NCBI GenBank assembly: GCA_017399485.1
Contig: JAFQCA010000010.1
Span: forward strand, 47,478-111,477
Source of the DNA: Alistipes sp.
GTDB lineage: Bacteria > Bacteroidota > Bacteroidia > Bacteroidales > Rikenellaceae
Direction: 5' to 3'
Length of the DNA stretch: 64,000 nucleotides
Positions 1 to 64,000 of the stretch are shown piece after piece (positions within the stretch are counted from its first letter, which is position 1; each line of letters starts with the position of its first letter). The position numbers were made by a program, and so were the translations under genes. The notes under the pieces were generated by a model. That model saw nothing but the letters and a program-made list of their open reading frames with translations, had not been told where the DNA came from and ran no database searches.

Positions 1-354
1 GTAACCTTTATCCTTATTATAGGTCGAGACATAGGCATCGAGTTGGCTGGCCAAAGGAGCCCCCATAGCGGCCTTTGTATATAACAACTTGCGACGAGAA
101 TAGTCCCAATATGTAATGGTCGCAGGCTTGAAATTCTCAACCAGCAACGATGTCTCATAAGAACGAGGCACAATAGTATAGTCGATATCGGGATACATCT
201 TAACCGTATCGGTCATATCGGGAATGATGGCCAACTTCTGCGCCGTCTTGACTGTCGGCGTATAATCTTTTGATACCTCGACCTGCTTGGATACCTGCGC
301 CGAAACAGCAACGGGCAGGCAGAGCATTAGACAACTATATAAAAACTTTCTCAT
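1..354 (-). CDS. N-terminal part of a TonB-dependent-receptor-like outer membrane protein (runs off the window)
   Basis: Not in the ORF track. Manual translation from ATG 354 gives MRKFLYSCLMLCLPVAVSAQVSKQVEVSKDYTPTVKTAQKLAIIPDMTDTVK..., open to position 1. It has a signal peptide and a VEVxKxYxPTV-type N-terminus, and starts 3 nt after the TPR gene stop. This TPR/receptor pairing is typical of Bacteroidota. Confidence 0.7.
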   Translation of the reverse strand, partial: MRKFLYSCLMLCLPVAVSAQVSKQVEVSKDYTPTVKTAQKLAIIPDMTDTVKMYPDIDYTIVPRSYETSLLVENFKPATITYWDYSRRKLLYTKAAMGAPLASQLDAYVSTYNKDKGY

Positions 355-357
355 AGG

Positions 358-3300
358 TTAATTCAATTTTGCGATTTTCTCCTTAGCCTCGGCTACTATG
401 CCGTCATCGGCAGGCGAGTAACCATCGACTACACTCTGATATGTGGCGCGAGCCTGAAATGCATCATTACGAGCCGCATAGATATCACCCAACAGGATAA
501 ATGATTTGGCAAGCCAATAATTATGGGGTGTCTTACTATCCGAGAAATCGTAAATCATCTTTTCGGCCTGGTCATAGCGATTTGCCTTAAACTCGGCCTC
601 GATAAGACGATAACGACCTTCGGCGCCCTCGGCACTCTTGACCTCTTTGCTCAAGAGTTCGAATACCTCCAAAGCCTCACTATCCTTACCAGCACGTTGC
701 AAGACTTGTGCTTTGGCATAGCGCGCCTTACGGCGGGCAACATCGTTTATTTCGGTCATCTTCTCCACATCATCAGCCATAGCCATAATCTGCTCATCGG
801 AAGCATATTTAAGCGATGAAGAGACATATCCCGAAGCAGCATTAATCCTTGTCTTTGAGACTTTCGACACATCGTACAGCGAGCGGAAAGCCGTTGCGGC
901 CTGCTCCCAGCGTTCAGCATCGTAGCATAGCGACGAGAGTTTTTCTAAAGCGCGCTCGGAGTATTGGCTCTGGCCTTGCGCTGCGAGTTGTGAGAGACTC
1001 TCGATAGCCTCGTCTGTCTTTTTATCGCGGATGTAACAATCACTCAAGAAGAAGAGTGCATCGTTGCGGTAATAACCCTTCGGATAGTTATTCAAATATG
1101 CCAAGAAAGATGCCGATGCCTCCTGTGTCTTATTATCGAGATATAGTTTCTGAGCGGCAACATACGACATCGAATCACGCTCCATCTGCGACACATTGCC
1201 CTCAAGGCCATACTGCTGTGCATAATCAAAATAGGCATCGGCATTACCTCGCTCGATATAAATCTCGCGAATACCCTGCATAGCACTCTTAGACTGTGAT
1301 GATTGAGGCGAAGCCTTAACGACCATATCGTAGTATTGCAGTGCCTTATCCTTTTGGCCCAAGTTCATATAAGCCAAACCCAAATCCGACAGAGCCTGCG
1401 AATGATAGGTCGAATTGGGATATTGGCCTATAAACTGCTCCAACACCTTGACACCTTTATCATACTGTTCGTCGGCAATATAGGTACGGCCCAACTCATA
1501 AGTAGCGGCATCGACATAATCACCCCTATCGGCACGCACGATACGTAGCAAGGAATTAATCTTATCCTCGCGCTTATTCTGCACACCGAGAGTGATGGCG
1601 CGCTGATATTCGGCATAATACTTCTCGGAGGTATTGATGTCAATGGCATCTTCATAGCACTTGATAGCCGCATCGAAACGACGTGACGAGTAGTGGACAT
1701 CGCCCACACGATTTAGCGCATCTGCACGGAATGAATCACGGCGTGAGCGAGAGTTCAGGAATTTCAAGAAAGCCTCTCCTGCATCCTCTAACTCTTCGTT
1801 ATTAAAATGGCAATAACCAACATTATATTGCGCCATCAAAGCCTCCTCACTGCCTCGCGGGGCACGAGTCAAGAAATTGCGATAGCGTTGCAAGGCACTA
1901 CGGCTATCACCGCGGGCATAGGCAATTTCACCCAACCAGAACGATGCCAACGCACTATATTTAGCGTTTGAACTTGACGACAAAGACTCCTTAAACGATG
2001 CCTCTGCGGTATCCAACTCACCTTGAGAATAAGATTGCAAGCCATTGAAATAGGCTATCTTCTGCAAAGCGAGCAACTCTTCGTTATTAGGCGAGGAGAT
2101 ACTCTTGATGGCATCATAGGCCTCAGCGTAATTTTTCGAGTTGTAATATGCCGCAATAAGCAGTGTTCGCGCCTCGCCGACACGCTCCGACGAAGGATAC
2201 TTCTCAATATAACGCGTCAAAACATTTATAGCCTCATTAAAGACGCCACCACCCAACTCATATTGCAACTTACCGTAATTGAAGAGTGCATCCTCGGCAA
2301 TATCGGCATCGTAGCCATCAGAAGAAGCCATTGCAAAAGAGTAAAGAGCATTTCTTTTATCACCCAAGCGCAGATAACAATCAGCCAAATGATACGATGC
2401 GTTCTGCGTCAGCATATCATCGGCACCCGCTACCGCACGCAGAGACTCGGCTGCCTCGGCATAAAGCGTCTGACGATAGAGCGAGTAACCCATAATATAG
2501 TTCTCGACACGCCCCATCTCACCGCCACGAGCCTTATAAGCATTCATATATTTTACGGATGCAGAATAATCATCGAGTTGAAACCACGACTCTGACATAA
2601 TACGTTCAATCTGCATAGCCTGCTCGTCTGTTGTCTGGCTCAACAACGCATCGCCCTTGCTTACCACAGCACGATAATCGCCCGCCTTGAAATCAATCTG
2701 CATCACATAGAAAGGCATTAAATCGCGATACATAGCACTATTAAGCAGAGCATTGAAGCCATTGCGAGCCTCATCCAAACGGCCACCAGCATAAGCCATA
2801 TAGGATTTGTAATAGGTAGCGTGGTCGGCATAATCGCCCTTACCGACTATCTTACCCAGATACTCTTCGGCTTTAGGATAATCGCCCTGCTTGAAGGCCA
2901 TATATCCCATACGCAGATTGTACTTATCCTTGCGCTGTGGGTCAAGACGCTCGTAATGCACCTTAGAGAGTTGCTCGGCAGCCTTCTCATCATCCTGCTG
3001 CATACAGTAATAAGCACCCAAAGCGAACTGCACATCGTTGGCATTGTGTGAGCCGTGATATTCGGCAAGATAACGCTTCAAACGCGACTCCATATCCTTA
3101 CGTTTGAGTTCGACATCACACAAGGCAAGATAGTAATCTATCTGCTCGATTGCGATGCGGTCACGAACCGTAGATAGCGACTTACGGACCTCGCTCAATT
3201 CACTCCTTGCTTCAGTCCAATGGCCAAAATTATACAACGATATACCTCGTTGAATCTGCTCATCGGCACTACGCGTCTGTGCCCACGACGAGCCGACTCC

Positions 3301-3363
3301 GCCCAACGTAAGCAACGCTGCAAATATCAGTATCTTTCTACGCATATTATTACAAACTTTCAA
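358..3363 (-). CDS. Large secreted tetratricopeptide-repeat protein
   Basis: 1001 aa with a signal peptide and many TPR-like helical repeats (e.g. ALFNYGKLQYELG, ATYELGRTYIADEQYDKGVKVLEQFIGQYPNS). Confidence 0.9.
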   Translation of the reverse strand: MKVCNNMRRKILIFAALLTLGGVGSSWAQTRSADEQIQRGISLYNFGHWTEARSELSEVRKSLSTVRDRIAIEQIDYYLALCDVELKRKDMESRLKRYLAEYHGSHNANDVQFALGAYYCMQQDDEKAAEQLSKVHYERLDPQRKDKYNLRMGYMAFKQGDYPKAEEYLGKIVGKGDYADHATYYKSYMAYAGGRLDEARNGFNALLNSAMYRDLMPFYVMQIDFKAGDYRAVVSKGDALLSQTTDEQAMQIERIMSESWFQLDDYSASVKYMNAYKARGGEMGRVENYIMGYSLYRQTLYAEAAESLRAVAGADDMLTQNASYHLADCYLRLGDKRNALYSFAMASSDGYDADIAEDALFNYGKLQYELGGGVFNEAINVLTRYIEKYPSSERVGEARTLLIAAYYNSKNYAEAYDAIKSISSPNNEELLALQKIAYFNGLQSYSQGELDTAEASFKESLSSSSNAKYSALASFWLGEIAYARGDSRSALQRYRNFLTRAPRGSEEALMAQYNVGYCHFNNEELEDAGEAFLKFLNSRSRRDSFRADALNRVGDVHYSSRRFDAAIKCYEDAIDINTSEKYYAEYQRAITLGVQNKREDKINSLLRIVRADRGDYVDAATYELGRTYIADEQYDKGVKVLEQFIGQYPNSTYHSQALSDLGLAYMNLGQKDKALQYYDMVVKASPQSSQSKSAMQGIREIYIERGNADAYFDYAQQYGLEGNVSQMERDSMSYVAAQKLYLDNKTQEASASFLAYLNNYPKGYYRNDALFFLSDCYIRDKKTDEAIESLSQLAAQGQSQYSERALEKLSSLCYDAERWEQAATAFRSLYDVSKVSKTRINAASGYVSSSLKYASDEQIMAMADDVEKMTEINDVARRKARYAKAQVLQRAGKDSEALEVFELLSKEVKSAEGAEGRYRLIEAEFKANRYDQAEKMIYDFSDSKTPHNYWLAKSFILLGDIYAARNDAFQARATYQSVVDGYSPADDGIVAEAKEKIAKLN

Positions 3364-3519
3364 TAGCGTTTATTAGCATTTTATCAATTTACAAAGATAA
3401 CTATTTTGATGTAATTGCACAATAACGGAACGATTATTGTCGCCCGATTATTGTACTTTGAAGGGTAACTCCTGAACATTTTGGAGTCACTCAATTATAA
3501 ATCATCAAAAAAATTGCTT

Positions 3520-3930
3520 ATGAACAACACTCAGAAAGTTTCCGTAGAGTTGAAAAACGGAAAATTCAGGCTCTCCAATTCGGCTAAAATCGAAGATTTG
3601 AATCCGAAGGCATTGATTATCTGCGCAGCGGCAGAGTGCGCAGGCTACACAATAATGCACATTCTGCGCAAAGACAATGTAGTGCCCAAAAGTCTGGAGA
3701 TTACCGTCGAAGGCACACTCGACACACCGACACTCGCGCCCGAAAGCCAATATGTGGGATTTAACGTACGTTACAATATCGACTGCAAGAGTCTGGCCGA
3801 CCAGAACACGATAAGCAGCGCTGTAAGACAAGCACAAGAGTATCAGTGTGGTGTAATAGCGATGCTACGTCGTATTGCACCCGTAAGTCACGATATTGCA
3901 ATCGTAAGCACCGAAACGGTAAAAATCTAA
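3520..3930 (+). CDS. OsmC/Ohr-like protein
   Basis: NPKALIICAAAECAGYT followed by a later YQCGV gives the two-Cys OsmC-type pattern. ATG at 3520 is preferred over TTG at 3481. Confidence 0.75.
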   Translation: MNNTQKVSVELKNGKFRLSNSAKIEDLNPKALIICAAAECAGYTIMHILRKDNVVPKSLEITVEGTLDTPTLAPESQYVGFNVRYNIDCKSLADQNTISSAVRQAQEYQCGVIAMLRRIAPVSHDIAIVSTETVKI

Positions 3931-5198
3931 TCTTCAGCCGTCAATCGCATATATGCCGACACCGCCACCGCATAGTTAAAACGTGCGGTGATGGCGTTGG
4001 TGTAGATTTGTATCCAACTAATTTGCGCCTGCAAGACATCAAGGACTGTCGCCTGTCCCTCCTGATAGGAGTAGGTGCTTATCGAGAGATTCTCGCCCGC
4101 TATTTGCAGATTCTTGAGCGACGACTGCATTTGCGAGTAACTATTATTAAGCGCACTCCAGCCATCGGCCTCCTCCTGCAACATATCATCCAAGGCATTC
4201 TCCAAATTATTTTCGGCTATACGTTCATCAGCACGCGCTCTGGCTACAGCATAACGTCTTTCGCCCCAATGAAAAATAGGTACCGAAAGCGATATAACGG
4301 CAGCGCCATCAACATAAGTCTTATTCGACAGATTAGGGGTAAAAGTATGCCACGAGCCGCTCACATTGGCGCTTATGGTGGGATTGTAGGCCGAGCGGGC
4401 AATCTTAGTACCCCATTGAGCCGAACGAATGGCAAGTTCGGCCATCTGAATATCGGGGCGACGAAGAGCCAACTCTTCGACTGTAACTCTACGAGGCATA
4501 GGTATTGAGTCAATAATCGACTCCAGCAATATAACATCCCCCGATTGAGCCGAACTGCGCAGATTGTTAAAACTATGCAACGCTACATCGTAATTATTCT
4601 GTAGCGTAAGTTGCGAATATTCGGCATCGCTCAATCGAGCCTCAACCTGCAACATATCGCCTTTGGCGACATACCCTTCGGCAAAACGCTCCTGAACAAC
4701 ACGATACAGGGACTTGATGATTGACACATATTCATCGGTTGCGGCCTTATAGAGTTGTTGGGCCGAGAGATTCCAATAGGCATAATCGGCGGCATAGCGC
4801 ATATAGAGCATAACGGCCTGCTCGTTGTATTGAGAAGACTCATAACCCGTCATCGCCTGATTGAAAGCGGCCCGTATCGCCCCACCACCATAGATGGTTT
4901 GAGATATGCTCGGTTGCATAGCAAAGCCCCAGAATTTATCACCTTCAGCAGAGCGACGCAACGCGCTCTTTAATGAACCCGAAGCAGATAGTGACGGAAG
5001 AAAAGAGGTCCGCTCTTGACGCATCGTGGAGTAAGACTGTTCCTTAATGGCTGCAGCATTGGCTAATTCAGGGCTGGCGGCATATACACTTTGGCGATAC
5101 TCGGCCAATGTGATTTGCGAATAGGTGGGGATTGCCAAACACAGTGCCGTTACGAATACAGCAAGACGCAAGATAGGCGTATTGGATAAGTTATTCAT
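3927..5198 (-). CDS. TolC-family outer membrane efflux protein
   Basis: Two OEP-like repeats and a C-terminal YQEGQATVLDVLQAQ motif. Lies downstream of the RND and MFP genes. Confidence 0.9.
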   Translation of the reverse strand: MNNLSNTPILRLAVFVTALCLAIPTYSQITLAEYRQSVYAASPELANAAAIKEQSYSTMRQERTSFLPSLSASGSLKSALRRSAEGDKFWGFAMQPSISQTIYGGGAIRAAFNQAMTGYESSQYNEQAVMLYMRYAADYAYWNLSAQQLYKAATDEYVSIIKSLYRVVQERFAEGYVAKGDMLQVEARLSDAEYSQLTLQNNYDVALHSFNNLRSSAQSGDVILLESIIDSIPMPRRVTVEELALRRPDIQMAELAIRSAQWGTKIARSAYNPTISANVSGSWHTFTPNLSNKTYVDGAAVISLSVPIFHWGERRYAVARARADERIAENNLENALDDMLQEEADGWSALNNSYSQMQSSLKNLQIAGENLSISTYSYQEGQATVLDVLQAQISWIQIYTNAITARFNYAVAVSAYMRLTAED

Positions 5199-5203
5199 AA
5201 TGT

Positions 5204-8200
5204 TTAATTTTTGACGGTAAATCTAATCTTATAAAACAGCGCATAGACAACAGGCAAGACACACATAGTCAATATTGTCGCCACGAACAACCCGCCCATA
5301 ATTGTAGCGGCCATACCCGCAAACAGCGAATCAAAAAGCAATGGGATAAGCGCCAATATTGTTGTTACAGATGCCAATACAACGGGAACAAGGCGTCGTT
5401 TGGCCGCTCTAACAATAGCCTCTGCAGGCGGCACTCCCTCAGCGCGTAACTCATTGATTGCAGAGAGCAGTATAACAGCATTTTTAATATTCATTCCCAC
5501 CAGACCGATAAGCCCCAGCAAAGAGAAGAAATCGAAACTATTGCCCGTAATAATCAGCCCGCCAGCAACACCAATAAAAATAAGCGGAGTCATAAGCAGA
5601 ATCACTATCGGGTCCCGATAGTTACCAAACAGCAACAACAAGACTATAAATATCAGCACCAACGCCAGAGGCATATTTGCTGCGAGTGCGGCATTAGACT
5701 CCTCTTGCGACTCCTGCTCTCCGAATATCTTGAGAGTATAGCCATCGGGGATGGTTACCTCTTTACTTACTTGGCGCAACAAATCATCAAACAGACGTTG
5801 CGTATTGACACCTTCGGCAGGGTCACACTGCGCCTTCATAACGCGCTGACGATTGTACTGTCCGACGATAGCCGTAGAGTAGTCGAAATCGAAACGGCTA
5901 CTCGCCTGCTCGATGGAATATACATTACCGCCCTGAGAGAATATAGGCAAGGATTGCAGGTTGGAGAGATTACGGCCTGCAATGTCGTCATCCTTGAGTA
6001 GTATAGGAATAAACTCATCATCGCGCCGTAATTCACCCATACGGAAACCTTGTGTAGCAAGATTAATCCATTCGACCATACGGCTTCGGCTAACCCCGAT
6101 ACGTTGACCCTTGATTTGGGAATATACGGGCATCCACGTCGGGACACGATTACTCCAAGAGTTGCGAACATTGACAGCCCTCGCGTCACGCCACATCAGG
6201 CTCATAACCTGCTGCGTAAGGTTGAGCAACGTATCAACATTATCACCCAAGAAGCCGATTTCGATTGTCGCGTCGGGAACGGGAGATAGTTTGAAAAGCG
6301 ATGAACGTAACCATACATCGGGACAAGAGTCGGCCACGAATCTATCAAATTGCGACTTGACATCATCGGTCAGCCGCTTACTCTTAACTTCGACCAATAT
6401 ATTTCCATAGTTGGGACGCGAGGAGTAACTGCTGCTGGCAAGATAATAGCGTGGTGGAGTACCACCAGCCGTTGTTGATACACGTTTTACATCGGGATGC
6501 TTAAGCAACCAACTGCTCATAGCGTCTAAATTCTGTTGCGTTGCCCCTATATCATAGCCCTCCGGGAGAATAACATCGGCTCGGAAATAGGGTTTATCCA
6601 ACTGCGGAAAGAAGTTGTGCGGCATATAACGCATCGCCACGATGGATAGCGAGAGCAAAACAACTGAGCAAAAAACAACCGTCCAACGATGCATCAACAT
6701 TCGGCGCAGAAGGCGCTCAAACCACCCGAAAGGTTGTTGCAATCGCGCAGAAGATGATGTAGACAACATATAAACGCCAAACAGAGGTACTTGCGTCATT
6801 GCCAACGCCCAACTAAGCAAAAGCGACAATGCGATAACCACAAACAACGGTTTAATAATTTCAGCCACAGCCGATGGGGCAAGATAGAGAGGCAAGAACG
6901 AGAGTATAGCGATTAAGGTTGCACCCAGCAGACCCCACTTCGGGCCATCGGCACCTCGTATTAATCCATCACGTAACGGAAGACCTGCCACAAGCGATTT
7001 TTGAGTATTATCAGTAACGACAATCGCATTATCGACAAGCATACCCATAGCGATGATAAAGCCCGCAAGTGAGGTACGATTAATTCCCTCCCCGGTAAGA
7101 TACATCAAGAGCATCGTACCACCTACGGTAAAAAGCAACGAAGAACCTATCAATGAGCCACTACGCAACCCCATAGCCAACATTATGACAAGGATAACGA
7201 TAATGAGCGACTCGGCCAAATTGAGCATAAACGATAGATTGGCCTGTCGCGCTATCTCATCTTCGGGATATAGCGACGACAACTCTATTCCGACAGGCAT
7301 ATCCGACGTAAGCGCAGCCAAGACGCTCTTTACCTCGCGACCAACCGCCACGACATCGGCTTGAGAAGAGGTAGATATACCAATACCTATGGCCGGGCGA
7401 CCATCAACGTACATCAAAGTTGCAGGAGGTGTAAGATAATCAAACTCGATACGGGCAATATCGCCCAAACGGAATTGGCGGCCATCGGAGGCTATAAGCA
7501 ACTGATTGGCAATATCATCTATCGTGGCATACACACCCGTTTCAAGGATTCGCACAGAGAGTTCTCCTGCCGTCACTTGACCACTATTGACAACCGCATT
7601 CTGCTGCGATATCATAGCCACAATCATATCGGGAGTGATGGAGAAATTGGCGAGCGTCGAGCGCGTAATATAGAGATTTATGACAGGTTTCTGCTCGCCG
7701 AAAAGCGTCACTTTCTCGACACCCTCAACGGTAACTACCCTTCGTTTAATCTCTTGTGCCCAATCTCGCAAATCCTGCCACGCAAAACCCTCATCGGCTG
7801 ATAAACCATAATACAGACCATATACATCCCCGAAATCGTCATTCACCACAATAGGTCCTGCGCCCGAAGGTAGTTGCGGTTGCATATTCATCACCTTACG
7901 GCGCAACTCATCCCATAACTGCGGTATCTGCTCGGCACGTGTCGAAGACTCCAACTCGACAACTACCTTCGAAAGACCGTAATATGATTCCGACGTTACC
8001 TTCTTGACTCTGCGCATCGACTGTATCTCGCGCGACAAAGGCTCCGACACAAGGCGCTCCACCTCATAAGGCGTAGCACCTTCGTATGCGCACGTCACAA
8101 CAGCACTCTTTAACACAAAGGTGGAGTCCTCCTTCTTACCCATTTGCAAAAAGGACCATACACCACCCACTATAAATAGTGCCAAAACAAACCATACCAC

Positions 8201-8236
8201 GCTACGATTACGTAACACATATTCGGGGATAGACAT
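5204..8236 (-). CDS. RND efflux permease (AcrB/AcrD/AcrF family)
   Basis: 1010 aa with GMLVDNAIVV, GMNIKNAVIL and RRLVPVVLASVTT motifs and a 12-TM layout. Confidence 0.93.
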   Translation of the reverse strand: MSIPEYVLRNRSVVWFVLALFIVGGVWSFLQMGKKEDSTFVLKSAVVTCAYEGATPYEVERLVSEPLSREIQSMRRVKKVTSESYYGLSKVVVELESSTRAEQIPQLWDELRRKVMNMQPQLPSGAGPIVVNDDFGDVYGLYYGLSADEGFAWQDLRDWAQEIKRRVVTVEGVEKVTLFGEQKPVINLYITRSTLANFSITPDMIVAMISQQNAVVNSGQVTAGELSVRILETGVYATIDDIANQLLIASDGRQFRLGDIARIEFDYLTPPATLMYVDGRPAIGIGISTSSQADVVAVGREVKSVLAALTSDMPVGIELSSLYPEDEIARQANLSFMLNLAESLIIVILVIMLAMGLRSGSLIGSSLLFTVGGTMLLMYLTGEGINRTSLAGFIIAMGMLVDNAIVVTDNTQKSLVAGLPLRDGLIRGADGPKWGLLGATLIAILSFLPLYLAPSAVAEIIKPLFVVIALSLLLSWALAMTQVPLFGVYMLSTSSSARLQQPFGWFERLLRRMLMHRWTVVFCSVVLLSLSIVAMRYMPHNFFPQLDKPYFRADVILPEGYDIGATQQNLDAMSSWLLKHPDVKRVSTTAGGTPPRYYLASSSYSSRPNYGNILVEVKSKRLTDDVKSQFDRFVADSCPDVWLRSSLFKLSPVPDATIEIGFLGDNVDTLLNLTQQVMSLMWRDARAVNVRNSWSNRVPTWMPVYSQIKGQRIGVSRSRMVEWINLATQGFRMGELRRDDEFIPILLKDDDIAGRNLSNLQSLPIFSQGGNVYSIEQASSRFDFDYSTAIVGQYNRQRVMKAQCDPAEGVNTQRLFDDLLRQVSKEVTIPDGYTLKIFGEQESQEESNAALAANMPLALVLIFIVLLLLFGNYRDPIVILLMTPLIFIGVAGGLIITGNSFDFFSLLGLIGLVGMNIKNAVILLSAINELRAEGVPPAEAIVRAAKRRLVPVVLASVTTILALIPLLFDSLFAGMAATIMGGLFVATILTMCVLPVVYALFYKIRFTVKN

Positions 8237-8240
8237 AAAA

Positions 8241-9347
8241 TTACATATTTAGGATTTTCACTTGTTGTCCCTCTTGCAGGCGATAGACACCCGCAGTTAC
8301 GACCTGCTCACCTGCTGATACGCCCTGCCGTATGCTCACCATATCGCGGCCAAATATATCACCCAACTCCACACGACGACGCTCGACGGTATTGGCCGAA
8401 GTAATTACCCACACATAAGTTCCCCCCTCAGCAGGTGCATAAACCGCCGACAGAGGGATAGCCAAATCGTGCTTTGCAGAGTCCGACACCCGCAACGTTA
8501 CCTGACAAGTCATACCCGGCGAAATGCCATATCGCTCGCTATCGGCTTTGCTGATTTTCAATGCAACGGGAAAGCCTGACGCATCACTTGCAGTCTTGGC
8601 ATAGGTATCAAGACGTGCCGAGAATATCTCATCGGGGAAATTGTCGAATCGCACATAATAACGTGTTGTGGTATCCGCGAGCAAAGAGAGGCTTTTTTCG
8701 GGCATTGTGAATTCGACTGTGGTACTCATAGGATTAACCAGACGCACGATGGTTTGACCAGATTGCACACGCTGATAGGTATCGACATAGGTACGCTCAA
8801 CGACACCCGCAAAGGGGGCACGAAGACGTGTATCGGCAAGCAAAGATTGCGAATTTTCGTAGGTTGAACGTGCCTGCACAAAGGCTGCATAAGCCGACTC
8901 ATACTCCTGTTGCGACACAGCCTCGTGACTCAGAAGACGTTTCATACGCTCCTCCTGCGCTCGCGCCCGCTCATATTGCGAGAGGTCGGCAGCCACTTGC
9001 AACTCCACATCACGCGGGTCCAAACGCGAGAGTAACTCACCTTTTCTCACATAATCACCTTTGGCCACATCGACGCTCAACACCTGCCCTGATATCTTAA
9101 ATGCCAGATTTACGGCATCATCGGCGGTTGCCATACCCGCAAAATCGCGGTCAATATAATCGACTGACGTAACGTGCGTGGCCCGCACGTAGCGAGGCTT
9201 GATGCCACCCTTGTGCCTTCCCTTATCGCAGGCCGAGAACAGGAGTGACACACCGAGCGCAAGGAATAAAATAATATTTGGTCTGCACATAGAATAAAAA
9301 AATTGACTTTCGAATAACCAAAAGTCAATTTTCATACCAATCTGCAC
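8241..9347 (-). CDS. RND periplasmic adaptor (MFP) lipoprotein
   Basis: Lipobox LFSAC, lipoyl/hairpin motifs (GDYVRKGELLSRLD, LRAPFAGVV) and a C-terminal GEQVVTAG. The real start may be ATG 9290. Confidence 0.9.
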   Translation of the reverse strand: MQIGMKIDFWLFESQFFYSMCRPNIILFLALGVSLLFSACDKGRHKGGIKPRYVRATHVTSVDYIDRDFAGMATADDAVNLAFKISGQVLSVDVAKGDYVRKGELLSRLDPRDVELQVAADLSQYERARAQEERMKRLLSHEAVSQQEYESAYAAFVQARSTYENSQSLLADTRLRAPFAGVVERTYVDTYQRVQSGQTIVRLVNPMSTTVEFTMPEKSLSLLADTTTRYYVRFDNFPDEIFSARLDTYAKTASDASGFPVALKISKADSERYGISPGMTCQVTLRVSDSAKHDLAIPLSAVYAPAEGGTYVWVITSANTVERRRVELGDIFGRDMVSIRQGVSAGEQVVTAGVYRLQEGQQVKILNM

Positions 9348-9376
9348 TATGAGCAGAGTATATTTGGGCCTACTTA

Positions 9377-9844
9377 TTAGCGTATTCTATCGAGCGAGCG
9401 TACAAGCATCTCATCCTTGAAGATTGCACGCAAAGCCAAGTAATCCAAAATAAGCGCAACAATAGGGAAGATGATGGCAATACGGAAACCTTGAGTATGG
9501 AACTCCATCATCGAGAACATTCTGTTACTCAAATAGTAATATATAGCCATAAAAATCTCTGCTCCGGCCAGCAATACCAACTCAACAGCACACAGACGAA
9601 TCTGCAACATACGATTCTTGAAGCAGAAGATTGTAACCAAAGGCAATAATGTAGCCAATGCAACAATAACACCCATATACATAGTAGATTGACCTGCCTG
9701 AACAGCACCTTCGGCCTTCAACGAAAAAGCAAACAGTTCATATACTTCGGTGCCTGCAACGAAATACGCAAGCGGAGTAAACAAGGCTGCCACCATCAAA
9801 GCAACAATGCCCAGCAAATAGAGAGTTTGAACACGTTGTATCAT
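9377..9844 (-). CDS. DUF4293-family membrane protein
   Basis: MIQRVQTLYLL N-terminus, FKNRMLQIRLC, and the C-terminal AIFKDEMLVRSLDRIR typical of this family. Confidence 0.85.
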   Translation of the reverse strand: MIQRVQTLYLLGIVALMVAALFTPLAYFVAGTEVYELFAFSLKAEGAVQAGQSTMYMGVIVALATLLPLVTIFCFKNRMLQIRLCAVELVLLAGAEIFMAIYYYLSNRMFSMMEFHTQGFRIAIIFPIVALILDYLALRAIFKDEMLVRSLDRIR

Positions 9845-9851
9845 CTTAATC

Positions 9852-10811
9852 TTATAACTTTTTATCAATTAAATAACTATTTCTATCCGACGAGTTACGG
9901 TTGATGAGTTCGCCCAAAAATCCCGCCAAGAAAAGTTGCACACCCAATATTATAGCCAATATAGCCACAAAGAACAGAGGTTGTTCGGTAACGCCACGCA
10001 AAGGAAGGGCGTGGAATTGCTTATAGAGTTTATCGGCAATAATCCACACTGTCGTAACACCTCCGAGAAGGAACATTATCGTACCCAACGAGCCGAAAAA
10101 GTACATAGGAGAACGGCCAAAATGAGACATAAACGAAACGGTAATAAGGTCCAAATAACCTTTAACCATACGCTCCATACCAAACTTTGACACGCCATAC
10201 TTACGCTCTTGATGTTGAACGACCTTTTCGCCTATACGCTTAAAACCTGCGTGCTTTGCCAAGATAGGGATATAACGGTGCATCTCGCCATAGACCTCGA
10301 TGGATTTAACCACGCGACGTCGATAAGCCTTCAGTCCGCAATTAAAATCGTGGAGTTTAATACCCGACACCACGCGAGCCGTAAAGTTAAAGAATTTGCT
10401 CGGAAAGCGTTTACCCGCAGGGTCGTAGCGTTTCTTCTTCCACCCTGAGACCAAATCATAGCCCTCCTCAATAATCATTCGGCGCATAGCGGGGATTTCA
10501 TCGGGTGAGTCCTGCAAATCGGCATCCATAGTAAATACCACCTCACCCTCAGAGGCCTCAAAACCGCAATACAACGCAGCCGACTTGCCATAATTACGAG
10601 CAAAGCGAATAGCACGGATGGCGGGATATTCACCCTTCAGGCGTTCAACCTCCTCCCAAGAGCCGTCCGATGAGCCATCATCGACCATAATAATCTCATA
10701 CGTGAGATTATTTTCGCGCGCTACCCTATCAATCCACGCCGAAAGTTCGGCAAGCGACTCCACCTCGTTATAGAGAGGTACAACAACAGATATATCTAAT
10801 CTTTTACTCAT
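9852..10811 (-). CDS. GT2 polyprenyl-phosphate glycosyltransferase (DPM1/ArnC-like)
   Basis: SVVVPLYNE, DDGSSDGS, RNYGKSAAL, TMDADLQD and HDFNCGLKAY motifs, with two C-terminal TM helices. Confidence 0.9.
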   Translation of the reverse strand: MSKRLDISVVVPLYNEVESLAELSAWIDRVARENNLTYEIIMVDDGSSDGSWEEVERLKGEYPAIRAIRFARNYGKSAALYCGFEASEGEVVFTMDADLQDSPDEIPAMRRMIIEEGYDLVSGWKKKRYDPAGKRFPSKFFNFTARVVSGIKLHDFNCGLKAYRRRVVKSIEVYGEMHRYIPILAKHAGFKRIGEKVVQHQERKYGVSKFGMERMVKGYLDLITVSFMSHFGRSPMYFFGSLGTIMFLLGGVTTVWIIADKLYKQFHALPLRGVTEQPLFFVAILAIILGVQLFLAGFLGELINRNSSDRNSYLIDKKL

Positions 10812-10820
10812 AATAATTTT

Positions 10821-11381
10821 CTACTCTGCATCCTCAGCATCATCCTGCTCATCAGCCTCCTGAATCTCAAACAATACAGGCTCACGTTTAGTGCCAACCG
10901 AGATAAAGAGGCCCAAGAATCCCAAATAGAGGACATTACCCAATACCTGCGACCAGAGGACGGCTATGGGTGAGAACATATATGAACGCATCATTGAAGC
11001 CATCTGCTTTATCATCTCACCATCATATACTCCTGTCTTCTGCAACTCGGCGATGGTAGTAGATAAAGTCTGCTCCATCTGCTCGGTAAAGAGGAAATTG
11101 CTTGCGATAATCTGATAAACAGCGCACACGACACCTACGAACAAGCCTGAAGCAACAATAAAGCCCAAACTCTGAGAGTAGGTATAGCCCTCTTCGATGA
11201 ACAGGTTGGCACGCTTACGGGTAAAATAGAAGAGAAGATAAACCGTAGCCACAAAATTAACCAAACCACTCACAAAGGCGATTGACGGCAACAACATTCC
11301 CAACAGAGATGTCACGACATTAACCGCTCCAACGATAGCACCACAACGCGATGCGTCACTCCAAAATGAACTCTTTTTCAT
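10821..11381 (-). CDS. DUF4199-like membrane protein
   Basis: Four hydrophobic segments and a YTYSQSLGFIVASGLFVG pattern. Sits next to GT2, as is common in Bacteroidales. Confidence 0.7.
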   Translation of the reverse strand: MKKSSFWSDASRCGAIVGAVNVVTSLLGMLLPSIAFVSGLVNFVATVYLLFYFTRKRANLFIEEGYTYSQSLGFIVASGLFVGVVCAVYQIIASNFLFTEQMEQTLSTTIAELQKTGVYDGEMIKQMASMMRSYMFSPIAVLWSQVLGNVLYLGFLGLFISVGTKREPVLFEIQEADEQDDAEDAE

Positions 11382-11468
11382 ATCTTTATTATTTTTTAGT
11401 TTTCAATTTTCTTTCAAGGCATAAATGACTCACACAAGTCATTAAATATTATATGACGCGGATTATCG

Positions 11469-12473
11469 TCACTTGACATACGGAGCGGGTGCCGTAACCG
11501 AAGGATGACCATCCTCGCCCAAAACGGGCCAGCCATCAACCCATCGTACTTGCTCCAAAAACATCTTACGACCAGCCTTGATGGATGACATATCATAACC
11601 GTGATAGTACATCCAATCCTGACCTTTATCATCGGTAATAATCTGCGAATCGTGGCCGGGACCCTTTACTTTGTCATTACCAGACAACAACACCTCGTGA
11701 TGATTGTCGAGCATCTTACGACCTTGCTTATCGACATAAGGGCCATAAAGCGATTTACTACGACTTACAACCGTCTGATAGGTACTCTTCTCGCCTGCGC
11801 AGCACGAGCCGACAGAAGCAAAAAGATAGTAGTAGCCCTTATGCTTATGGATATATGTACCCTCGTAGGCAGAGCCTGCTATACGCATAATATCGCGCTT
11901 ATCTATAATATCCAGACCATCTTCGGTAAGTTCGGTAAGATAGATACCGCTGAAACTACCCCACGCCAAGAACTTTCGACCATCCTCCTGAAAAACAACG
12001 GGGTCGATAGAGTTCTGCACTCCGATTTCACGGCTACGGATAAGCATCTTGTCATTGCGGAATGGGCCCGTAGGCGAATCTGACACGGCACGACCTATAC
12101 AAGCCTCCCACTCGCCACCCCACGTGGACATCGAGAAATAGAGGACATATTTACCCTCGATATAGTTGATATCGGGAGCCCAGATAGCACCACCCTTGAC
12201 ATACATTGGGACTTGCCCCTTTTCAAAAGCGCCACCTACATACTCCCAATTAATCATATCGGTAGATTTATAAACGGGAACATTTCTATCGCGCCAAGTG
12301 GCATAGGCATAGAACGCGCCATCCTTGCCACGAATAACCGTCGGGTCGGGAGCATCGCGGTCAATAACGGGATTGGTATATGTCTTTATCTCATCTGCGC
12401 CACTTACACCCGAACAAGCGACTCCGCCCGCAAGTGTAGAAAACAGAGAAATTGCTATAAGTAAACGCTTCAT
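11469..12473 (-). CDS. Glycoside hydrolase family 43 lipoprotein
   Basis: Lipobox GVAC and the GH43 catalytic motifs APDP, WAPDI, IDP and YEG. Confidence 0.9.
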   Translation of the reverse strand: MKRLLIAISLFSTLAGGVACSGVSGADEIKTYTNPVIDRDAPDPTVIRGKDGAFYAYATWRDRNVPVYKSTDMINWEYVGGAFEKGQVPMYVKGGAIWAPDINYIEGKYVLYFSMSTWGGEWEACIGRAVSDSPTGPFRNDKMLIRSREIGVQNSIDPVVFQEDGRKFLAWGSFSGIYLTELTEDGLDIIDKRDIMRIAGSAYEGTYIHKHKGYYYLFASVGSCCAGEKSTYQTVVSRSKSLYGPYVDKQGRKMLDNHHEVLLSGNDKVKGPGHDSQIITDDKGQDWMYYHGYDMSSIKAGRKMFLEQVRWVDGWPVLGEDGHPSVTAPAPYVK

Positions 12474-12498
12474 AATCCTATAATTGATTTTTCATCAT

Positions 12499-14277
12499 TT
12501 ACATACGTTCGGGCACCTCTATACCGAGCAACGACATAGACTTGCGGATAACCTGAGCCACTACTGAAGCCAACTGCAAACGCATTGCACGCTTAGCCTC
12601 ATCCTCCTCGCGAAGGATTGAGTGGTCGTGATAATAACCATTGAAGGTCTTGGCCAACTCGTAAGCATAAGCCGCAATCATAGAAGGTGCGAAGTTCTCA
12701 CCCGCCGCGGCAACAACTGCCGGCAACTCGGCAAGCGACTTGATGAGTTCAATCTCTTCGGCCAACAACTCTACCTCACCGCAAGAAGAGTAATCGATAC
12801 CTGCTTCGGCAGCCTTACGCAATACCGAGCATATACGAGCGTGAGTATATTGGATAAACGGACCTGTATTACCATTAAAGTCGATAGACTCGCGCGGGTC
12901 GAACAACATTGTCTTCTTGGGGTCAACCTTCAAGATAAAATATTTCAAGGCACCCAAACCTACCATACGGCATACGTTGGCAGCCTCCTCTTCACTGCAA
13001 CCCTCCAACTTACCCAATTCATCAGACATCTCGCGAGCCGTAGAGACCATATCGGCAATCAAATCGTCGGCATCGACAACCGTACCCTCACGCGACTTCA
13101 TCTTACCTTCGGGCAACTCGACCATACCGTAAGAGAGGTGATAGATATTGTCGCTCCACTCATAGCCCAACTTCTTGAGTACAAGTTTCAGCACCTGGAA
13201 ATGATAATTCTGCTCATTACCTACCACGTATATCATATCGTCCAACTTATTCTCCTCAAAACGGCTCAAAGCAGTACCCAAATCCTGAGTCATATAAACC
13301 GATGTGCCGTCACCGCGCAACAATAACTTCTGGTCCAAACCATCTGCTGTCAAATCAATCCATACGGAATTATCCTCTTTGCGGAAGAAGACGCCCTTAT
13401 CCAAACCATCCTGCACAAGGCTCTTACCCAACAGATAGGTCTGTGATTCATAATAGACTTTATCGAAATCTACGCCCAAAGCCTTATACGTTACATCGAA
13501 TCCATCGTAGACCCAGCCGTTCATCGTCTGCCACAAGTCGTAGACCTCCTTATCCTTAGCCTCCCATTTGCGCAACATCTCCTGAGCCTGCAACATAATA
13601 GGAGCCTTCTTCTTGGCCTCATCCTCGCTCATACCCTCGGCCACGAGTTCCTTTATTTGGGCCTTGTAGTGTTTATCGAACTCCACATAATACTTTCCGA
13701 CCAAGTGGTCGCCCTTCATTCCTGATGATGCAGGAGTCTCACCTTCGCCATACAACTGCCAAGCAAGCATTGACTTACAGATGTGGATACCTCTATCGTT
13801 CACCAGATTCACCTTGATGACATTGTGGCCATTGGCCTTGAGAATCTGCGCAACAGAATAACCGAGCAGATTGTTACGGATATGGCCCAAGTGCAACGGT
13901 TTGTTGGTATTTGGTGACGAATACTCAATCATAATAGTACGGCCCGAAGGAGCAGCATCGCCATAGTTCTCCGCAGCGGCAATCTCCTTAAAGCACTCTG
14001 CCCAAAAAGCAGGCGCAAGCACCAAATTAAGAAAACCCTTAATAACGTTAAATGAACTGATTTGGGGTGTATTTGCTACAATATGTTCTCCTATCTCATT
14101 GGCTGTTGCTTCGGGCGACTTACGGCTCAACTTAAGCAATGGGAAGGTCACCAGCGTAAAATCACCCTCAAACTCCTTACGTGTCTTTTGCAACTGCAAC
14201 TGCGACTTATCGACAGCGCCATACAAAGCCTCAACTGAGGCCGTCACGGCTTGTAAAACAAAATTTTCTGCATTCAT
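12499..14277 (-). CDS. argS: Arginyl-tRNA synthetase
   Basis: EYSSPNTNKPLHLGH (HIGH), GKMKSREG and GNTGPFIQYTHAR. Confidence 0.97.
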   Translation of the reverse strand: MNAENFVLQAVTASVEALYGAVDKSQLQLQKTRKEFEGDFTLVTFPLLKLSRKSPEATANEIGEHIVANTPQISSFNVIKGFLNLVLAPAFWAECFKEIAAAENYGDAAPSGRTIMIEYSSPNTNKPLHLGHIRNNLLGYSVAQILKANGHNVIKVNLVNDRGIHICKSMLAWQLYGEGETPASSGMKGDHLVGKYYVEFDKHYKAQIKELVAEGMSEDEAKKKAPIMLQAQEMLRKWEAKDKEVYDLWQTMNGWVYDGFDVTYKALGVDFDKVYYESQTYLLGKSLVQDGLDKGVFFRKEDNSVWIDLTADGLDQKLLLRGDGTSVYMTQDLGTALSRFEENKLDDMIYVVGNEQNYHFQVLKLVLKKLGYEWSDNIYHLSYGMVELPEGKMKSREGTVVDADDLIADMVSTAREMSDELGKLEGCSEEEAANVCRMVGLGALKYFILKVDPKKTMLFDPRESIDFNGNTGPFIQYTHARICSVLRKAAEAGIDYSSCGEVELLAEEIELIKSLAELPAVVAAAGENFAPSMIAAYAYELAKTFNGYYHDHSILREEDEAKRAMRLQLASVVAQVIRKSMSLLGIEVPERM

Positions 14278-14479
14278 TATTTATACTCTCTTTTAATATT
14301 TTCACTCCCTATCACGACTCTCGCGCTTCACGAAAGTACATATTCCGCACAAAATTACTATTTTTCATCAAAAAACCGACTACCAAAACACCTATTTCCC
14401 GACATATAACCCCATTTTAAGAGAAAAAAATACAATTTTTAGTATCTTTACGATGAATATTGACTACTTTTGAAGAACA

Positions 14480-15265
14480 ATGTGGCGACTTCTAATAATA
14501 ATATCGGCTGTTTTGATTGCTGGATGCAACGACTATGAATCTCCAATGCAGGAGAGTGCTTTGCCCGACGCCACAACTATCGGTATAGGCGACCTGCACA
14601 ATATATGCGGTAGCCGCACTCTGGACATCACGGACAATATCGTAATCGGAGGCTACGTTACATCGAGCGACAGAGCATCGAACTTCTATAAGACATTCAC
14701 GTTAGAGGATGCGACGGGCGGCGTAGAGATTATGGCCGGCATATTCGACACCCACAACATATACCCTATCGGCACATATCTTACCATACACCTAAACGGA
14801 TGCTCCATAGGGGAACATTTTGGAGTGATGCAGGCGGGGCTAAAAGCCGCATCATATAGCGCATATCCAACCGAATATTTCTCATCACAAGTGCTTTTAG
14901 ACAAGCACATACGTCGTTATGACATCACACGGCACATTGCCCCTCGTCCACTTGCTGTAAGCGACCTCAGGTCATCGATGTGTGGCACTCTGGTCAGCAT
15001 CGGGCCACTACGCCATCTTGCGGAGGAGTCAGCCTCAATATGGGATGGAAACACGGATGGATGTTGGGGCGGATACAACCTATTCGAAAATTCGGAAGGA
15101 GAAAAGATTGTTGTATATACATCAGAATATGCCGATTACGCCACGCGACAGATACCTACGGGTGAAATCGCTATAACAGGAATATTGCAATACGGCAAGG
15201 TGAACGGCAAGGAGTATTATATGATTAAGATGCGAGATGAGAAGGATTGTTCAAGTATTAAATAG
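14480..15265 (+). CDS. DUF5689-like OB-fold lipoprotein
   Basis: Lipobox IAGC and GYVTSSDRASNFYKTFTLEDATGGVEI; C-terminal ITGILQY...KMRDEKD. Confidence 0.75.
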   Translation: MWRLLIIISAVLIAGCNDYESPMQESALPDATTIGIGDLHNICGSRTLDITDNIVIGGYVTSSDRASNFYKTFTLEDATGGVEIMAGIFDTHNIYPIGTYLTIHLNGCSIGEHFGVMQAGLKAASYSAYPTEYFSSQVLLDKHIRRYDITRHIAPRPLAVSDLRSSMCGTLVSIGPLRHLAEESASIWDGNTDGCWGGYNLFENSEGEKIVVYTSEYADYATRQIPTGEIAITGILQYGKVNGKEYYMIKMRDEKDCSSIK

Positions 15266-16067
15266 TGTTGCAGGCAGCGTTTCAAATATATTGCTTACAA
15301 TCGTTATCGCAGGAAGTGTGTTGCAAGGTTGCACAATCACCCCTGAAGATAACGAAGATACACCTCCTGCAGAGTACCCCGAAACGCCACATAGCAAAGT
15401 ATCAATAGCACACCTAAAATCACTGTGCAAAGCAGATAGGACAGTCATCACAGACGATATATCAATCGAAGGCCACATTATTGTAAACGACCTATACGGC
15501 GAATTTATAAAGAGTATAGTCGTAGCAGACGAGAGCGGTTGTCTGGAAGTTAGCGTCGATTGCACCTCAACGGCAGATGTATTCTTTGTCGGCGCTCGGA
15601 TGGTTGTGAGTTGCTCATCGTTGGCGTTGGGCGATTATGGTGGACGCATAATATTAGGGGCTGCGACAAGCGACGAATATAGTGTAGGCCGCATTGCAGA
15701 AAAGGATTTCAGCCGTTATTTCTTAATCGACACATCGAAGCCTAAAGAGATAATTCCTCAGGTTACGGAGATTAGCAAGATAGGCGTCACACATATTGGG
15801 AATTATATCGAGTTACGAGATGTGCGTTTTATAGATGGTGGCGCAGCCGAATGGTGCGACAAGGATACCGAAAGCGGTGAATATGTAACAACAGAGCGTA
15901 CAATAACGGACCCTGCGGGCAATGAATTTACGGTCCGCACTTTAGCAGAGTGCACCTATCGCAACGAGACTTTGCCACAAGGCCAATGTACCCTGCGTGG
16001 CATTGTTGATTATTTCAACGGGCAATACTCACTGCGCGTTATCAACCACCAGATAGTAACTGATTAG
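15237..16067 (+). CDS. DUF5689-like OB-fold lipoprotein (tandem paralogue)
   Basis: Lipobox LQGC, GHIIVNDLYGEFIKSIVVADESGCLEV and LRGIVDYFNGQYSLRVI. Confidence 0.72.
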   Translation: MRRIVQVLNSVAGSVSNILLTIVIAGSVLQGCTITPEDNEDTPPAEYPETPHSKVSIAHLKSLCKADRTVITDDISIEGHIIVNDLYGEFIKSIVVADESGCLEVSVDCTSTADVFFVGARMVVSCSSLALGDYGGRIILGAATSDEYSVGRIAEKDFSRYFLIDTSKPKEIIPQVTEISKIGVTHIGNYIELRDVRFIDGGAAEWCDKDTESGEYVTTERTITDPAGNEFTVRTLAECTYRNETLPQGQCTLRGIVDYFNGQYSLRVINHQIVTD

Positions 16068-16092
16068 GAGCGGATTCGGTAAGTTTTACAAA

Positions 16093-16122
16093 AAAATCCA
16101 TATAGAAACCTATATGGATTTT
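16093..16122. terminator. Probable bidirectional intrinsic terminator between convergent genes
   Basis: Perfect 13-bp stem AAAATCCATATAG-AAAC-CTATATGGATTTT between the stops at 16067 (+) and 16141 (-). Confidence 0.8.
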
Positions 16123-16140
16123 CCTACGACCAGCACACTA

Positions 16141-17220
16141 TCACTTTAATTTCAGCGACTTAGGCTTAAGCAGATGACTCCACACCTGCACCACGAAAGT
16201 TTTAGCGAGGCTCTCGTTATATACAATCTGATGTTTCCAACGATTAGCCCACCAACGGCGAAACATAAAACTCCAAGACTTTAGATAACCCGCATTCTTG
16301 GGTGTTGGTTCAGAAAACTCTGGTCGCAAAATTTCATTCCACACTCGCTCCTCAAGTTGCGGGTTACGTTCAAATTGCGGGACACAACTACTCGGAAGGC
16401 TCAACCTGTCGATGCAAATAGCATTTAGACAATTCAAGAACCTATGCATATTCGTTTGCGCAGCAATCTCGCCCAATGCCTTCCAATCAATTTGTTGTGC
16501 ATACTTCTCGACAAAATATCGCCAATCCAACAGATGTCGTATCACAATGCGTTCAGCCGCAAAATGGGCTGCCGAATGACGTAATAGAAATAACGCATTG
16601 AAATCAGGCGACGGAAGATAAACAGTCTGGCCATCTACTTCAACTTGCTCCAATGGTTGATTAGTGAGTTGCTGTAGTCGTTGCTCAATTTTACGATTTG
16701 AGAGATGAGCGTGGATATTTAGAAAATCATAGTGATTCTCGACCATCACACCATCAACATAAAAGACCGTATGATGATGTTTGGTGTCGTCAATCACGAT
16801 ATTCAGATGCTCCTGCAGAAGTCTGTCAGCACTTTGTTGTGCGCTACATCGCTTGATGGTGCCATCGGGCATTTGTCGCTCCTCAAAGAGCCAAATATCA
16901 ACATCACTACAAGGTCGGTGATTCGGCGCAGGATAATTAAGACTCAAGCCATAACCCTTGAGAATCATCATCTTGATGTTATGAGAAACGAACAATTTGA
17001 CTAATTTTGCAATAACACCTCTCTGCCGAACATATTTCTTCTCAATCTGCTCGGTTGATAACGCCCACTGGAGTTTTAAGGCCTTCGGAGGTTGATTCTC
17101 TGTCGGCAGTATGCCATCCCGAATATCCTGCTGGATATAATCCCACGTGATAGCCGCCACATTATGCGTTGCGGATATAGAGTATAACGACGGCCAATCT
17201 GTATTTTCTATTCTGTGCAT
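16141..17220 (-). CDS. Uncharacterised nucleotidyltransferase (NTP_transf_5-like)
   Basis: ILKGYGLSLNYP..RPCSDVDIW (pol-beta-type G..DxD), VENHYDF, LRHSAAHF and RHLLDW. Confidence 0.85.
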   Translation of the reverse strand: MHRIENTDWPSLYSISATHNVAAITWDYIQQDIRDGILPTENQPPKALKLQWALSTEQIEKKYVRQRGVIAKLVKLFVSHNIKMMILKGYGLSLNYPAPNHRPCSDVDIWLFEERQMPDGTIKRCSAQQSADRLLQEHLNIVIDDTKHHHTVFYVDGVMVENHYDFLNIHAHLSNRKIEQRLQQLTNQPLEQVEVDGQTVYLPSPDFNALFLLRHSAAHFAAERIVIRHLLDWRYFVEKYAQQIDWKALGEIAAQTNMHRFLNCLNAICIDRLSLPSSCVPQFERNPQLEERVWNEILRPEFSEPTPKNAGYLKSWSFMFRRWWANRWKHQIVYNESLAKTFVVQVWSHLLKPKSLKLK

Positions 17221-17225
17221 ATTTC

Positions 17226-17263
17226 AAAAAAAATGCCGAAGCAACAATGTTGTTGTTTCGGCA
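17226..17263 (-). terminator. Intrinsic terminator after ugd at the end of the polysaccharide operon
   Basis: Minus strand TGCCGAAACAACAACATTGTTGCTTCGGCA (about 12-13 bp stem, one mismatch) followed by T8. Confidence 0.8.
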
Positions 17264-17347
17264 ATAAAGATAATAATTTATCAGGATAATTCAAAAAATG
17301 CATATGAGTTGTTAAAGATTAAACGGCATCTTAACTATCATCGCACA

Positions 17348-18667
17348 TTAATCTCGACGGAAAACATCTCTTGTGTAAACCTTATCGGCCACATCATCCA
17401 GGCAAGAGTCATAGCGATTGGCTATAATCGCATCACACGCCCCCTTGAACTCCGCAAGGTCATTTACCACCCTGCTACCAAAGAAGGTTGAGCCATCCTC
17501 AAGAGTTGGCTCGTATATCACCACCGTAGCACCTTTTGCCTTGATACGTTTCATAACACCCTGAATTGCACTTTGGCGGAAATTGTCAGAGTTAGCCTTC
17601 ATAGTCAAACGATACACTCCCACGACACACTCCTTCTCGGCAGCGCCTGCAAACTCATTATTATTAGAATAATTGTAATATCCCGCCTTGGCCAAAACTT
17701 GGTCCGCAATAAAATCTTTTCGAGTTCTGTTGCTCTCCACAATGGCACTCATCATATTCTGAGGCACATCATTGTAGTTCGCCAGCAATTGTTTTGTATC
17801 CTTTGGCAAGCAATAACCGCCATAACCAAACGAGGGATTATTGTAGTGAGTACCGATACGAGGGTCCAGACCTATACCATTAATAATCGCCTGCGTATCC
17901 AGCCCTTTCACCTCAGCATAAGTATCCAACTCATTGAAATACGACACTCGAAGCGCAAGGTAGGTATTGGCAAACAACTTCACAGCCTCAGCCTCTTTCA
18001 AACCCATAAACAGAGTGGGCACATTCTCTTTAATCGCCCCCTCCTGAAGAAGTGCTGCAAATGTATGGGCCGCCTCCTTAAGATGATTGCCCGCTATAGC
18101 ACAAATAGCCTTATTCTCCTCGTCCAAAGAATCAATCATCTTAGGATAACCAACAATAATACGAGAGGGGTATAAATTATCATACAGCGCCATACTCTCT
18201 CTAAGAAACTCTGGAGAGAACAGCAAGCGGAACTTTCTAGTAACATCCCATCCATTCTCCTTGAACTTGCGCGCATACTTCACATACAGAGAGCGACAAT
18301 ATCCAACTGGAATAGTACTTTTAATAATCATTGTTGCCTCTGGATTTACCTCCAAGACCAAATCAATAACATCCTCGATGTGATGAGTATCAAAGAAGTT
18401 CTTCTGCGAGTCGTAATTCGTAGGTGCTGCAATAATCACGAACTCCGCATCTCTATATGCAGAGGCGCCGTCCAACGTTGCTACCAAATCCAACTTCTTC
18501 TCCGCAAAAAACTTTTCTATATATTCATCCTGAATAGGACTCTCTCGACGATTAATCTTCTCAACCTTTTCGGGAATAACATCCACAGCCGTCACACTAT
18601 GATGCTGCGCCAAAAGCGTGGCCATCGAAAGCCCCACATAACCTGTACCTGCTACTGCTATTTTCAT
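17348..18667 (-). CDS. ugd: UDP-glucose 6-dehydrogenase (copy 1)
   Basis: [40 protein letters not shown] (catalytic Cys) and C-terminal YTRDVFRRD. Confidence 0.95.
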
Positions 18668-18686
18668 AAAACCTATTTTAATCCAA

Positions 18687-19946
18687 TTATTTTACTATAG
18701 CCTCCTTAATACAGTCAACGATATAACGGACATCGTCATCTGTAACATAAGGACCTGCAGGCAAACACATACCAACCTTGAATATCGCCTCCGATACTCC
18801 ATTCACATAAGCCGGAGCGCTCTTATATACGGGCTGCTTATGCATAGGCTTCCATACAGGACGAGCCTCAATCTTCTTCTCAAGCATAAATACTCGAAGA
18901 GCCTCAACATTATCATTTGGCTGACAATCAGTTGTAGCACAATCTACAGCGTGAATAACACCTGCAGCACCTCCCACGGCAGTCTTTATAACCTCTTTGT
19001 AAGCATTTTCCTGTCCCTTAATCTCAAGCGATGGCTCCAATGTTATCGTACACAACCAAAAATTAGAATCATATTTACCTGTTGCTGGCTGCTTATGCAC
19101 AGTGACACCCTCAACATCAGCCAACAACGTCTCATACATTGCTTGTACATGCTTGTGATGGTCAATATGAGCCTGTGCGACAGTCATCTGACCTCTACCA
19201 ATACCTGCACATATATTACTCATACGATAATTATAGCCAATAGCCTCGTGTTGATAATACGGATATGCTTCTCTTGCCTGTGTGGCATACCACATAATAT
19301 TGTTCTTACTTTCAGAGTCTCTACAAATCAAAGCACCACCTCCTGATGTTGTAATCATCTTGTTTCCATTGAAAGAAAGAACTCCATATTTACCAAAAGT
19401 TCCCAACACACGACCATTAAACTTCGAGCCAAAGCCCTCAGCAGCATCTTCAATAACAGGAATATCATATCGATGAGCCACTTCCATAATTCTCTCACAA
19501 TCATAAGGCATACCATAAAGAGCCACCGGCACAATAGCTTTAGGCTTCTTACCGGTTTTAGCAATACGATCCTTAATAGCCTCCTCCAACAACACGGGGT
19601 CCATATTCCAGGTATCGGGTTCAGAATCAACAAATACAGGAGTAGCCCCAAGATAAGTTATAGGATGCGACGAAGCACAGAATGTAAAACTCTGCACAAG
19701 CACCTCATCACCAGGCCCCACACCACAAGCCAACAAAGCAAGATGTACAGCAGCAGTACCGGCTGATAAAGCAACCACTTCGTGATTACCACCAACAAAC
19801 TGTTTAAGTTCTTCCTCAAAGCCATTAACATTTGGGCCTAATGGCACCACCCAATTGGTATCAAAAGCCTCCTTTACATATTTTTGTTCAATACCCTCTT
19901 CGCTCATATGAGCGAGGCAGAGGTAAATCGTTTTTCTGTCTGACAT
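18687..19946 (-). CDS. DegT/DnrJ/EryC1/StrS sugar aminotransferase (PglE/WcfR-like)
   Basis: [34 protein letters not shown] (PLP Lys), GYNYRMSN and ARPVWKPMH. Confidence 0.92.
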
Positions 19947-19958
19947 AGTATAATAATA

Positions 19959-21209
19959 TTATTTACCTTGTAGATAATCAATCAAATATTCTGTTGTAAA
20001 CTCTTTTAGATTTCTTCCTTTATCACGGATTTCACAACCCATAATATTATTGTATTTATCAATCATCTCAGTCACAATATCACACTCAACATCTAGCATT
20101 TTAGCCAAAGCCTCAAAAGGAACAAGGCCTGTAGGAATATCTTCAGTTAAATAACGCAATTGAGGAACCGAGTTTTTTTGATATGTTGGGGTTCGTCCTA
20201 TAGCAGAACTCAAAGATTCCCCTTCAATTCGTTCCACTCCATATGTTAGGTCTAACCAATGTTGTGCAGAAAAAACACAGTTATTTAGATATTCCATAAA
20301 AAGTTTGCGTATTTTTCTCAATTCTTCAACTTCATCTTCATGCTCTGCCTCTAATGCTCGTAACCCATTTGTAAGTTTTCGCCAAACATCCTCTCTCTCA
20401 TCTCCTATTAAGCCAAAAACTTTAATTCCAAGCCTTTTAGCTATATTCAATCTTATTTGATCAATTGCTTCTAGCACTTCTCCAACTTCTGGTCTAGATG
20501 CAATACCATCCATATAAAATGAGAAAACTAATCCCTCCCGTTGTTTCCTATTGATTTCATCATAATTAAGTAAATACGTTGCACAATGAAATATCGCACC
20601 AATATTATTTAAAGAAGTTAGTGCTGGTATTTTGGATAATGATGCTTGAGGAAATAGCTCTTTTAGAAGTTTTATATGGTTGGGATTAAAATCTCCTTCC
20701 AACGATGATATCCAAGTTCGCTTACGCCTTTTAATTAATGACACCTCAGGCTTAGGGGCTTTACAAGAGTATGGACAAGTAGAAAAACATACTATTGGAT
20801 ATCTCTCTCCTAGAATTTTCCACAAATAAGGAGAAGCAACAGAACGAGAAGGTGATAATATAATAGGTATTCTACGTCGCCATATTCCTGCATCACATAA
20901 CGCTTGAACTGATTCTTCTTGATAAATAGATGGTAAAGCGATTATAACAACATCTACATTTTGTACAAAATAACACAAATCATTGGTAACACAACTTTCT
21001 TGTGTTAATGGGACAAATCTACTTTCTTCATTATTTTTATTAGTTGGGCGCTCTAAATATATTCCTCCTAACCTATGTATTGCATCTAATACTCTATTAC
21101 CATTTTCTGAATTTCGCGCATATCCCCAAGTATTGTACCCTCTTGATAGATAGTCTGCAAAAAAAGCTCTACCACTTTGTGAGCCCAACCCAAACACTCC
21201 GATTTTCAT
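19959..21209 (-). CDS. NAD(P)-dependent opine (octopine/nopaline) dehydrogenase family protein
   Basis: N-terminal Rossmann GVFGLGSQSG, DVVIIALPS, SLNNIGAIFH, RYLTEDIPTGLVP and GRNL match the octopine-DH family pattern. Confidence 0.85.
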   Translation of the reverse strand: MKIGVFGLGSQSGRAFFADYLSRGYNTWGYARNSENGNRVLDAIHRLGGIYLERPTNKNNEESRFVPLTQESCVTNDLCYFVQNVDVVIIALPSIYQEESVQALCDAGIWRRRIPIILSPSRSVASPYLWKILGERYPIVCFSTCPYSCKAPKPEVSLIKRRKRTWISSLEGDFNPNHIKLLKELFPQASLSKIPALTSLNNIGAIFHCATYLLNYDEINRKQREGLVFSFYMDGIASRPEVGEVLEAIDQIRLNIAKRLGIKVFGLIGDEREDVWRKLTNGLRALEAEHEDEVEELRKIRKLFMEYLNNCVFSAQHWLDLTYGVERIEGESLSSAIGRTPTYQKNSVPQLRYLTEDIPTGLVPFEALAKMLDVECDIVTEMIDKYNNIMGCEIRDKGRNLKEFTTEYLIDYLQGK

Positions 21210-21252
21210 AGTATTTATTATATATAACTAAATATTATCTAAATAATATTAT

Positions 21253-22098
21253 TTACACAATAACTTGAACATAATCACAATATGATTGTTTCCTATCCAT
21301 TTCTGATAAGTTCCTCATTTCTACGTCAGATAGTTCAAAATCAAAAACATTATAATTATCCTCTATATGCGCCTTACTACTTGAACTTGGAATTACAACT
21401 ATGTCTCGCTGAATTATCCATCGAATTATAATCTGAGCTACAGATTTATTATGAGTTTTAGCGATTGATAACAATTTATCATTATTAAATAATTCTTTAA
21501 ACATCTCACCTTTTGTAAAAGGAGAAAATGCTTGAACCTGAATATTATGCTCTTGACAATACTGAACCACTCTTTTTTGCTGGTTTAAAAGATGTAATTC
21601 TATTTGGTTTATCATTGGATATACTCCGTAAGTTTGCTTTATCAATTCTAAATGAACAACATCACAATTACAAACACCAATCGCCCGAACTAATCCTCTA
21701 TTATAAAGCTCTAGCAACTGACCATACGCTTTTATATAATTCTTAAAGGGGGAGTGTAATAAATACAAATCAATTCTATCAGTTCCTAATCTTTTACAAG
21801 ATTCTTTATACGCACGTTTTACAGATTTGGCATTTAAATAAAGGAATCGCTTATTACCATTAAAACGTATTGCATCAATTTTTGATGTTATAAATAATTC
21901 GTCCTTATTAACATTAAATTCTCTTATTGCATCTCCCAAATCCCATTCATTAGCATATCGATTTGCCGTATCATACAAACGACAACCTTCTTCATATGAG
22001 TACTTAAATGCAATTTTTAAATCATTCCCTTTCAATGGCCAAGTTCCAAAACCAAGTATCGGCATTTTAACGCCATTAATTAGAGTCACAAACTTCAT
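21253..22098 (-). CDS. Aldo/keto reductase (AKR5/DkgA-like)
   Basis: MPILGFGTW, YDTANRY (Asp/Tyr), LFITSK, DLYLLH, RAIGVCN and INQIELH. Confidence 0.93.
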   Translation of the reverse strand: MKFVTLINGVKMPILGFGTWPLKGNDLKIAFKYSYEEGCRLYDTANRYANEWDLGDAIREFNVNKDELFITSKIDAIRFNGNKRFLYLNAKSVKRAYKESCKRLGTDRIDLYLLHSPFKNYIKAYGQLLELYNRGLVRAIGVCNCDVVHLELIKQTYGVYPMINQIELHLLNQQKRVVQYCQEHNIQVQAFSPFTKGEMFKELFNNDKLLSIAKTHNKSVAQIIIRWIIQRDIVVIPSSSSKAHIEDNYNVFDFELSDVEMRNLSEMDRKQSYCDYVQVIV

Positions 22099-22100
22099 AA

Positions 22101-23030
22101 TTATAAATATGATTTTAGGATTTGATACTTGGGGACGCCATCACACACTTGTGTACATTGGCCAGGGCAAAAATTACCCTCAATAAGTTCAAAGCCGTTT
22201 GGAGTAATCGCCACATCCCAACCCACATATCGCGCATTAGGCATAACATAGGCGACCTTCATTATATACTCCTCTAGTTGCTCAATATACGGCACCTTAA
22301 AACCTACAAATTTTATATTACTTTGAGGATGAACATCGCACCACCAACCTTGTGGATTATATCCATCCTTATCAACCTTTCCTGTTTCCATATCAATGTG
22401 ACACATTACACCGCCACTATGACAGTTACTAACAATAGTATGCTTCATTCCTACCATTAACAAAACATTTTGGAGATGAAAATCACCTTTGCTATCTATA
22501 CAGGTTTCCACTCGCAGCGTATGCAATGACGAAGGATTTAGCGCTCTTATATCTGGATGATTTACAAGCACTTCCTCTATCATATAGTGATTACCTTTTT
22601 TTACATCTGCTAAAATAGCATCTACTTCTGAAATATCAATTACTCTAACCCCGATTCCCCATGTTGATGAGGCCGGTTTTATAACAACTTTACCGTGCTT
22701 ATTAATAAATGTTCTAATTTGTTCAGGTGATACATCCTCAGTCCATATCCACTCACGTTTCACAAATGCAAAGAATCTCTTACTAAATAAATTTTTCTTT
22801 GCTAATATATTACGTGCTTCATCATCGTAAAAATTCTTATAAAACAAGCGCTTATTTCCAGATGTTACATATTCTTTTTTCTCCGCATGTGTTTTACTAT
22901 AAAACGCCATTGAGATATAGTCATCAGCTAATGCACCATACTTATAAATAGAATAAATCATATCCAGAAAATAGTATAATTTTTTCTTATCCCTTAGGGG
23001 GGGGGTGTTTAAGTGCTTGTTTACAGGCAC
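22101..23030 (-). CDS. Sugar-transfer-associated ATP-grasp protein; likely true start ATG 23064 is out of frame across a C9 tract
   Basis: VVIKPASSTWGIGV, IEEVLVNHPDIRALNPSSLHTLRV, HPQSNIKFVGFKVP and YVGWDVAITPNGFELIEGN fit the ATPgrasp_ST type. See the finding on the homopolymer. Confidence 0.85.
   Translation of the reverse strand: MPVNKHLNTPPLRDKKKLYYFLDMIYSIYKYGALADDYISMAFYSKTHAEKKEYVTSGNKRLFYKNFYDDEARNILAKKNLFSKRFFAFVKREWIWTEDVSPEQIRTFINKHGKVVIKPASSTWGIGVRVIDISEVDAILADVKKGNHYMIEEVLVNHPDIRALNPSSLHTLRVETCIDSKGDFHLQNVLLMVGMKHTIVSNCHSGGVMCHIDMETGKVDKDGYNPQGWWCDVHPQSNIKFVGFKVPYIEQLEEYIMKVAYVMPNARYVGWDVAITPNGFELIEGNFCPGQCTQVCDGVPKYQILKSYL
22997..23005 (-). repeat. C9 homopolymer (G9 on + strand) in the 5' end of the ATP-grasp gene
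   Basis: Directly counted: 9 G at 22997-23005. Removing one fuses the ATG-23064 frame with the main ORF. Confidence 0.85.
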
Positions 23031-23071
23031 TTATTTCTTTTACAATTCTATAAATTACATTCATTGTATTT

Positions 23072-24904
23072 TTATTTTATATTAAACAATCTCTCTTTTT
23101 CACTCAAGATTTGTGGATTATCATAATTGTCAACTATGTTTATCATTCCATATCTCATCGGTTTGGTTAGAAAGTCTCCTTTATACTTGGCATTAATGAT
23201 ACCTGGGGCAGTCATAAGTTTCTGCTCAATAGAAGATGATATCACATTTTCATCTCCAAGATATGGGGCCATAATTTCCAACGGACAAGGCTCATACTGA
23301 GGATGAAGTTTGGCAATCTGGTTCAGAAGAAAAGCGCTCTCATTAATCAACCAATCACGGCGTTCTTTTACTAAAGGCACATTCACCTCTTTCATTATAT
23401 CTTCTTTATTCTGACGGAATATACGAACTGCACGACGGATTAGACGCGAACTATCGATTATGTCAGCGGGACGAGCTGCATAGTTAGCTTCGCAATAACT
23501 TACAATATGGATAATATGAGGATTCATACACATCTGAAGGAAAGTAGAACGAGCCAACTGCCATTTAGCCAAATCCATATCAACACTCAACGATTCGATA
23601 CCTGTACGCGTCTCTCGGAATATAGATGCCGGAATTTTTCTTCCCATTGATATTCTATGAGCCATTTCAATACCAGCAAACATCTTAGCAAGATCTGCAT
23701 AATCTCCCGTTTCCTTTGGCTTATTGAATTGCATCTGGAGAACCATATTTTGCACACCACACATAGTCATTACAGCACTAATTAAAGCATAACTTGTTAC
23801 GATAATTGTATCGTGCGCCCAACGACTGCTCCACTGATTCGGATCATTCATCTCTACTGGGATACCATTCCTCGCCAACTCACGCACACATGCAAAGTGC
23901 TCCTTAATACTATCACGAACCATAGCAGGGCCACGGCCATCCAACTCATTAAACCAATAGAGAGGGACTGCTTGATGAACACCACGAAGCATACCAGCAT
24001 CTAAGCATTGTCTTACAAATCCTACAAGGTCTCTTACATGACAATAAGGCTTTACGCCAGGAAAGTTTCCATAACGGGAAGCCTGATAAAGAGCCACCAA
24101 ATCATTGAAATCCTTGTATGGAACACCTCCATCATTTTTGAATTTTTTGAACATCTCTGGATAACCGAAGTAGCGCTGACTAAGGTCGGATGAACCAAGA
24201 GAAATTTCATCTAGTACTCGAGCATTCGCCAACTCGCGTATGCCATCTACCGTTGGCTGAATATTTGGAGCAGGAATACCAAAGTGGCTTCTCAATACAG
24301 GAAACTCGGCTTCTCGAATACGAGTCACATAGTCATTGCAGGCTTCTATTGAAGGTACCGGTAAAGGTGGTTCATTCTTATAATCATCATTTCGAACTGC
24401 CTCACTTGCTAACTGATCAAAAAGTTCAATACCCTTAGGAACTAATTCATCATAAATTTGCTTGATAATCTGCTCGCGATTGATATCTATTTCAAAGAAA
24501 TCAACAGTTTCTGTTATGCGTTCTAATATCTTTGTGGAATTCTCACATAAAATAACCTGCAATGGAAGTTCATTAACCTTGCTCTTAAGTAGCTTAATTG
24601 TATTAGGAAGACCTGCAAACTGAATCTTAACATCATCATCAGGTTTGATGAGACCAGAAGTGTAAAAGTAATTAACCACCTTAAAAAGCTCTTGGACTGC
24701 CACATTCTCATTTTGGCGATAACTTAAGCCTATAAAACGGGGTTTATATTTATCAATAGCCTCATATAAGGCAGTATAATCAAGCGATGGAGGCAGGATA
24801 AGACTGCCCACCTTACCCAAGGTTGCAATCTTCGAGGCATTATGCATGCCTTCTGTATGTGGATCATTAGCAAGCGATGTTGCCACAAAAAATCTATTCC
24901 TCAT
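23072..24904 (-). CDS. Cobalamin-binding enzyme (N-terminal B12 Rossmann domain plus large putative TIM-barrel domain), function unknown
   Basis: SLANDPHTEG (DxHxxG), followed by FIGLSYR and QFAG in the flavodoxin-like B12 fold. The C-terminal domain has RSHFG, ISLGSSD, AVPLYWFNELDGRG, PVEMNDPNQWSSRWAHD and PHIIHIVSYCEA. There is no CxxxCxxC. Confidence 0.82.
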   Translation of the reverse strand: MRNRFFVATSLANDPHTEGMHNASKIATLGKVGSLILPPSLDYTALYEAIDKYKPRFIGLSYRQNENVAVQELFKVVNYFYTSGLIKPDDDVKIQFAGLPNTIKLLKSKVNELPLQVILCENSTKILERITETVDFFEIDINREQIIKQIYDELVPKGIELFDQLASEAVRNDDYKNEPPLPVPSIEACNDYVTRIREAEFPVLRSHFGIPAPNIQPTVDGIRELANARVLDEISLGSSDLSQRYFGYPEMFKKFKNDGGVPYKDFNDLVALYQASRYGNFPGVKPYCHVRDLVGFVRQCLDAGMLRGVHQAVPLYWFNELDGRGPAMVRDSIKEHFACVRELARNGIPVEMNDPNQWSSRWAHDTIIVTSYALISAVMTMCGVQNMVLQMQFNKPKETGDYADLAKMFAGIEMAHRISMGRKIPASIFRETRTGIESLSVDMDLAKWQLARSTFLQMCMNPHIIHIVSYCEANYAARPADIIDSSRLIRRAVRIFRQNKEDIMKEVNVPLVKERRDWLINESAFLLNQIAKLHPQYEPCPLEIMAPYLGDENVISSSIEQKLMTAPGIINAKYKGDFLTKPMRYGMINIVDNYDNPQILSEKERLFNIK

Positions 24905-24907
24905 AAA

Positions 24908-26131
24908 TTATAAGTACATATCACGGTTCAAAATATCATTTCCATTCTCATCTAGTACTTTCAATGTACTGATAGCTTTTTTTACTTTATTATCAAGATC
25001 TATCTGCTCCTTCGCTTCTATAAATATAGAGGCAACTCGATCGCTACTGGATGCTGGTGCATTAACATTCACGCCAAATGGACGAGTCAGAATATATTCT
25101 TTGATTATACCATTCTTGACAAGTTCGTCTAAACCTTCTATAGCCATAAACTTACCACCCGTCAAATAGATATGGCAACGACTATAGCATTTACGCGTAT
25201 TATGAATTTTCACCTCAGGCAGTTCTCCTAGCATAGATTCCAAATTTGCTCTTAGTACATTAAAACCTGTTACGTGTTCTATCGTCTTATACTTAGCTCC
25301 GCCACCTAAACGAGCAGAGAACTCTATTACACGAACATCATGATTATTTATTATTGCCTGAATAAGCAAAGGTGAATTCTTCACCTCGTAAGCTTTTGCA
25401 ATTTTATTGGCAATCTCTATGAGAGTTGTGGAAGTTTTTTCTGATAATACAGGAGGTATAACGCTTTGGTAGATAATCTGGGTACTTTCGTTTACTTGAA
25501 ATTTATTTAATTGGCACCACATAACTTTCTGAGCCTCCCCATTAATCACATAAAAATCTGCACTAATCTCTACCCCTTCATTAAACTCCTCTACAATAAT
25601 AGTATCAGTGAGTGTAAATCGAAAAGCATCCTTAGCAAACTCATTAAGTTCTGCTTCATTCAACACTTTGCGTACACCTTTTGATCCATTTGAATCTACG
25701 GGCTTTACAACAAGCGGATAGTTTAAGCCCTTGGTATCTAATTCATCCTTCGATGTAAATGTCTTAAACTTCGATGTAGGTATATCATTCTCTATCATCA
25801 GTTGTTTCATATACATTTTGTTGGTCAGATTCAACACTTGCTTCTTGCTTAGGCAACAAGGCAGCCCCAATTCTTCCGATACGACAGCCATAGTTAGCAA
25901 AGGTTGATCACCACATGCAGTCATGATATAGTTCACCTCTTCTGCAATAGCAATTTCTTTCACCTTATGCAAGTCCATCGTACTCTCTACGATATGCTTA
26001 TCTGCATATTTAGCAGCTACTACATTTGGCGCAAAATCTATAAGGATCACTTCCACATCCTTAAATTTAGACCTCAATTCCTGAATCAAAGCAGCCTGGT
26101 CATTGCCTCCCGCCAATATCATAATTTTCAT
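24908..26131 (-). CDS. ATP-grasp ligase (carbamoyl-phosphate-synthase/amino-acid-ligase-like)
   Basis: MKIMILAGGNDQ, NKMYMKQLM, YPLVVKPVDSNGSKGV, IVEEFNEGVEISAD and IEFSARLGGG. ATG 26131 is preferred to the track start at 26182. Confidence 0.9.
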   Translation of the reverse strand: MKIMILAGGNDQAALIQELRSKFKDVEVILIDFAPNVVAAKYADKHIVESTMDLHKVKEIAIAEEVNYIMTACGDQPLLTMAVVSEELGLPCCLSKKQVLNLTNKMYMKQLMIENDIPTSKFKTFTSKDELDTKGLNYPLVVKPVDSNGSKGVRKVLNEAELNEFAKDAFRFTLTDTIIVEEFNEGVEISADFYVINGEAQKVMWCQLNKFQVNESTQIIYQSVIPPVLSEKTSTTLIEIANKIAKAYEVKNSPLLIQAIINNHDVRVIEFSARLGGGAKYKTIEHVTGFNVLRANLESMLGELPEVKIHNTRKCYSRCHIYLTGGKFMAIEGLDELVKNGIIKEYILTRPFGVNVNAPASSSDRVASIFIEAKEQIDLDNKVKKAISTLKVLDENGNDILNRDMYL

Positions 26132-26144
26132 ATCTGTATATGTC

Positions 26145-26741
26145 TTAATTATTTCCCGTAAACGGGCCTGTACTAAGTACAATATCCTTTGATTTCAACA
26201 CATTCATTATGGTCATAAATATAATTTTGATATCTAACCACAAAGAACAATGGTCAACATACCATACATCCAGCTCAAATTTTTTTGTCCAACTAATTGC
26301 ATTCCGACCATTGACTTGAGCCCAACCTGTAATTCCTGGACGAACACCATGACGTCGTGCCTGTTCTTTACTATATAGTTCCAAATATTTTGTTAATAAA
26401 GGACGTGGACCTATTAAAGCCATATCCCCCTTTAACACATTAATCAACTGAGGAAGTTCATCAATAGATGTAGAACGGACAAATTTACCTACTTTGGTTA
26501 GACGATTCTCATTGGGCAATAAATTTCCATCTGCATCTCTTTCATCCGTCATACTTTTAAATTTCATCACTTTAAATATTTTACCATCCTTTCCTGGGCG
26601 TTCCTGATAGAAGATAGCCCCAGCTCCTTTATTGGCTATGGTTAGCCATATATAAATAATTAAAAGTATTGGCCAAATAATTAATAACACCGTAAGGGCT
26701 AGACAGAAGTCAATCAATCGTTTAAAAAAATGTTTATACAT
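26145..26741 (-). CDS. Initiating phosphoglycosyl transferase (PglC/WcfS-like, Bac_transf)
   Basis: [45 protein letters not shown] and [14 protein letters not shown]. Confidence 0.93.
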
Positions 26742-26746
26742 AGTTA

Positions 26747-27952
26747 TTAAAAATGTTTCATTATATGATTATAAGTATTCTCAATGAGATAGTTCTCCTT
26801 CATGAATTGGTAACCCATCTCTCCCATTACAGGGATGTCGCTGGCAAGCATCTTGTCCACGGCCTTTGTAAATGCTGCAACATCATTGCTTGGAACATAG
26901 AATCCAAAACCATTCTCTTCGGCAATCGAGCCCGTATCGCAATTTGGGTCTGTGCAAGCAATCACAGGCATCCTATTCTCAAGGTATGACAGCAGACGGC
27001 TTGGGAAGTTAGGGATGGTAAAGCGGTAATCCAAGAATATCAATCCCACCTGACAAGCCTGTACTAGACGGTCGTAATCATCTTTAGGGAGTCCCTTCAT
27101 CACAGTCACAGCCTTTGGCTGACAAGTTTGATACCAGTCCGCCATTTTCTGATAGTAAGTACCACTACCCACCACCACAAAGTGGCAGTCCGCTCTATCC
27201 GCATTAGCCGCCAAGCACTGAATCAAGAATGGGATTCCCTGAGGCACACCCAAGTTACCTCCATAGATAAAAATAGGTTTATCTGTAGGGATATTGTATT
27301 TAGCGAGCACACTCTTATCTGTATTATGTTCAAGGGCAACCAACTCCAATGAATTCGGAGCTATCTCTACTCTAGTTGATGAAATCTCCGGATTGTGTTC
27401 CAACACATAACGCACATTAGCAGGACTCATGCAACCTATGTAATCTGAAAGCGCATATAGTTTCTTTTCCTTAACACGAAAAAACTTGTAAAGCAATCCT
27501 TTCAGACCTGTTTTAGAAAGCATCCCCATATCCACCGCATTCTGAGGAAAGATATCCTTTAAGAGCAGATAGGTTCTTGCTGAAGGGTTATTCTTCTTTA
27601 CATACTCTATCACATTAGGGAAGGTAATAGGAGGAGTGCTATAAAGTATAAGGTCAAAATTAATATTGCTGAAAAATTTCTTTATGGCTCGTTTGTATAA
27701 AAACTCTATTGACACCTGACCTATACCTTTCTCTATCACATTGGTCTTAGTAACATTCAATGTACGCACACCAAGGAGATGTACACCGTTCTGTACTCTC
27801 TCCTCTGTAGGAAGCCCATGCTTACGCTCACGAGGGAACACTATATAGACATCATGTCCTTCTTCTCGGAACTTACGCATCAAATCTGTATAAATTCCTC
27901 TAGCATGAAACTTTTCTATGCCCGAGGACATAGTTAGAAATAGTATGTTCAT
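26747..27952 (-). CDS. GT4 glycosyltransferase, WbuB-like (putative L-FucNAc transferase)
   Basis: [28 protein letters not shown] and NFPSRLLSY. The fnlABC genes are in the same locus. Confidence 0.85.
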
Positions 27953-28019
27953 ATTGTGATGATAAATAATCTAAGAAATATTATATTGTGAAAAATGTAT
28001 ATATACAATTATTTTATAA

Positions 28020-29207
28020 CTACTTTTCCACTAAATAGTATATTCGTTTTGCTTGTGCAAAACAATTTTTTTCATACAAGATAAAATTTCTAGCTTTTTC
28101 GCTTTTTATTCTAAGATACGTTGGATCCATTGAACAAATTTCTTCAATACGTATTCTATACCCATCAATACTCTCATCGTTGAAATAAAAAAGATGTTCA
28201 TTGTATTCTTCAGGTATCGCCGGCAATGGACACATAAGTGTCGGGGTTCCTGAAGCTAAATATTCTATAGTTTTTGATGGAAAGGAAAACTTGGTAAATT
28301 CTTCATAACTGTGACGCGGATTAACAAGTAAAGTCGCGCGCATCTGAAGAGTGCGAACCTCATTTTTTTGAAGCATTCCTAAATATTTAACTCGTTTATC
28401 TTTTTGGATATATTCATTTAATTTATTGAAATCGTCACAACTCCCACAAATCCAAAGTTGATAATCTTTACTATCTATATTATAGAAAGCTTCAATCAAA
28501 TCAAAAACACCATAACGTTTCGAAATAATACCAGAATATAATATTGTTTTTTTAGTTTCTTTAACGCATTGAGGTAATACCGATGCAGCATACATTCCTT
28601 CTACAACAATCCATTTTTTTCCCTCTAAAGAAAGTTCTGATGCCATAAATCGGCTAAACAAAACATAATACTGAAAAGCTTTTAAACACCTATTTACAAT
28701 ACGCTTATTAATAGCCTTTAGAAATTGTCTTATCACGCCATTATTGTGAGACATATGCTCAAGTAGATCTGGTATTATAACACAAATCTTCGAGATATGT
28801 TTCTTTAGGGAATATACAGCTAGCAAAAAAGGAGTATGTAGTGCATAAACATATACAACATCATTTCCTTTAAGTTGCTTTTTTAACTCTCGCCTTACTC
28901 TAATGTATTCCGATATTAACTTCAAAAAAGGAAAGTTTATAAAACCTGTGAATGTGACAGGTATCTCCTTTTTATTCAAATTTAATTCATATTTTTTTCG
29001 ATGATATTGCGACTTTTGTGAATTGGGGTATGTTGTAGTAACTGGAGATGTTATAACTTGTATTTTATTATAACATTGCGATAAGCCTTCAAGCATCCCC
29101 ATTTGAAATGTATGTGCTGCAAAATCAGCATGAGTTTGTTCTTTAATAATGTCTTCAAGAACATTTGAAGGATATATTGATCCTATAAATATCATTCTGT
29201 TACTCAT
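28020..29207 (-). CDS. GT-B (GT4-like) glycosyltransferase
   Basis: ILYSGII, LLVNPR and FSFPSKTIEYLASGTP. Confidence 0.85.
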   Translation of the reverse strand: MSNRMIFIGSIYPSNVLEDIIKEQTHADFAAHTFQMGMLEGLSQCYNKIQVITSPVTTTYPNSQKSQYHRKKYELNLNKKEIPVTFTGFINFPFLKLISEYIRVRRELKKQLKGNDVVYVYALHTPFLLAVYSLKKHISKICVIIPDLLEHMSHNNGVIRQFLKAINKRIVNRCLKAFQYYVLFSRFMASELSLEGKKWIVVEGMYAASVLPQCVKETKKTILYSGIISKRYGVFDLIEAFYNIDSKDYQLWICGSCDDFNKLNEYIQKDKRVKYLGMLQKNEVRTLQMRATLLVNPRHSYEEFTKFSFPSKTIEYLASGTPTLMCPLPAIPEEYNEHLFYFNDESIDGYRIRIEEICSMDPTYLRIKSEKARNFILYEKNCFAQAKRIYYLVEK

Positions 29208-30316
29208 CGTATATAATTAGGATTATCGTATGGATGATAATTTTCATCGATTATGCTCTTTAATGGGAGTATACGCTGTGGAACTAAAATTCTATTATTT
29301 GAAGATATTCTTAATATTGTTAATAAGAATAACGGTATTATTATCAATATATATGCAATACGTCTATTTATTAGTTTAGGTATCTGCGCCCATAGTAAAG
29401 GGATAAATACAACAAATAAGTATGCAATTCTATAAGCAATACTAAAACCTCCTGCTGAAATGTTATTACAAATCAAATATCCAACATATACTTTAATCAA
29501 GAAAACATATAATTCTGAATCTTTTTGATTTAAGATTTTCCGTTTATTTAACAAGAAAGGAATTAATAATATATGTGTAAAAATATTAACAAACGAACTC
29601 TTATTTATAATTATGTTATTATAGTCTAAATACGCTGTATAATCCAGTACATCCAAGATGTTAAAGATGGAAATAGATGATAAAAACTGACCAACAGGTA
29701 TAATAAGAGACGCTATAATACTACAAACTATAATAACTATATTATAATCCTTCTTCGAGAGAATTATAGGAAACAACATAACTATTGATGATTTATGAAT
29801 ACAAAATCCCACCAAAACAGAAATGATAACAATAACTAAATTTTGTACGCATGATTTTTGTAAATAGTTAATGTATGCACACATCATTATTGTAGCTGCC
29901 GTAAATTGGGCTACAACATTCAACGTCGCTGGATAAAGCCCAGTATAGAATATATATATAAATGCTGCTATATGAAAATTATCGAATTTTGAATACGTAT
30001 ATATACATATTGTATTTGTTAGTATTGCATTAATCAAAAAAAACAAAACCGCAGAAAAGTTTGTTTTATAACAAAACTCTTGCAACAAAATCATTATAGG
30101 CTCATTCAAGAATTTAGGTCCGAAATAATGTATCTCACGCTCACATAACTCTTTATAACCAGTATAATCCATACCGAGACCATCTCGAAATCCCGCAAAA
30201 TAAATTAACCCTAATATGATAAATAATAAGAATAATGATTTCTGTCTATTTACACATCTTGAATAACCATATATTAGAATTAGTTCATAAACTAATAAAA
30301 ATAACCAAAAGATCAT
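29204..30316 (-). CDS. EpsG-family membrane protein, putative Wzy polymerase
   Basis: About 10 TM segments with the FAGFRDGLGMDYTGY, EP and HKSS patterns of the EpsG family. Confidence 0.8.
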   Translation of the reverse strand: MIFWLFLLVYELILIYGYSRCVNRQKSLFLLFIILGLIYFAGFRDGLGMDYTGYKELCEREIHYFGPKFLNEPIMILLQEFCYKTNFSAVLFFLINAILTNTICIYTYSKFDNFHIAAFIYIFYTGLYPATLNVVAQFTAATIMMCAYINYLQKSCVQNLVIVIISVLVGFCIHKSSIVMLFPIILSKKDYNIVIIVCSIIASLIIPVGQFLSSISIFNILDVLDYTAYLDYNNIIINKSSFVNIFTHILLIPFLLNKRKILNQKDSELYVFLIKVYVGYLICNNISAGGFSIAYRIAYLFVVFIPLLWAQIPKLINRRIAYILIIIPLFLLTILRISSNNRILVPQRILPLKSIIDENYHPYDNPNYIR

Positions 30317-31461
30317 CTGTTAATAACTTTTGAAAGCAACATATTGAATGCTGTTCTAAAAAAATATTTTGTTATATAGAAACCTGCATTTAATCCTATA
30401 TGATAGTTTTTTAATATATCATTGTATCTTCGTTTTTTTTCATATTGTGAATCTTGTATAATATCTTCTATTCTAGAAAGAACAACTTTACTATCACCTT
30501 TAACATTTAGTATAATTGATAACTCAGTTGGTTTCATTAGAGAAGAATATGATAAAATAGGGTTACGCGAAGGTCTTGTGGTTAGTACATATGGCTTATT
30601 ATAAGTTGTTTTTGTTCCTAATAAATCAACACAAAATTCATATTTTGAAAGTTCATTATTATAATATGCTAGGATATCACTTTCAATTTCTTCATAACAA
30701 TCATAACGAGATTTGCTTTGCTTCAGAGTCGGGAAAGTATATGTTTTTGCTTCTAACTGCAATTGCGATTGATATGCATACATATCCCCACCATGAATAC
30801 CTGCTACACCATTATTTGTTACAACAGACACCTTAGGAGTAACTATCGTGCGATTTGTTTCAACAAGAAATTGGATATACATTTTTTTAAATGATCTATC
30901 CCAAGACGCCACATTACAAGGGAGTAGTTCTGGTTTCTCTTCGTAAGTTTCAAGATACTTCTTGAACTTTCTCCATTTATCTTTAAACCAAATATTTCCC
31001 CAGTAAGGTTGCTGTAAGAAATATACATCAAACTCATCTTGTAACTGATAGAATTTTGTACCAGTTGCTTCTGTCAAAACTGGATTGTATAATGATGCTG
31101 CAGCTATGTTATCGTCATTCTCATAAAACTGTATTAATTGAAGCGAATAATTTATTATTTCAGGTGATACCAACAAATCATCTTCCAAAAAAAGTACATG
31201 TTCAAAACGTTCAGTCTGATCTCCAGCCCAAATAAAATGTTTAACCAATCCTAATTTGTGAGAGTGTATAGTAACTGTTTTTTCTCCAAATGGCCATACA
31301 AAATCTTCAACTACTTTATTTAACTCTAAATTACCACCATTGTCAATACTAATCTCTAAAGGGATTTCTATTTCTGTTCTAATATTAAGCAAATTATCTA
31401 ATAAATTCTTCATTGAATCTGCCCTGTTGTACCCTGTAATTACAATTCCTAGCCTTTGCAT
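30313..31461 (-). CDS. GT-A (GT2-like) glycosyltransferase
   Basis: IVITGYNR, ISID, LFLEDDL (DxD-like), WG..W..KW and PKVSVVTNNG. Confidence 0.8.
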   Translation of the reverse strand: MQRLGIVITGYNRADSMKNLLDNLLNIRTEIEIPLEISIDNGGNLELNKVVEDFVWPFGEKTVTIHSHKLGLVKHFIWAGDQTERFEHVLFLEDDLLVSPEIINYSLQLIQFYENDDNIAAASLYNPVLTEATGTKFYQLQDEFDVYFLQQPYWGNIWFKDKWRKFKKYLETYEEKPELLPCNVASWDRSFKKMYIQFLVETNRTIVTPKVSVVTNNGVAGIHGGDMYAYQSQLQLEAKTYTFPTLKQSKSRYDCYEEIESDILAYYNNELSKYEFCVDLLGTKTTYNKPYVLTTRPSRNPILSYSSLMKPTELSIILNVKGDSKVVLSRIEDIIQDSQYEKKRRYNDILKNYHIGLNAGFYITKYFFRTAFNMLLSKVINR

Positions 31462-31471
31462 ATTATATCTA

Positions 31472-32692
31472 TTAGTTATTATATTCTCGCATAACAGTAT
31501 TATTATCTATTATTATAATCTCCCTGCTACCATTACGATTTGTATCTATACATATTTTTGAATGTTTTGAATTAAATCTTGGATGAAGATCTGTCCTTAA
31601 TTCTCCATTTGAAACAGGTTTCATATAGACCTTAAATAAAGTTTCTTTCTTATCAAAAATACTATCAACCAAATACAAACATTGAAATCCATTTATGTCT
31701 GGATACGTATCGGTTAGTATCATCGTACCTCTATCTACAGATGGATGTCCGTCTTCTTGTAAAGAATGAGGACAGAATGGACTTTTAGTCTTATTATGGA
31801 TATTATATATATAATAATTACATATGGTGGGTCTTGAATAAGATGTACATAATATATTTTCATTATCAAGCCATACATAATGAGAAACTTTATCTTCTAA
31901 TTCTAAAGGTATAATATTCTTAGTATAAATATCATATACAAGCAACGAAGCCTTATGATAGCCATTTATTATCTCAATCCAAAAGAATAAAAACGATTTT
32001 CCATCTGGAGAGAATGATAGATGATTGATATAGCATTTATCATAATCTCTCTTATACTTAATGGCCTTTGCAATCATCTGATATGTTATCTTATCTTTAA
32101 TAATACCAGTAGCAAGATCTATTATGCGAATTGATTCATTATATAAATTATTTGCATTGTATGGAATACATGTATATCCATATCCAGGTCGTAGTAATCC
32201 AAGTCTATCAAAGTTTAGAGTTATACCCAATTGACCATCATGTGAAATGTCATATATAGGAAATTGATAATTTTTAATAATATTACCTTCAGTATCAATA
32301 ATTCGAGAACCATATTTATTTTCTTCAAAAAAATTAAATATGACTCTATCATCATAACCAGGGAACCAACGTAATCGACAACCTTGTTGCCAATTCCAGG
32401 CCTTACTTACAGCGAGAATAGACTCTTGGCTTAAATCGTTACTATCGTTTATGCAAATTTTGACCTCATCTGAATTCTTCTCTTTTTTTATATACAAAAT
32501 TTTATCAATACTATTAAATGGTGAAATATCATAGTACCCAAAAAAAACATCAGACTTACGTTGTTTAATAACTCTATAAATAAGAGTTGTCTCTATTTTG
32601 CCTTGTAAATGTATAAATCTATAAATAGCATGTTTTATTGATTTAATAACAGCCTTTTGTTTTTTTGTAAATATTCGTTTTAAGATATTCAT
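31472..32692 (-). CDS. Beta-propeller protein (TolB/oligogalacturonate-lyase-like)
   Basis: FFGYYDISPF, WNWQQG, INHLSFSPDG, DGHPS, TDTYP and DLHPRF repeats. Confidence 0.6.
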   Translation of the reverse strand: MNILKRIFTKKQKAVIKSIKHAIYRFIHLQGKIETTLIYRVIKQRKSDVFFGYYDISPFNSIDKILYIKKEKNSDEVKICINDSNDLSQESILAVSKAWNWQQGCRLRWFPGYDDRVIFNFFEENKYGSRIIDTEGNIIKNYQFPIYDISHDGQLGITLNFDRLGLLRPGYGYTCIPYNANNLYNESIRIIDLATGIIKDKITYQMIAKAIKYKRDYDKCYINHLSFSPDGKSFLFFWIEIINGYHKASLLVYDIYTKNIIPLELEDKVSHYVWLDNENILCTSYSRPTICNYYIYNIHNKTKSPFCPHSLQEDGHPSVDRGTMILTDTYPDINGFQCLYLVDSIFDKKETLFKVYMKPVSNGELRTDLHPRFNSKHSKICIDTNRNGSREIIIIDNNTVMREYNN

Positions 32693-33197
32693 ATTACTAC
32701 TAATAATAATTTACATATAAATAGAAGACTATCGTCTTATAAATAGTTAAGCATAATATAATTAATAACTATTTACGGTACAGATTGTTCATATTTATAA
32801 TACTTTTATACCATATTAATTATTAAGGTTATGTATAAATAATATCTTTTGTGTAAGATATACAGATATAAAATTCTAACCAAAAAAAATTATTACCTTT
32901 CAGACATCACAATATACATAATATAGTTCTTATAAAGAAAACCCAAATAGGCACTTACAAAATAGTTAAAATTTTTAATTCTATAAATCGTTCTATTTAT
33001 AATTAACTTAAGATATTAACTACTACCATACTACAGACAAATGAGCCACCGAATGTTTTATAGATTAAATTATTGTTGATTGCTAACCGACATCTATATA
33101 TTAGCATAATTAATGGCATATAAAATAGACTAATATATAGTTATAAGTTTTTCATAGATATCACCAGAATACAAATAATAACAAATATCCTAAAAAA

Positions 33198-34691
33198 TCA
33201 AATGCAGTTTTTATATTTACTATTTCTGTAAAATTCTAATTGTTTTTTTAGGATAGAAATAACACTTTTTTTTAGAACTTCAAAACCATACAAATGACCA
33301 ATCCAAGACCCTAGAAGGAAACATATTATAAATATCAGAGACGAAACAATAATAGTTTCCAAAACATTATTATTAAAAATGAAAATACTGCTAAAATAGG
33401 ATACCACTCCAGAAACTATAGCCACAAAAATAGATGGCAACATATCTATAAGTGTATTTAGACCACTATATTGAATTTCTTTCTTGAGAAAATAACCATT
33501 CAAGAATATTTCAATAAAAGAATTCAAAGCAAGTGCATATAAAATACCCCATATTCCCCACACCTTTAGTCCAATTATTATAAATAATATACCTAATATC
33601 TTTTTGATTATCTCTAGTATTAAAACATAATCACTTCTGCCTACGGCCTTTAATACAGAGAGGGAACATTGATGTATTGCTAAAAAGACCCCAAAACCTA
33701 AACATAAAAATTGGAAATACCCCACAGCCCCTAACCATTTACTTGAGTACATTAAAGTTATCAAAGGTCTAGCTATAGAGGCAAGTAATATCATTATAGC
33801 AGTATTAAAATATGTCACTAATCGTATATTTTGCCTAAACATCTCTCGAAGAGCAATACGATCATTCTGCATTCTCGCATATGCAGGATAGGCTACTGAA
33901 TTTATAACTTGGGAGATAGTTCCAGTTGGTATCTGTTGAAATTGACGAGCTTGAGAATAATAACCCAAATCCACTGAAGTATAATATCTTCCAATTAATA
34001 TCTGTTGAAAATTAACATATAATTCTGCCACAAGATGTGAAATAAGTAACTTAGAACCAAATCCAAAAAGATTTTTAAACGATTTTATGCTAAAAGTTAA
34101 AATCGGTTTCCATTTAGTTATACACCAAGTACTTACCACACGAATTAAACTATATAAAAGATACTGTACAATAAGAGACCAAATACCATAATTTCTATAT
34201 GCAAGGATTATTGCAACGAAGGCTGCTACGAAAATAGAAGTAAGTTTAATTTGGGTAAGAAGTTTAAAGTTCATCTCTCGAGTTAAAAGAGTATTTTGTA
34301 TTGCACAAAATGCATCAATCAATAAAATAATTCCTAACACCCTAAGCATTGAACATAACTCTTCATTATGAAAATATTCGGCTATCAATGGTGATGCAAA
34401 ATATAAGATTCCATACGCAATAACTGCTAATGTTATATTTGTAATAAAAACTGTAGATTTATCTTGTTCAGTTATATCTTTTTTCTGAATAAGAGATGCA
34501 CTAAAACCTGTATCAATAAAAACATTAGCTAATGTAATAAAAACCATCATGATACCAATAGTACCAAAGTCTTCTGGCATCAATAGTCTAGCAAGAACTA
34601 AATTAGAAATAAATTGAACAGATAGATATCCAAATCTCTCGACTAACATCCATAAAGACCCAAATAATGTTTTCCTTTTAAGTTCATTCAT
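33198..34691 (-). CDS. wzx: Wzx flippase (PST family)
   Basis: LARLLMPEDFG, DTGFSASLIQKK, GFGSKLL and LGYYSQA, with about 12-14 TM segments. Confidence 0.92.
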   Translation of the reverse strand: MNELKRKTLFGSLWMLVERFGYLSVQFISNLVLARLLMPEDFGTIGIMMVFITLANVFIDTGFSASLIQKKDITEQDKSTVFITNITLAVIAYGILYFASPLIAEYFHNEELCSMLRVLGIILLIDAFCAIQNTLLTREMNFKLLTQIKLTSIFVAAFVAIILAYRNYGIWSLIVQYLLYSLIRVVSTWCITKWKPILTFSIKSFKNLFGFGSKLLISHLVAELYVNFQQILIGRYYTSVDLGYYSQARQFQQIPTGTISQVINSVAYPAYARMQNDRIALREMFRQNIRLVTYFNTAIMILLASIARPLITLMYSSKWLGAVGYFQFLCLGFGVFLAIHQCSLSVLKAVGRSDYVLILEIIKKILGILFIIIGLKVWGIWGILYALALNSFIEIFLNGYFLKKEIQYSGLNTLIDMLPSIFVAIVSGVVSYFSSIFIFNNNVLETIIVSSLIFIICFLLGSWIGHLYGFEVLKKSVISILKKQLEFYRNSKYKNCI

Positions 34692-34819
34692 ATCTAAATT
34701 ATTAACATTTATAGTTCATATCATCTTGCAATATTATATTACAACCCTATTATATAAGCAAATGGTTCTTTAACAACAAAATTGTAATTTGCAGTAATGT
34801 ATTATTGTTTAATTAAAAT

Positions 34820-36128
34820 TACTACTGGTGCGATAAATTTTATTAAAATAATTTTTGTTCTTTGACATTTTGGTTTTCGATTGTTGATTGGGTTTCTGTA
34901 AGCAGTTCCCGAATGGGTGTTTTTGCAAATGCAGACACTCCTAAAATGCGAGCGACCTCTGTAATACTGTACGGAGTTTGTAATTCCGCTTTTATCTTTG
35001 CCATCAAGAGGTAAGAGATAATCGCTATCCACAAATGTATGCGTACTGCATTCTCGGAGTAACCCCACATTCGTTTGACGGTCATATTCTGCTTGATCCA
35101 CTTGAAAAACACCTCTATCTGCCAGCGATTACGATAGATATTCGCAATATCTAATGCGCTAATATCCATATTGTTGCTTATAAAGGTTAGTTCCTCGTTG
35201 GTTTCGGCATCGTAATACTGCACTACCCGCAAAGATTTAGGATATAACTGCGATGATTTTGGACCAGTGAGTAACACTAATTGGTCGGCAAGTACGCCTT
35301 CATCATCACTCTTGACACTTTCGATAATGCGATACTGCATTCTAGTTTTGGCTCTTGTAACAAAATATGCTCCAATAGAATCCATTTTGCTCAGTGCTAC
35401 CAAATCCACATACGCTTTATCCATCGTATAGATAGCATTTGGCTCAAATTGGATATAGTCCATAGCATTGCTATCGTGCCAAGTGCCATCTGAAATATGG
35501 ATAATGTCGGTATACTACCTCGCAAGTCAAGCAAAGTGTGCATTTTAACCGCTCCTCGGCTATATTTGCCCGATGCCCACGTAGCAAGATTGATACTTAC
35601 CGAGATAGATGTAGAGTCTAATGCAAAGATTGTATTCTCCAAATCTACCAAAGGTATTTTATCCTTCGTAAATAATGGTCTAACTTGTTCTATCAAGTAG
35701 TAGCCAAAGTCTTGAAAGATGCGATAGTTTCGATTGTCGTTGGCTCGTAAGAGCGTGGAATGGACTACATTCTGCTTAATTCCCAAATGATAGAGATTGT
35801 TTTGATGTGCTTTGAGGCACAAACAAATATCTCTTAACGAGGTGCAGGCAGTAATTTGCCCGAAGATGAGTTGAAGCAGATGGTTGTAAGAGTTAAGACT
35901 CTTTGCGTGAAAGTCTCCTTTGTATCGCTTAACACTCTTTTCAAACTCAAAACGGGGTATAAATTCCACTATTTGAGCGAATACGAACTTGCCCAGATGC
36001 ATAACTTTGAGGTTTTAGCCACAAAATTACCATCAACAATTTCAAATCAAAAAATCAAAGAACGCTTATAACTAATTTATATTTAACAGTTTAACTACTG
36101 CTTAGCAAAATTTATCGCATCAGTAGTC
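34820..36128 (-). mobile_element. IS4-family insertion sequence (~1.31 kb)
   Basis: TIRs actactggtgcgataaatttt (34821-34841) and aaaatttatcgcatcagtagt (36107-36127) match at 20/21. A candidate 9-bp target duplication aattaaaat lies at 34811-34819 and 36129-36137. Confidence 0.85.
34843..36002 (-). pseudogene. IS4 transposase (DUF4372 plus DDE), split by a 1-nt frameshift near 35504
   Basis: ORF 35397-36002 (ALDSTSI, AVKMHTLLDLRGSIPT) and ORF 34843-35463 (MDKAY, YRNRWQIEVFFKWIKQ). Adding one T at ACATTATCC restores ...IPTFIHISDGTWHDSNAMDY. Confidence 0.88.
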
Positions 36129-36201
36129 AATTAAAATCGCAAGTAAGCCTTAGACTGCAATCTTCCAATTTATCAATAACCTTTATTAACTTAAAATCTT
36201 A

Positions 36202-37386
36202 TTACTCTTTTCTCCAAACCATTTTGTTAACCACTCCAGTATAACTTTGGATGAGTTTGACAATCTTTGTAGAGACATTTTCATCCACATAGTTAGGTAC
36301 GGGAATACCGTTATCTTCATTCTTAACCATCTCTACAGCGACATCTACGGCTTGCAGAAGGTCGTGCTCGTTGATACCCGCAAGGATAAAACAGCCTTTA
36401 TCAAGAGCCTCTGGGCGTTCGGTTGATGTTCTGATACACACTGCAGGGAATGAATGGCCTACCGATGTAAAGAATGAACTCTCTTCTGGAAGTGTTCCGC
36501 TATCTGACACCACAGCGAATGCATTCATTTGAAGGCAGTTGTAGTCGTGGAAACCAAGAGGTTCCTGACGTATAACACGAGGGTCTAACTGGAAACCAGA
36601 TGCCTCAAGGCGATTTCTACTTCTAGGATGGCAACTATACAATATAGGCATATCGTACTTTTCTGCCATCTTATTAATCGCTGTAAAGAGTGATATAAAA
36701 TTCTTCTCTGTGTCGATATTCTCTTCACGGTGAGCAGACAAAAGTATATAACGTCCCTTTTCCAATCCCAAACGTTGATGAACATCGCTAGCCTCAATAT
36801 CAGCCAAGTTCTCGTGCAATACTTCGGCCATTGGCGAGCCACTCACATATGTACGCTGCGGTGCCACACTTGAGGCATTTAGATAACGGCGTGCGTGCTC
36901 CGAGTAACATATATTGACATCTGAAATAATATCTACAATACGGCGATTTGTCTCTTCGGGCAAGCACTCATCGAAGCAACGGTTTCCTGCCTCCATATGA
37001 AAAATCGGAATATGAAGACGTTTTGCGCCTATAACCGACAGACAAGAGTTGGTGTCACCCAAAACAAGCACCGCATCGGGTTTTGTCTGTACCATTAACT
37101 TATAAGATGCATTGATAATATTGCCCATTGTTGCGCCCAAATCATCACCCACTGCATCCATATATACTTCTGGGTCTGCAAGTTTTAGGTCTTTGAAGAA
37201 TACGCCATTAAGGTTATAATCATAGTTCTGGCCCGTGTGAGCGAGAATACAATCAAAATATTTACGACATTTATTGATTACAGCCGCCAAACGAATGATT
37301 TCGGGACGAGTCCCAACAATTATCAATAACTTAAGACGACCATCGTTCTTGAATTGAACGTCATTATAGTTTGTTTTTAGTTCCAT
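36202..37386 (-). CDS. fnlC: UDP-2-acetamido-2,6-dideoxy-L-talose 2-epimerase (FnlC/WbjD/Cap5G)
   Basis: VGTRPEIIRL, HTGQNYD, LGDTNS, HMEAGNR and RTSTERPEA. Third gene of the fnl triad. Confidence 0.9.
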   Translation of the reverse strand: MELKTNYNDVQFKNDGRLKLLIIVGTRPEIIRLAAVINKCRKYFDCILAHTGQNYDYNLNGVFFKDLKLADPEVYMDAVGDDLGATMGNIINASYKLMVQTKPDAVLVLGDTNSCLSVIGAKRLHIPIFHMEAGNRCFDECLPEETNRRIVDIISDVNICYSEHARRYLNASSVAPQRTYVSGSPMAEVLHENLADIEASDVHQRLGLEKGRYILLSAHREENIDTEKNFISLFTAINKMAEKYDMPILYSCHPRSRNRLEASGFQLDPRVIRQEPLGFHDYNCLQMNAFAVVSDSGTLPEESSFFTSVGHSFPAVCIRTSTERPEALDKGCFILAGINEHDLLQAVDVAVEMVKNEDNGIPVPNYVDENVSTKIVKLIQSYTGVVNKMVWRKE

Positions 37387-37391
37387 ATTAT

Positions 37392-38594
37392 TTACTCGAC
37401 TTGTAAGAAATAGGTATCTGGTTTACTTGGGTCAAATATTTCGTTGCAGTACATAACTGTAACGAGATTTTCTGTTTCTGAAAGATTGATAATATTGTGA
37501 GTATATCCTGGAAGCATATGTACAGCCTCAATTTTATCTCCGCTGACCTCAAAATTCAACACCTCATCAGAGTCTATGCGACGTTGTTGAATAAGGCCGT
37601 GTCCGCTTACCACAATAAAAAACTCCCATTTGGTATTATGCCAATGTTGTCCTTTGGTAATCCCTGGCTTGCTAATATTTATACTCACTTGACCGCTATT
37701 CAACGTGTGGATTAACTCCGTAAAAGAGCCCCTATCATCAATATTCATCTTTAACGGGAAAGCAACCTTCTCCTTGGGCAAATAACTCAAATATGTACTA
37801 TAGAGTTTCTTTGCAAGAGAGTTCTCGGGAATCTCTGGAATCATCAAAGTTTTTGGTTGCTCTGCAAAACTATAAATTAAATCCACGATTTCTCCAAGTG
37901 TAGTCTTATGAGTATTAGGGCAATAGCAATAGCGACCGTTCTCATCAGGAACAGTCTCTACCCCATCGAACTCACATCTATGGGCTTCACCCTTTATTGC
38001 TGCTATCATTTCATCAACCAAGTCATCTATATAGAGAAGTTCCATCTCTACACCTCTATCATTAACTTGGATATCGAGGTCATTGGCTATATTGTTACAG
38101 AAGGTAGCAATTGCAGAGTTATAATTAGGTCTGCACCATTTTCCAAAAAGATTCGGGAAACGATATACATAAACCTTTGCACCTGTTTCTTGCCCATACT
38201 CAAACATCAATTCCTCTCCCGCCTTCTTACTCTTACCATATTCGCTTGTACCAAAACGACCAGCAAGAGTGGCTTGGATTGAACTCGATATCATTATAGG
38301 GCAATTGTTGTCATATTTTTTCAAAGTATCAAGAAGTTCTGAAGCAAAACCAAAGTTCCCCTTCATAAACTCCTCTTGATTTTGAGGACGGTTAACGCCT
38401 GCAAGATTAAATACGAAATCACACTCTTTACAATAACGATTCAAGTCATCCTTTGTAGAGTCAATATCGTACTCAAACACTTCAGAGATTGTTATATCTC
38501 CGTAGCATTTAGCCTTACCATCCTTTATGTTATTTAATTGAGCGCAAAGATTCTTACCGACAAAGCCTTTGGCGCCTGTAACAAGAATTTTCAT
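37392..38594 (-). CDS. fnlB: FnlB/WbjC/CapF reductase with C-terminal cupin domain
   Basis: VTGAKGFVG, FNLAGVNRP, RFPNLFGKWCRPNYNS and KGQHWHNTKWE. Confidence 0.92.
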   Translation of the reverse strand: MKILVTGAKGFVGKNLCAQLNNIKDGKAKCYGDITISEVFEYDIDSTKDDLNRYCKECDFVFNLAGVNRPQNQEEFMKGNFGFASELLDTLKKYDNNCPIMISSSIQATLAGRFGTSEYGKSKKAGEELMFEYGQETGAKVYVYRFPNLFGKWCRPNYNSAIATFCNNIANDLDIQVNDRGVEMELLYIDDLVDEMIAAIKGEAHRCEFDGVETVPDENGRYCYCPNTHKTTLGEIVDLIYSFAEQPKTLMIPEIPENSLAKKLYSTYLSYLPKEKVAFPLKMNIDDRGSFTELIHTLNSGQVSINISKPGITKGQHWHNTKWEFFIVVSGHGLIQQRRIDSDEVLNFEVSGDKIEAVHMLPGYTHNIINLSETENLVTVMYCNEIFDPSKPDTYFLQVE

Positions 38595-39643
38595 TATTTT
38601 GCAACGTTTGAGATTCCGTTGAGTTCATTCTGAATGTATTCCAATGAGGCAATCTTTGCCTTAGTCTCTTCTACATTGAGGCGAGTTGTGTTGTCTGAAT
38701 TAAACTCGGTGAGTTCACAACGTTTGGTATCGCCCTCAGAGAAATATTTGTCGTAGTTAAGGGTACGGTTGTCAGCTGGAACACGATAGAAATCACCCAT
38801 ATCTTCTGCCTTAGCACATTCCTCGTTAGTAAGGAGTGTTTCATACATCTTCTCACCATGGCGTATACCGATGACTTTAATCTCTTCTTTCTTACCGCCA
38901 AAGAGTTCGCATACAGCCTCTGCCTGAGTCTGAATGGTACAGGCAGGTGCTTTCTGTACAAGAATGTCACCGTTCTGTCCGTGTTCGAAGGCGAAGAGCA
39001 CCAAATCAACAGCCTCCTCAAGACTCATAATGAATCGGGTCATATTTGGCTCTGTGAGGGTGATAGGATTGCCATTGCGAATCTGGTCTATCCACAATGG
39101 AATCACCGAGCCGCGTGAGCACATCACATTACCATAACGTGTACAGCAAATCTTAGTATTAAGGCTGTTACGCGATTTTGCTACTGCAATCTTCTCCTCA
39201 AGAGCCTTTGAGATACCCATAGCATTGATTGGATAAGCGGCCTTATCTGTTGACAAGCAGATTACACACTCTACTCCACAATCAATGGCAACATCAAGGA
39301 CATTATCAGTACCGATGACGTTAGTCTTAACTGCCTCCATAGGGAAGAATTCACAAGATGGCACCTGCTTGAGGGCAGCTGCGTGAAAGATATAATCTAC
39401 TCCACGAGTAGCAGTCTTGAGTGTAGACTTATTGCGTACATCACCGATATAGAACTTAATCTTATGTGCAACCTCAGGCATTTTGGCCTGATACTCGTGA
39501 CGCATATCATCTTGCTTCTTCTCATCGCGAGAGAGAATACGAATCTCGCCAATGTCCGTGCGAAGGAAACGATTTAGTACTGCATTACCGAACGAACCTG
39601 TTCCGCCGGTAATCATAAGAACCTTGTCTTTAAAAATGCTCAT
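38594..39643 (-). CDS. fnlA: UDP-GlcNAc 4,6-dehydratase/5-epimerase (FnlA/WbjB/CapE)
   Basis: TGGTGSFG, SRDEKKQ, HAAALKQVPSCE, STDKAAYPINAMG and RYGNVMCSRGSV. Confidence 0.93.
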   Translation of the reverse strand: MSIFKDKVLMITGGTGSFGNAVLNRFLRTDIGEIRILSRDEKKQDDMRHEYQAKMPEVAHKIKFYIGDVRNKSTLKTATRGVDYIFHAAALKQVPSCEFFPMEAVKTNVIGTDNVLDVAIDCGVECVICLSTDKAAYPINAMGISKALEEKIAVAKSRNSLNTKICCTRYGNVMCSRGSVIPLWIDQIRNGNPITLTEPNMTRFIMSLEEAVDLVLFAFEHGQNGDILVQKAPACTIQTQAEAVCELFGGKKEEIKVIGIRHGEKMYETLLTNEECAKAEDMGDFYRVPADNRTLNYDKYFSEGDTKRCELTEFNSDNTTRLNVEETKAKIASLEYIQNELNGISNVAK

Positions 39644-39681
39644 AATTTGTTGTAATTATATATTCTTTTAATTTAATATTT

Positions 39682-40815
39682 TTATCTCCCTTTATACATC
39701 TCTTCGTAGTACTTCTCGTAGTCACCGCTTGTGATGTTATCCATCCACTCCTGGTTTTCGAGGTACCACTTAACTGTCTTCTCGATGCCTTCCTCGAATT
39801 GGAGAGAGGGTTCCCAGCCGAGTTCGCGCTGTAACTTCGTAGAGTCGATTGCGTAACGCAAGTCGTGACCAGCACGGTCTGTGACATATGTTATCAACTC
39901 CAACGAATAACCTTCGGGATTACCCAACAGGCGGTCTACTGTTGCGATAACAACCTTTATCAAATCAATATTCTTCCACTCGTTGAAACCTCCGATGTTA
40001 TAGGTATCGGCAACCTTGCCATTATGGAAAATCACATCAATTGCACGAGCGTGGTCAACCACATACAACCAGTCTCTCACATTCTCGCCCTTACCATACA
40101 CCGGCAGAGGTTTACGCTGGCGTATATTATTTATAAATAAAGGTATCAACTTCTCCGGAAACTGATATGGGCCATAATTATTCGAGCAATTTGTAACAAT
40201 TGTCGGCATACCGTAGGTATCGTGGTATGCTCGTACAAAGTGGTCTGAAGATGCCTTTGATGCCGAATATGGCGAGTGGGGATTATACTTTGTTGTCTCG
40301 TAGAAGAAATCCTCACCATAAGCCAAATGATGTTCGCCCGACGAAGCGGTTGTTGTAAAAGGTGGCTCGATACCTTCAGGATGAGTGAGTTCCAATGCCC
40401 CATAAACCTCGTCCGTAGAGATATGATAGAATCGCTTACCCTTATACTTCTCGGGCTTTGCCTCCCAATATAGTTTTGCGGCCTGCAACAACGAGAGTGT
40501 TCCCATCACGTTGGTACGCGCAAAGGTAAATGGGTCCTTAATTGAGCGGTCAACGTGACTCTCGGCAGCCAAATGAATTACGCCATCAATATCATACTTC
40601 TGGAACAGAGCATATATCGTATCAAAATCGCAAATATCGGCCTTCACGAAAGTGTAGTTTGGCTTATCCTCAATATCCTTGAGATTAGCCAAGTTACCTG
40701 CATAAGTTAATTTATCAAGGTTGATAATATTATATTCGGGATATTTATTTACAAATAGACGAACTACGTGGCTACCAATAAAACCTGCGCCACCTGTGAT
40801 TAATATATTTTTCAT
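39682..40815 (-). CDS. rfbB: dTDP-glucose 4,6-dehydratase
   Basis: TGGAGFIGS, HLAAESHVDRS, ISTDEVYG, PYSASKA and NCSNNYGPYQFPEKLIP. Confidence 0.96.
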   Translation of the reverse strand: MKNILITGGAGFIGSHVVRLFVNKYPEYNIINLDKLTYAGNLANLKDIEDKPNYTFVKADICDFDTIYALFQKYDIDGVIHLAAESHVDRSIKDPFTFARTNVMGTLSLLQAAKLYWEAKPEKYKGKRFYHISTDEVYGALELTHPEGIEPPFTTTASSGEHHLAYGEDFFYETTKYNPHSPYSASKASSDHFVRAYHDTYGMPTIVTNCSNNYGPYQFPEKLIPLFINNIRQRKPLPVYGKGENVRDWLYVVDHARAIDVIFHNGKVADTYNIGGFNEWKNIDLIKVVIATVDRLLGNPEGYSLELITYVTDRAGHDLRYAIDSTKLQRELGWEPSLQFEEGIEKTVKWYLENQEWMDNITSGDYEKYYEEMYKGR

Positions 40816-40850
40816 CGTAATGTATCTTTATTAAGTTATAAAAGAAAGTA

Positions 40851-41747
40851 CTAATTAGAATTACGCTCACTCTGCTGTTGTGTTAATATGCGCTTCAAGC
40901 AGTAAAACATCGACTCCCGCCAATGTGGAATATCAACGCCAAAAGTCTGTTTAATCTTCGACTTGTCTAAAACCGAATATGGCGGACGGGTAACCTTCGA
41001 AGGAAACTCCGACGAGTGGCAAGGATTTATCTTACACTTGGTGTGACCTACTGCTGTGGCTATCTCCTGCGCGAAGTCATACCACGAACAAACGCCCTCA
41101 TTAGAGAAATGATAAACACCTTCGTTACCTGCATAATATCCTCCCTCGATAATCGAAAATATGGTCATAGCCAAATCGCCTGCATATGTTGGAGTACCGA
41201 CCTGGTCGAAAACGACATTCAACGTCTCCTTTTCGGCTGTCAAACGAAGCATCGTCTTCAGGAAGTTATTACCAAACTCCGAGTAGAGCCACGCTGTACG
41301 GATTATGATAGCCTTTGCGCCAACCTCTGCGATAGCCTGCTCTCCGTGAAGTTTTGTTCGACCATACGCACCCAATGGATTGAGTGGCATATCCTCACTA
41401 CGAGGTGTATTACCCTCTGCTCCAAAAACATAATCAGTCGAGATGTGGAACAATGTGGCATCTACGTTCTTTGCGGCCTCTGCAAGATTTCTTACTGCCG
41501 CAGCATTAATCAACTCTGCTGTAGCCTCATCATCCTCTGCCTTATCAACATTGGTGTAGGCTGCGCAATTGACAATAACATCGACGTTCTGCTCTTCGAC
41601 AAAAGCCATCACGGCATCCTTGTTGGTTATATCCAACTCTGCCACATCTGTGAAGATATACTCATTAGGCGATACTGTTCCCAAACGACGCATCTCGTTG
41701 CCCAACTGTCCGTTTGCACCTGTTATAAGGATTCGCTTACTCTGCAT
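40851..41747 (-). CDS. rfbD: dTDP-4-dehydrorhamnose reductase
   Basis: TGANGQLG, NCAAYTNVDKAE, HISTDYVF, YGRTKL and DQVGTPT. Confidence 0.95.
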   Translation of the reverse strand: MQSKRILITGANGQLGNEMRRLGTVSPNEYIFTDVAELDITNKDAVMAFVEEQNVDVIVNCAAYTNVDKAEDDEATAELINAAAVRNLAEAAKNVDATLFHISTDYVFGAEGNTPRSEDMPLNPLGAYGRTKLHGEQAIAEVGAKAIIIRTAWLYSEFGNNFLKTMLRLTAEKETLNVVFDQVGTPTYAGDLAMTIFSIIEGGYYAGNEGVYHFSNEGVCSWYDFAQEIATAVGHTKCKINPCHSSEFPSKVTRPPYSVLDKSKIKQTFGVDIPHWRESMFYCLKRILTQQQSERNSN

Positions 41748-42312
41748 AATAGTCTACATTATAGTCAAACAAATCCGTTGCATCTTTTAACATAGGATGT
41801 GCCGCATCCTTTGCTGACAATAATACATCTTCATCGGGCAACTGCCAATCTATATTTATTTCGGGGTCATTCCACGCTATCGCACCCTCTGCGTGGGGTG
41901 CATATAAGTTATCGCACTTATACTGAAATATAACCTCCTCGCTCAATACCGAGAATCCGTGAGCAAATCCGCGAGGAATAAACAACTGACGATGGTTATC
42001 ATCGGTAAGCTCTACGGCTACGTACTTTCTAAATGTTGGTGAACCTTTTCTTATATCCACCGCAATATCGAGAACTCGGCCTTTAACTACCCTAACGAGT
42101 TTTGATTGAGCATTTTTACCTTTCTGAAAGTGAAGACCTCGAAGCACTCCATACCTCGATTTGCTCTCGTTATCCTGTACAAATCTTATAGGACGTACCA
42201 ACTCGTCAAACTTCTTCTGCGAATAACTCTCAAAGAAATAGCCACGAGAATCACCGAATACATCAGGCTCAATGATAACGACTTCATCTATTGCCGTTTT
42301 TATCACCTTCAT
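41737..42312 (-). CDS. rfbC: dTDP-4-dehydrorhamnose 3,5-epimerase
   Basis: [20 protein letters not shown] and IPRGFAHGF. Confidence 0.96.
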
Positions 42313-43214
42313 CGAGTAGTCTCCTTTCTTTTGCGTTTATATTCATCAACCACTTTCAAGAGGTATTGCCCATATTGGTTCTTTATCATCGGCTGAGCCA
42401 ACTCGGTCATCTTTTCTTCGGAAATCCAGCCATTGCGATATGCTATTCCCTCCAAACAAGCTATCTTCAAACCCTGACGTTTCTCCATTACTTCGACAAA
42501 GATTGAAGCCTCTGCCAAAGAGTCGTGTGTACCGGTATCCAACCACGCAAAACCGCGTTCAAGAGTTTGTACCTTTAACTCACCATCTTGTAAGAATTTT
42601 TGATTAACGCTTGTAATCTCTAATTCACCGCGAGCCGAGGGCTTAATATCTCTAGCTACACTTACGACCTTGTTAGGATAGAAATACAATCCTACTACAG
42701 CATAGTTCGACTTTGGACTCTTAGGTTTTTCCTCAATTGATAAGCAGTTGCCATCAGCATCAAACTCTGCAACGCCATAGCGCTCGGGATCATCAACCCA
42801 ATAACCGAATACTGTAGCCTTCTGCTCCTCTTCGGCAGTACGGACTGCATCCCTCAAAATCTTTGACAATCCTGCGCCGTGGAATATATTATCCCCTAAT
42901 ACTAAACAAACCGAATCATCTCCAATGAACTTCTCTCCAATGATAAATGCCTGTGCCAAACCATCGGGGCTCGGTTGCTCGGCATACTCGAATTTTACTC
43001 CATAATCCGAACCGTTACCAAGCAAGCGCTTAAAACTAGGCATATCCTGAGGTGTCGATATAATCAATATCTCCCTAATACCAGCAAGCATCAACACCGA
43101 TATAGGATAATAAACCATAGGCTTATCATATATCGGCAATAATTGCTTGCTAACTCCCTTCGTAATAGGATATAAACGAGTTCCCGTCCCGCCTGCCAGA
43201 ACAATGCCTTTCAT
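42309..43214 (-). CDS. rfbA: Glucose-1-phosphate thymidylyltransferase
   Basis: [31 protein letters not shown] and WLDTGT. Confidence 0.97.
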
Positions 43215-43217
43215 TGG

Positions 43218-44279
43218 TTATTTATCAGAATAGAATGCCTTATACCATACAGCGAACTTATGCAATCCCTCACGCAACGAGGTATGTGGTTTGAATCCAA
43301 AATCTTCTTCCAATGCCGATGTATCTGCGAATGTTACGGGCACATCGCCTGGCTGCATGGCAACTAATTCTTTATGAGCCTCGAAGTCATAATCATTTGG
43401 GAGAACTCCTGCTGCTAACAATTCCTCTTGCAGAATTTGCACGAAATCCAAGAGATTTTCAGGACTATTATTACCTATATTGTATACCTTGTATGGCGGA
43501 ATAGGCAAACCATCCTCACCCTTCTCTTTCTCTGGTGCGTGTTGCATAATACGAACAACACCCTCTACAATATCATCTACATAGGTAAAATCACGCTTGC
43601 AATTACCGTAATTGAAAATTTGTATCTTCTCTCCCTTAAGCAACTTGTTAGTAAAGCCAAAATATGCCATATCGGGACGACCGCAAGGTCCATATACTGT
43701 AAAGAAGCGCAATCCCGTACTTGGGATGTTATAGAGTTTGCTATATGCATGAGCCATCAACTCATTACTCTTCTTTGTTGCAGCATACAACGATACGGGA
43801 TTATCAACCTTATCATCTGTCGCATATGGTACTTTCTTATTACTACCATACACACTTGACGAAGACGCATAAACCAAATGCTCAACCTCATTATGACGAC
43901 AAGCCTCCAGAATATTATAGAAACCTATAAGGTTGCTTTCTATATAAGCATCTGGATTGGTAATTGAGTAGCGAACTCCTGCTTGTGCTGCAAGATTTAC
44001 AACAATATGAGGTTTATATTCTGCAAAAAGAATATCAATCGTCTCTTTGTTGGCAATATTACCTTTAATAAATACAAATCTATCTTCATAGGTTGCAAGC
44101 TCCTCCAAACGCTCATACTTGAGTCTAACATCATAATAATCGGTAATGCTGTCAATACCTACAACCTTTACGCTCTCAAAATCATTTAGTAATCGCTTTA
44201 CAAGGTTTGCACCGATAAAGCCAGCAGCACCTGTTACAAGAACTACCTTATTATTGAGATTTACATTATATGTTACCAT
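43218..44279 (-). CDS. UDP-glucuronate 4-epimerase-like SDR (LpsL/CapI type)
   Basis: TGAAGFIG, NLAAQAGVRYS, YASSSSVYG, YAATKKSNE, RFFTVYGPCGRPDMA and MQPGDV. Confidence 0.9.
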   Translation of the reverse strand: MVTYNVNLNNKVVLVTGAAGFIGANLVKRLLNDFESVKVVGIDSITDYYDVRLKYERLEELATYEDRFVFIKGNIANKETIDILFAEYKPHIVVNLAAQAGVRYSITNPDAYIESNLIGFYNILEACRHNEVEHLVYASSSSVYGSNKKVPYATDDKVDNPVSLYAATKKSNELMAHAYSKLYNIPSTGLRFFTVYGPCGRPDMAYFGFTNKLLKGEKIQIFNYGNCKRDFTYVDDIVEGVVRIMQHAPEKEKGEDGLPIPPYKVYNIGNNSPENLLDFVQILQEELLAAGVLPNDYDFEAHKELVAMQPGDVPVTFADTSALEEDFGFKPHTSLREGLHKFAVWYKAFYSDK

Positions 44280-44284
44280 AGGGC

Positions 44285-45598
44285 TTAATCTCTTTGGAAA
44301 ATATCGCGTGTATAAACTTTATCTTTTACATCGTCAAGACTCGCATCATATCGATTGGCAATAATTGCCTGCGAGCGAGACTTGAACTCTGCTAAATCAT
44401 TTACCACAAGGCTTCCGAAGAATGTTGCGCCATCTTCAAGTGTTGGCTCATAGATAATCACTTCTGCGCCTTTTGCCTTGATGCGCTTCATTACACCTTG
44501 AATTGATGATTGACGGAAGTTGTCAGAGTTTGATTTCATTGTAAGACGATATACGCCGACAATTACTTGCTGCTCTTTTGAAGCGTCATAACTGCTATTT
44601 GCTTCGTATGCACCTGCGAGTTCCAATACTCGGTCTGCAATAAAATCCTTTCTTGTGCGGTTACTCTCAACAATAGCCGTCATCATATTCTGTGGCACAT
44701 CTGCATAGTTCGCAAGTAACTGCTTTGTATCCTTTGGCAAGCAATAACCGCCATAACCAAACGATGGATTGTTGTAGTGAGTACCTATGCGTGGGTCGAG
44801 GCCTACACCTTCGATGATTGCTTGTGTATCCAAACCCTTCATCTCAGCATATGTATCAAGTTCATTAAAGTAACTTACTCGCAAAGCCAAATAAGTATTA
44901 GCAAACAACTTGACAGCCTCTGCCTCCTTCAAGCCCATAAACAGCACAGGTATATCCTCTTTCAGAGCACCTTGCTTAAGTAACTCCGCAAAGGTATGTG
45001 CTGCCTCTGCCAAATGATTACCTGCAATAGCCTTGATTGCATCATTCTCCTCTCCAAACTGCTCAATCATCTTAGGATAGCCAACGATGATGCGGCTTGG
45101 ATAGAGATTGTCGTAGAGAGCCTTGCTCTCACGCAAAAACTCCGGAGAAAACAACAGACGGAATTTGCGAGTAGTATCCCAACCCATCTCCTTGAACTTC
45201 TTAGCATACTTCACATACAGCGAGCGACAGTAACCAACCGGAATAGTACTCTTGATAATCATCGTAGCCTCGGGATTAACCTCCAAAACAAGGTCAATCA
45301 CATCTTCAATATGATGAGTATCAAAGAAATTCTTCTGTGGGTCGTAATTCGTCGGGGCTGCAATAATTACAAATTCTGCATCCTTATATGCCTCTTTGCC
45401 ATCAAGCGTTGCTCGCAGATTCAACTCTTTCTCCGCAAGATACTTCTCAATATAATCGTCTTGAATAGGCGATATACGATTATTTATTTTTTCAACCTTC
45501 TCAGGAATAACATCCACCGCCACAACCTCGTTGTGTTGGGCGAGCAATGTGGCTATTGACAAGCCGACATATCCCGTTCCTGCTACTGCAATTTTCAT
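44285..45598 (-). CDS. ugd: UDP-glucose 6-dehydrogenase (copy 2)
   Basis: Same motifs as copy 1, including [10 protein letters not shown]. Confidence 0.95.
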
Positions 45599-45628
45599 AT
45601 AAAATATTAAGGTATAAGTATATTTTAT

Positions 45629-47560
45629 TTATCCTACTTTCTTATCAAATTTTTCGAACTGCGAGTTCTTTGAAATAAACTCCGGAACGAAATCCTTCAT
45701 CAATTTGACCATTGTTTCTATTTCAACAGCGCGAGATAAAGTTTCCAACTTATCTACCACTTGCGTAGCCTCTGTATGGTTATATTCTCTTACACGTGCC
45801 ACGCGAATTCGCTCGTGAGGTGTCGGGTCGGTATTTTCGGCATTCGAGAGAACCTCTTCATACAACTTTTCACCCGGACGTAATCCTGTATATTCAATCT
45901 GAATATCTCGGCCAAGAGTAAAGCCCGCCAACTCAATCATTCGTTTCGCAAGAGTGACAATCTTAACCGATTCACCCATATCAAATACGAAGATTTGATT
46001 ACCCTTTGACATAGTTGCAGCCTCCATCACCAAACGACACGCTTCAGGGATAGTCATAAAGAAACGGGTAATATCAGGATGTGTAACTGTCACAGGGCCA
46101 CCCTTTGAAATCTGCTCGCGGAAACGAGGAATAACCGAGCCATTAGACCCAAGCACATTTCCGAATCGAGTCGTAACGAAACGTGTTTTTCCCTTTATTA
46201 CACCCTGCTCCAAAGCCAAGCCTAAAGATTGCACATATATCTCGGCAAGTCGTTTGGTACAGCCCATAATATTAGTTGGATTCACCGCCTTATCGGTTGA
46301 AATCATAACCATTTTTTCAACATCATACTTTAGGCACATATCTGTCACATTTCTTGAGCCACAGACATTCACCAACACTGCCTCACAGGGATTCTCCTCC
46401 ATCAAAGGAACGTGCTTATATGCTGCAGCGTGGAAAACCACTTGAGGCTTATATGCCTGAAACACATAATCAAGACGAGCAGGGATACGCACATCACCAA
46501 TAACTGGCGTAAACTTCAACTTTGGGAATCTTTCCTCCAACTCCAAACGTATATTGTGCATCGGAGTCTCTGCGTTATCGAACATTATGAGGCGCTCTAC
46601 GCCAAATGTTGCAAGTTGGCGACACAACTCCGAACCAATAGAGCCTGCGGCTCCAGTAACCAAGATAGTTTTATTCTTGAAATTAGCCTCAATCTCGTTA
46701 AGTGAGATTTTTATCTCATCGCGTCCGAGCAAATCCTCAATCTTAATCTCTCTTACGACATAGCGCATCACCTTACCATCAACTACCTCATCGATAACGG
46801 GCACGATATATATTTTCACACCCAACTCTGTGCAATACGATATCAAACGTGATTGCTCATCTTGAGCATCTTTTTGACTTGAGAATAATATGGCATCTAT
46901 ATCTTTGTGATTGACCAAGTATTTCAAATCCTCAACACTCTCAAAATAATATACCGGCAAATCTGCTAATTGATGGCCCTTCATATTCATACCATAACTC
47001 AAAAATCCAACAACCTTATATCGTTCAGAATTTTGAAGTCGTTTAATTTGAGCAACCGACTTTGAACCCATACCATAAACCAAGACGTGTTTACAGTTAT
47101 CGTGGCTTCTTTGACGTTCGCGAACAACATCATAGAATATTATCATTACAACTCTGACTGCAACAAGTGCTGATATTGTAAGCAAAATATCAAAAAGCAG
47201 AGCCGTCCAAATAAAAACATTTTCTAATAAAGCAGGAGAGGTGACATTGATTATTGCAACCATAACAAAGCCTTTTCCCAATGTCGCAACTCCCAACTTC
47301 CACAATTCACGCAATGTTGAATGGCGAATAATACTTTTGTGAGTTTGCAATAACATAAAGAAGATTGCAGACGACACCAAAGAACCACCAGCCCAATATA
47401 ATATTAAACCCAAATCATACGTAAAAGAGGTAAACAATACATTGGTCAAGAATAATGCAAATAGCGATACGCCCACCGATATCAGAAGGTCTAAACCTAA
47501 TATCAATTTTGAACTTACATACTTTTCGAGATGTAACCTCGCAATAACACTTCTAAACAT
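45629..47560 (-). CDS. Membrane-anchored UDP-GlcNAc 4,6-dehydratase (PglF/CapD/WbpM-like)
   Basis: N-terminal TM helices, then TGAAGSIGSE, HAAAYKHVP, STDKAV, RFGNVLGSNGSV and GLRPGEKLYEE. Confidence 0.93.
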   Translation of the reverse strand: MFRSVIARLHLEKYVSSKLILGLDLLISVGVSLFALFLTNVLFTSFTYDLGLILYWAGGSLVSSAIFFMLLQTHKSIIRHSTLRELWKLGVATLGKGFVMVAIINVTSPALLENVFIWTALLFDILLTISALVAVRVVMIIFYDVVRERQRSHDNCKHVLVYGMGSKSVAQIKRLQNSERYKVVGFLSYGMNMKGHQLADLPVYYFESVEDLKYLVNHKDIDAILFSSQKDAQDEQSRLISYCTELGVKIYIVPVIDEVVDGKVMRYVVREIKIEDLLGRDEIKISLNEIEANFKNKTILVTGAAGSIGSELCRQLATFGVERLIMFDNAETPMHNIRLELEERFPKLKFTPVIGDVRIPARLDYVFQAYKPQVVFHAAAYKHVPLMEENPCEAVLVNVCGSRNVTDMCLKYDVEKMVMISTDKAVNPTNIMGCTKRLAEIYVQSLGLALEQGVIKGKTRFVTTRFGNVLGSNGSVIPRFREQISKGGPVTVTHPDITRFFMTIPEACRLVMEAATMSKGNQIFVFDMGESVKIVTLAKRMIELAGFTLGRDIQIEYTGLRPGEKLYEEVLSNAENTDPTPHERIRVARVREYNHTEATQVVDKLETLSRAVEIETMVKLMKDFVPEFISKNSQFEKFDKKVG

Positions 47561-47667
47561 TTTGAATTATGTTGTTTTTGATTTACTATAAATCCGCATT
47601 ACTTCACAAGAAAGTAATGGTTAAGTAATATTTATGATTTACAGAAAGAAAATAAATCGACCAATAA

Positions 47668-48219
47668 TCAATCGATTACTTGAATACATTCATCGTCAAC
47701 TTTTACGCTCACAGCCAACAAATTAGGCAGTTCTATAACGATTCTTTTTACTTTAGAGCCTCTTACCGACAACAATTTACCCTCATATCCATTCATCGGA
47801 CCGCCTACAACACGGATGCGTCTGCCCTTCATAACATCACCAATCTCCTCCACCGAGTAATATTTCGGCTCTTCTGCCGCCTGTACAGCTCCGATAAAAC
47901 GATTCATATCATCCTCTGGGACAATAATAGGCTCACAATATGCCCCACCTCGTTTATATCGATATTGCAATGTGGAGGTTTTCGCCACAATAGGGTCTAA
48001 GTTTTTACGTGTATCGTGGGCAAACAGCAAATCTGGCATAACGGGTACTTCTCGCCCAATCTGTTTCCCATTTTTCTTGGTAATACGCCATTTCATTGGA
48101 GTAAACACCTCAATTCCCAACTCTCGCAATTGCTTATATGCGGGGTAAACGGCATTCGATCTTTTGAGGTCTCGCAATGCATACCAACACTTTTCTGTAT
48201 CAATGATTTCGGTGCTCAT
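47668..48219 (-). CDS. upxY: UpxY-family transcription antiterminator (NusG paralogue)
   Basis: First gene of the locus. NGN domain (WYAL..., PDLLFAH) and KOW motif (RIRVVGGPMNGYEG). Confidence 0.92.
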   Translation of the reverse strand: MSTEIIDTEKCWYALRDLKRSNAVYPAYKQLRELGIEVFTPMKWRITKKNGKQIGREVPVMPDLLFAHDTRKNLDPIVAKTSTLQYRYKRGGAYCEPIIVPEDDMNRFIGAVQAAEEPKYYSVEEIGDVMKGRRIRVVGGPMNGYEGKLLSVRGSKVKRIVIELPNLLAVSVKVDDECIQVID

Positions 48220-48457
48220 TCTACCGATTTAGGAAGATATTTGGGCGTATTCTCTAGTCCTACCTGTTAATATATAAATAAGATTTTCAGGCAGTTACAC
48301 AGGTTGTTTATAAAAGTTTTCGACCAATTACTTGGTCTGCTCTCTCGCTCTATCACTCTGCATTTATTATTTAATCAAAAGCAAATGAGAATATAAATTC
48401 CACCGCTTTTTTCATAATTAGCATCAACGAGTTAGACAAAAAGCCTAGATTGCATTA

Positions 48458-48489
48458 CAAAATTAATACTTTTTTTATAAATAACCAAA
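48458..48489 (-). promoter_or_regulatory. Bacteroidota primary-sigma promoter for the polysaccharide operon
   Basis: On the minus strand: TTTG (48486-48489), 20 nt, then TAATTTTG (48458-48465). This matches the TTTG-N19-21-TAnnTTTG consensus. Confidence 0.7.
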
Positions 48490-48915
48490 TATTTCGAATC
48501 ATTTCACCCCCCCCTAAAAAATATTGACTATCAGCAACTTAACAAATCAGCCCAATTCTTTAACAATATATTACAAAATTAAATTTCCAAAATTTGTTTC
48601 TTACAATCCAAAATCAACGCCTTAATTAATTAGTAAATACACATATATATGTAACACATCTATAAGCCCTTAACATTTGTTTAATCTATATACACTATAT
48701 ATTACTTTCAATATGAAATATGATTCTCAGCACAGAAAAAGAGAACAAAGTTTGCCCACTACACTCATTCTCCATATAGGTTTGACCAACAAATAAAAAC
48801 TATAAAAAAATATTCCACGAGCAGAACTTATCATTTTTTTGTGTAAATTGCGGTTGTATTATACAATTTATAAAGACAAGAGAATAAAACCCAACCTTTA
48901 TTAAATAGCATATAG

Positions 48916-50196
48916 ATGAAAATTCTAATTATAGGCCCGGGAGCGGGCGACTCTTTCTACTGTGGCAACTGTTTCCGTGATTCATTGCAGGCATCGGCAC
49001 TAATCAAGGCGGGGCACGATGTAACCATACTGCCTCTATATCTGCCTATGCATCACGCCTCTGAAGGCGTCCCCATATTCTTCCCTGCCGTGTCTTATTA
49101 TATCGAGCAGGCAATGTTCCGCAAGGGCAATATACCCAAGTGGATTAGCAAACTAACTTCATCGAAGATGTTTCTCGACTTGGCAGCATCAATGTCTGGC
49201 TCAACGTCGGCCAATGGGATGGAGAATATGACTATGTCGATGATTACGGGCGGCAATGGAGCCTTCAAGCGTAATCTTGCCGATATGATAGAGTGGATAA
49301 AAAAGGATGGAGCGCCCGACATTGTTCATCTATCATCCTCGCTTCTCATCGGCATTGCAGCACCCCTGAAGAAGGAGTTAGGCGTACCCGTAGTATGCTC
49401 ATTGCAAGACGAGGAGGTATGGATAGACTCTTTGAAAGATAAATGGTCGGACATAGCGTGGGAGGCTATCATTGCCAACTCGGCTGGAGTAGATGCCTTC
49501 GTTACGACAAGCAACTACTATAAAGCCATCATTGACAAGAAGATGCCATCGTTATCGCCTGTGGTTATCTATCCGGGCATCAACATCGACAAGTATTACG
49601 ACGACACCCTACCCGACTGCCCTACCATCGGTTTCTTCTACCGCACAAACGCACTCGACGGCTTGGATACCCTCGCCGAGGCATTTGTAATATTGAAGAA
49701 ACGTGGCACGATACCCAATCTCAAACTACGTATCGGTGGAGGCAATACCGACTCGGATAAGAAGTTTTTATCGCACGTAAACGACATACTGCGCCCCTAC
49801 ATTGACGATGTAACATTTGAGGAGGATTACTCACCCGCCTTGCATCATAAATTCTATCGTGAGGTATCACTCATCAGCGTCCCCTTACGTTTTGACGAGG
49901 GCGTAGGAATATATATCTGCGAGGCTTACGCCACCTCTCGCCCCGTAGTAGAACCTCGACGAGGCTCTTTCCCTGAAATCGTAGGCGATGCGGGTGTGCT
50001 ATATGATGATGAGAGTGCCACGGGTTTGGCTAATGCATTAGAGCAGGTGCTATCCGACCAGATGCTATACGACAGCCTACGCGAAAAGGCCAAGATAATG
50101 GCTCAAGAACGATATTCGGACAAACTCTACACCAAAGCACTGATAGAGTTATACTCAAACATCATAGCGCAAGCAGCATCCCACAAGAGGGATTGA
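48916..50196 (+). CDS. GT4 glycosyltransferase with an N-terminal CGNC motif, divergent from upxY
   Basis: GPGAGDSFYCGNCFRD, VIYPGIN, IGFFYR, EAYATSRPVVEPRRGSFPEIVG. Confidence 0.85.
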   Translation: MKILIIGPGAGDSFYCGNCFRDSLQASALIKAGHDVTILPLYLPMHHASEGVPIFFPAVSYYIEQAMFRKGNIPKWISKLTSSKMFLDLAASMSGSTSANGMENMTMSMITGGNGAFKRNLADMIEWIKKDGAPDIVHLSSSLLIGIAAPLKKELGVPVVCSLQDEEVWIDSLKDKWSDIAWEAIIANSAGVDAFVTTSNYYKAIIDKKMPSLSPVVIYPGINIDKYYDDTLPDCPTIGFFYRTNALDGLDTLAEAFVILKKRGTIPNLKLRIGGGNTDSDKKFLSHVNDILRPYIDDVTFEEDYSPALHHKFYREVSLISVPLRFDEGVGIYICEAYATSRPVVEPRRGSFPEIVGDAGVLYDDESATGLANALEQVLSDQMLYDSLREKAKIMAQERYSDKLYTKALIELYSNIIAQAASHKRD

Positions 50197-50416
50197 CTTC
50201 GCTTTACTCGTATTTCCATTGGAATACTCGGAAGAGCAAAGCATAATAGCGCAAAATCAGGATTGACTTCGCTCTGTTCTGCTACCGCATTACTCCGCTC
50301 GTCTTTCCCTTGGAGTCCTCGGATATAAACAACCATCATTGCAAGTTCTGCAAAGCAGAATATCTTTCGCAATATAAGCAGTTGAAAGCGTGCAAGCACT
50401 CACAACTGCTTATATT
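50190..50416. repeat. Structured intergenic repeat region
   Basis: 14-bp direct repeat ggattgacttcgct at 50190 and 50260, and a perfect 14-bp inverted repeat aatataagcagttg (50371-50384) / caactgcttatatt (50403-50416). Confidence 0.65.
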
Positions 50417-50444
50417 ACAAAAGCCACCCCTTTCGGAGTGGCTT
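50417..50444 (-). terminator. Intrinsic terminator downstream of tRNA-Arg
   Basis: Minus strand GCCACTCC-GAAA-GGGGTGGC followed by TTTTGT. Confidence 0.75.
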
Positions 50445-50471
50445 GCCAATGATACTTATTTGCATCGCTCG

Positions 50472-50545
50472 TGATTCCGGCGGGATTCGAACCCACGACC
50501 CACAGCTTAGAAGGCTGTTGCTCTATCCAACTGAGCTACGGAACC
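50472..50545 (-). tRNA. tRNA-Arg (anticodon TCT)
   Basis: GGTTCCGTAGCTCAGTTGGATAGAGCAACAGCCTTCTAAGCTGTGGGTCGTGGGTTCGAATCCCGCCGGAATCA folds into a cloverleaf with anticodon loop CT-TCT-AA. CCA is not encoded. Confidence 0.96.
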
Positions 50546-50647
50546 AGCCGACATTTGACCTTATGAATCAAATTGCGGTGCAAAAATAACGCATTTATTT
50601 CTTTTATCCAATTTTTATCGAGATAAAAGCCATACTTACTGCTATAC

Positions 50648-51250
50648 TTATTTGTGGCGCAACGACAATTCTCGCTCCAAATCCTCTATCGAGCAACCCA
50701 TCTGCTCCATCAGTACAAGCAGATGATAAATCATATCCGAAGCCTCATAAACGAACCTGTCGCGGTTACCATCGACAGCCTCAACAACGCTCTCTACGGC
50801 CTCCTCGCCCACTTTTTGTGCGATTTTTTTCACTCCCTTAATAAAAAGTTTCGTTGTATAAGAGCCTTCCGGCATATCGCGATGACGTTGCTGCACAACG
50901 GCTTGCAAGTGGCGAATAAAGCCCTCCTCTTCGGGTGTATCGAAGCAACTTGTAGTACCTCGGTGGCAGGTTGGCCCTGCGGGTATAGCCTTAACAAGCA
51001 GAGTATCTTTATCGCAATCGACATACACATCTTTAACCGTCAAGAAATTGCCGCTCGTCTCTCCCTTTGTCCACAAACAACCTCTTGAACGAGAATAGAA
51101 TGTCACACGCCCCTCGGCAATGGTCTTATCGTATGCCTCACGATTCATATACCCTACCATCAACACCTTGAGCGTAACAGCATCCTGAACCACTACGGGC
51201 AGCAAACCATCAGCACACTTCTCAAGATTTAATTCATCGAAAGTCAACAT
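50648..51250 (-). CDS. hisIE: Bifunctional phosphoribosyl-AMP cyclohydrolase / phosphoribosyl-ATP pyrophosphatase
   Basis: [24 protein letters not shown] and KVGEEAVE. Confidence 0.96.
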
Positions 51251-52002
51251 CTCACATCAATATTTAATCGTTTCAACTCCTGTTTCAAATCGCCAACCGT
51301 TATCTCTCCAAAATGGAATATACTTGCAGCCAAAGCAGCATCTGCCTTGCCTACGGTCAGCACCTCGGCAATGTCGGCCACAGAGCCTGCTCCTCCCGAC
51401 GCTATTATCGGAATCGAGAGCCTATCAGCCAAACGCGCAAACGTTTCACAAGGGTATCCCGAGCGTGTTCCATCGTGATTCATTGAGGTGAACAGAATCT
51501 CACCTGCACCTCTCTCTTGCGCCTCTTGCGCCCACGAGAATAACTCTTTATCGCTTGGGCGGCTACCACCGTGTGTAGTGGCTCGCCATACGCCATCATC
51601 CATCAGGCGGGCATCAATGGCCACAACAACAAATTGACTACCATAACGTGCTGCAATAGAATCTATCAATGACGGATTGGCTATTGCTGCACTGTTTATA
51701 GATATCTTATCAGCCCCTGCATCAAGCAGACGTGCAGCATCCTCCAACGTCGATATACCGCCACCTACCGTAAACGGGATATTTATACCGTCAGATATTC
51801 TCTCCACCAATTTGGTAAATGTCTGACGACCTTCACGTGTCGCACTTATATCAAGATATACCAATTCATCAGCACCACAACGAGCATAATACTGTCCCAA
51901 TTCGACAGCATCACCCACATCGCGTAAATCGACAAAATTAACCCCCTTTACAGTGCGGCCCTCCTTAACATCAAGGCAAGGTATTATACGTTTAGCAACC
52001 AT
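51244..52002 (-). CDS. hisF: Imidazole glycerol phosphate synthase cyclase subunit
   Basis: [28 protein letters not shown] and ASGGAG. Confidence 0.97.
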
Positions 52003-52715
52003 TGCTCAATATCTTTTAGTGTTATACGGTTTTCGTAAATTGCCTTACCGACAATCACTTTTCGCAAATGCAACTCTTCGGCCTTTTCGATATCGGCCAT
52101 CGAGCCAATACCCCCCGACACCGTAAAATCGACATCCTCGTAACGACTCTGTAAATCGGTATACAGTTCAAACGATGGGCCTTTCAACATTCCATCTTTT
52201 GTAATATCGGTACATATAACCTGCGACAATCCATAAGGCTTAAAGAACTCTATCAACTCTTCGATTGAAAGGGCCAAATCCTCAAGCCAGCCATTCACCG
52301 AGACCTTACCGTTACGCACATCCGCGCCCAATACCATTCTCTCCCCGCCAAACATCTCCAACCATTCGGCAAAGAGTTCTTGCTTTTGTGCGGCGACACT
52401 ACCCACGATAGCATACGTAGCACCATAGTCGAATATGGCTCTCAACGCCTCCTCACTCTTCAAGCCTCCACCCCACTCTATCTCAACCGATGCACCCACA
52501 GCCATACGCTCCAGCAACTTCAGATTTTTGGGAGAAGATGACTTCGCGCCATCCAAATCAACAACGTGTATACGTTTGACACCACAATCCGCATAGCGTT
52601 TGGCCATATCTACAGGCGAGGCGTCGTACACCTTGCGCTGCGCATAATCACCTTGCGACAAACGCACGCAACGTCCTTCTATAATATCAATTGCGGGAAT
52701 TATCTCAACCATCAC
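51984..52715 (-). CDS. hisA: ProFAR isomerase
   Basis: [23 protein letters not shown] and [10 protein letters not shown]. Confidence 0.96.
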
Positions 52716-52736
52716 TTTAAGTTATTATATTCGATT

Positions 52737-53321
52737 TTACAATCGCAAAAAGTTCTCAATTATTCGCTCACCCACATCACCACTCTTTTCGGGATGGAAC
52801 TGCGTTCCATAGAAATTCTCATATTTTAGAGCCGCACTAAACATCACACCGTGACACGATGTGGCGATAGTATCAGAACATAATTCGGGGTAATAGGAGT
52901 GTACGAAATAGACATACTCTCCACCGTCAATACCCTTAAATAGTTTCGATTCCAGATTACCAATCGTATTCCACCCCATATGCGGCACCTTCAAATCAGC
53001 AGACGGCTCAAAACGCTTAACACGAGCATCAAACAGATTGAGGCAATCGACATCCCCCTCCTCGCTATGGCGACACATCACCTGCATACCGACACATATA
53101 CCCAACACAGGACGACGCAACGAGCGTACTACATCCACCAGCGAAGCACTGCGCAGATTCTCCATAGCCTCGGCAGCATTACCCACACCCGGCATCAACA
53201 CCTTATCGGCAGAGCGAATAACATCGGCATCATCCGTCACCGTAAATTCGGCTCCAAGACGCTTCAGGGCATTCTCTACCGAACGGAGGTTACCCATCTT
53301 ATAATCCAATATCGCTATCAT
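52737..53321 (-). CDS. hisH: Imidazole glycerol phosphate synthase glutaminase subunit
   Basis: [18 protein letters not shown] and QFHPEKSG. Confidence 0.97.
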
Positions 53322-54445
53322 AGAACTCCTTTGCTTGAGGGTAAATCATACTTAAAAACATCACGCCTTACGGCCATCTTCAGAGCGCGGGCAAAGGCCT
53401 TGAACACGCCCTCTATCAAGTGGTGATTATTCTCTCCACGAGCCTCGATGTGCAGGTTGCATCGCATAGCCACACACATCGATTTGAAGAAGTGCTTAAA
53501 CATCTCTGTCGGCACATCGCCTACCCTTTCACGCGTAAACGGCACATCCCACACAAAATCGGCGCGGCCACCAAAATCAATCAACACCATAGCACGACAC
53601 TCATCCATAGGCAACACAAAACCATAGCGGTCAATACCTCTCTTTGAGCCAAGTGCCTGATATATAGCCTCACCCAGCACAATTGCGACATCCTCGATGG
53701 TATGATGCTCATCTACGTGCAAATCACCCTTACACTCCAACTTTAGCGACACACCTGCGTGGTGCGGCAGTTGCCAAAGCATATGGTCAAAGAAGTTAAG
53801 TCCTGTCGATATTTCCGACACCCCTGCGCCATCAAGGTCCAACTTAACTTTTATAGCTGTCTCCGACGTCACTCGGTTTATCTCGGCTGTTCGCTCGGTA
53901 CGACGCAGAAACTCAGCCACATCGCTCCAGCGAGGCGTTATTAGCACACAACTCTCGGCAAACAATTTTCCTTCTAACATCTTCTCGCCGACAGATACTT
54001 GTTGCAACAGGATAGCCTTCGCGCCGAGGTTTGCCGCCAACTCCACATCAGTCGCTCTATCGCCTATTACATAACTTTGTGACATATCGTAATCTTCGGA
54101 TAGATATTTCGTAAACATCCCCGTCTGCGGCTTTCGAGTCGGAGCATTTTCCTGCGGAAAGGTAGGGTCAATCAGTTGGTCATCGAAGAATACACCCTCA
54201 CCTGCCAATGTTCGCAACATTTTGGTATGCGCAGGCCAGAAAGTCTCTTCGGGGAAAGAGTCTGTCCCCAAACCATCCTGATTAGATGCCAAAACCAATT
54301 CATAATCGAGTTCCGCAAGCGATTTCATACCAGATATTGCCCCCACAACAAACTCCAATTTCTCAAGCGAATCGACTTGAAAATCTTCAGGCGGCTCAAC
54401 CAATATCGTACCGTCGCGGTCAATAAACAACACTCTATTTTTCAT
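53318..54445 (-). CDS. hisB: Bifunctional histidinol-phosphatase / IGP dehydratase (HisNB fusion)
   Basis: N-terminal HAD motif FIDRDGT and RKP; C-terminal [14 protein letters not shown] and NNHHLIE. Confidence 0.96.
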
Positions 54446-55472
54446 ATCTCTTAAGCGACTCTAAAAGTTTATCATTCTCTCCACTGAGGCTAATCGTTAT
54501 ACGCAGACACCCCTCACAACCCTTCACACGATTACGGTTGCGCACAATAATCTTATCGGCAATAAGATGCTCGTAAACGGCATCGGCATCATCCACCTTA
54601 ACCAACAAAAAGTTGGCATCAGAGGGATAGATATGCTTAACAAAAGGCAACTTGGCAATCTCCTCAGCAACCTCTTGACGCTGCGACTTAATCTCGGCCA
54701 AATCCTCATCAATGGGATACATCAGTAACTGCATTACAATCTGCTGTGCCGCAATGTTGATATTATAGGGATACTTCACCTGCGAGAACAGCGCCACGAT
54801 GCGTTCATCGGCCAATGCCAACCCCAATCGCAATCCGGCCATTGCCCACGCTTTTGAGAGAGTTTGCAGGATAATCAGATTGGGACGATTAAAAATCTCC
54901 ACCTTCAGGCTATCCACTTCGGCAAAATCAATGTACGCTTCATCAACCACAACCAACCCCTCAAACTCATCCACCAAACGTAACATCTCTTCACGAGGGA
55001 ATGAATTACCCGTAGGGTTATTCGGCGAACAGAGGAATATAGCCTTCGTGTGTTCATCGGCAACGGCCAGCAACTCATCTGTCGGCAACTCAAAGTTCTC
55101 AAGCAACTCCACCTCACGCAACTCAACATCGTTCATTGCCGCAGCAACTTTATACATACCATAACTCGGGGTTATAGCCACAACATTATCCTTACGAGGC
55201 TCGCAGAACACCCTAAAGACCAAATCTATGGCCTCATCGCTACCATTTCCGATAAATATATTTCTGCTCGGCACGCCCTTTATCTCCGACAATCGCTCTT
55301 TTAGTTGTTTCTGATGGGGGTCGGGATAACGATTATAGCCGTTATTGAACGGGCTTTCGTTAGCATCCAGGAATACGCCCAACTCACCTTCATACTCATC
55401 ACGCGCCGTCGAATAGGGCTGAAGGGCCGCGATATTTGCTCTAACAAGCGACTCTATGGTTTTACTCTTCAT
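54435..55472 (-). CDS. hisC: Histidinol-phosphate aminotransferase
   Basis: [24 protein letters not shown] and [14 protein letters not shown]. Confidence 0.97.
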
Positions 55473-55479
55473 AATTCTT

Positions 55480-56757
55480 CTAATTTTCGATTCTTACTTT
55501 GACAGCCGCAGCGTGAGCCTCCAGACCTTCGGCCTCAGCCATAGCAATAATTGTTGGAGCAAGCGAACTTATACCCTCTTGGGACAACTCCTGAATGGTT
55601 ATCTTTCGCACGAAACTATCAATATTCACTCCGCTGCACGAATGAGCCCACCCCGATGTAGGGAGAGTATGGTTTGTACCCGAAGCATAATCGCCAGCAC
55701 TCTCTGGTGAGTAATTTCCAATAAAAATACTGCCTGCAGCGGTAATCTTATCCACGACATCCCACGCCGACACCATCGACACTATAAGGTGTTCTGCGGC
55801 ATATTCATTGGCAAAAGCAATCATATCATCCCTATTATCAAAGACTATGGCTCGGCTATTGGCAAGCGATTCGGCTACATAATCTGCACGCGAAAGCAAT
55901 ACCCGCTGACGTTCAACCTCCGCTGCAACACTCTCGGCCAACGCAATACTGTCACACACCACGATTGCCTGACTATCGCGCCCGTGCTCCGCCTGCGAAA
56001 GCATATCGGCAGCCACAAACGTCGGATTAGCCGAAGCATCGGCCAGCACCATCACTTCGGAGGGGCCCGCAGGCATATCTATAGCCGTATTACGCGCAGC
56101 AACCATCTGCTTGGCCATCGTAACATAACGATTACCGGGTCCGAAAATCTTATCAACCTTAGGTATTGACTCTGTACCGTATGCCATAGCCGCGATAGCC
56201 TGCGCACCTCCCGCCTTATATACATTTGTCACGCCACAACGACGTGCCGCATACAATACCTCAGCAGCCACTCGACCTTGCTTATCGGTAGGAGTACACA
56301 ATATAATCTCTCCACAGCCGGCAATCTCGGCAGGTAGCGCCAACATCAAAACGGTAGAAAACAGAGGAGCCGTACCGCCGGGTATATACAACCCGACACG
56401 ACGTATCGCCACAGGACGCTGCACACACTCCACACCCTCTTGTGTTATAACTTTCAACTCTTTTGGCAATTGCGCACGATGAAATGCCGATATGTTTTTA
56501 ACTGCAACTTCTATGGCCGATTTCACCTCATCACTCACCCTACTTTCAGCATAAGCAAACTCCTCATCGGTAACGACAAGCGAATCAAGGTTCACACCAT
56601 CAATCTGCTCGGCCAATGCAAATAACGCGGCATCGCCCTCACGCGCTACACGCTCAACGATGGCCTCAACACGCTCTGCAATCTGGCTATTATCCTGCTC
56701 GGCACGACGACACAACTCCCGCCACTCCTCTCGCGGAGGATTCTGATAAATCTTCAT
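55480..56757 (-). CDS. hisD: Histidinol dehydrogenase
   Basis: GLYIPGG, GGAQAIAA, DMPAGPSE, SQAEH and GDYASGTNHTLPT. Confidence 0.97.
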   Translation of the reverse strand: MKIYQNPPREEWRELCRRAEQDNSQIAERVEAIVERVAREGDAALFALAEQIDGVNLDSLVVTDEEFAYAESRVSDEVKSAIEVAVKNISAFHRAQLPKELKVITQEGVECVQRPVAIRRVGLYIPGGTAPLFSTVLMLALPAEIAGCGEIILCTPTDKQGRVAAEVLYAARRCGVTNVYKAGGAQAIAAMAYGTESIPKVDKIFGPGNRYVTMAKQMVAARNTAIDMPAGPSEVMVLADASANPTFVAADMLSQAEHGRDSQAIVVCDSIALAESVAAEVERQRVLLSRADYVAESLANSRAIVFDNRDDMIAFANEYAAEHLIVSMVSAWDVVDKITAAGSIFIGNYSPESAGDYASGTNHTLPTSGWAHSCSGVNIDSFVRKITIQELSQEGISSLAPTIIAMAEAEGLEAHAAAVKVRIEN

Positions 56758-56761
56758 ACCT

Positions 56762-57613
56762 CTACGGAATTATCTTATCCAACGTAAGTACTAATATACC
56801 CTCGGCTCCAATGGCCTTCAACTGACGCACCTTATCCCACAAATCGGCAGCATCGACAACCGAGTGCAGCGAACACCACCCCTCGACAGCCAAAGGCATT
56901 ACCGTCGGGCTACGCATCGCAGGCAGAATCTTTACAGCCTCGTCCAATGCGGCAGTAGGTATATTCATCAACAGATACTTTTTACCGCGACTTACGCGCT
57001 CCGACTCTATGCGGAACAGCAACTCATCAAGCACTTCGCGCTCCTCATCCGAGAGATTACGATTAGCAATCAAAACCGCTTCTGATTCGAACACTCGTTC
57101 AACCTCTTTCAAACCATTAGTAACGAGTGTACCGCCAGACGAAACGATATCGAAAATAGCATCGGCAATACCCGCAGCAGGGGCAATCTCTACCGAGCCC
57201 GTAATAACCTCAATCTGGGCCGTCACGCCGCGCTCGGCAAGAAACTTCCGCAAAACAACAGGATATGAAGTAGCGATACGCTTACCCTCGAAATACTCCA
57301 CTCCATTATACTCATCTCCCTTAGGTATAGCCAACGATATACGGCAACCTCCGAAACCCAACTTAGCAACCACCTCGACATCGCATCCTCGCTCGGCCAC
57401 CTCATTCAAGCCGACAATACCCAATGTCGCCGTTCCATTCTCTACCACTTGCGGGATATCGTCATCACGAAGATACAACACCTCGATAGGAAAGTTAGCC
57501 GCTTTGGAAAGGAACTTACGTTTCGCGCCCTCTACATCAATACCTATCTCGTGCAAGAGTGCCGTACTCTGCTCATTCAATCGCCCTTTGGTCTGGATAG
57601 CAATTCTCAACAT
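56762..57613 (-). CDS. hisG: ATP phosphoribosyltransferase (long form)
   Basis: IAIQTKGRL, RDDDIP, IATSYP, GSVEIAP and DIVSSGGTL, with a C-terminal ACT-like domain. Confidence 0.97.
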   Translation of the reverse strand: MLRIAIQTKGRLNEQSTALLHEIGIDVEGAKRKFLSKAANFPIEVLYLRDDDIPQVVENGTATLGIVGLNEVAERGCDVEVVAKLGFGGCRISLAIPKGDEYNGVEYFEGKRIATSYPVVLRKFLAERGVTAQIEVITGSVEIAPAAGIADAIFDIVSSGGTLVTNGLKEVERVFESEAVLIANRNLSDEEREVLDELLFRIESERVSRGKKYLLMNIPTAALDEAVKILPAMRSPTVMPLAVEGWCSLHSVVDAADLWDKVRQLKAIGAEGILVLTLDKIIP

Positions 57614-57677
57614 AACCTAACTTATTTATTTCGTTTTTCAATCATTATAACCTCTTAAAGATGGTTTTCGCATCAAT

Positions 57678-57708
57678 AAAAAAAGCCTACCACATCAATT
57701 GGTAAGCC
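57678..57708 (-). terminator. his attenuator terminator
   Basis: Minus strand GCTTACCA-ATTGATG-TGGTAGGC followed by T7. It lies between the leader peptide and hisG. Confidence 0.85.
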
Positions 57709-57743
57709 TTCTATATGAGTTATACTATGCTACACTCCACGAC

Positions 57744-57800
57744 CTACCCTATCTCTCGCAAGATATGGTGATGATGGTGGATATTTAGCAACATTGTCAT
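57744..57800 (-). CDS. hisL: his operon leader peptide MTMLLNIHHHHHILREIG
   Basis: Hand-translated 18-aa ORF with five consecutive His codons (CAC CAT CAT CAC CAT) upstream of the terminator and hisG. Too short for the ORF track. Confidence 0.88.
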   Translation of the reverse strand: MTMLLNIHHHHHILREIG

Positions 57801-57906
57801 TATTCGTTCTTTGTTTGAGCAAATATACAAATTAATCTCTATTGTTATTCACTTTTATGCAAAAAAATTTAATTTCCTGCCTGTTTTTATGAATACAGAT
57901 GCATTT

Positions 57907-58752
57907 TTATGACTTGATTTCGAATAATCGCATCTCTGCGAGGTCCACTCCATCTACAATATGCGGCATAGCATAACGTTCAACCGTATATTCGGTCCCA
58001 TTATAAAACTTTGCATTTGGCCTAACTTGAACTACTCCTCGACGAGCAAGGCTAATCAAACGATGGTGCAAGAAACTGTCTCCCACGCCAAAATCCACAT
58101 CGCAAAGCAATCTGCCGACCACACGCGGTGCAGCACACCACTCTCCACGACACAACGCCAGCAATGCCTCATCATAGACCTCTTCTTCGACCTCCAAAAT
58201 CTCCCCCGTCTTATCCAGCACTCGCAACGCAGCCACCGATTTCGACCATTCCGTCCACTGCTTAGCCGCCTCGTCTTTCTGCTCCACGTCAACAGGCTGC
58301 ACGCAACTTAAAAGATAGTTGATATTCTCCCTTGAACAGACACTCAGCGAAAGCGCCCCTACGTTCTTGTTTGGCAGCATCTGCCGCAATGGTGTCAAAT
58401 CAACCTCACACAACGCCACATCAACCAACGAGCATACCATATAATAAAAGAGTATATCACCCGCCGACGTACCACGCCAGACAACGACTTCATCGTAGGC
58501 CGAAAAATCGTGCTTAACGAAAGAGAGTATATCGCCATACAATTTATTAATACACTCCTCCGAAGAGTGGAATATCTCACCACACCGAGCAACATACTCC
58601 TCTATCTCCGCATCATCAAACGATGGAAACAGAGGCGCATAATTCAATATAGCAGGGAAAGACACGACACAATCTTCCGAGCCCTCCGTAGACAAAGCAA
58701 GGCGCAGTATTCCTGCGCCCGACTCTCCATATACCAAATGCAACCGACTCAT
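57907..58752 (-). CDS. DUF1835/DUF3658-like protein
   Basis: HLVYGESGAGIL, VVVWRG, APRVVGRLL and GDSFLHHRL. Confidence 0.7.
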   Translation of the reverse strand: MSRLHLVYGESGAGILRLALSTEGSEDCVVSFPAILNYAPLFPSFDDAEIEEYVARCGEIFHSSEECINKLYGDILSFVKHDFSAYDEVVVWRGTSAGDILFYYMVCSLVDVALCEVDLTPLRQMLPNKNVGALSLSVCSRENINYLLSCVQPVDVEQKDEAAKQWTEWSKSVAALRVLDKTGEILEVEEEVYDEALLALCRGEWCAAPRVVGRLLCDVDFGVGDSFLHHRLISLARRGVVQVRPNAKFYNGTEYTVERYAMPHIVDGVDLAEMRLFEIKS

Positions 58753-58768
58753 TTTTTTACTCTGCGAG

Positions 58769-59359
58769 TTAAGATACAGGAGCTTCGCCCTCTACATTAA
58801 GGTTTACCTTAACATATTTATATCCTCGATGGTGCAACTCCAACGACACGCCCAACTCAAAGAATACCTTAACCACGCGGGCAAACAGATGGAACGCCAT
58901 CACGCTCTGCGGCTCGATACCCTCCTTACGAATCATCGTTTGAGCAGTATGAGCGCATTTACGGATAGTCGATTCAAGTTTTTGGTTCTCCTCGCTATCC
59001 AACTTATATCCCACCAGACACTCTATTACATACTCATCCAAAGCATCGAATCCACGCGGTTTGGCCATCAGCGTATACCAATCTTCGGTATCCTTATAGT
59101 CGCCCCACGACTTATCCCACAGTACTGCGGCGCCCATACCCACATAGCAGGCCCAAGCAATCGCAGCCGAAGGATATTCAGCAATCTGCGGAACGGCATC
59201 GACCATATATTCGGGAGCCGACGTGCGCCACTTCTCGTTTAACTCCTCCACCAACAACATTTTGCCATCCAACATCTTGTCGGCAGTACACTGCTTAACC
59301 AACGTGTCGGACAACTTCTCGGTAAACGAGTTCAAAAATTCAAGTTCTTTCTGCTCCAT
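58769..59359 (-). CDS. Conserved Bacteroidales hypothetical protein
   Basis: APEYMVDAVPQIAEYP..AWACYVGMG, GFDALDEY and IEPQSVMAFH. ATG 59359 is preferred because the track start overlaps galM. Confidence 0.75.
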   Translation of the reverse strand: MEQKELEFLNSFTEKLSDTLVKQCTADKMLDGKMLLVEELNEKWRTSAPEYMVDAVPQIAEYPSAAIAWACYVGMGAAVLWDKSWGDYKDTEDWYTLMAKPRGFDALDEYVIECLVGYKLDSEENQKLESTIRKCAHTAQTMIRKEGIEPQSVMAFHLFARVVKVFFELGVSLELHHRGYKYVKVNLNVEGEAPVS

Positions 59360-59360
59360 T

Positions 59361-60416
59361 TTAGAATGTTGACAACTTAAACACAATCTTCTGGCAATAG
59401 GTCTCTTCGGGCTGCAACACAACCGACGGGAACGACGGCTCGTTCACAGCATTGGGATAGTTCTGGCACTCGATAGCCACACCTGCATAATCCTTATATC
59501 GGCTACCCGACTTGGTGATGGGGCAGCCACCCTCCAGCCAATTACCCGTATAGACCATAGCACCAGCCTGCGATGAAAGCACCTCTACCTTACGGCCCGT
59601 AGCCTCGCAACGCAACTCTCCTACTTGTGCCAAGATATTGGGTTTCCAGCCATCCAACACAAAGAAGTGGTCGTAGCCCTTAAAATCCTTCATATAGTTA
59701 AACTCCGAGAGAATCTCATCGCCGAACTTACGCCACGAAGTGAAATCCTGTGGTGTACCCTTTACATCGAGATACTTGCCTGTCGGAATCTGTGTTGAAT
59801 CCATCTCCAAAACACGTGAGCAGTTCAAACGCAACTCGTGGTCAAGAATATCCTTGCCGCTACCCTCGCCTGCCAAATTCCAATATACGTGGTTTGTAAG
59901 GTTCACGACAGTCGTTTTATCGGTGCGAGCCATATATGTTATCTCCAACTCGTTATCATCGCTGAAATAGTAGCCAGCCTCGACATACAATTCACCGGGA
60001 TAGTTCTGCTCGCCATCGGGTGAAGTACGCGAGAAAACTACACGATTGGTCTCAACTCGACTCTCCCACAGCTGATTAGCAAAACCCTTCGAACCGCCGT
60101 GCAAGTGGTTAGGGCCATTATTGATTTCCAGCGTGTACTCTACACCATCAACCGTCATCTTACCTTTAGCAATACGATTGGCAACACGACCTACGCTCTT
60201 ACCGCTGGCTGCGCCATCGCCGAAATAACTCATAGCATCCTTGTAGCCCAACACAATGTCGTCGATGTTGCCATCGCGGTCGGGAGCCTTTACTGATACT
60301 ATAGATGCTCCAATATTACATAACTGCACCTCGCAGCCGTTGGCATTACGAATCGTATAGATTACGATAGCCTCTCCTTCGGGCGTTGCGCCCCAGATGT
60401 GTTGCAAAATCTCCAT
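59361..60416 (-). CDS. galM: Aldose 1-epimerase (galactose mutarotase)
   Basis: GRVANRI, NHLHGG, NLTNHVYWNL, DHFFV and IECQNYPNA. Confidence 0.93.
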   Translation of the reverse strand: MEILQHIWGATPEGEAIVIYTIRNANGCEVQLCNIGASIVSVKAPDRDGNIDDIVLGYKDAMSYFGDGAASGKSVGRVANRIAKGKMTVDGVEYTLEINNGPNHLHGGSKGFANQLWESRVETNRVVFSRTSPDGEQNYPGELYVEAGYYFSDDNELEITYMARTDKTTVVNLTNHVYWNLAGEGSGKDILDHELRLNCSRVLEMDSTQIPTGKYLDVKGTPQDFTSWRKFGDEILSEFNYMKDFKGYDHFFVLDGWKPNILAQVGELRCEATGRKVEVLSSQAGAMVYTGNWLEGGCPITKSGSRYKDYAGVAIECQNYPNAVNEPSFPSVVLQPEETYCQKIVFKLSTF

Positions 60417-61951
60417 TATTCGATAGGTTTTAGGTTTTCCAAAATAAAGTCAATACGCTTCAAGCACTCATCCTTGCCGATAAAAGCTGTTACGTCGTAC
60501 ATACCAGGGCCCTTACCTGCGCCAACCAACGCCAAACGCAATGTATTCATAATCTGGCCCATACCATACTCCTTCTCGGCAATCCAAGCACCCACTACAG
60601 CCTCGGTATTCTCCTTCGAGAAATCATCTATCGAGGCCAACACCTCGCGCAACTCCTTCAAACGGGCAGGATTATCGCCCTTCCAATACTTCTTGGTTTG
60701 CTTCTCGTCATACGACGTAGGTGCAACAAAGAAATATGATGTCAAATCCCACAAATCGCCAATAAACGTTGCACGCTCCTTCATTATACCTGCAGCCTTG
60801 CCTGCCAAATAGTCACTTGTCTCGACTCCATTCTCACGCAAGATGGGTTGGAACAACTCGGCCAACTCCTCATCTGTTTTACGGTGCATATATTGAGCAT
60901 TAAACCACTTTGCCTTATCGGGTTGGAAGCGGGCTCCAGACTTCGAAACGCGCTCCAACGAGAAGTTATCAATCAACTCTTGCATCGAGAACAACTCCTG
61001 CTCCGTACCAGGGTTCCAGCCCAACAGAGCCAGCATATTCACGAATGCCTCGGCAAAATATCCATCCTCACGATAGCCGTGAGCCGTCTCGCCCGTCGTG
61101 GGTGAAGTCCAGAACAGCGGGAACACAGGGAAACCCATCTTGTCGCCATCACGCTTCGAGAGTTTACCACCTCCCGTCGGCTTCAACAACAGAGGCAAGT
61201 GCGCAAACTGCGGCTGCGAATCCTGCCAGCCAAAGGCACGATACAGCAAATAGTGCAACGGCAACGACGGCAACCACTCCTCGCCACGAATAACGTGAGA
61301 AATCTCCATCAAATGGTCATCTACAATATTTGCCAAATGGTATGTAGGAAGCGCATCAGCACTCTTATAAAGCACCTTATCGTCCAACGTAGATGTATTT
61401 ACCTTAACGTGGCCACGAATCAAATCGTCCATCTCGACAATCTCATTCTCGGGCATCTTGAAACGTACCACCCAAATATCACCGCGTGCAATACGCTCCT
61501 CAACCTCCTCCTTCGAGAGGCTCAACGATGTGGGCAACTTCTCGCGAACAGAATAGTTATAGGCGAATGTCTGACCGACAGCCTCAGCCTCCTTACGCAA
61601 GGCATCCAACTCCTCTGCGGTATCGAAAGCGTAATATGCCCATCCTGCCTCAACGAGTTGCTTGGCATATTTCAAATAAATCTCCTTGCGCTCGCTCTGA
61701 CGATATGGAGCGTGAGGTCCGCCAACACCGACACCCTCGTCAATCTCAATACCGCACCACTTGAGCGATTCGATGATATACTCTTCTGCTCCAGGCACGA
61801 AACGCTGCGAATCGGTATCCTCGATACGCAGAATCATCTTACCGCCATTGCGGCGCGCAAACAAATAGTTGTAAAGTGCTGTACGCACACCACCCATATG
61901 CAGGGGGCCCGTAGGACTTGGCGCAAAACGCACACGAACTTCTCTTGACAT
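60416..61951 (-). CDS. gltX: Glutamyl-tRNA synthetase
   Basis: [32 protein letters not shown] and KLSKRDG. Confidence 0.97.
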
Positions 61952-61973
61952 AGTTTTCTTATATTTTAGTTTC

Positions 61974-62351
61974 TTATTTATTTTTCTTCTTTTCTTTAAT
62001 CTTTAGCCAACCTGCCAATAGGAGCGATACCACCAAATAGGCAAGAGAATATACAAGCACACCTCTACTGAATCCGTGAGTCGCGGGATACTGCTCTTGT
62101 AACAAAGTATTGGCATCTACCGCAAGACACACTGACACGAAAAACGACAAAGAATACAGAATCTTATTATCATTCTTATTGCGCTCTATTACGGGCATCG
62201 GCACCAAAAACTGTATCTGCCACAGAGTAAAAGTCCACATCCACATCGCCCAATATACCGCAGTGGGGAAATAGATTGCGACAACAGTCAACGCCGTAGC
62301 AACTGCAGCAAAAACACCTGCAACAATCTGAAATATTCTCCAAATATCCAT
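61974..62351 (-). CDS. Small hypothetical membrane protein
   Basis: 125 aa with 3-4 hydrophobic helices and a basic C-terminal tail; co-oriented and closely spaced with its neighbours. Confidence 0.6.
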
Positions 62352-62375
62352 AGCAGTTAATAGTCTTCCACGATA

Positions 62376-63119
62376 TTACTTTACACGATATTCAACTCGC
62401 ATTGTTATTCGTGCTTTCTTCTGGCGTGAGGTGGTATTAAATGAGCCTCCTGCCGAAAACTCCTCGTTGGAGTTGGCTCCCGTAATCTGAAATACACCCA
62501 TCTTTGCCGAGGCTACACGACCAATCGCAGCACCTGCATTCTCGGCTATCTTCTCGGCACGGGCGCGAGCGTCAGCCGAAGCGCGCTCTATGAGAGATAG
62601 TTTCACATCATCCAACTTCGTATAATAGTACGAGGGCTGATAGGCCTCAATCGAAACACCCTGCGCAATAAGGGCCGATATTTCGCGCGAGATATTTTCC
62701 ACCTTATCTACATCCGAAGACTCAATCGAAAAGCCTTGACTCAGACGATATCCCGTAAAACGCTGGCCGGCATAATTACCGCTGGCATTATAGACAGGCT
62801 CAGTCTGTTTATATACATTCACAAACTTAAACACCACCTGCTCGGCAGCAACTCCTCGCGATGTAATAAACTCCAAGACTTTTTGCTTATTACGCTCCAA
62901 CTGGGCATAGCCCGATGCTACATCCTGCGTCTCATAGACAATCTCACCATTCCACACAATCAAATCTGACGCAAACTCCGTTTCGCCCAAACCCGTCACA
63001 ACGATAGTATCCTGCGAACGATACTTATAGGTGTAGGCTCGGCCCAATAGCCACGCCGCAACAACTACGGCAAGCGCGATGATAACGTATTTCAAATTTG
63101 TCTTCATAGTACAGAGCAA
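62376..63119 (-). CDS. SIMPL-domain protein (DUF541)
   Basis: IVVTGLGETEFASDLIVW, DARARAEKIA, GVFQITG and KKARITMRVEY. Confidence 0.88.
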   Translation of the reverse strand: MLCTMKTNLKYVIIALAVVVAAWLLGRAYTYKYRSQDTIVVTGLGETEFASDLIVWNGEIVYETQDVASGYAQLERNKQKVLEFITSRGVAAEQVVFKFVNVYKQTEPVYNASGNYAGQRFTGYRLSQGFSIESSDVDKVENISREISALIAQGVSIEAYQPSYYYTKLDDVKLSLIERASADARARAEKIAENAGAAIGRVASAKMGVFQITGANSNEEFSAGGSFNTTSRQKKARITMRVEYRVK

Positions 63120-63133
63120 TTCAAAATTTTATT

Positions 63134-63447
63134 ATTAATAATTGTTTTGTGAGATTACTTCAAGGCTTACTTCAACACCCCTAAACCATTTTGATTTGTG
63201 AGGGTGTTTTGAGGATTGCCACTCTCATTAATAATTGTTTTGTGAGTTTACTTCAAGGCTCACAATACTCTCATCTCATAAACCATTTTGATTTGTGAGG
63301 ATGTTTTGAGGATTGCCACTCTCATTAATAATTGTTTTGTGAGGTTATTTCAAGGCTTGCGAAGTTATCGAAAGCGGAGTTTACTTGTGGTAAATGAGCA
63401 TTTCGAGAACAAGCGTAACGCAGAAAGAACTCACAAGGCAATTATTA
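63134..63447. repeat. Tandem ~93-97 bp hairpin repeats plus a ~122 bp MITE-like element
   Basis: Repeat heads attaataattgttttgtgag at 63134, 63227 and 63324. An inverted head ctcacaaggcaattatta at 63430-63447 matches 63326-63343 at 16/18. Confidence 0.8.
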
Positions 63448-63999
63448 CACATTGAAGAGGAAGTGCATAATGTCACCATCCTGCACCACATACTCCTTAC
63501 CCTCAATACCAATCTTTCCGACATCGCGGCAAGCCTTCTCCGAGCCAAGCACTACATAATCGTCATACTTGATAACCTCGGCACGAATAAATCCTCGCTC
63601 GAAATCGGTATGGATAATACCCGCTGTCTGCGGTGCCTTCATACCCTTCACAAAAGTCCAAGCACGGCTTTCGTCGGCTCCTGTAGTGAAGAATGTCTGC
63701 AAATTAAGCAACTTGTATGCCGCCTTGATTAGACGAGCCACACCCGACTCCTCAAGGCCCATATCCTGCAGGAACATCTGACGCTCTTCGTAATCCTCCA
63801 ACTCGGCAATATCGGCCTCCGTTGCGGCTGCTACAATCAACATCTCGGCATTCTCGTCAGCAATGGCAGCCTTCACGGCCTCCGTATGCGCATTACCACT
63901 TACTGCACTCGCCTCATCAACATTGCAAACATATAGCACAGGTTTGTCGGTCAAGAGATTGAGGTCAGCAACCAACTTACGCTCCTCCTTATCGGTCTC
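63445..63999 (-). CDS. ychF: Redox-regulated ATPase YchF, C-terminal part (5' end outside the window)
   Basis: LLTDKPVLYVCNV, LQTFFTTG, AGIIHTDFERGFIRAE and EGKEYVVQDGDIMHFLFNV. Confidence 0.95.
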   Translation of the reverse strand, partial: ETDKEERKLVADLNLLTDKPVLYVCNVDEASAVSGNAHTEAVKAAIADENAEMLIVAAATEADIAELEDYEERQMFLQDMGLEESGVARLIKAAYKLLNLQTFFTTGADESRAWTFVKGMKAPQTAGIIHTDFERGFIRAEVIKYDDYVVLGSEKACRDVGKIGIEGKEYVVQDGDIMHFLFNV

Positions 64000-64000
64000 G

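What the first reader, a model, noticed from the sequence alone, without database searches (positions are those of the whole stretch)
18687..26741. The five-gene module occupies the slot where an N-acetyltransferase normally sits
Seen: a PglF-like dehydratase, a PglC-like initiator and a PglE/WcfR-like aminotransferase are present, but I find no PglD/NeuD hexapeptide acetyltransferase in the locus. Known: bacillosamine-type loci usually run pglC-acetyltransferase-aminotransferase. Here the ATP-grasp/B12/ATP-grasp/AKR/opine-DH block lies between pglC and the aminotransferase. Inference: the 4-amino group of the initiating sugar is acylated by an ATP-grasp ligase with a non-acetyl group, or is left free as in AATGal of B. 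fragilis PSA.
Basis: partly seen in the sequence, partly recalled or inferred. Interest (0 to 1): 0.6.

Follow-up and report, generated by a model that had tools for sequence, protein, structure and literature searches.

The report
B12-linked capsule sugar-amine acylation cassette
In a gut-type Bacteroidales capsule locus, the genes that make and transfer a 4-amino sugar have no acetyltransferase but carry amide ligases, a vitamin-B12 mutase-like enzyme and an opine dehydrogenase, so the sugar's amine probably carries an unusual, still unidentified acid instead of acetate.

Summary
A 32-kb minus-strand Wzx/Wzy capsule locus (48219 to 16141) has a PglF-like dehydratase, a small PglC-like initiator and a PglE/WcfR-like aminotransferase. 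No hexapeptide or PglD-type acetyltransferase is in the window, and none of PglD type was found in the 95%-complete genome.

Between PglC and the aminotransferase lie five genes:
- an L-amino-acid-ligase-like ATP-grasp;
- a 610-aa single-chain cobalamin enzyme with a glutamate-mutase (GlmE) fold, not radical SAM;
- an ATPgrasp_ST ligase;
- an aldo-keto reductase;
- an opine dehydrogenase.

"Normally sits" is overstated. A hexapeptide gene occupies that position in 7 of 20 related loci, PglC and the aminotransferase touch in 3, and other cassettes fill the rest.

The mutase and opine dehydrogenase form a free-standing pair across many phyla. Where an ATP-grasp joins them (20 of 44 loci), a DegT aminotransferase is nearby in 14 and PglC in 11. 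Distant paralogous triads sit in RmlA-RmlB-aminotransferase operons.

The closest biochemical precedent is B. cereus UDP-yelosamine, where the ATP-grasp Pyl acylates a UDP-4-amino sugar. N-acylation of the sugar amine is therefore the best reading (about 0.5), but the acid is unknown.

The scan met the mutase/opine-dehydrogenase pair before on other DNA.

The parts
45629..47560 (-). PglF/WbpM-type membrane-anchored UDP-GlcNAc 4,6-dehydratase (643 aa); supplies the 4-keto-6-deoxy sugar
   Evidence: PF02719 3e-119 plus an N-terminal CoA_binding_3 domain; nearest NCBIfam models are PseB and FnlA, both below cut-off
26145..26741 (-). Small PglC-like polyprenyl-phosphate phosphoglycosyl transferase (198 aa), the initiating enzyme
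   Evidence: PF02397 2.9e-64 over the full profile. Orthologues at 57-76% identity sit directly upstream of AG1 in 11 related loci
24908..26131 (-). AG1: L-amino-acid-ligase-like ATP-grasp, proposed N-acylating ligase. The listed ORF starts at a TTG at 26182; the probable true start is the ATG at 26131
   Evidence: ATP-grasp_4, GARS_A and a weak LAL_C2 match; best PDB hits are L-amino acid ligases 3vot (4e-13) and 4wd3; N-terminus read; adjacent to X610/OpDH in 20 of 44 loci
23072..24904 (-). X610: single-chain cobalamin-binding, glutamate-mutase-like enzyme (610 aa)
   Evidence: No Pfam/NCBIfam hit. Family profile matches corrinoid-binding domains (4e-7), and H16/G19/S61/G98 are near-invariant. 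AF2 model pLDDT 94.3. Foldseek top hit is GlmE 1cb7_B (1e-11, TM 0.67), then aminomutases and MCM. hhalign to GlmE gives 88% probability over residues 327-605. Distant relatives are fused to MutL/GlmL or to an ATP-grasp
22101..23064 (-). AGST: 'sugar-transfer associated' ATP-grasp, a second amide ligase. Its N-terminal ~23 codons (from the ATG at 23064) are out of frame with the body at a C9 tract (22997-23005)
   Evidence: PF14397 2.2e-39. Frames compared with six orthologues. Between 0 and 4 paralogues per related locus
21253..22098 (-). Aldo-keto reductase (DkgA-like), an accessory reductase
   Evidence: PF00248 1e-47; DkgA model 209 bits, below cut-off. Present in only about half of the Bacteroidota-type loci
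19959..21209 (-). Opine-dehydrogenase-family NAD(P)H enzyme (416 aa), obligate partner of X610
   Evidence: PF02317 4.8e-26. Aligns to CENDH 1bg6 (2e-14) with the His and the R-x4-D motif positions conserved. Found with X610 in 38 of 44 loci; 5 of the 6 exceptions are at contig ends
18687..19946 (-). PglE/WcfR-like DegT aminotransferase (419 aa, with a ~35-aa insertion relative to ordinary orthologues)
   Evidence: PF01041 6.5e-91; LegC-family model 337 bits, below cut-off. 52% identical over its full length to an orthologue that sits beside PglC-PglD
17348..18667 (-). Second UDP-glucose 6-dehydrogenase of the locus; possible source of a uronic acid (relevant to the rival explanation)
   Evidence: UDPG_MGDP_dh N, central and C domains; PRK15057 524 bits
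16141..17220 (-). PF14907 nucleotidyltransferase-like protein, last gene of the operon; follows the aminotransferase in Rikenellaceae loci as well
   Evidence: PF14907 4.9e-42; orthologues in L014-L016 and L020

Best explanation
The locus makes a Wzx/Wzy capsule. I infer that its repeat unit is started on undecaprenyl phosphate by the PglC-like enzyme with a UDP-2-acetamido-4-amino-2,4,6-trideoxyhexose, made by the PglF-like dehydratase and the DegT aminotransferase.

Instead of PglD-type N-acetylation, I propose that AG1 acylates the 4-amine. AG1 is an L-amino-acid-ligase-like ATP-grasp. It would activate a carboxylate as an acyl phosphate and pass it to the sugar amine, as Pyl does in UDP-yelosamine synthesis.

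The acid would be supplied or remodelled by the conserved pair of opine dehydrogenase and X610:
- the opine dehydrogenase condenses a 2-oxo acid reductively with an amine;
- X610, an adenosylcobalamin glutamate-mutase-like enzyme, carries out a radical 1,2-rearrangement of a glutamate-like skeleton.
The product would be a branched, poly-carboxylated opine-type amino acid.

AGST would add a second amide bond and the AKR would reduce a carbonyl.

Shown here: the gene identities, the fold of X610, the absence of an acetyltransferase and the conserved linkage. Inferred: every chemical step, the order of the steps and the identity of the acid.
For: 1. The pathway genes are present and no hexapeptide/PglD gene is in the window or contig. 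No PglD-type gene was found in the genome.
2. AG1's nearest solved relatives are L-amino-acid ligases, which activate an amino-acid carboxylate.
3. Among 44 genomes with X610, 20 have AG1 next to the pair. Of these, 14 have a DegT aminotransferase in the fetched DNA, often touching the module (L013-16, L024, L036, L042, L045), and 11 have PglC adjacent. A UDP-glucose dehydrogenase is nearby in only 3.
4. Paralogous triads at 29-34% identity recur in other Bacteroidales polysaccharide loci. One runs RmlA-RmlB-aminotransferase-ATP-grasp-226aa-OpDH-mutase-Wzx. The triad therefore follows 4-amino-6-deoxy sugar synthesis whichever nucleotide carries the sugar.
5. In Bacillales, AG1-like ligases sit in PglF-AT-PglC-ATP-grasp operons without the pair.
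6. Precedents. [quoted passage not shown] 2014 as cited in PMC8987622). Alanopine is N-linked to Qui4N in Providencia alcalifaciens O35 (PMC10609480).
7. The genome has a PduO-type adenosyltransferase and other B12 enzymes, so adenosylcobalamin is available.
Against: - There is no biochemical or structural test of any step.
- Homology of AG1 to Pyl could not be checked, because no Pyl sequence was available.
- The OpDH-X610 pair stands alone in about 23 genomes with no AG1, aminotransferase or PglC homologue in the fetched flanks. Five of these had neighbours scanned by Pfam, and all were unrelated. One genome, Halolactibacillus, was searched whole and has no AG1 orthologue. The product is therefore a free metabolite first, and its link to the sugar rests on synteny alone.
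- The module-linked aminotransferases belong to different DegT subfamilies (26-34% versus 71-75% identity), so the acceptor sugar is not uniform.
- The half of the X610 barrel that should hold glutamate mutase's arginine claw does not align by sequence, so the substrate is not identified.
- One locus (L042) has a hexapeptide transferase beside AT-AG1-X610.
- AGST is frameshifted in this assembly, and a split IS interrupts the operon upstream.
Confidence: 0.5

Rival explanations
1. The module decorates a uronic acid, not the amino sugar. One of the ATP-grasp ligases, most likely AGST, activates the C6 carboxylate of GlcA or GalA and amidates it with the amino acid or opine made by OpDH and X610. 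This is the chemistry of carboxyethyl-lysine on GalA in Providencia rustigianii O14, and of the Cj1438 C-terminal amidoligase of C. jejuni. The 4-amine would stay free or be handled by another enzyme.
For: The locus has two UDP-glucose dehydrogenases. One lies directly after the aminotransferase, and there is also a GalE-like epimerase. PF14397 belongs to the 'sugar-transfer associated' ATP-grasps. A TupA-like ATP-grasp is shown to amidate GlcA (PMC11800379). Amino-acid and opine amides of uronic acids are known in O-antigens (PMC10609480).
Against: A UDP-glucose dehydrogenase lies near the module in only 3 of the 20 AG1-bearing loci, against 14 for the aminotransferase. AGST is missing from several loci that keep AG1, OpDH and X610 (L026, L036, L047). 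AG1 resembles amino-acid-activating ligases, not TupA-like enzymes.
Confidence: 0.2
2. The 4-amine is left free, giving an AATGal-like zwitterionic sugar as in B. fragilis PSA. The five genes would make something else: a separate small metabolite, or a peptide-like side chain attached through another position.
For: PglC and the aminotransferase are directly adjacent, with no acyl-transfer gene between them, in 3 of 20 related loci, so free-amine sugars are plausible in this order. The OpDH-X610 pair works without any sugar genes in many phyla. Some related loci add PGA_cap, Mur-ligase-like and further ATP-grasp genes, which suggests oligo-amide chains.
Against: The triad is tightly and repeatedly embedded within or beside the dehydratase/aminotransferase/PglC genes in two phyla and in two paralogous families. 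This is hard to explain without a shared substrate.
Confidence: 0.15
3. The sugar is ordinary di-N-acetylbacillosamine or a relative. It would be acetylated by an unlinked acetyltransferase, for example a GNAT, that was not searched for. The module would be a passenger, or inactive in this strain.
For: GNAT-family enzymes elsewhere in the genome were not surveyed, and the genome is 95% complete. AGST is frameshifted and a split IS lies inside the operon.
Against: No PglD_N domain is found in the genome, and the remaining hexapeptide proteins are in housekeeping contexts. The other four module genes are intact. X610 is 77-90% identical to hundreds of metagenomic proteins, which indicates strong purifying selection.
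Confidence: 0.1

Closest known systems
UDP-yelosamine pathway of Bacillus cereus ATCC 14579 (4,6-dehydratase, aminotransferase Pat, ATP-grasp Pyl, adjacent small phosphoglycosyl transferase)
   Same: The logic and gene set match: a UDP-GlcNAc 4,6-dehydratase, a DegT aminotransferase, an ATP-grasp that forms an amide on the 4-amine with a non-acetyl acid, and a small PglC-type transferase in one operon (PMC11626204; Hwang et al. 2014 as cited in PMC8987622).
   Different: Yelosamine needs only 2-oxoglutarate from central metabolism. Here the ligase travels with a B12 mutase-like enzyme, an opine dehydrogenase, a second ATP-grasp and an AKR. Sequence relatedness of AG1 to Pyl could not be tested, and the original paper was not held.
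Campylobacter/Neisseria bacillosamine pathway PglF-PglE-PglD-PglC
   Same: PglF-like, PglE-like and PglC-like genes are present. Related Bacteroidales loci do carry PglC-PglD-aminotransferase runs (L088, L086, L090).
   Different: The defining N-acetyltransferase PglD is absent from the window and was not found in the genome.
Bacteroides fragilis PSA WcfR/WcfS (AATGal, free 4-amine)
   Same: An aminotransferase and a small initiating transferase without an acetyltransferase, in a Bacteroidales capsule locus. This comparison rests on my own knowledge and was not tested here.
   Different: Five extra genes separate the two here. No B. fragilis sequence was available for comparison.
Glutamate mutase GlmS/GlmE (PDB 1cb7/1ccw), an adenosylcobalamin carbon-skeleton mutase
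   Same: X610 has a His-on type B12-binding domain and a barrel whose best structural match is GlmE. Profile homology covers GlmE 185-443. Relatives are fused to the GlmL/MutL chaperone.
   Different: X610 is a single chain with the S domain first. It falls below the Pfam thresholds for both domains. The substrate-binding half of the barrel does not align. Its constant partner is an opine dehydrogenase rather than methylaspartase.
Opine dehydrogenases (CENDH 1bg6, octopine DH) and opine-substituted glycans (alanopine on Qui4N in P. alcalifaciens O35; carboxyethyl-lysine on GalA in P. rustigianii O14)
   Same: It has the PF02317 domain, and the His and R-x4-D positions align with CENDH. Opine-type acyl groups on 4-amino sugars exist in nature (PMC10609480).
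   Different: It carries a ~50-aa charged insertion and is only 22% identical even to the paralogous OpDH of L112. I found no paper that assigns genes to those glycan opines.
Cj1438 C-terminal TupA-like ATP-grasp amidoligase (C. jejuni HS:2 capsule)
   Same: It is an ATP-grasp that forms an amide bond on a capsule sugar (PMC11800379).
   Different: It activates the sugar's own carboxylate (GlcA). It belongs to a different ATP-grasp family (TupA-like) from AG1 (LAL-like) and AGST (PF14397).

Membership tests
Bacillosamine-type (Pgl) initiating-sugar pathway | UDP-GlcNAc 4,6-dehydratase of PglF/WbpM architecture | tested here: met
   45629-47560: PF02719 3e-119 plus an N-terminal CoA_binding_3 domain
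Bacillosamine-type (Pgl) initiating-sugar pathway | DegT/PglE-type 4-aminotransferase | tested here: met
   18687-19946: PF01041 6.5e-91. 52% identical to orthologues that sit beside PglC-PglD. Sugar and stereochemistry not determined
Bacillosamine-type (Pgl) initiating-sugar pathway | PglD/NeuD-type hexapeptide N-acetyltransferase | tested here: not met
   No Hexapep hit on the contig, no hit with a PglD-like HMM in the six-frame window, no PglD_N in the genome
Bacillosamine-type (Pgl) initiating-sugar pathway | Small monotopic PglC-type phosphoglycosyl transferase | tested here: met
   26145-26741: 198 aa, PF02397 over the full profile
Yelosamine-type N-acylation (Pat/Pyl) | Dehydratase, aminotransferase, ATP-grasp and small PGT encoded in one operon | tested here: met
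   The same linkage is seen in 14 of 20 AG1-bearing loci and in Bacillales loci L134-L137
Yelosamine-type N-acylation (Pat/Pyl) | ATP-grasp homologous to Pyl and using 2-oxoglutarate as the acyl donor | not testable with these tools
   No Pyl sequence could be fetched and the paper PMC4271244 is not held. Donor specificity needs an assay
Glutamate mutase (GlmS/GlmE) family | Cobalamin-binding Rossmann domain with the His-on signature | tested here: met
   D14-x-H16-x-x-G19 in X610. H16, G19, S61 and G98 are at least 90% conserved. The profile matches corrinoid domains at 4e-7
Glutamate mutase (GlmS/GlmE) family | GlmE-type TIM barrel | tested here: met
   Foldseek top hit 1cb7_B (1e-11, TM 0.67) on a model of pLDDT 94; hhalign 88%
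Glutamate mutase (GlmS/GlmE) family | Glutamate-binding arginine claw (R66, R100, R149) with E171 and Y181. Residue numbers are from my own knowledge, mapped through | tested here: inconclusive
   This half of the barrel did not align in the profile comparison. The family has its own invariant set: R205, S235, Y287, D322, E351, D365, H466
Glutamate mutase (GlmS/GlmE) family | Scores above the Pfam thresholds for PF02310 and PF06368 | tested here: not met
   No hit even at E<=10. PF06368 finds nothing in this genome
Opine dehydrogenase family | PF02317 helical domain, plus the catalytic His and the Arg/Asp pair. The roles of these residues are from my own knowledge of CENDH and OcDH | tested here: met
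   PF02317 92 bits against a cut-off of 30. The alignment to 1bg6 conserves the His of the H-P/H-C motif and the R-Y-x-x-E-D motif
L-amino-acid-ligase-type ATP-grasp | ATP-grasp fold with LAL-like N- and C-terminal domains | tested here: inconclusive
   ATP-grasp_4 and GARS_A score above cut-off. LAL_C2 scores only 20.6 bits against a cut-off of 29.4. The best PDB hits are LALs at 4e-13

The most novel reading that the evidence does not exclude
An adenosylcobalamin-dependent mutase and an opine dehydrogenase together build a branched, poly-carboxylated amino acid that has not been described. ATP-grasp ligases then hang it on the 4-amino group of the sugar that starts each capsule repeat. This would be a new class of glycan substituent and the first role for a B12 carbon-skeleton mutase in surface-polysaccharide synthesis. 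It would also make capsule chemistry in gut Bacteroidales depend on B12 supply.
Probability: 0.35. Interest if true: 0.8.

Novelty: new variant of a known kind. Interest (0 to 1): 0.62.

Why it matters
Capsule chemistry in gut Bacteroidales governs phage sensitivity, immune modulation (zwitterionic polysaccharides depend on the free or modified 4-amine) and strain competition.

A cassette that swaps acetate for a B12-dependent acid would change the charge and the epitope of the first sugar of every repeat. It would also tie capsule type to corrinoid availability in the gut.

The work also gives a testable function to a widespread enzyme pair for which I found no published description. The pair occurs from Bacteroidota to Thermotogae, with one archaeal MAG. 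The ATP-grasp plus aminotransferase context supplies a ready acceptor for an in vitro assay.

Tried and rejected
- Radical-SAM/B12 reading of the 610-aa gene: rejected. There is no radical-SAM match, and the fold is GlmE-like.
- Chance DxHxxG motif: rejected, because of family-wide conservation and profile hits to corrinoid domains.
- [quoted passage not shown]: rejected. It follows AT-PglC in L010, L033 and L039, and it co-occurs with a hexapeptide gene in L042.
- The Pfam-less 406-aa ORF as a hidden acetyltransferase: rejected. It is soluble, and its Atlas model matches a beta-propeller-like module that is fused to glycosyltransferases.
- The other hexapeptide proteins of the genome as PglD: rejected.
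- Candidate Pyl orthologues in B. cereus-sized Bacillales genomes (L130-L132): their context has no aminotransferase or PglC, so they were not used.
- Residue-level mapping of the glutamate-mutase arginine claw: failed, because only the second half of the barrel aligns.
- Literature searches for the enzyme pair or for a B12 mutase in capsule synthesis: nothing found.
- An inverted-repeat scan of the promoter region found only a weak 14-nt pair.

Full report
**The locus.**
The window is contig C6:47478-111477 of a 2.3-Mb Bacteroidales-type genome that is 95% complete. From 48219 down to 16141 on the minus strand runs one capsule operon. Its genes, in order of transcription, are:
- a UpxY/NusG-like gene;
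- a PglF/WbpM-type dehydratase (45629-47560);
- Ugd and a GalE-like epimerase;
- RmlA, RmlC, RmlD and RmlB;
- FnlA, FnlB and FnlC;
- a split IS;
- Wzx;
- a Pfam-less 406-aa protein;
- glycosyltransferases and an EpsG-type polymerase;
- PglC;
- the five-gene block;
- the DegT aminotransferase;
- a second Ugd;
- a PF14907 protein.

GC falls to 0.27-0.39 across 20-34 kb against about 0.47 in the flanks. This is usual for mosaic capsule loci.

**Checking the observation.**
There is no hexapeptide or PglD-type acetyltransferase:
- Pfam Hexapep has no match on the contig.
- A PglD-like HMM built from neighbours in related genomes finds nothing in the six-frame window, although it recovers such genes in comparator loci.
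- PglD_N is not found in the genome.
- The two non-Lpx hexapeptide proteins elsewhere are a gamma-carbonic-anhydrase-like protein and a housekeeping-context O-acetyltransferase-like protein.
- The one Pfam-less ORF (31472-32692) is soluble and resembles a beta-propeller module that is fused to glycosyltransferases.

**What the five genes are.**
- *AG1.* This is an ATP-grasp whose nearest solved relatives are L-amino-acid ligases. Its real start is probably the ATG at 26131, 14 nt after the PglC stop.
- *X610.* It has no Pfam or NCBIfam hit.
  - It has 544 relatives in the word-indexed protein search. The best 120 are 77-100% identical and almost none carries a name.
  - A profile of 30 diverse members matches corrinoid-binding domains at 4e-7, with the His of the DxHxxG motif aligned.
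  - The AlphaFold model has pLDDT 94.3.
  - Its best structural matches are the glutamate mutase epsilon chain (1e-11, TM 0.67), then lysine and ornithine aminomutases and methylmalonyl-CoA mutase.
  - A profile-profile comparison with GlmE gives 88% probability over the second half of the barrel.
  - More distant relatives carry sub-threshold B12-binding and Met_asp_mut_E hits and are fused to the GlmL/MutL chaperone or to a RimK/GSH-type ATP-grasp.
  - It is therefore a single-chain, adenosylcobalamin-type mutase-like enzyme, not a radical-SAM protein. The substrate-binding half of the barrel does not align with GlmE, so the substrate is open.
- *AGST.* It belongs to PF14397.
- *The AKR.* It is DkgA-like.
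- *The opine dehydrogenase.* It has PF02317 and aligns to CENDH with the catalytic His and the R-x4-D motif kept.

The genome also encodes a PduO-type adenosyltransferase, an MCM-like enzyme and MetH.

**Is this the acetyltransferase slot?**
I fetched 20 loci from the same order that carry an orthologous aminotransferase.
- A hexapeptide/PglD-like gene lies beside the aminotransferase, or between PglC and it, in 7. L088 and L090 show the clean PglC-acetyltransferase-aminotransferase run.
- PglC and the aminotransferase touch in 3.
- Other cassettes fill the rest: FemAB-like, PIG-L and SDR genes, and a Schlafen-like insertion.

This position is therefore a variable tailoring slot. The acetyltransferase is its commonest tenant but not the rule.

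**Comparative anatomy of the module.**
X610 was found in 44 species genomes across many groups: Bacteroidales, Rikenellaceae, Flavobacteriales, Tissierellia, Clostridia, Bacillaceae, Chloroflexota, Thermotogae, Myxococcota and one archaeal MAG.
- An opine-DH orthologue accompanies it in 38 loci. Five of the six exceptions lie at contig ends.
- In about 23 loci the two genes form a bare pair, with no AG1, aminotransferase or PglC homologue in the fetched flanks. In five of these (L028, L029, L032, L040, L049) I scanned neighbours by Pfam, and all were unrelated.
- Halolactibacillus has no AG1 orthologue anywhere in its genome. The pair therefore makes or converts a free metabolite.
- In 20 loci an AG1-type ligase joins the pair. 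Of these, 14 have a DegT aminotransferase in the fetched DNA, 11 have PglC adjacent, 13 have one to four AGST paralogues, and only 3 have a Ugd.
- Some loci add Mur-ligase-like, ATPgrasp_Ter, PGA_cap or WbqC genes.
- The block GT-PglC-AG1-X610-AGST-AKR-(PGA_cap)-OpDH-AT-PF14907 is shared at 48-76% protein identity with Rikenellaceae (L014-L016). This indicates transfer as a unit.
- No close orthologue of X610 was found in 400 other sampled species of the order, but six carry 29-34% identical paralogues. The five whose contexts I fetched are again paired with OpDH-like genes, and four of the five also have AG1-like genes, three of them in loci with polysaccharide genes. One operon reads RmlA-RmlB-aminotransferase-ATP-grasp-226aa-OpDH-mutase-Wzx.
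- In Bacillales, AG1-like ligases sit in PglF-AT-PglC-ATP-grasp operons without the pair.

**Mechanism.**
The repeated coupling of an amino-acid-ligase-type ATP-grasp to the genes that create a sugar 4-amine is best explained by N-acylation of that amine.

A direct precedent exists. [quoted passage not shown] Opine acyl groups on 4-amino sugars are also known chemically, for example alanopine on Qui4N (PMC10609480).

A speculative way to link the pair is as follows. An opine made from 2-oxoglutarate is an N-substituted glutamate, and a glutamate-mutase-like enzyme with a changed pocket could rearrange it to an N-substituted 3-methylaspartate. This is inference only.

I put N-acylation of the 4-amine at about 0.5, amidation of a uronic acid at 0.2, a free amine with an unrelated product at 0.15, and ordinary acetylation by an unlinked enzyme (or an inactive module) at 0.1.

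**Novelty.**
The general scheme, an ATP-grasp acylating a UDP-4-amino sugar, is known from one system. A B12 mutase plus opine dehydrogenase feeding such a ligase is not described in the papers I could search.

Earlier notes of this scan describe the same enzyme pair in other genomes and reached a similar reading. I re-derived the fold, the pairing and the context independently here.

**Limits.**
- The yelosamine paper was not held.
- No Pyl, WcfR or WcfS sequences were available.
- GNAT acetyltransferases were not surveyed.

Noticed in passing
window 22987-23064 (minus strand): The ATPgrasp_ST gene is split at a C9 tract (22997-23005). An ATG at 23064 opens a 25-codon frame whose product aligns with the N-termini of six orthologues. 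The body of the gene continues in the +1 frame from a GTG at 23030, and eight C's would join the two frames. This is either phase variation or a homopolymer assembly error.
   Followed up: partly
window 34843-36002: An IS (DUF4372 plus DDE_Tnp_1) lies inside the capsule operon between FnlC and Wzx. Its transposase is in two overlapping ORFs, so it is either frameshifted or degraded. It could be polar on the downstream half of the locus, which includes the module.
   Followed up: no
L110-L114 (G205, G034, G088, G219, G214): A second, distantly related family (29-34% identity) of B12 mutase-like proteins occurs in other Bacteroidales. All five are paired with an OpDH-like gene, and four of the five also have an AG1-like ligase. 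L112 reads RmlA-RmlB-aminotransferase-ATP-grasp-226aa-OpDH-mutase-Wzx. L114 adds an alanine-racemase-like gene, and L111 has two sulfotransferases.
   Followed up: partly
L014-L016, L020 (Rikenellaceae/Alistipes/Tidjanibacter MAGs) versus window 16141-27952: The 3' block GT-PglC-AG1-X610-AGST-AKR-OpDH-AT-PF14907 is conserved across families at 48-76% protein identity (the PF14907 gene at 30-50%). Those loci have a PGA_cap (CapA-like) gene between AKR and OpDH, which the window lacks. The window has an extra Ugd between the aminotransferase and the PF14907 gene.
   Followed up: partly
L134-L137 (Bacillales genomes): LAL-like ATP-grasp genes (25-28% identical to AG1) sit in PglF-AT-PglC-(ATP-grasp)x1-2 operons without the mutase/OpDH pair. 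ATP-grasp tailoring next to small phosphoglycosyl transferases appears to be a wider theme.
   Followed up: no
window 31472-32692: A 406-aa soluble protein has no Pfam family. Its Atlas model (pTM 0.87) matches a module found fused to GT2, GT4 and GT32 glycosyltransferases in Bacillota, and also TolB/PD40-like proteins. It is probably a glycosyltransferase accessory or a carbohydrate-binding propeller.
   Followed up: partly
window 18687-19946: The aminotransferase carries a ~35-aa insertion near residue 310-345 relative to ordinary PglE-like orthologues (381 aa). The insertion is shared with the Rikenellaceae copies and with a 67%-identical gene in G150 that is not next to the module.
   Followed up: partly
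L017, L019, L026, L009: Other module-bearing loci add a Mur-ligase-like gene (L017), WbqC-family genes beside the aminotransferase (L019, L026), an ATPgrasp_Ter ligase (L026), and LicD, a cytidylyltransferase and a class I/II aminotransferase (L009). This suggests multi-amide or phospho-substituted side chains.
   Followed up: no

What the first reader, a model, noticed from the sequence alone, without database searches (positions are those of the whole stretch)
19959..21209. Opine dehydrogenase inside a polysaccharide operon, with a variant dinucleotide-binding loop
Seen: octopine-DH C-terminal motifs (NNIGAIFH, RYLTEDIPTGLVP) are intact. The Rossmann loop is GLGSQSG rather than the usual GxGxxG spacing, and there is an extra charged helical insert (REDVWRKLTNGLRALEAEHEDEVEELRKIRK). 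Inference: it acts biosynthetically on an unusual amine, perhaps the product of the B12 enzyme. Alternatively it oxidises a rearranged amine to a ketone that the adjacent AKR reduces.
Basis: partly seen in the sequence, partly recalled or inferred. Interest (0 to 1): 0.6.

Follow-up and report, generated by a model that had tools for sequence, protein, structure and literature searches.

The report
Mutase-coupled opine dehydrogenase in capsule locus
This gene encodes a real but atypical opine dehydrogenase that almost always travels with an uncharacterised vitamin-B12 mutase; in this gut Bacteroidales capsule locus the pair probably makes an unusual acidic amino acid that ligases attach to an amino sugar, by chemistry nobody has described.

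Summary
Window 19959-21209 (minus strand) encodes an intact 416-aa opine-dehydrogenase-family protein. Pfam PF02317 scores 92 bits. The model has pLDDT 94.8, and its best structural match is Arthrobacter CENDH 1bg6, followed by octopine and staphylopine-type dehydrogenases. The catalytic His208, Arg352 and Glu356/Asp357 are conserved. The nucleotide loop is truly non-canonical: across phyla only [ST]-[QKR]-S-G is invariant. A 48-residue two-helix insert defines a separate clade. The 610-aa DxHxxG, glutamate-mutase-like neighbour lies on the same strand in 29 of 33 informative loci, from Bacteroidales to Thermotogae and DPANN archaea. The two genes are often adjacent or overlapping, and sometimes form a bare two-gene unit. 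ATP-grasp ligases (23 of 37 loci) and DegT aminotransferases (17 of 37) are frequent additions. Substrates remain inferred. The most likely product is an N-carboxyalkyl (opine-type), branched acidic amino acid ligated to the 4-amino sugar. This scan has noted the same mutase-ODH module before on other DNA. I found no paper describing it.

The parts
19959..21209 (-). Opine-dehydrogenase-family gene, 416 aa (P0001), insert-type subfamily
   Evidence: ORF. PF02317 at 92 bits against a cut-off of 30. 1bg6 at E = 2e-14. AF2 model pLDDT 94.8. Foldseek top hit 1bg6, TM 0.85.
21171..21191 (-). Variant dinucleotide-binding loop G7-L-G-S-Q-S-G13. The subfamily invariant is [ST]-[QKR]-S-G.
   Evidence: Alignments; coordinates.
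21108..21134 (-). End of strand beta2 (NTWGYARNS). There is no acidic residue at position 31 and Arg32 is invariant, which suggests NADPH preference (inference).
   Evidence: secondary structure.
20715..20735 (-). Subfamily-specific basic cluster I-K-R-R-K-R-T (residues 159-165)
   Evidence: K160, R161, R162 and R164 are at least 93% conserved in 35 insert-type sequences and rare in 33 classical ones.
20586..20609 (-). NNIGAIFH motif with catalytic His208, equivalent to CENDH NVNAVMH and, by motif position, to OcDH His212
   Evidence: (invariant). Role of His212 from PMC2924402.
20271..20414 (-). 48-residue helix-turn-helix insertion (residues 266-313) that defines the clade. It contains the subfamily invariants W276, L297, R298 and R301.
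20118..20156 (-). RYLTEDIPTGLVP motif. Arg352 aligns to OcDH Arg324, the NADH-pyrophosphate sensor. Glu356 and Asp357 follow.
   Evidence: HMMER alignment to 3c7a. Invariance. Role of Arg324 from PMC2924402.
23072..24904 (-). Partner gene: 610-aa single-chain B12 (DxHxxG) protein with a GlmE-like barrel (P0121)
   Evidence: D14-P-H16-T-x-G19 is invariant. The N-terminal domain matches corrinoid-binding domains 4jgi and 1y80. Model pLDDT 86. Foldseek top hit is glutamate mutase E, 1cb7_B.
24908..26182 (-). L-amino-acid-ligase-type ATP-grasp (424 aa), a frequent third member of the module
   Evidence: Pfam ATP-grasp_4, GARS_A, LAL_C2. Homologues in many loci.
22101..23064 (-). Second ligase (ATPgrasp_ST). 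Its ATG-initiated 5' end is out of frame at a C9 tract.
   Evidence: Pfam PF14397; sequence read.
21253..22098 (-). Aldo-keto reductase (281 aa), an accessory gene of the module seen almost only in Bacteroidales
   Evidence: Pfam. Present in 9 of 37 loci.
18687..19946 (-). DegT/PglE/LegC-type nucleotide-sugar 4-aminotransferase, 12 bp downstream of the ODH
   Evidence: Pfam and NCBIfam. Intergenic spacer.
26145..26741 (-). Small PglC-type initiating phosphoglycosyl transferase (Bac_transf)
45629..47560 (-). CapD/PglF-type 4,6-dehydratase at the head of the locus. It would supply the 4-keto sugar for DegT.
   Evidence: Pfam Polysacc_synt_2 plus CoA_binding_3.

Best explanation
The gene encodes a catalytically competent member of a distinct clade of the opine dehydrogenase family. 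It works as a fixed two-enzyme unit with the neighbouring single-chain, glutamate-mutase-like B12 enzyme.

Proposed mechanism, in order of decreasing support:
1. Shown by sequence and model: a two-domain opine-DH fold. His208 is retained as acid/base and binder of the substrate carboxylate. Arg352 is retained as the pyrophosphate sensor of the cofactor. Glu356 and Asp357 are also retained.
2. Shown by comparative genomics: the gene is inherited and arranged together with the mutase across bacteria and archaea, sometimes as a bare pair.
3. Inferred: using NAD(P)H, probably NADPH, it reductively condenses an amino acid with a 2-oxo acid. The mutase rearranges the carbon skeleton of one half, either before or after this step. 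A glutamate to 3-methylaspartate type of rearrangement is the model. The product would be a branched, polycarboxylate secondary-amine (opine-type) amino acid.
4. Inferred for this locus: the LAL-type ATP-grasp ligase attaches that acid to the 4-amino group of a UDP-4-amino-4,6-dideoxy-HexNAc made by the PglF-like dehydratase and the DegT aminotransferase. The acid takes the place of the usual N-acetyl group. Further ligases (ATPgrasp_ST here; Mur-type ligases, Ddl and alanine racemase in a relative) extend it.

The 48-residue insert and the extra Arg/Lys residues probably shape the pocket for this polyanionic substrate.
For: Family and fold:
- PF02317 at 92 bits.
- CENDH 1bg6 at E = 2e-14 (single sequence) and 1.9e-18 (subfamily profile).
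- Model pLDDT 94.8.
- The Foldseek ranks 1-14 are all opine, octopine, yersinopine, staphylopine or pseudopaline dehydrogenases.

Catalytic residues:
- H208, R352 and E356 are invariant and D357 nearly so in 46 diverse sequences and across phyla.
- R352 aligns to OcDH Arg324 and C149 to OcDH Cys148. Their NADH-contacting roles are described in PMC2924402.

Coupling to the mutase:
- Same strand in every locus that has both genes. Adjacent (110 bp or less) or overlapping in 18 of the loci fetched (duplicates included).
- Present in 29 of 33 informative insert-type loci. Two of the four exceptions have it on another contig.
- Distant mutases (25-34% identical) are also followed by classical ODHs.
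- Identity to the window's ODH and to its mutase fall together across loci.
- Bare pairs occur in Thermotogae, in an archaeon and in Bacillota.

Ligation to an amino sugar:
- An ATP-grasp ligase in 23 of 37 loci and DegT in 17 of 37.
- L009 combines RmlA/RmlB-type genes, DegT, ODH, mutase, an ATP-grasp and Wzx.
- L001 adds two Mur-type ligases, Ddl and alanine racemase.
- No acetyltransferase was found among the locus ORFs of at least 120 aa.

Chemical precedent: alanopine on Qui4N in Providencia alcalifaciens O35, and N-epsilon-(1-carboxyethyl)lysine on GalA in P. rustigianii O14 (PMC10609480).

Basic subfamily-specific residues: K160, R161, R162, R164, R298, R301, R327, R339.

Weak hint of transcription: near-identical contigs from a gut metatranscriptome library cover parts of DegT, the ODH 3' end, the second ligase, the mutase and the LAL ligase.
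Against: - No substrate was tested.
- The canonical GxGxxG fingerprint is not met, and no Pfam NAD-binding domain is detected. Cofactor binding therefore rests on the modelled fold and on the conserved Arg352.
- The mutase barrel resembles GlmE only structurally (10% identity, TM 0.64). The aminomutases score nearly as well, and no sequence-level match to GlmE was obtained. A glutamate-type rearrangement is therefore a guess.
- The order of the two reactions is unknown.
- In this genome the second ligase gene is out of frame at a C9 tract, so the full decoration may be switched off.
- Two DPANN archaeal MAGs have the ODH without a detectable mutase.
Confidence: 0.5

Rival explanations
1. The ODH alkylates the sugar directly. 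It would reductively condense pyruvate or another 2-oxo acid with the 4-amino group of the UDP-4-amino-4,6-dideoxy sugar. This gives an N-(1-carboxyalkyl)amino sugar, a nitrogen analogue of the lactyl ether of muramic acid. The ATP-grasp and Mur-type ligases would then extend its new carboxylate with amino acids.
For: - The ODH lies 12 bp upstream of DegT, in the slot where an N-acetyltransferase is usual.
- The Mur-type ligases, Ddl and alanine racemase in L001 mimic stem-peptide assembly on a carboxyethyl handle.
- The basic cluster KRRKR could bind a nucleotide diphosphate.
Against: - The ODH-mutase pair occurs with no sugar, DegT or ligase genes in L041, L044, L035, L036, L043 and L006. 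The ODH substrate there cannot be a nucleotide amino sugar.
- This reading leaves the obligate mutase without a role.
Confidence: 0.15
2. The ODH acts as an imine reductase on a cyclic or intramolecular imine. The partner would be an aminomutase-like enzyme that moves an amino group. The resulting amino-oxo acid would cyclise, and the ODH-fold enzyme would reduce the cyclic imine to a substituted proline- or pipecolate-like acid for ligation.
For: - Lysine 5,6-aminomutase and ornithine 4,5-aminomutase are ranks 3-9 in the fold search of the partner.
- Opine DH chemistry is imine reduction.
- The mutase / ATP-grasp / dehydrogenase triad parallels PylB/PylC/PylD logic, and the LAL ligase has a weak PylC-like hit.
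Against: - No PLP-binding feature was identified in the partner.
- Glutamate mutase ranks first in the fold search. One relative has a weak Pfam Met_asp_mut_E hit.
- Retention of Arg352 and His208 fits a bimolecular opine reaction equally well.
Confidence: 0.12
3. One reading: the ODH runs oxidatively. It would convert the rearranged (secondary) amine to an imine and then a ketone, which the adjacent AKR reduces to a hydroxy acid.
For: - The AKR is immediately upstream in this window and in L004, L017, L018 and L022-L026.
- Opine DH reactions are reversible (established knowledge).
Against: - The AKR is present in only 9 of 37 loci, nearly all Bacteroidales, and is absent from all bare pairs and from L001 and L003. 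It is an add-on and not the ODH's obligate partner.
Confidence: 0.07
4. The protein is not an opine-forming enzyme here. The divergent nucleotide loop would mark a changed role, for example an accessory reductase or scaffold for the B12 enzyme.
For: - Strict pairing with the mutase.
- The loop lacks GxGxxG.
- Pfam detects no NAD-binding domain.
Against: - All opine-DH catalytic and cofactor-sensing residues are invariant.
- Classical ODHs with canonical loops pair with the same mutase family.
Confidence: 0.04

Closest known systems
N-(1-D-carboxyethyl)-L-norvaline dehydrogenase (CENDH) of Arthrobacter sp. 1C, PDB 1bg6
   Same: - Best sequence match (E = 2e-14, or 1.9e-18 with the subfamily profile) and best structural match (TM 0.85 on the target, rmsd 2.5 A).
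- The same two-domain fold.
- The His motif and the R-Y-x-x-E-D motif are conserved.
   Different: - About 20% identity.
- CENDH has a canonical GLGNGG loop, no 48-residue insert, no KRRKR cluster and no known B12 partner.
- The first 70 residues do not align at sequence level.
Octopine dehydrogenase of Pecten maximus (PDB 3c7a, 3c7c, 3iqd)
   Same: - The RYLTEDIP motif is identical in sequence.
- Arg352 aligns to Arg324 (the NADH-pyrophosphate sensor) and Cys149 to Cys148 (nicotinamide contact). His208 corresponds to His212 by motif position.
- Structural rank 2-4.
   Different: - OcDH Glu142, which binds the arginine side chain, aligns to Ser143 here, so the amine substrate differs.
- OcDH is an animal muscle enzyme that regenerates NAD+ and uses NADH with a canonical Rossmann loop.
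Opine-metallophore dehydrogenases CntM: staphylopine, pseudopaline and yersinopine DH (PDB 6c4t, 6c4n, 6c4l; Pfam PF10100)
   Same: - Biosynthetic, NADPH-using opine DHs that finish a polycarboxylate secondary amine.
- Bare ODH-mutase pairs here also sit beside MFS, MATE or EamA exporters. That the cnt operons have comparable exporters is from memory.
- Structural ranks 5-14.
   Different: - Lower structural similarity (TM 0.53-0.64).
- No PF10100 hit for this protein.
- The partner there is the CntL nicotianamine-synthase-like enzyme, not a B12 mutase.
Opine-type substituents of O-antigens: alanopine on Qui4N (Providencia alcalifaciens O35) and N-epsilon-(1-carboxyethyl)-L-lysine on GalA (P. 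rustigianii O14)
   Same: Chemical precedent for N-(1-carboxyalkyl) amino acids amide-linked to a 4-amino-4,6-dideoxy sugar or to a uronic acid in surface polysaccharides (PMC10609480).
   Different: - These are structures only. I found no assigned biosynthetic genes in the papers I searched.
- Nothing suggests a B12-dependent step or a branched skeleton there.
Glutamate mutase GlmS/GlmE (PDB 1cb7, 6h9e), the closest known relative of the partner protein
   Same: - The partner has an N-terminal DxHxxG cobalamin domain followed by a barrel whose best structural match is GlmE.
- Its size is about that of GlmS plus GlmE.
   Different: - Single chain, 10% identity, and no sequence-level match of the barrel.
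- The genomic partner is an opine DH instead of methylaspartase.

Membership tests
Opine dehydrogenase family (Pfam PF02317 Octopine_DH; CENDH/OcDH type) | C-terminal helical Octopine_DH domain above Pfam's gathering score | tested here: met
   92 bits against a cut-off of 30; residues 198-389 match profile positions 8-149 of 150.
Opine dehydrogenase family (Pfam PF02317 Octopine_DH; CENDH/OcDH type) | Two-domain fold: an N-terminal Rossmann-type domain plus a helical substrate domain, superposable on solved opine DHs | tested here: met
   AF2 model pLDDT 94.8, pTM 0.92. Foldseek: 1bg6 at E = 2.4e-18, TM 0.85, rmsd 2.5 A. All of ranks 1-14 are opine DHs.
Opine dehydrogenase family (Pfam PF02317 Octopine_DH; CENDH/OcDH type) | Catalytic His, the His-Asp relay and the Arg sensor (OcDH His212, Asp329, Arg324) | tested here: met
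   H208, R352 and E356 are invariant and D357 nearly invariant. R352 aligns to OcDH Arg324. Roles from PMC2924402.
Opine dehydrogenase family (Pfam PF02317 Octopine_DH; CENDH/OcDH type) | Canonical GxGxxG/A dinucleotide fingerprint after strand beta1 | tested here: not met
   The loop reads G-L-G-S-Q-S-G here. Subfamily members from other phyla lack both of the first two glycines, and only [ST]-[QKR]-S-G is invariant. There is no Pfam NAD-binding hit. This feature marks Rossmann proteins in general and is not specific to this family. I treat the protein as a divergent member.
Opine dehydrogenase family (Pfam PF02317 Octopine_DH; CENDH/OcDH type) | NAD(P)H-dependent reductive condensation of an amino acid with a 2-oxo acid | not testable with these tools
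   This needs an enzyme assay.
Staphylopine-type opine-metallophore dehydrogenases (CntM; Pfam PF10100) | Match to PF10100 and an operon with a CntL-type nicotianamine-synthase-like gene | tested here: not met
   No PF10100 hit for P0001 at E <= 0.01. No CntL-like gene in the window or in the related loci annotated. Structural similarity is lower than to CENDH.
Mutase-coupled ODH module (ODH plus single-chain DxHxxG/GlmE-like protein; unnamed, noted repeatedly in this scan) | The ODH gene is on the same strand as, and near or adjacent to, a gene for the 540-620-aa B12-domain/GlmE-like-barrel protein | tested here: met
   In the window the mutase (23072-24904) lies 1.9 kb upstream on the same strand. 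The pairing holds in 29 of 33 informative loci. The partner fold was checked.

The most novel reading that the evidence does not exclude
The ODH-mutase pair would make a previously unknown branched polycarboxylate opine, for example an N-(1-carboxyalkyl)-3-methylaspartate, which is an iminodiacid-type metal chelator. Microbes from Thermotogae to DPANN archaea would export it as a free metabolite. Gut Bacteroidales would graft it onto capsule amino sugars and, in some strains, extend it with Mur-like ligases into a peptidoglycan-like peptide. That would be the first B12-dependent radical step in surface-glycan biosynthesis and would make capsule chemistry depend on corrinoid supply in the gut.
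Probability: 0.25. Interest if true: 0.8.

Novelty: new variant of a known kind. Interest (0 to 1): 0.6.

Why it matters
Opine dehydrogenases are known from crown-gall opines, invertebrate muscle and metallophore pathways. A clade locked to a B12 radical mutase would add a new biosynthetic logic to the family: rearrange the skeleton, join two acids through nitrogen, then ligate the product.

Bacteroidales capsules shape phage susceptibility and host immune responses. A capsule decoration that needs cobalamin would tie capsule chemistry to corrinoid competition in the gut.

The non-canonical [ST]-Q-S-G loop is a natural test case for how a Rossmann domain can bind a dinucleotide without its glycine fingerprint. 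The enzyme could also interest biocatalysis, as a reductive aminase for polyacidic substrates.

Tried and rejected
- Complex prediction of the ODH with the mutase (residues 1-584): no verdict, score 0.00. This is evidence neither for nor against binding.
It found only an archaeal SRP RNA and, in L034, a SAM riboswitch on the opposite strand upstream of the ODH.
- Residue-level mapping of the mutase onto GlmE: sequence and profile searches of the PDB matched only the cobalamin-binding domain. The glutamate 'arginine claw' could not be checked.
The claim is unverified.
- Literature: no paper contains both 'glutamate mutase' and 'opine dehydrogenase'. Nothing links opine DH with Bacteroides capsules.
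- The search for related loci with the diverse alignment A2 failed for lack of a conserved block. It was repeated with A1.
- Contexts of three further classical ODHs (P0261, P0263, P0288) lay on contigs too short to show a mutase.
- Sampling 400 species genomes of the order found the ODH only in the window's own genome. Order-level co-occurrence statistics were therefore not possible.
- RNA library: ODH bases 20404-21209 had no cover in the one run laid. This says nothing about expression.
- The careful tree search did not finish. The quick IQ-TREE result was used.
Full report
OBSERVATION. Window 19959-21209 holds a 416-aa ORF on the minus strand. GLGSQSG is at residues 7-13, NNIGAIFH at 201-208, and RYLTEDIPTGLVP at 352-364. 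The charged stretch REDVWRK...IRK is at 272-302. Coordinates were verified. Pfam assigns only the C-terminal Octopine_DH domain (PF02317, 92 bits against a cut-off of 30, E = 4.8e-26). It assigns no N-terminal NAD-binding family, and NCBIfam has no model for the protein.

FOLD AND FAMILY. The best solved relative by sequence is Arthrobacter CENDH, 1bg6. The single sequence gives E = 2e-14 and a subfamily profile gives 1.9e-18. An AlphaFold2 model built on a 46-sequence alignment is very confident (pLDDT 94.8, pTM 0.92). Foldseek against the PDB ranks 1bg6 first (TM 0.85 on the target, rmsd 2.5 A). Pecten octopine DH comes next, then the yersinopine, staphylopine and pseudopaline dehydrogenases, and only after those the ketopantoate reductases.

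CATALYTIC RESIDUES. H208, R352 and E356 are invariant, and D357 nearly so, in an alignment that spans classical opine DHs and all phyla sampled. HMMER aligns R352 with OcDH Arg324 and C149 with OcDH Cys148. According to PMC2924402, Arg324 is the sensor that binds the NADH pyrophosphate, Cys148 contacts the nicotinamide, and His212 binds the substrate carboxylate. OcDH Glu142, which holds the arginine side chain, aligns with Ser143 here, so the amine substrate is not arginine-like.

THE TWO ODDITIES ARE CLADE TRAITS. The nucleotide loop is one residue longer than the classical G-x-G-x-x-G. In orthologues from other phyla both of the first two glycines are replaced, as in 'HTVSSQSGR', 'YVASTQSGS' and 'NTASSQSGR'. 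Only [ST]-[QKR]-S-G is invariant. HMMER does not align the first 70 residues to any solved ODH. Position 31 at the end of strand beta2 is never acidic, and Arg32 is invariant. From this I infer NADPH preference.

The insertion spans residues 266-313 and is modelled as two helices, 273-289 and 294-308. It is 48-52 residues long in every member of the clade, 33 in L010, 10 in L013, and 2 in classical ODHs. It carries subfamily-invariant residues W276, L297, R298 and R301. It lies at about the same distance after the catalytic His as OcDH Trp278, a side-chain-binding residue. I therefore infer, without a superposition, that it reshapes the amine pocket.

Other clade-specific invariants are a basic cluster, K160-R161-R162-(K163)-R164, together with H317, R327 and R339. 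These fit a polyanionic substrate. A quick maximum-likelihood tree separates this clade (plus L013) from 32 classical ODHs by a branch of length 1.37 with SH-aLRT 100. In a 1.84-billion-protein representative library only about five 50%-identity clusters match in one unbroken stretch. The rest are 30%-identical, 360-aa classical enzymes.

SURROUNDINGS IN THE WINDOW. The gene lies in a classic Bacteroidales capsule locus on the minus strand. In order of transcription the locus holds:
- a UpxY/NusG-like gene (47668-48219);
- a PglF/CapD-like dehydratase;
- Ugd and a 4-epimerase-like gene;
- RmlACDB and an FnlABC-like trio;
- an IS element;
- Wzx, glycosyltransferases and an EpsG-type polymerase;
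- a small PglC-type initiating transferase (26145-26741);
- an LAL-type ATP-grasp (24908-26182);
- a 610-aa protein with no Pfam hit (23072-24904);
- an ATPgrasp_ST ligase (22101-23030);
- an AKR (21253-22098);
- the ODH;
- a DegT/PglE-type aminotransferase 12 bp downstream (18687-19946);
- a second Ugd and an NTP_transf_5 gene.

No acetyltransferase is present among the ORFs of at least 120 aa. The five-gene block therefore occupies the place where bacillosamine-type loci normally N-acetylate the 4-amino group.

THE PARTNER. I checked the 610-aa protein independently.
- D14-P-H16-T-x-G19 is invariant in 19 and in 17 diverse homologues.
- A profile aligns residues 3-111 to the corrinoid-binding domains 4jgi and 1y80 and to methionine synthase, with the DxHxxG motifs in register.
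- Its model (pLDDT 86) matches the glutamate mutase E subunit best (1cb7_B, TM 0.64). Lysine and ornithine aminomutases come next, then acyl-CoA mutases.
- One distant relative has a weak Pfam Met_asp_mut_E hit.

This agrees with note e1-5203679. The barrel has no sequence-level match to GlmE, so the substrate cannot be assigned.

LINKAGE. Around close homologues the order LAL - mutase - (variable ligases) - ODH recurs. The variable part is ATPgrasp_ST with or without the AKR. In L001 it is two Mur-type ligases, a Ddl-like ligase and an alanine racemase.

Divergent members keep the pair:
- L006 has ODH, mutase and an MFS transporter, with overlapping genes.
- L009 has RmlB/RmlA-type genes, DegT, a GT and a methyltransferase, then ODH, mutase, a weak ATP-grasp and Wzx.
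- L010 has the ODH followed directly by a B12-domain ORF.

A scan of species-representative genomes returned 30 full-length orthologues at 46-69% identity. They come from Bacteroidales, Hydrogenedentes, several Bacillota classes, Chloroflexota, Thermotogae, Woesearchaeota and Aenigmatarchaeota. tblastn and hmmsearch find the mutase on the same strand in 23 of these. Four of the seven negatives are cut by a contig end on the expected side. Over all distinct insert-type loci the count is 29 of 33 informative. Two of the four exceptions have the mutase on another contig, and two small DPANN MAGs show none.

Outside Bacteroidales the mutase starts 11-106 bp after the ODH. Mutases only 25-34% identical to the window's are also next to ODHs, but of the classical 345-355-aa type with canonical loops. 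These are L011 and L012 and L015, which lies on a contig with archaeal markers. L013 has an intermediate ODH. In L041 (Thermotogae), L044 (an archaeon), L035 and L036 the pair stands among unrelated genes. Exporters sit beside it in L006, L035 and L015.

Accessory genes in the 37 distinct loci are ATP-grasp in 23, DegT in 17, the PglC-type transferase in at least 10, the AKR in 9, and Mur-type ligases in 2.

INTERPRETATION. The ODH and the mutase form a self-sufficient unit that acts on common metabolites. The ligases and the amino-sugar genes are context-specific consumers of its product.

The most economical chemistry has two steps. A glutamate-mutase-type skeleton rearrangement is combined with reductive N-carboxyalkylation, in either order, and yields a branched polycarboxylate opine. 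Here the LAL ligase would amide-link that acid to the 4-amino sugar, and further ligases would extend it.

Opine-type acyl groups on Qui4N and on GalA are known chemically in Providencia O-antigens (PMC10609480). I found no paper that combines glutamate mutase with opine dehydrogenase, or opine DH with Bacteroides capsules.

Each is weighed in its own section. The AKR route is weakened most, because the AKR is not core.

STATE IN THIS GENOME AND EXPRESSION. The ODH, the mutase and the LAL ligase are intact. The ATPgrasp_ST gene's ATG frame runs into a C9 tract and stops, as note e1-5203678 reported. The extension step may therefore be phase-variable. One gut metatranscriptome library contains near-identical contigs over parts of DegT, the ODH 3' end, the second ligase, the mutase and the LAL ligase. 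This is a weak hint of transcription only, because DNA carry-over cannot be excluded.

PRIOR NOTES OF THIS SCAN. The mutase-ODH module has been noted at least 12 times in at least 10 other genomes. One of those notes describes another ODH with the same atypical loop and acidic insert (e1-5060366). I reproduced the pairing independently. I did not find the c-di-AMP riboswitch that one note reported for relatives. I could not read the 2009 paper said to have flagged the pair.

VERDICT. The protein is a divergent member of a known enzyme family that defines a separate, mutase-coupled clade. Its substrates and product are unknown, and the pathway appears undescribed. I class it as a new variant of a known kind, with interest 0.6.

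Noticed in passing
window 22987-23064 (minus strand): Directly after the mutase stop, an ATG at 23064 opens the second ATP-grasp gene. The frame runs into a C9 tract and ends at TAA. The long ATPgrasp_ST frame (22101-23030) continues in another register from a GTG. This looks like a slippage on/off site, and another finding has already reported it.
   Followed up: partly
window 34843-36002 (minus strand): An IS element is split into two overlapping ORFs (DUF4372 at 35397-36002 and DDE_Tnp_1 at 34843-35463). It sits inside the capsule locus between the FnlC-like 2-epimerase and the Wzx flippase, and could be polar on the downstream genes, including the ODH block.
   Followed up: no
L013 / L014 (whole loci): The LAL - 236-aa protein - mutase - ODH - DegT module sits on sediment contigs beside a T4 endonuclease V-like gene (Pyr_excise) and many small unannotated ORFs. 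The element may be viral.
   Followed up: no
L015:8001-13285: On a contig with archaeal markers (ribosomal L35Ae, RNase P p30) the pair is followed by a Ddl-like ligase, a DAP-epimerase-like gene and a C26 gamma-glutamyl-peptidase-like gene. MFS and EamA transporters lie upstream. This looks like a small peptide-like metabolite pathway.
   Followed up: no
L047 (G404:C93:17870-19705): In the genome that holds the 553-aa, N-terminally extended ODH (P0243, L007), the mutase lies on another contig inside a 967-aa open frame. It may be fused to an extra domain.
   Followed up: no
L001:12236-15938: Four tandem RhuM-family genes (about 300 aa each) are inserted between the ODH and the DegT gene of a related Bacteroidales capsule locus.
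   Followed up: no
L004:11779-21242: Downstream of the ODH in another relative lie an AAA_15/ABC-type ATPase gene and a 1530-aa TIR-domain gene, wedged before the DegT gene. This may be a defence island inside the capsule locus.
   Followed up: no
window 17010 / 25836: One RNA-library contig joins 17010 to 25836 and skips 8.8 kb that include the Ugd, DegT, ODH, AKR, ligase and mutase genes. The shorter side is only 21 letters, so this may be another strain or a repeat artefact.
   Followed up: no
window 17348-18667 and 44285-45598: Two UDP-glucose 6-dehydrogenase paralogues lie in the same capsule locus, one at the head and one directly after the DegT gene at the tail.
   Followed up: no
L034:873-980 (minus strand): A SAM riboswitch (93.7 bits) lies about 280 bp upstream of the ODH on a Chloroflexota contig, but on the opposite strand, so it probably serves the divergent neighbour.
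   Followed up: no
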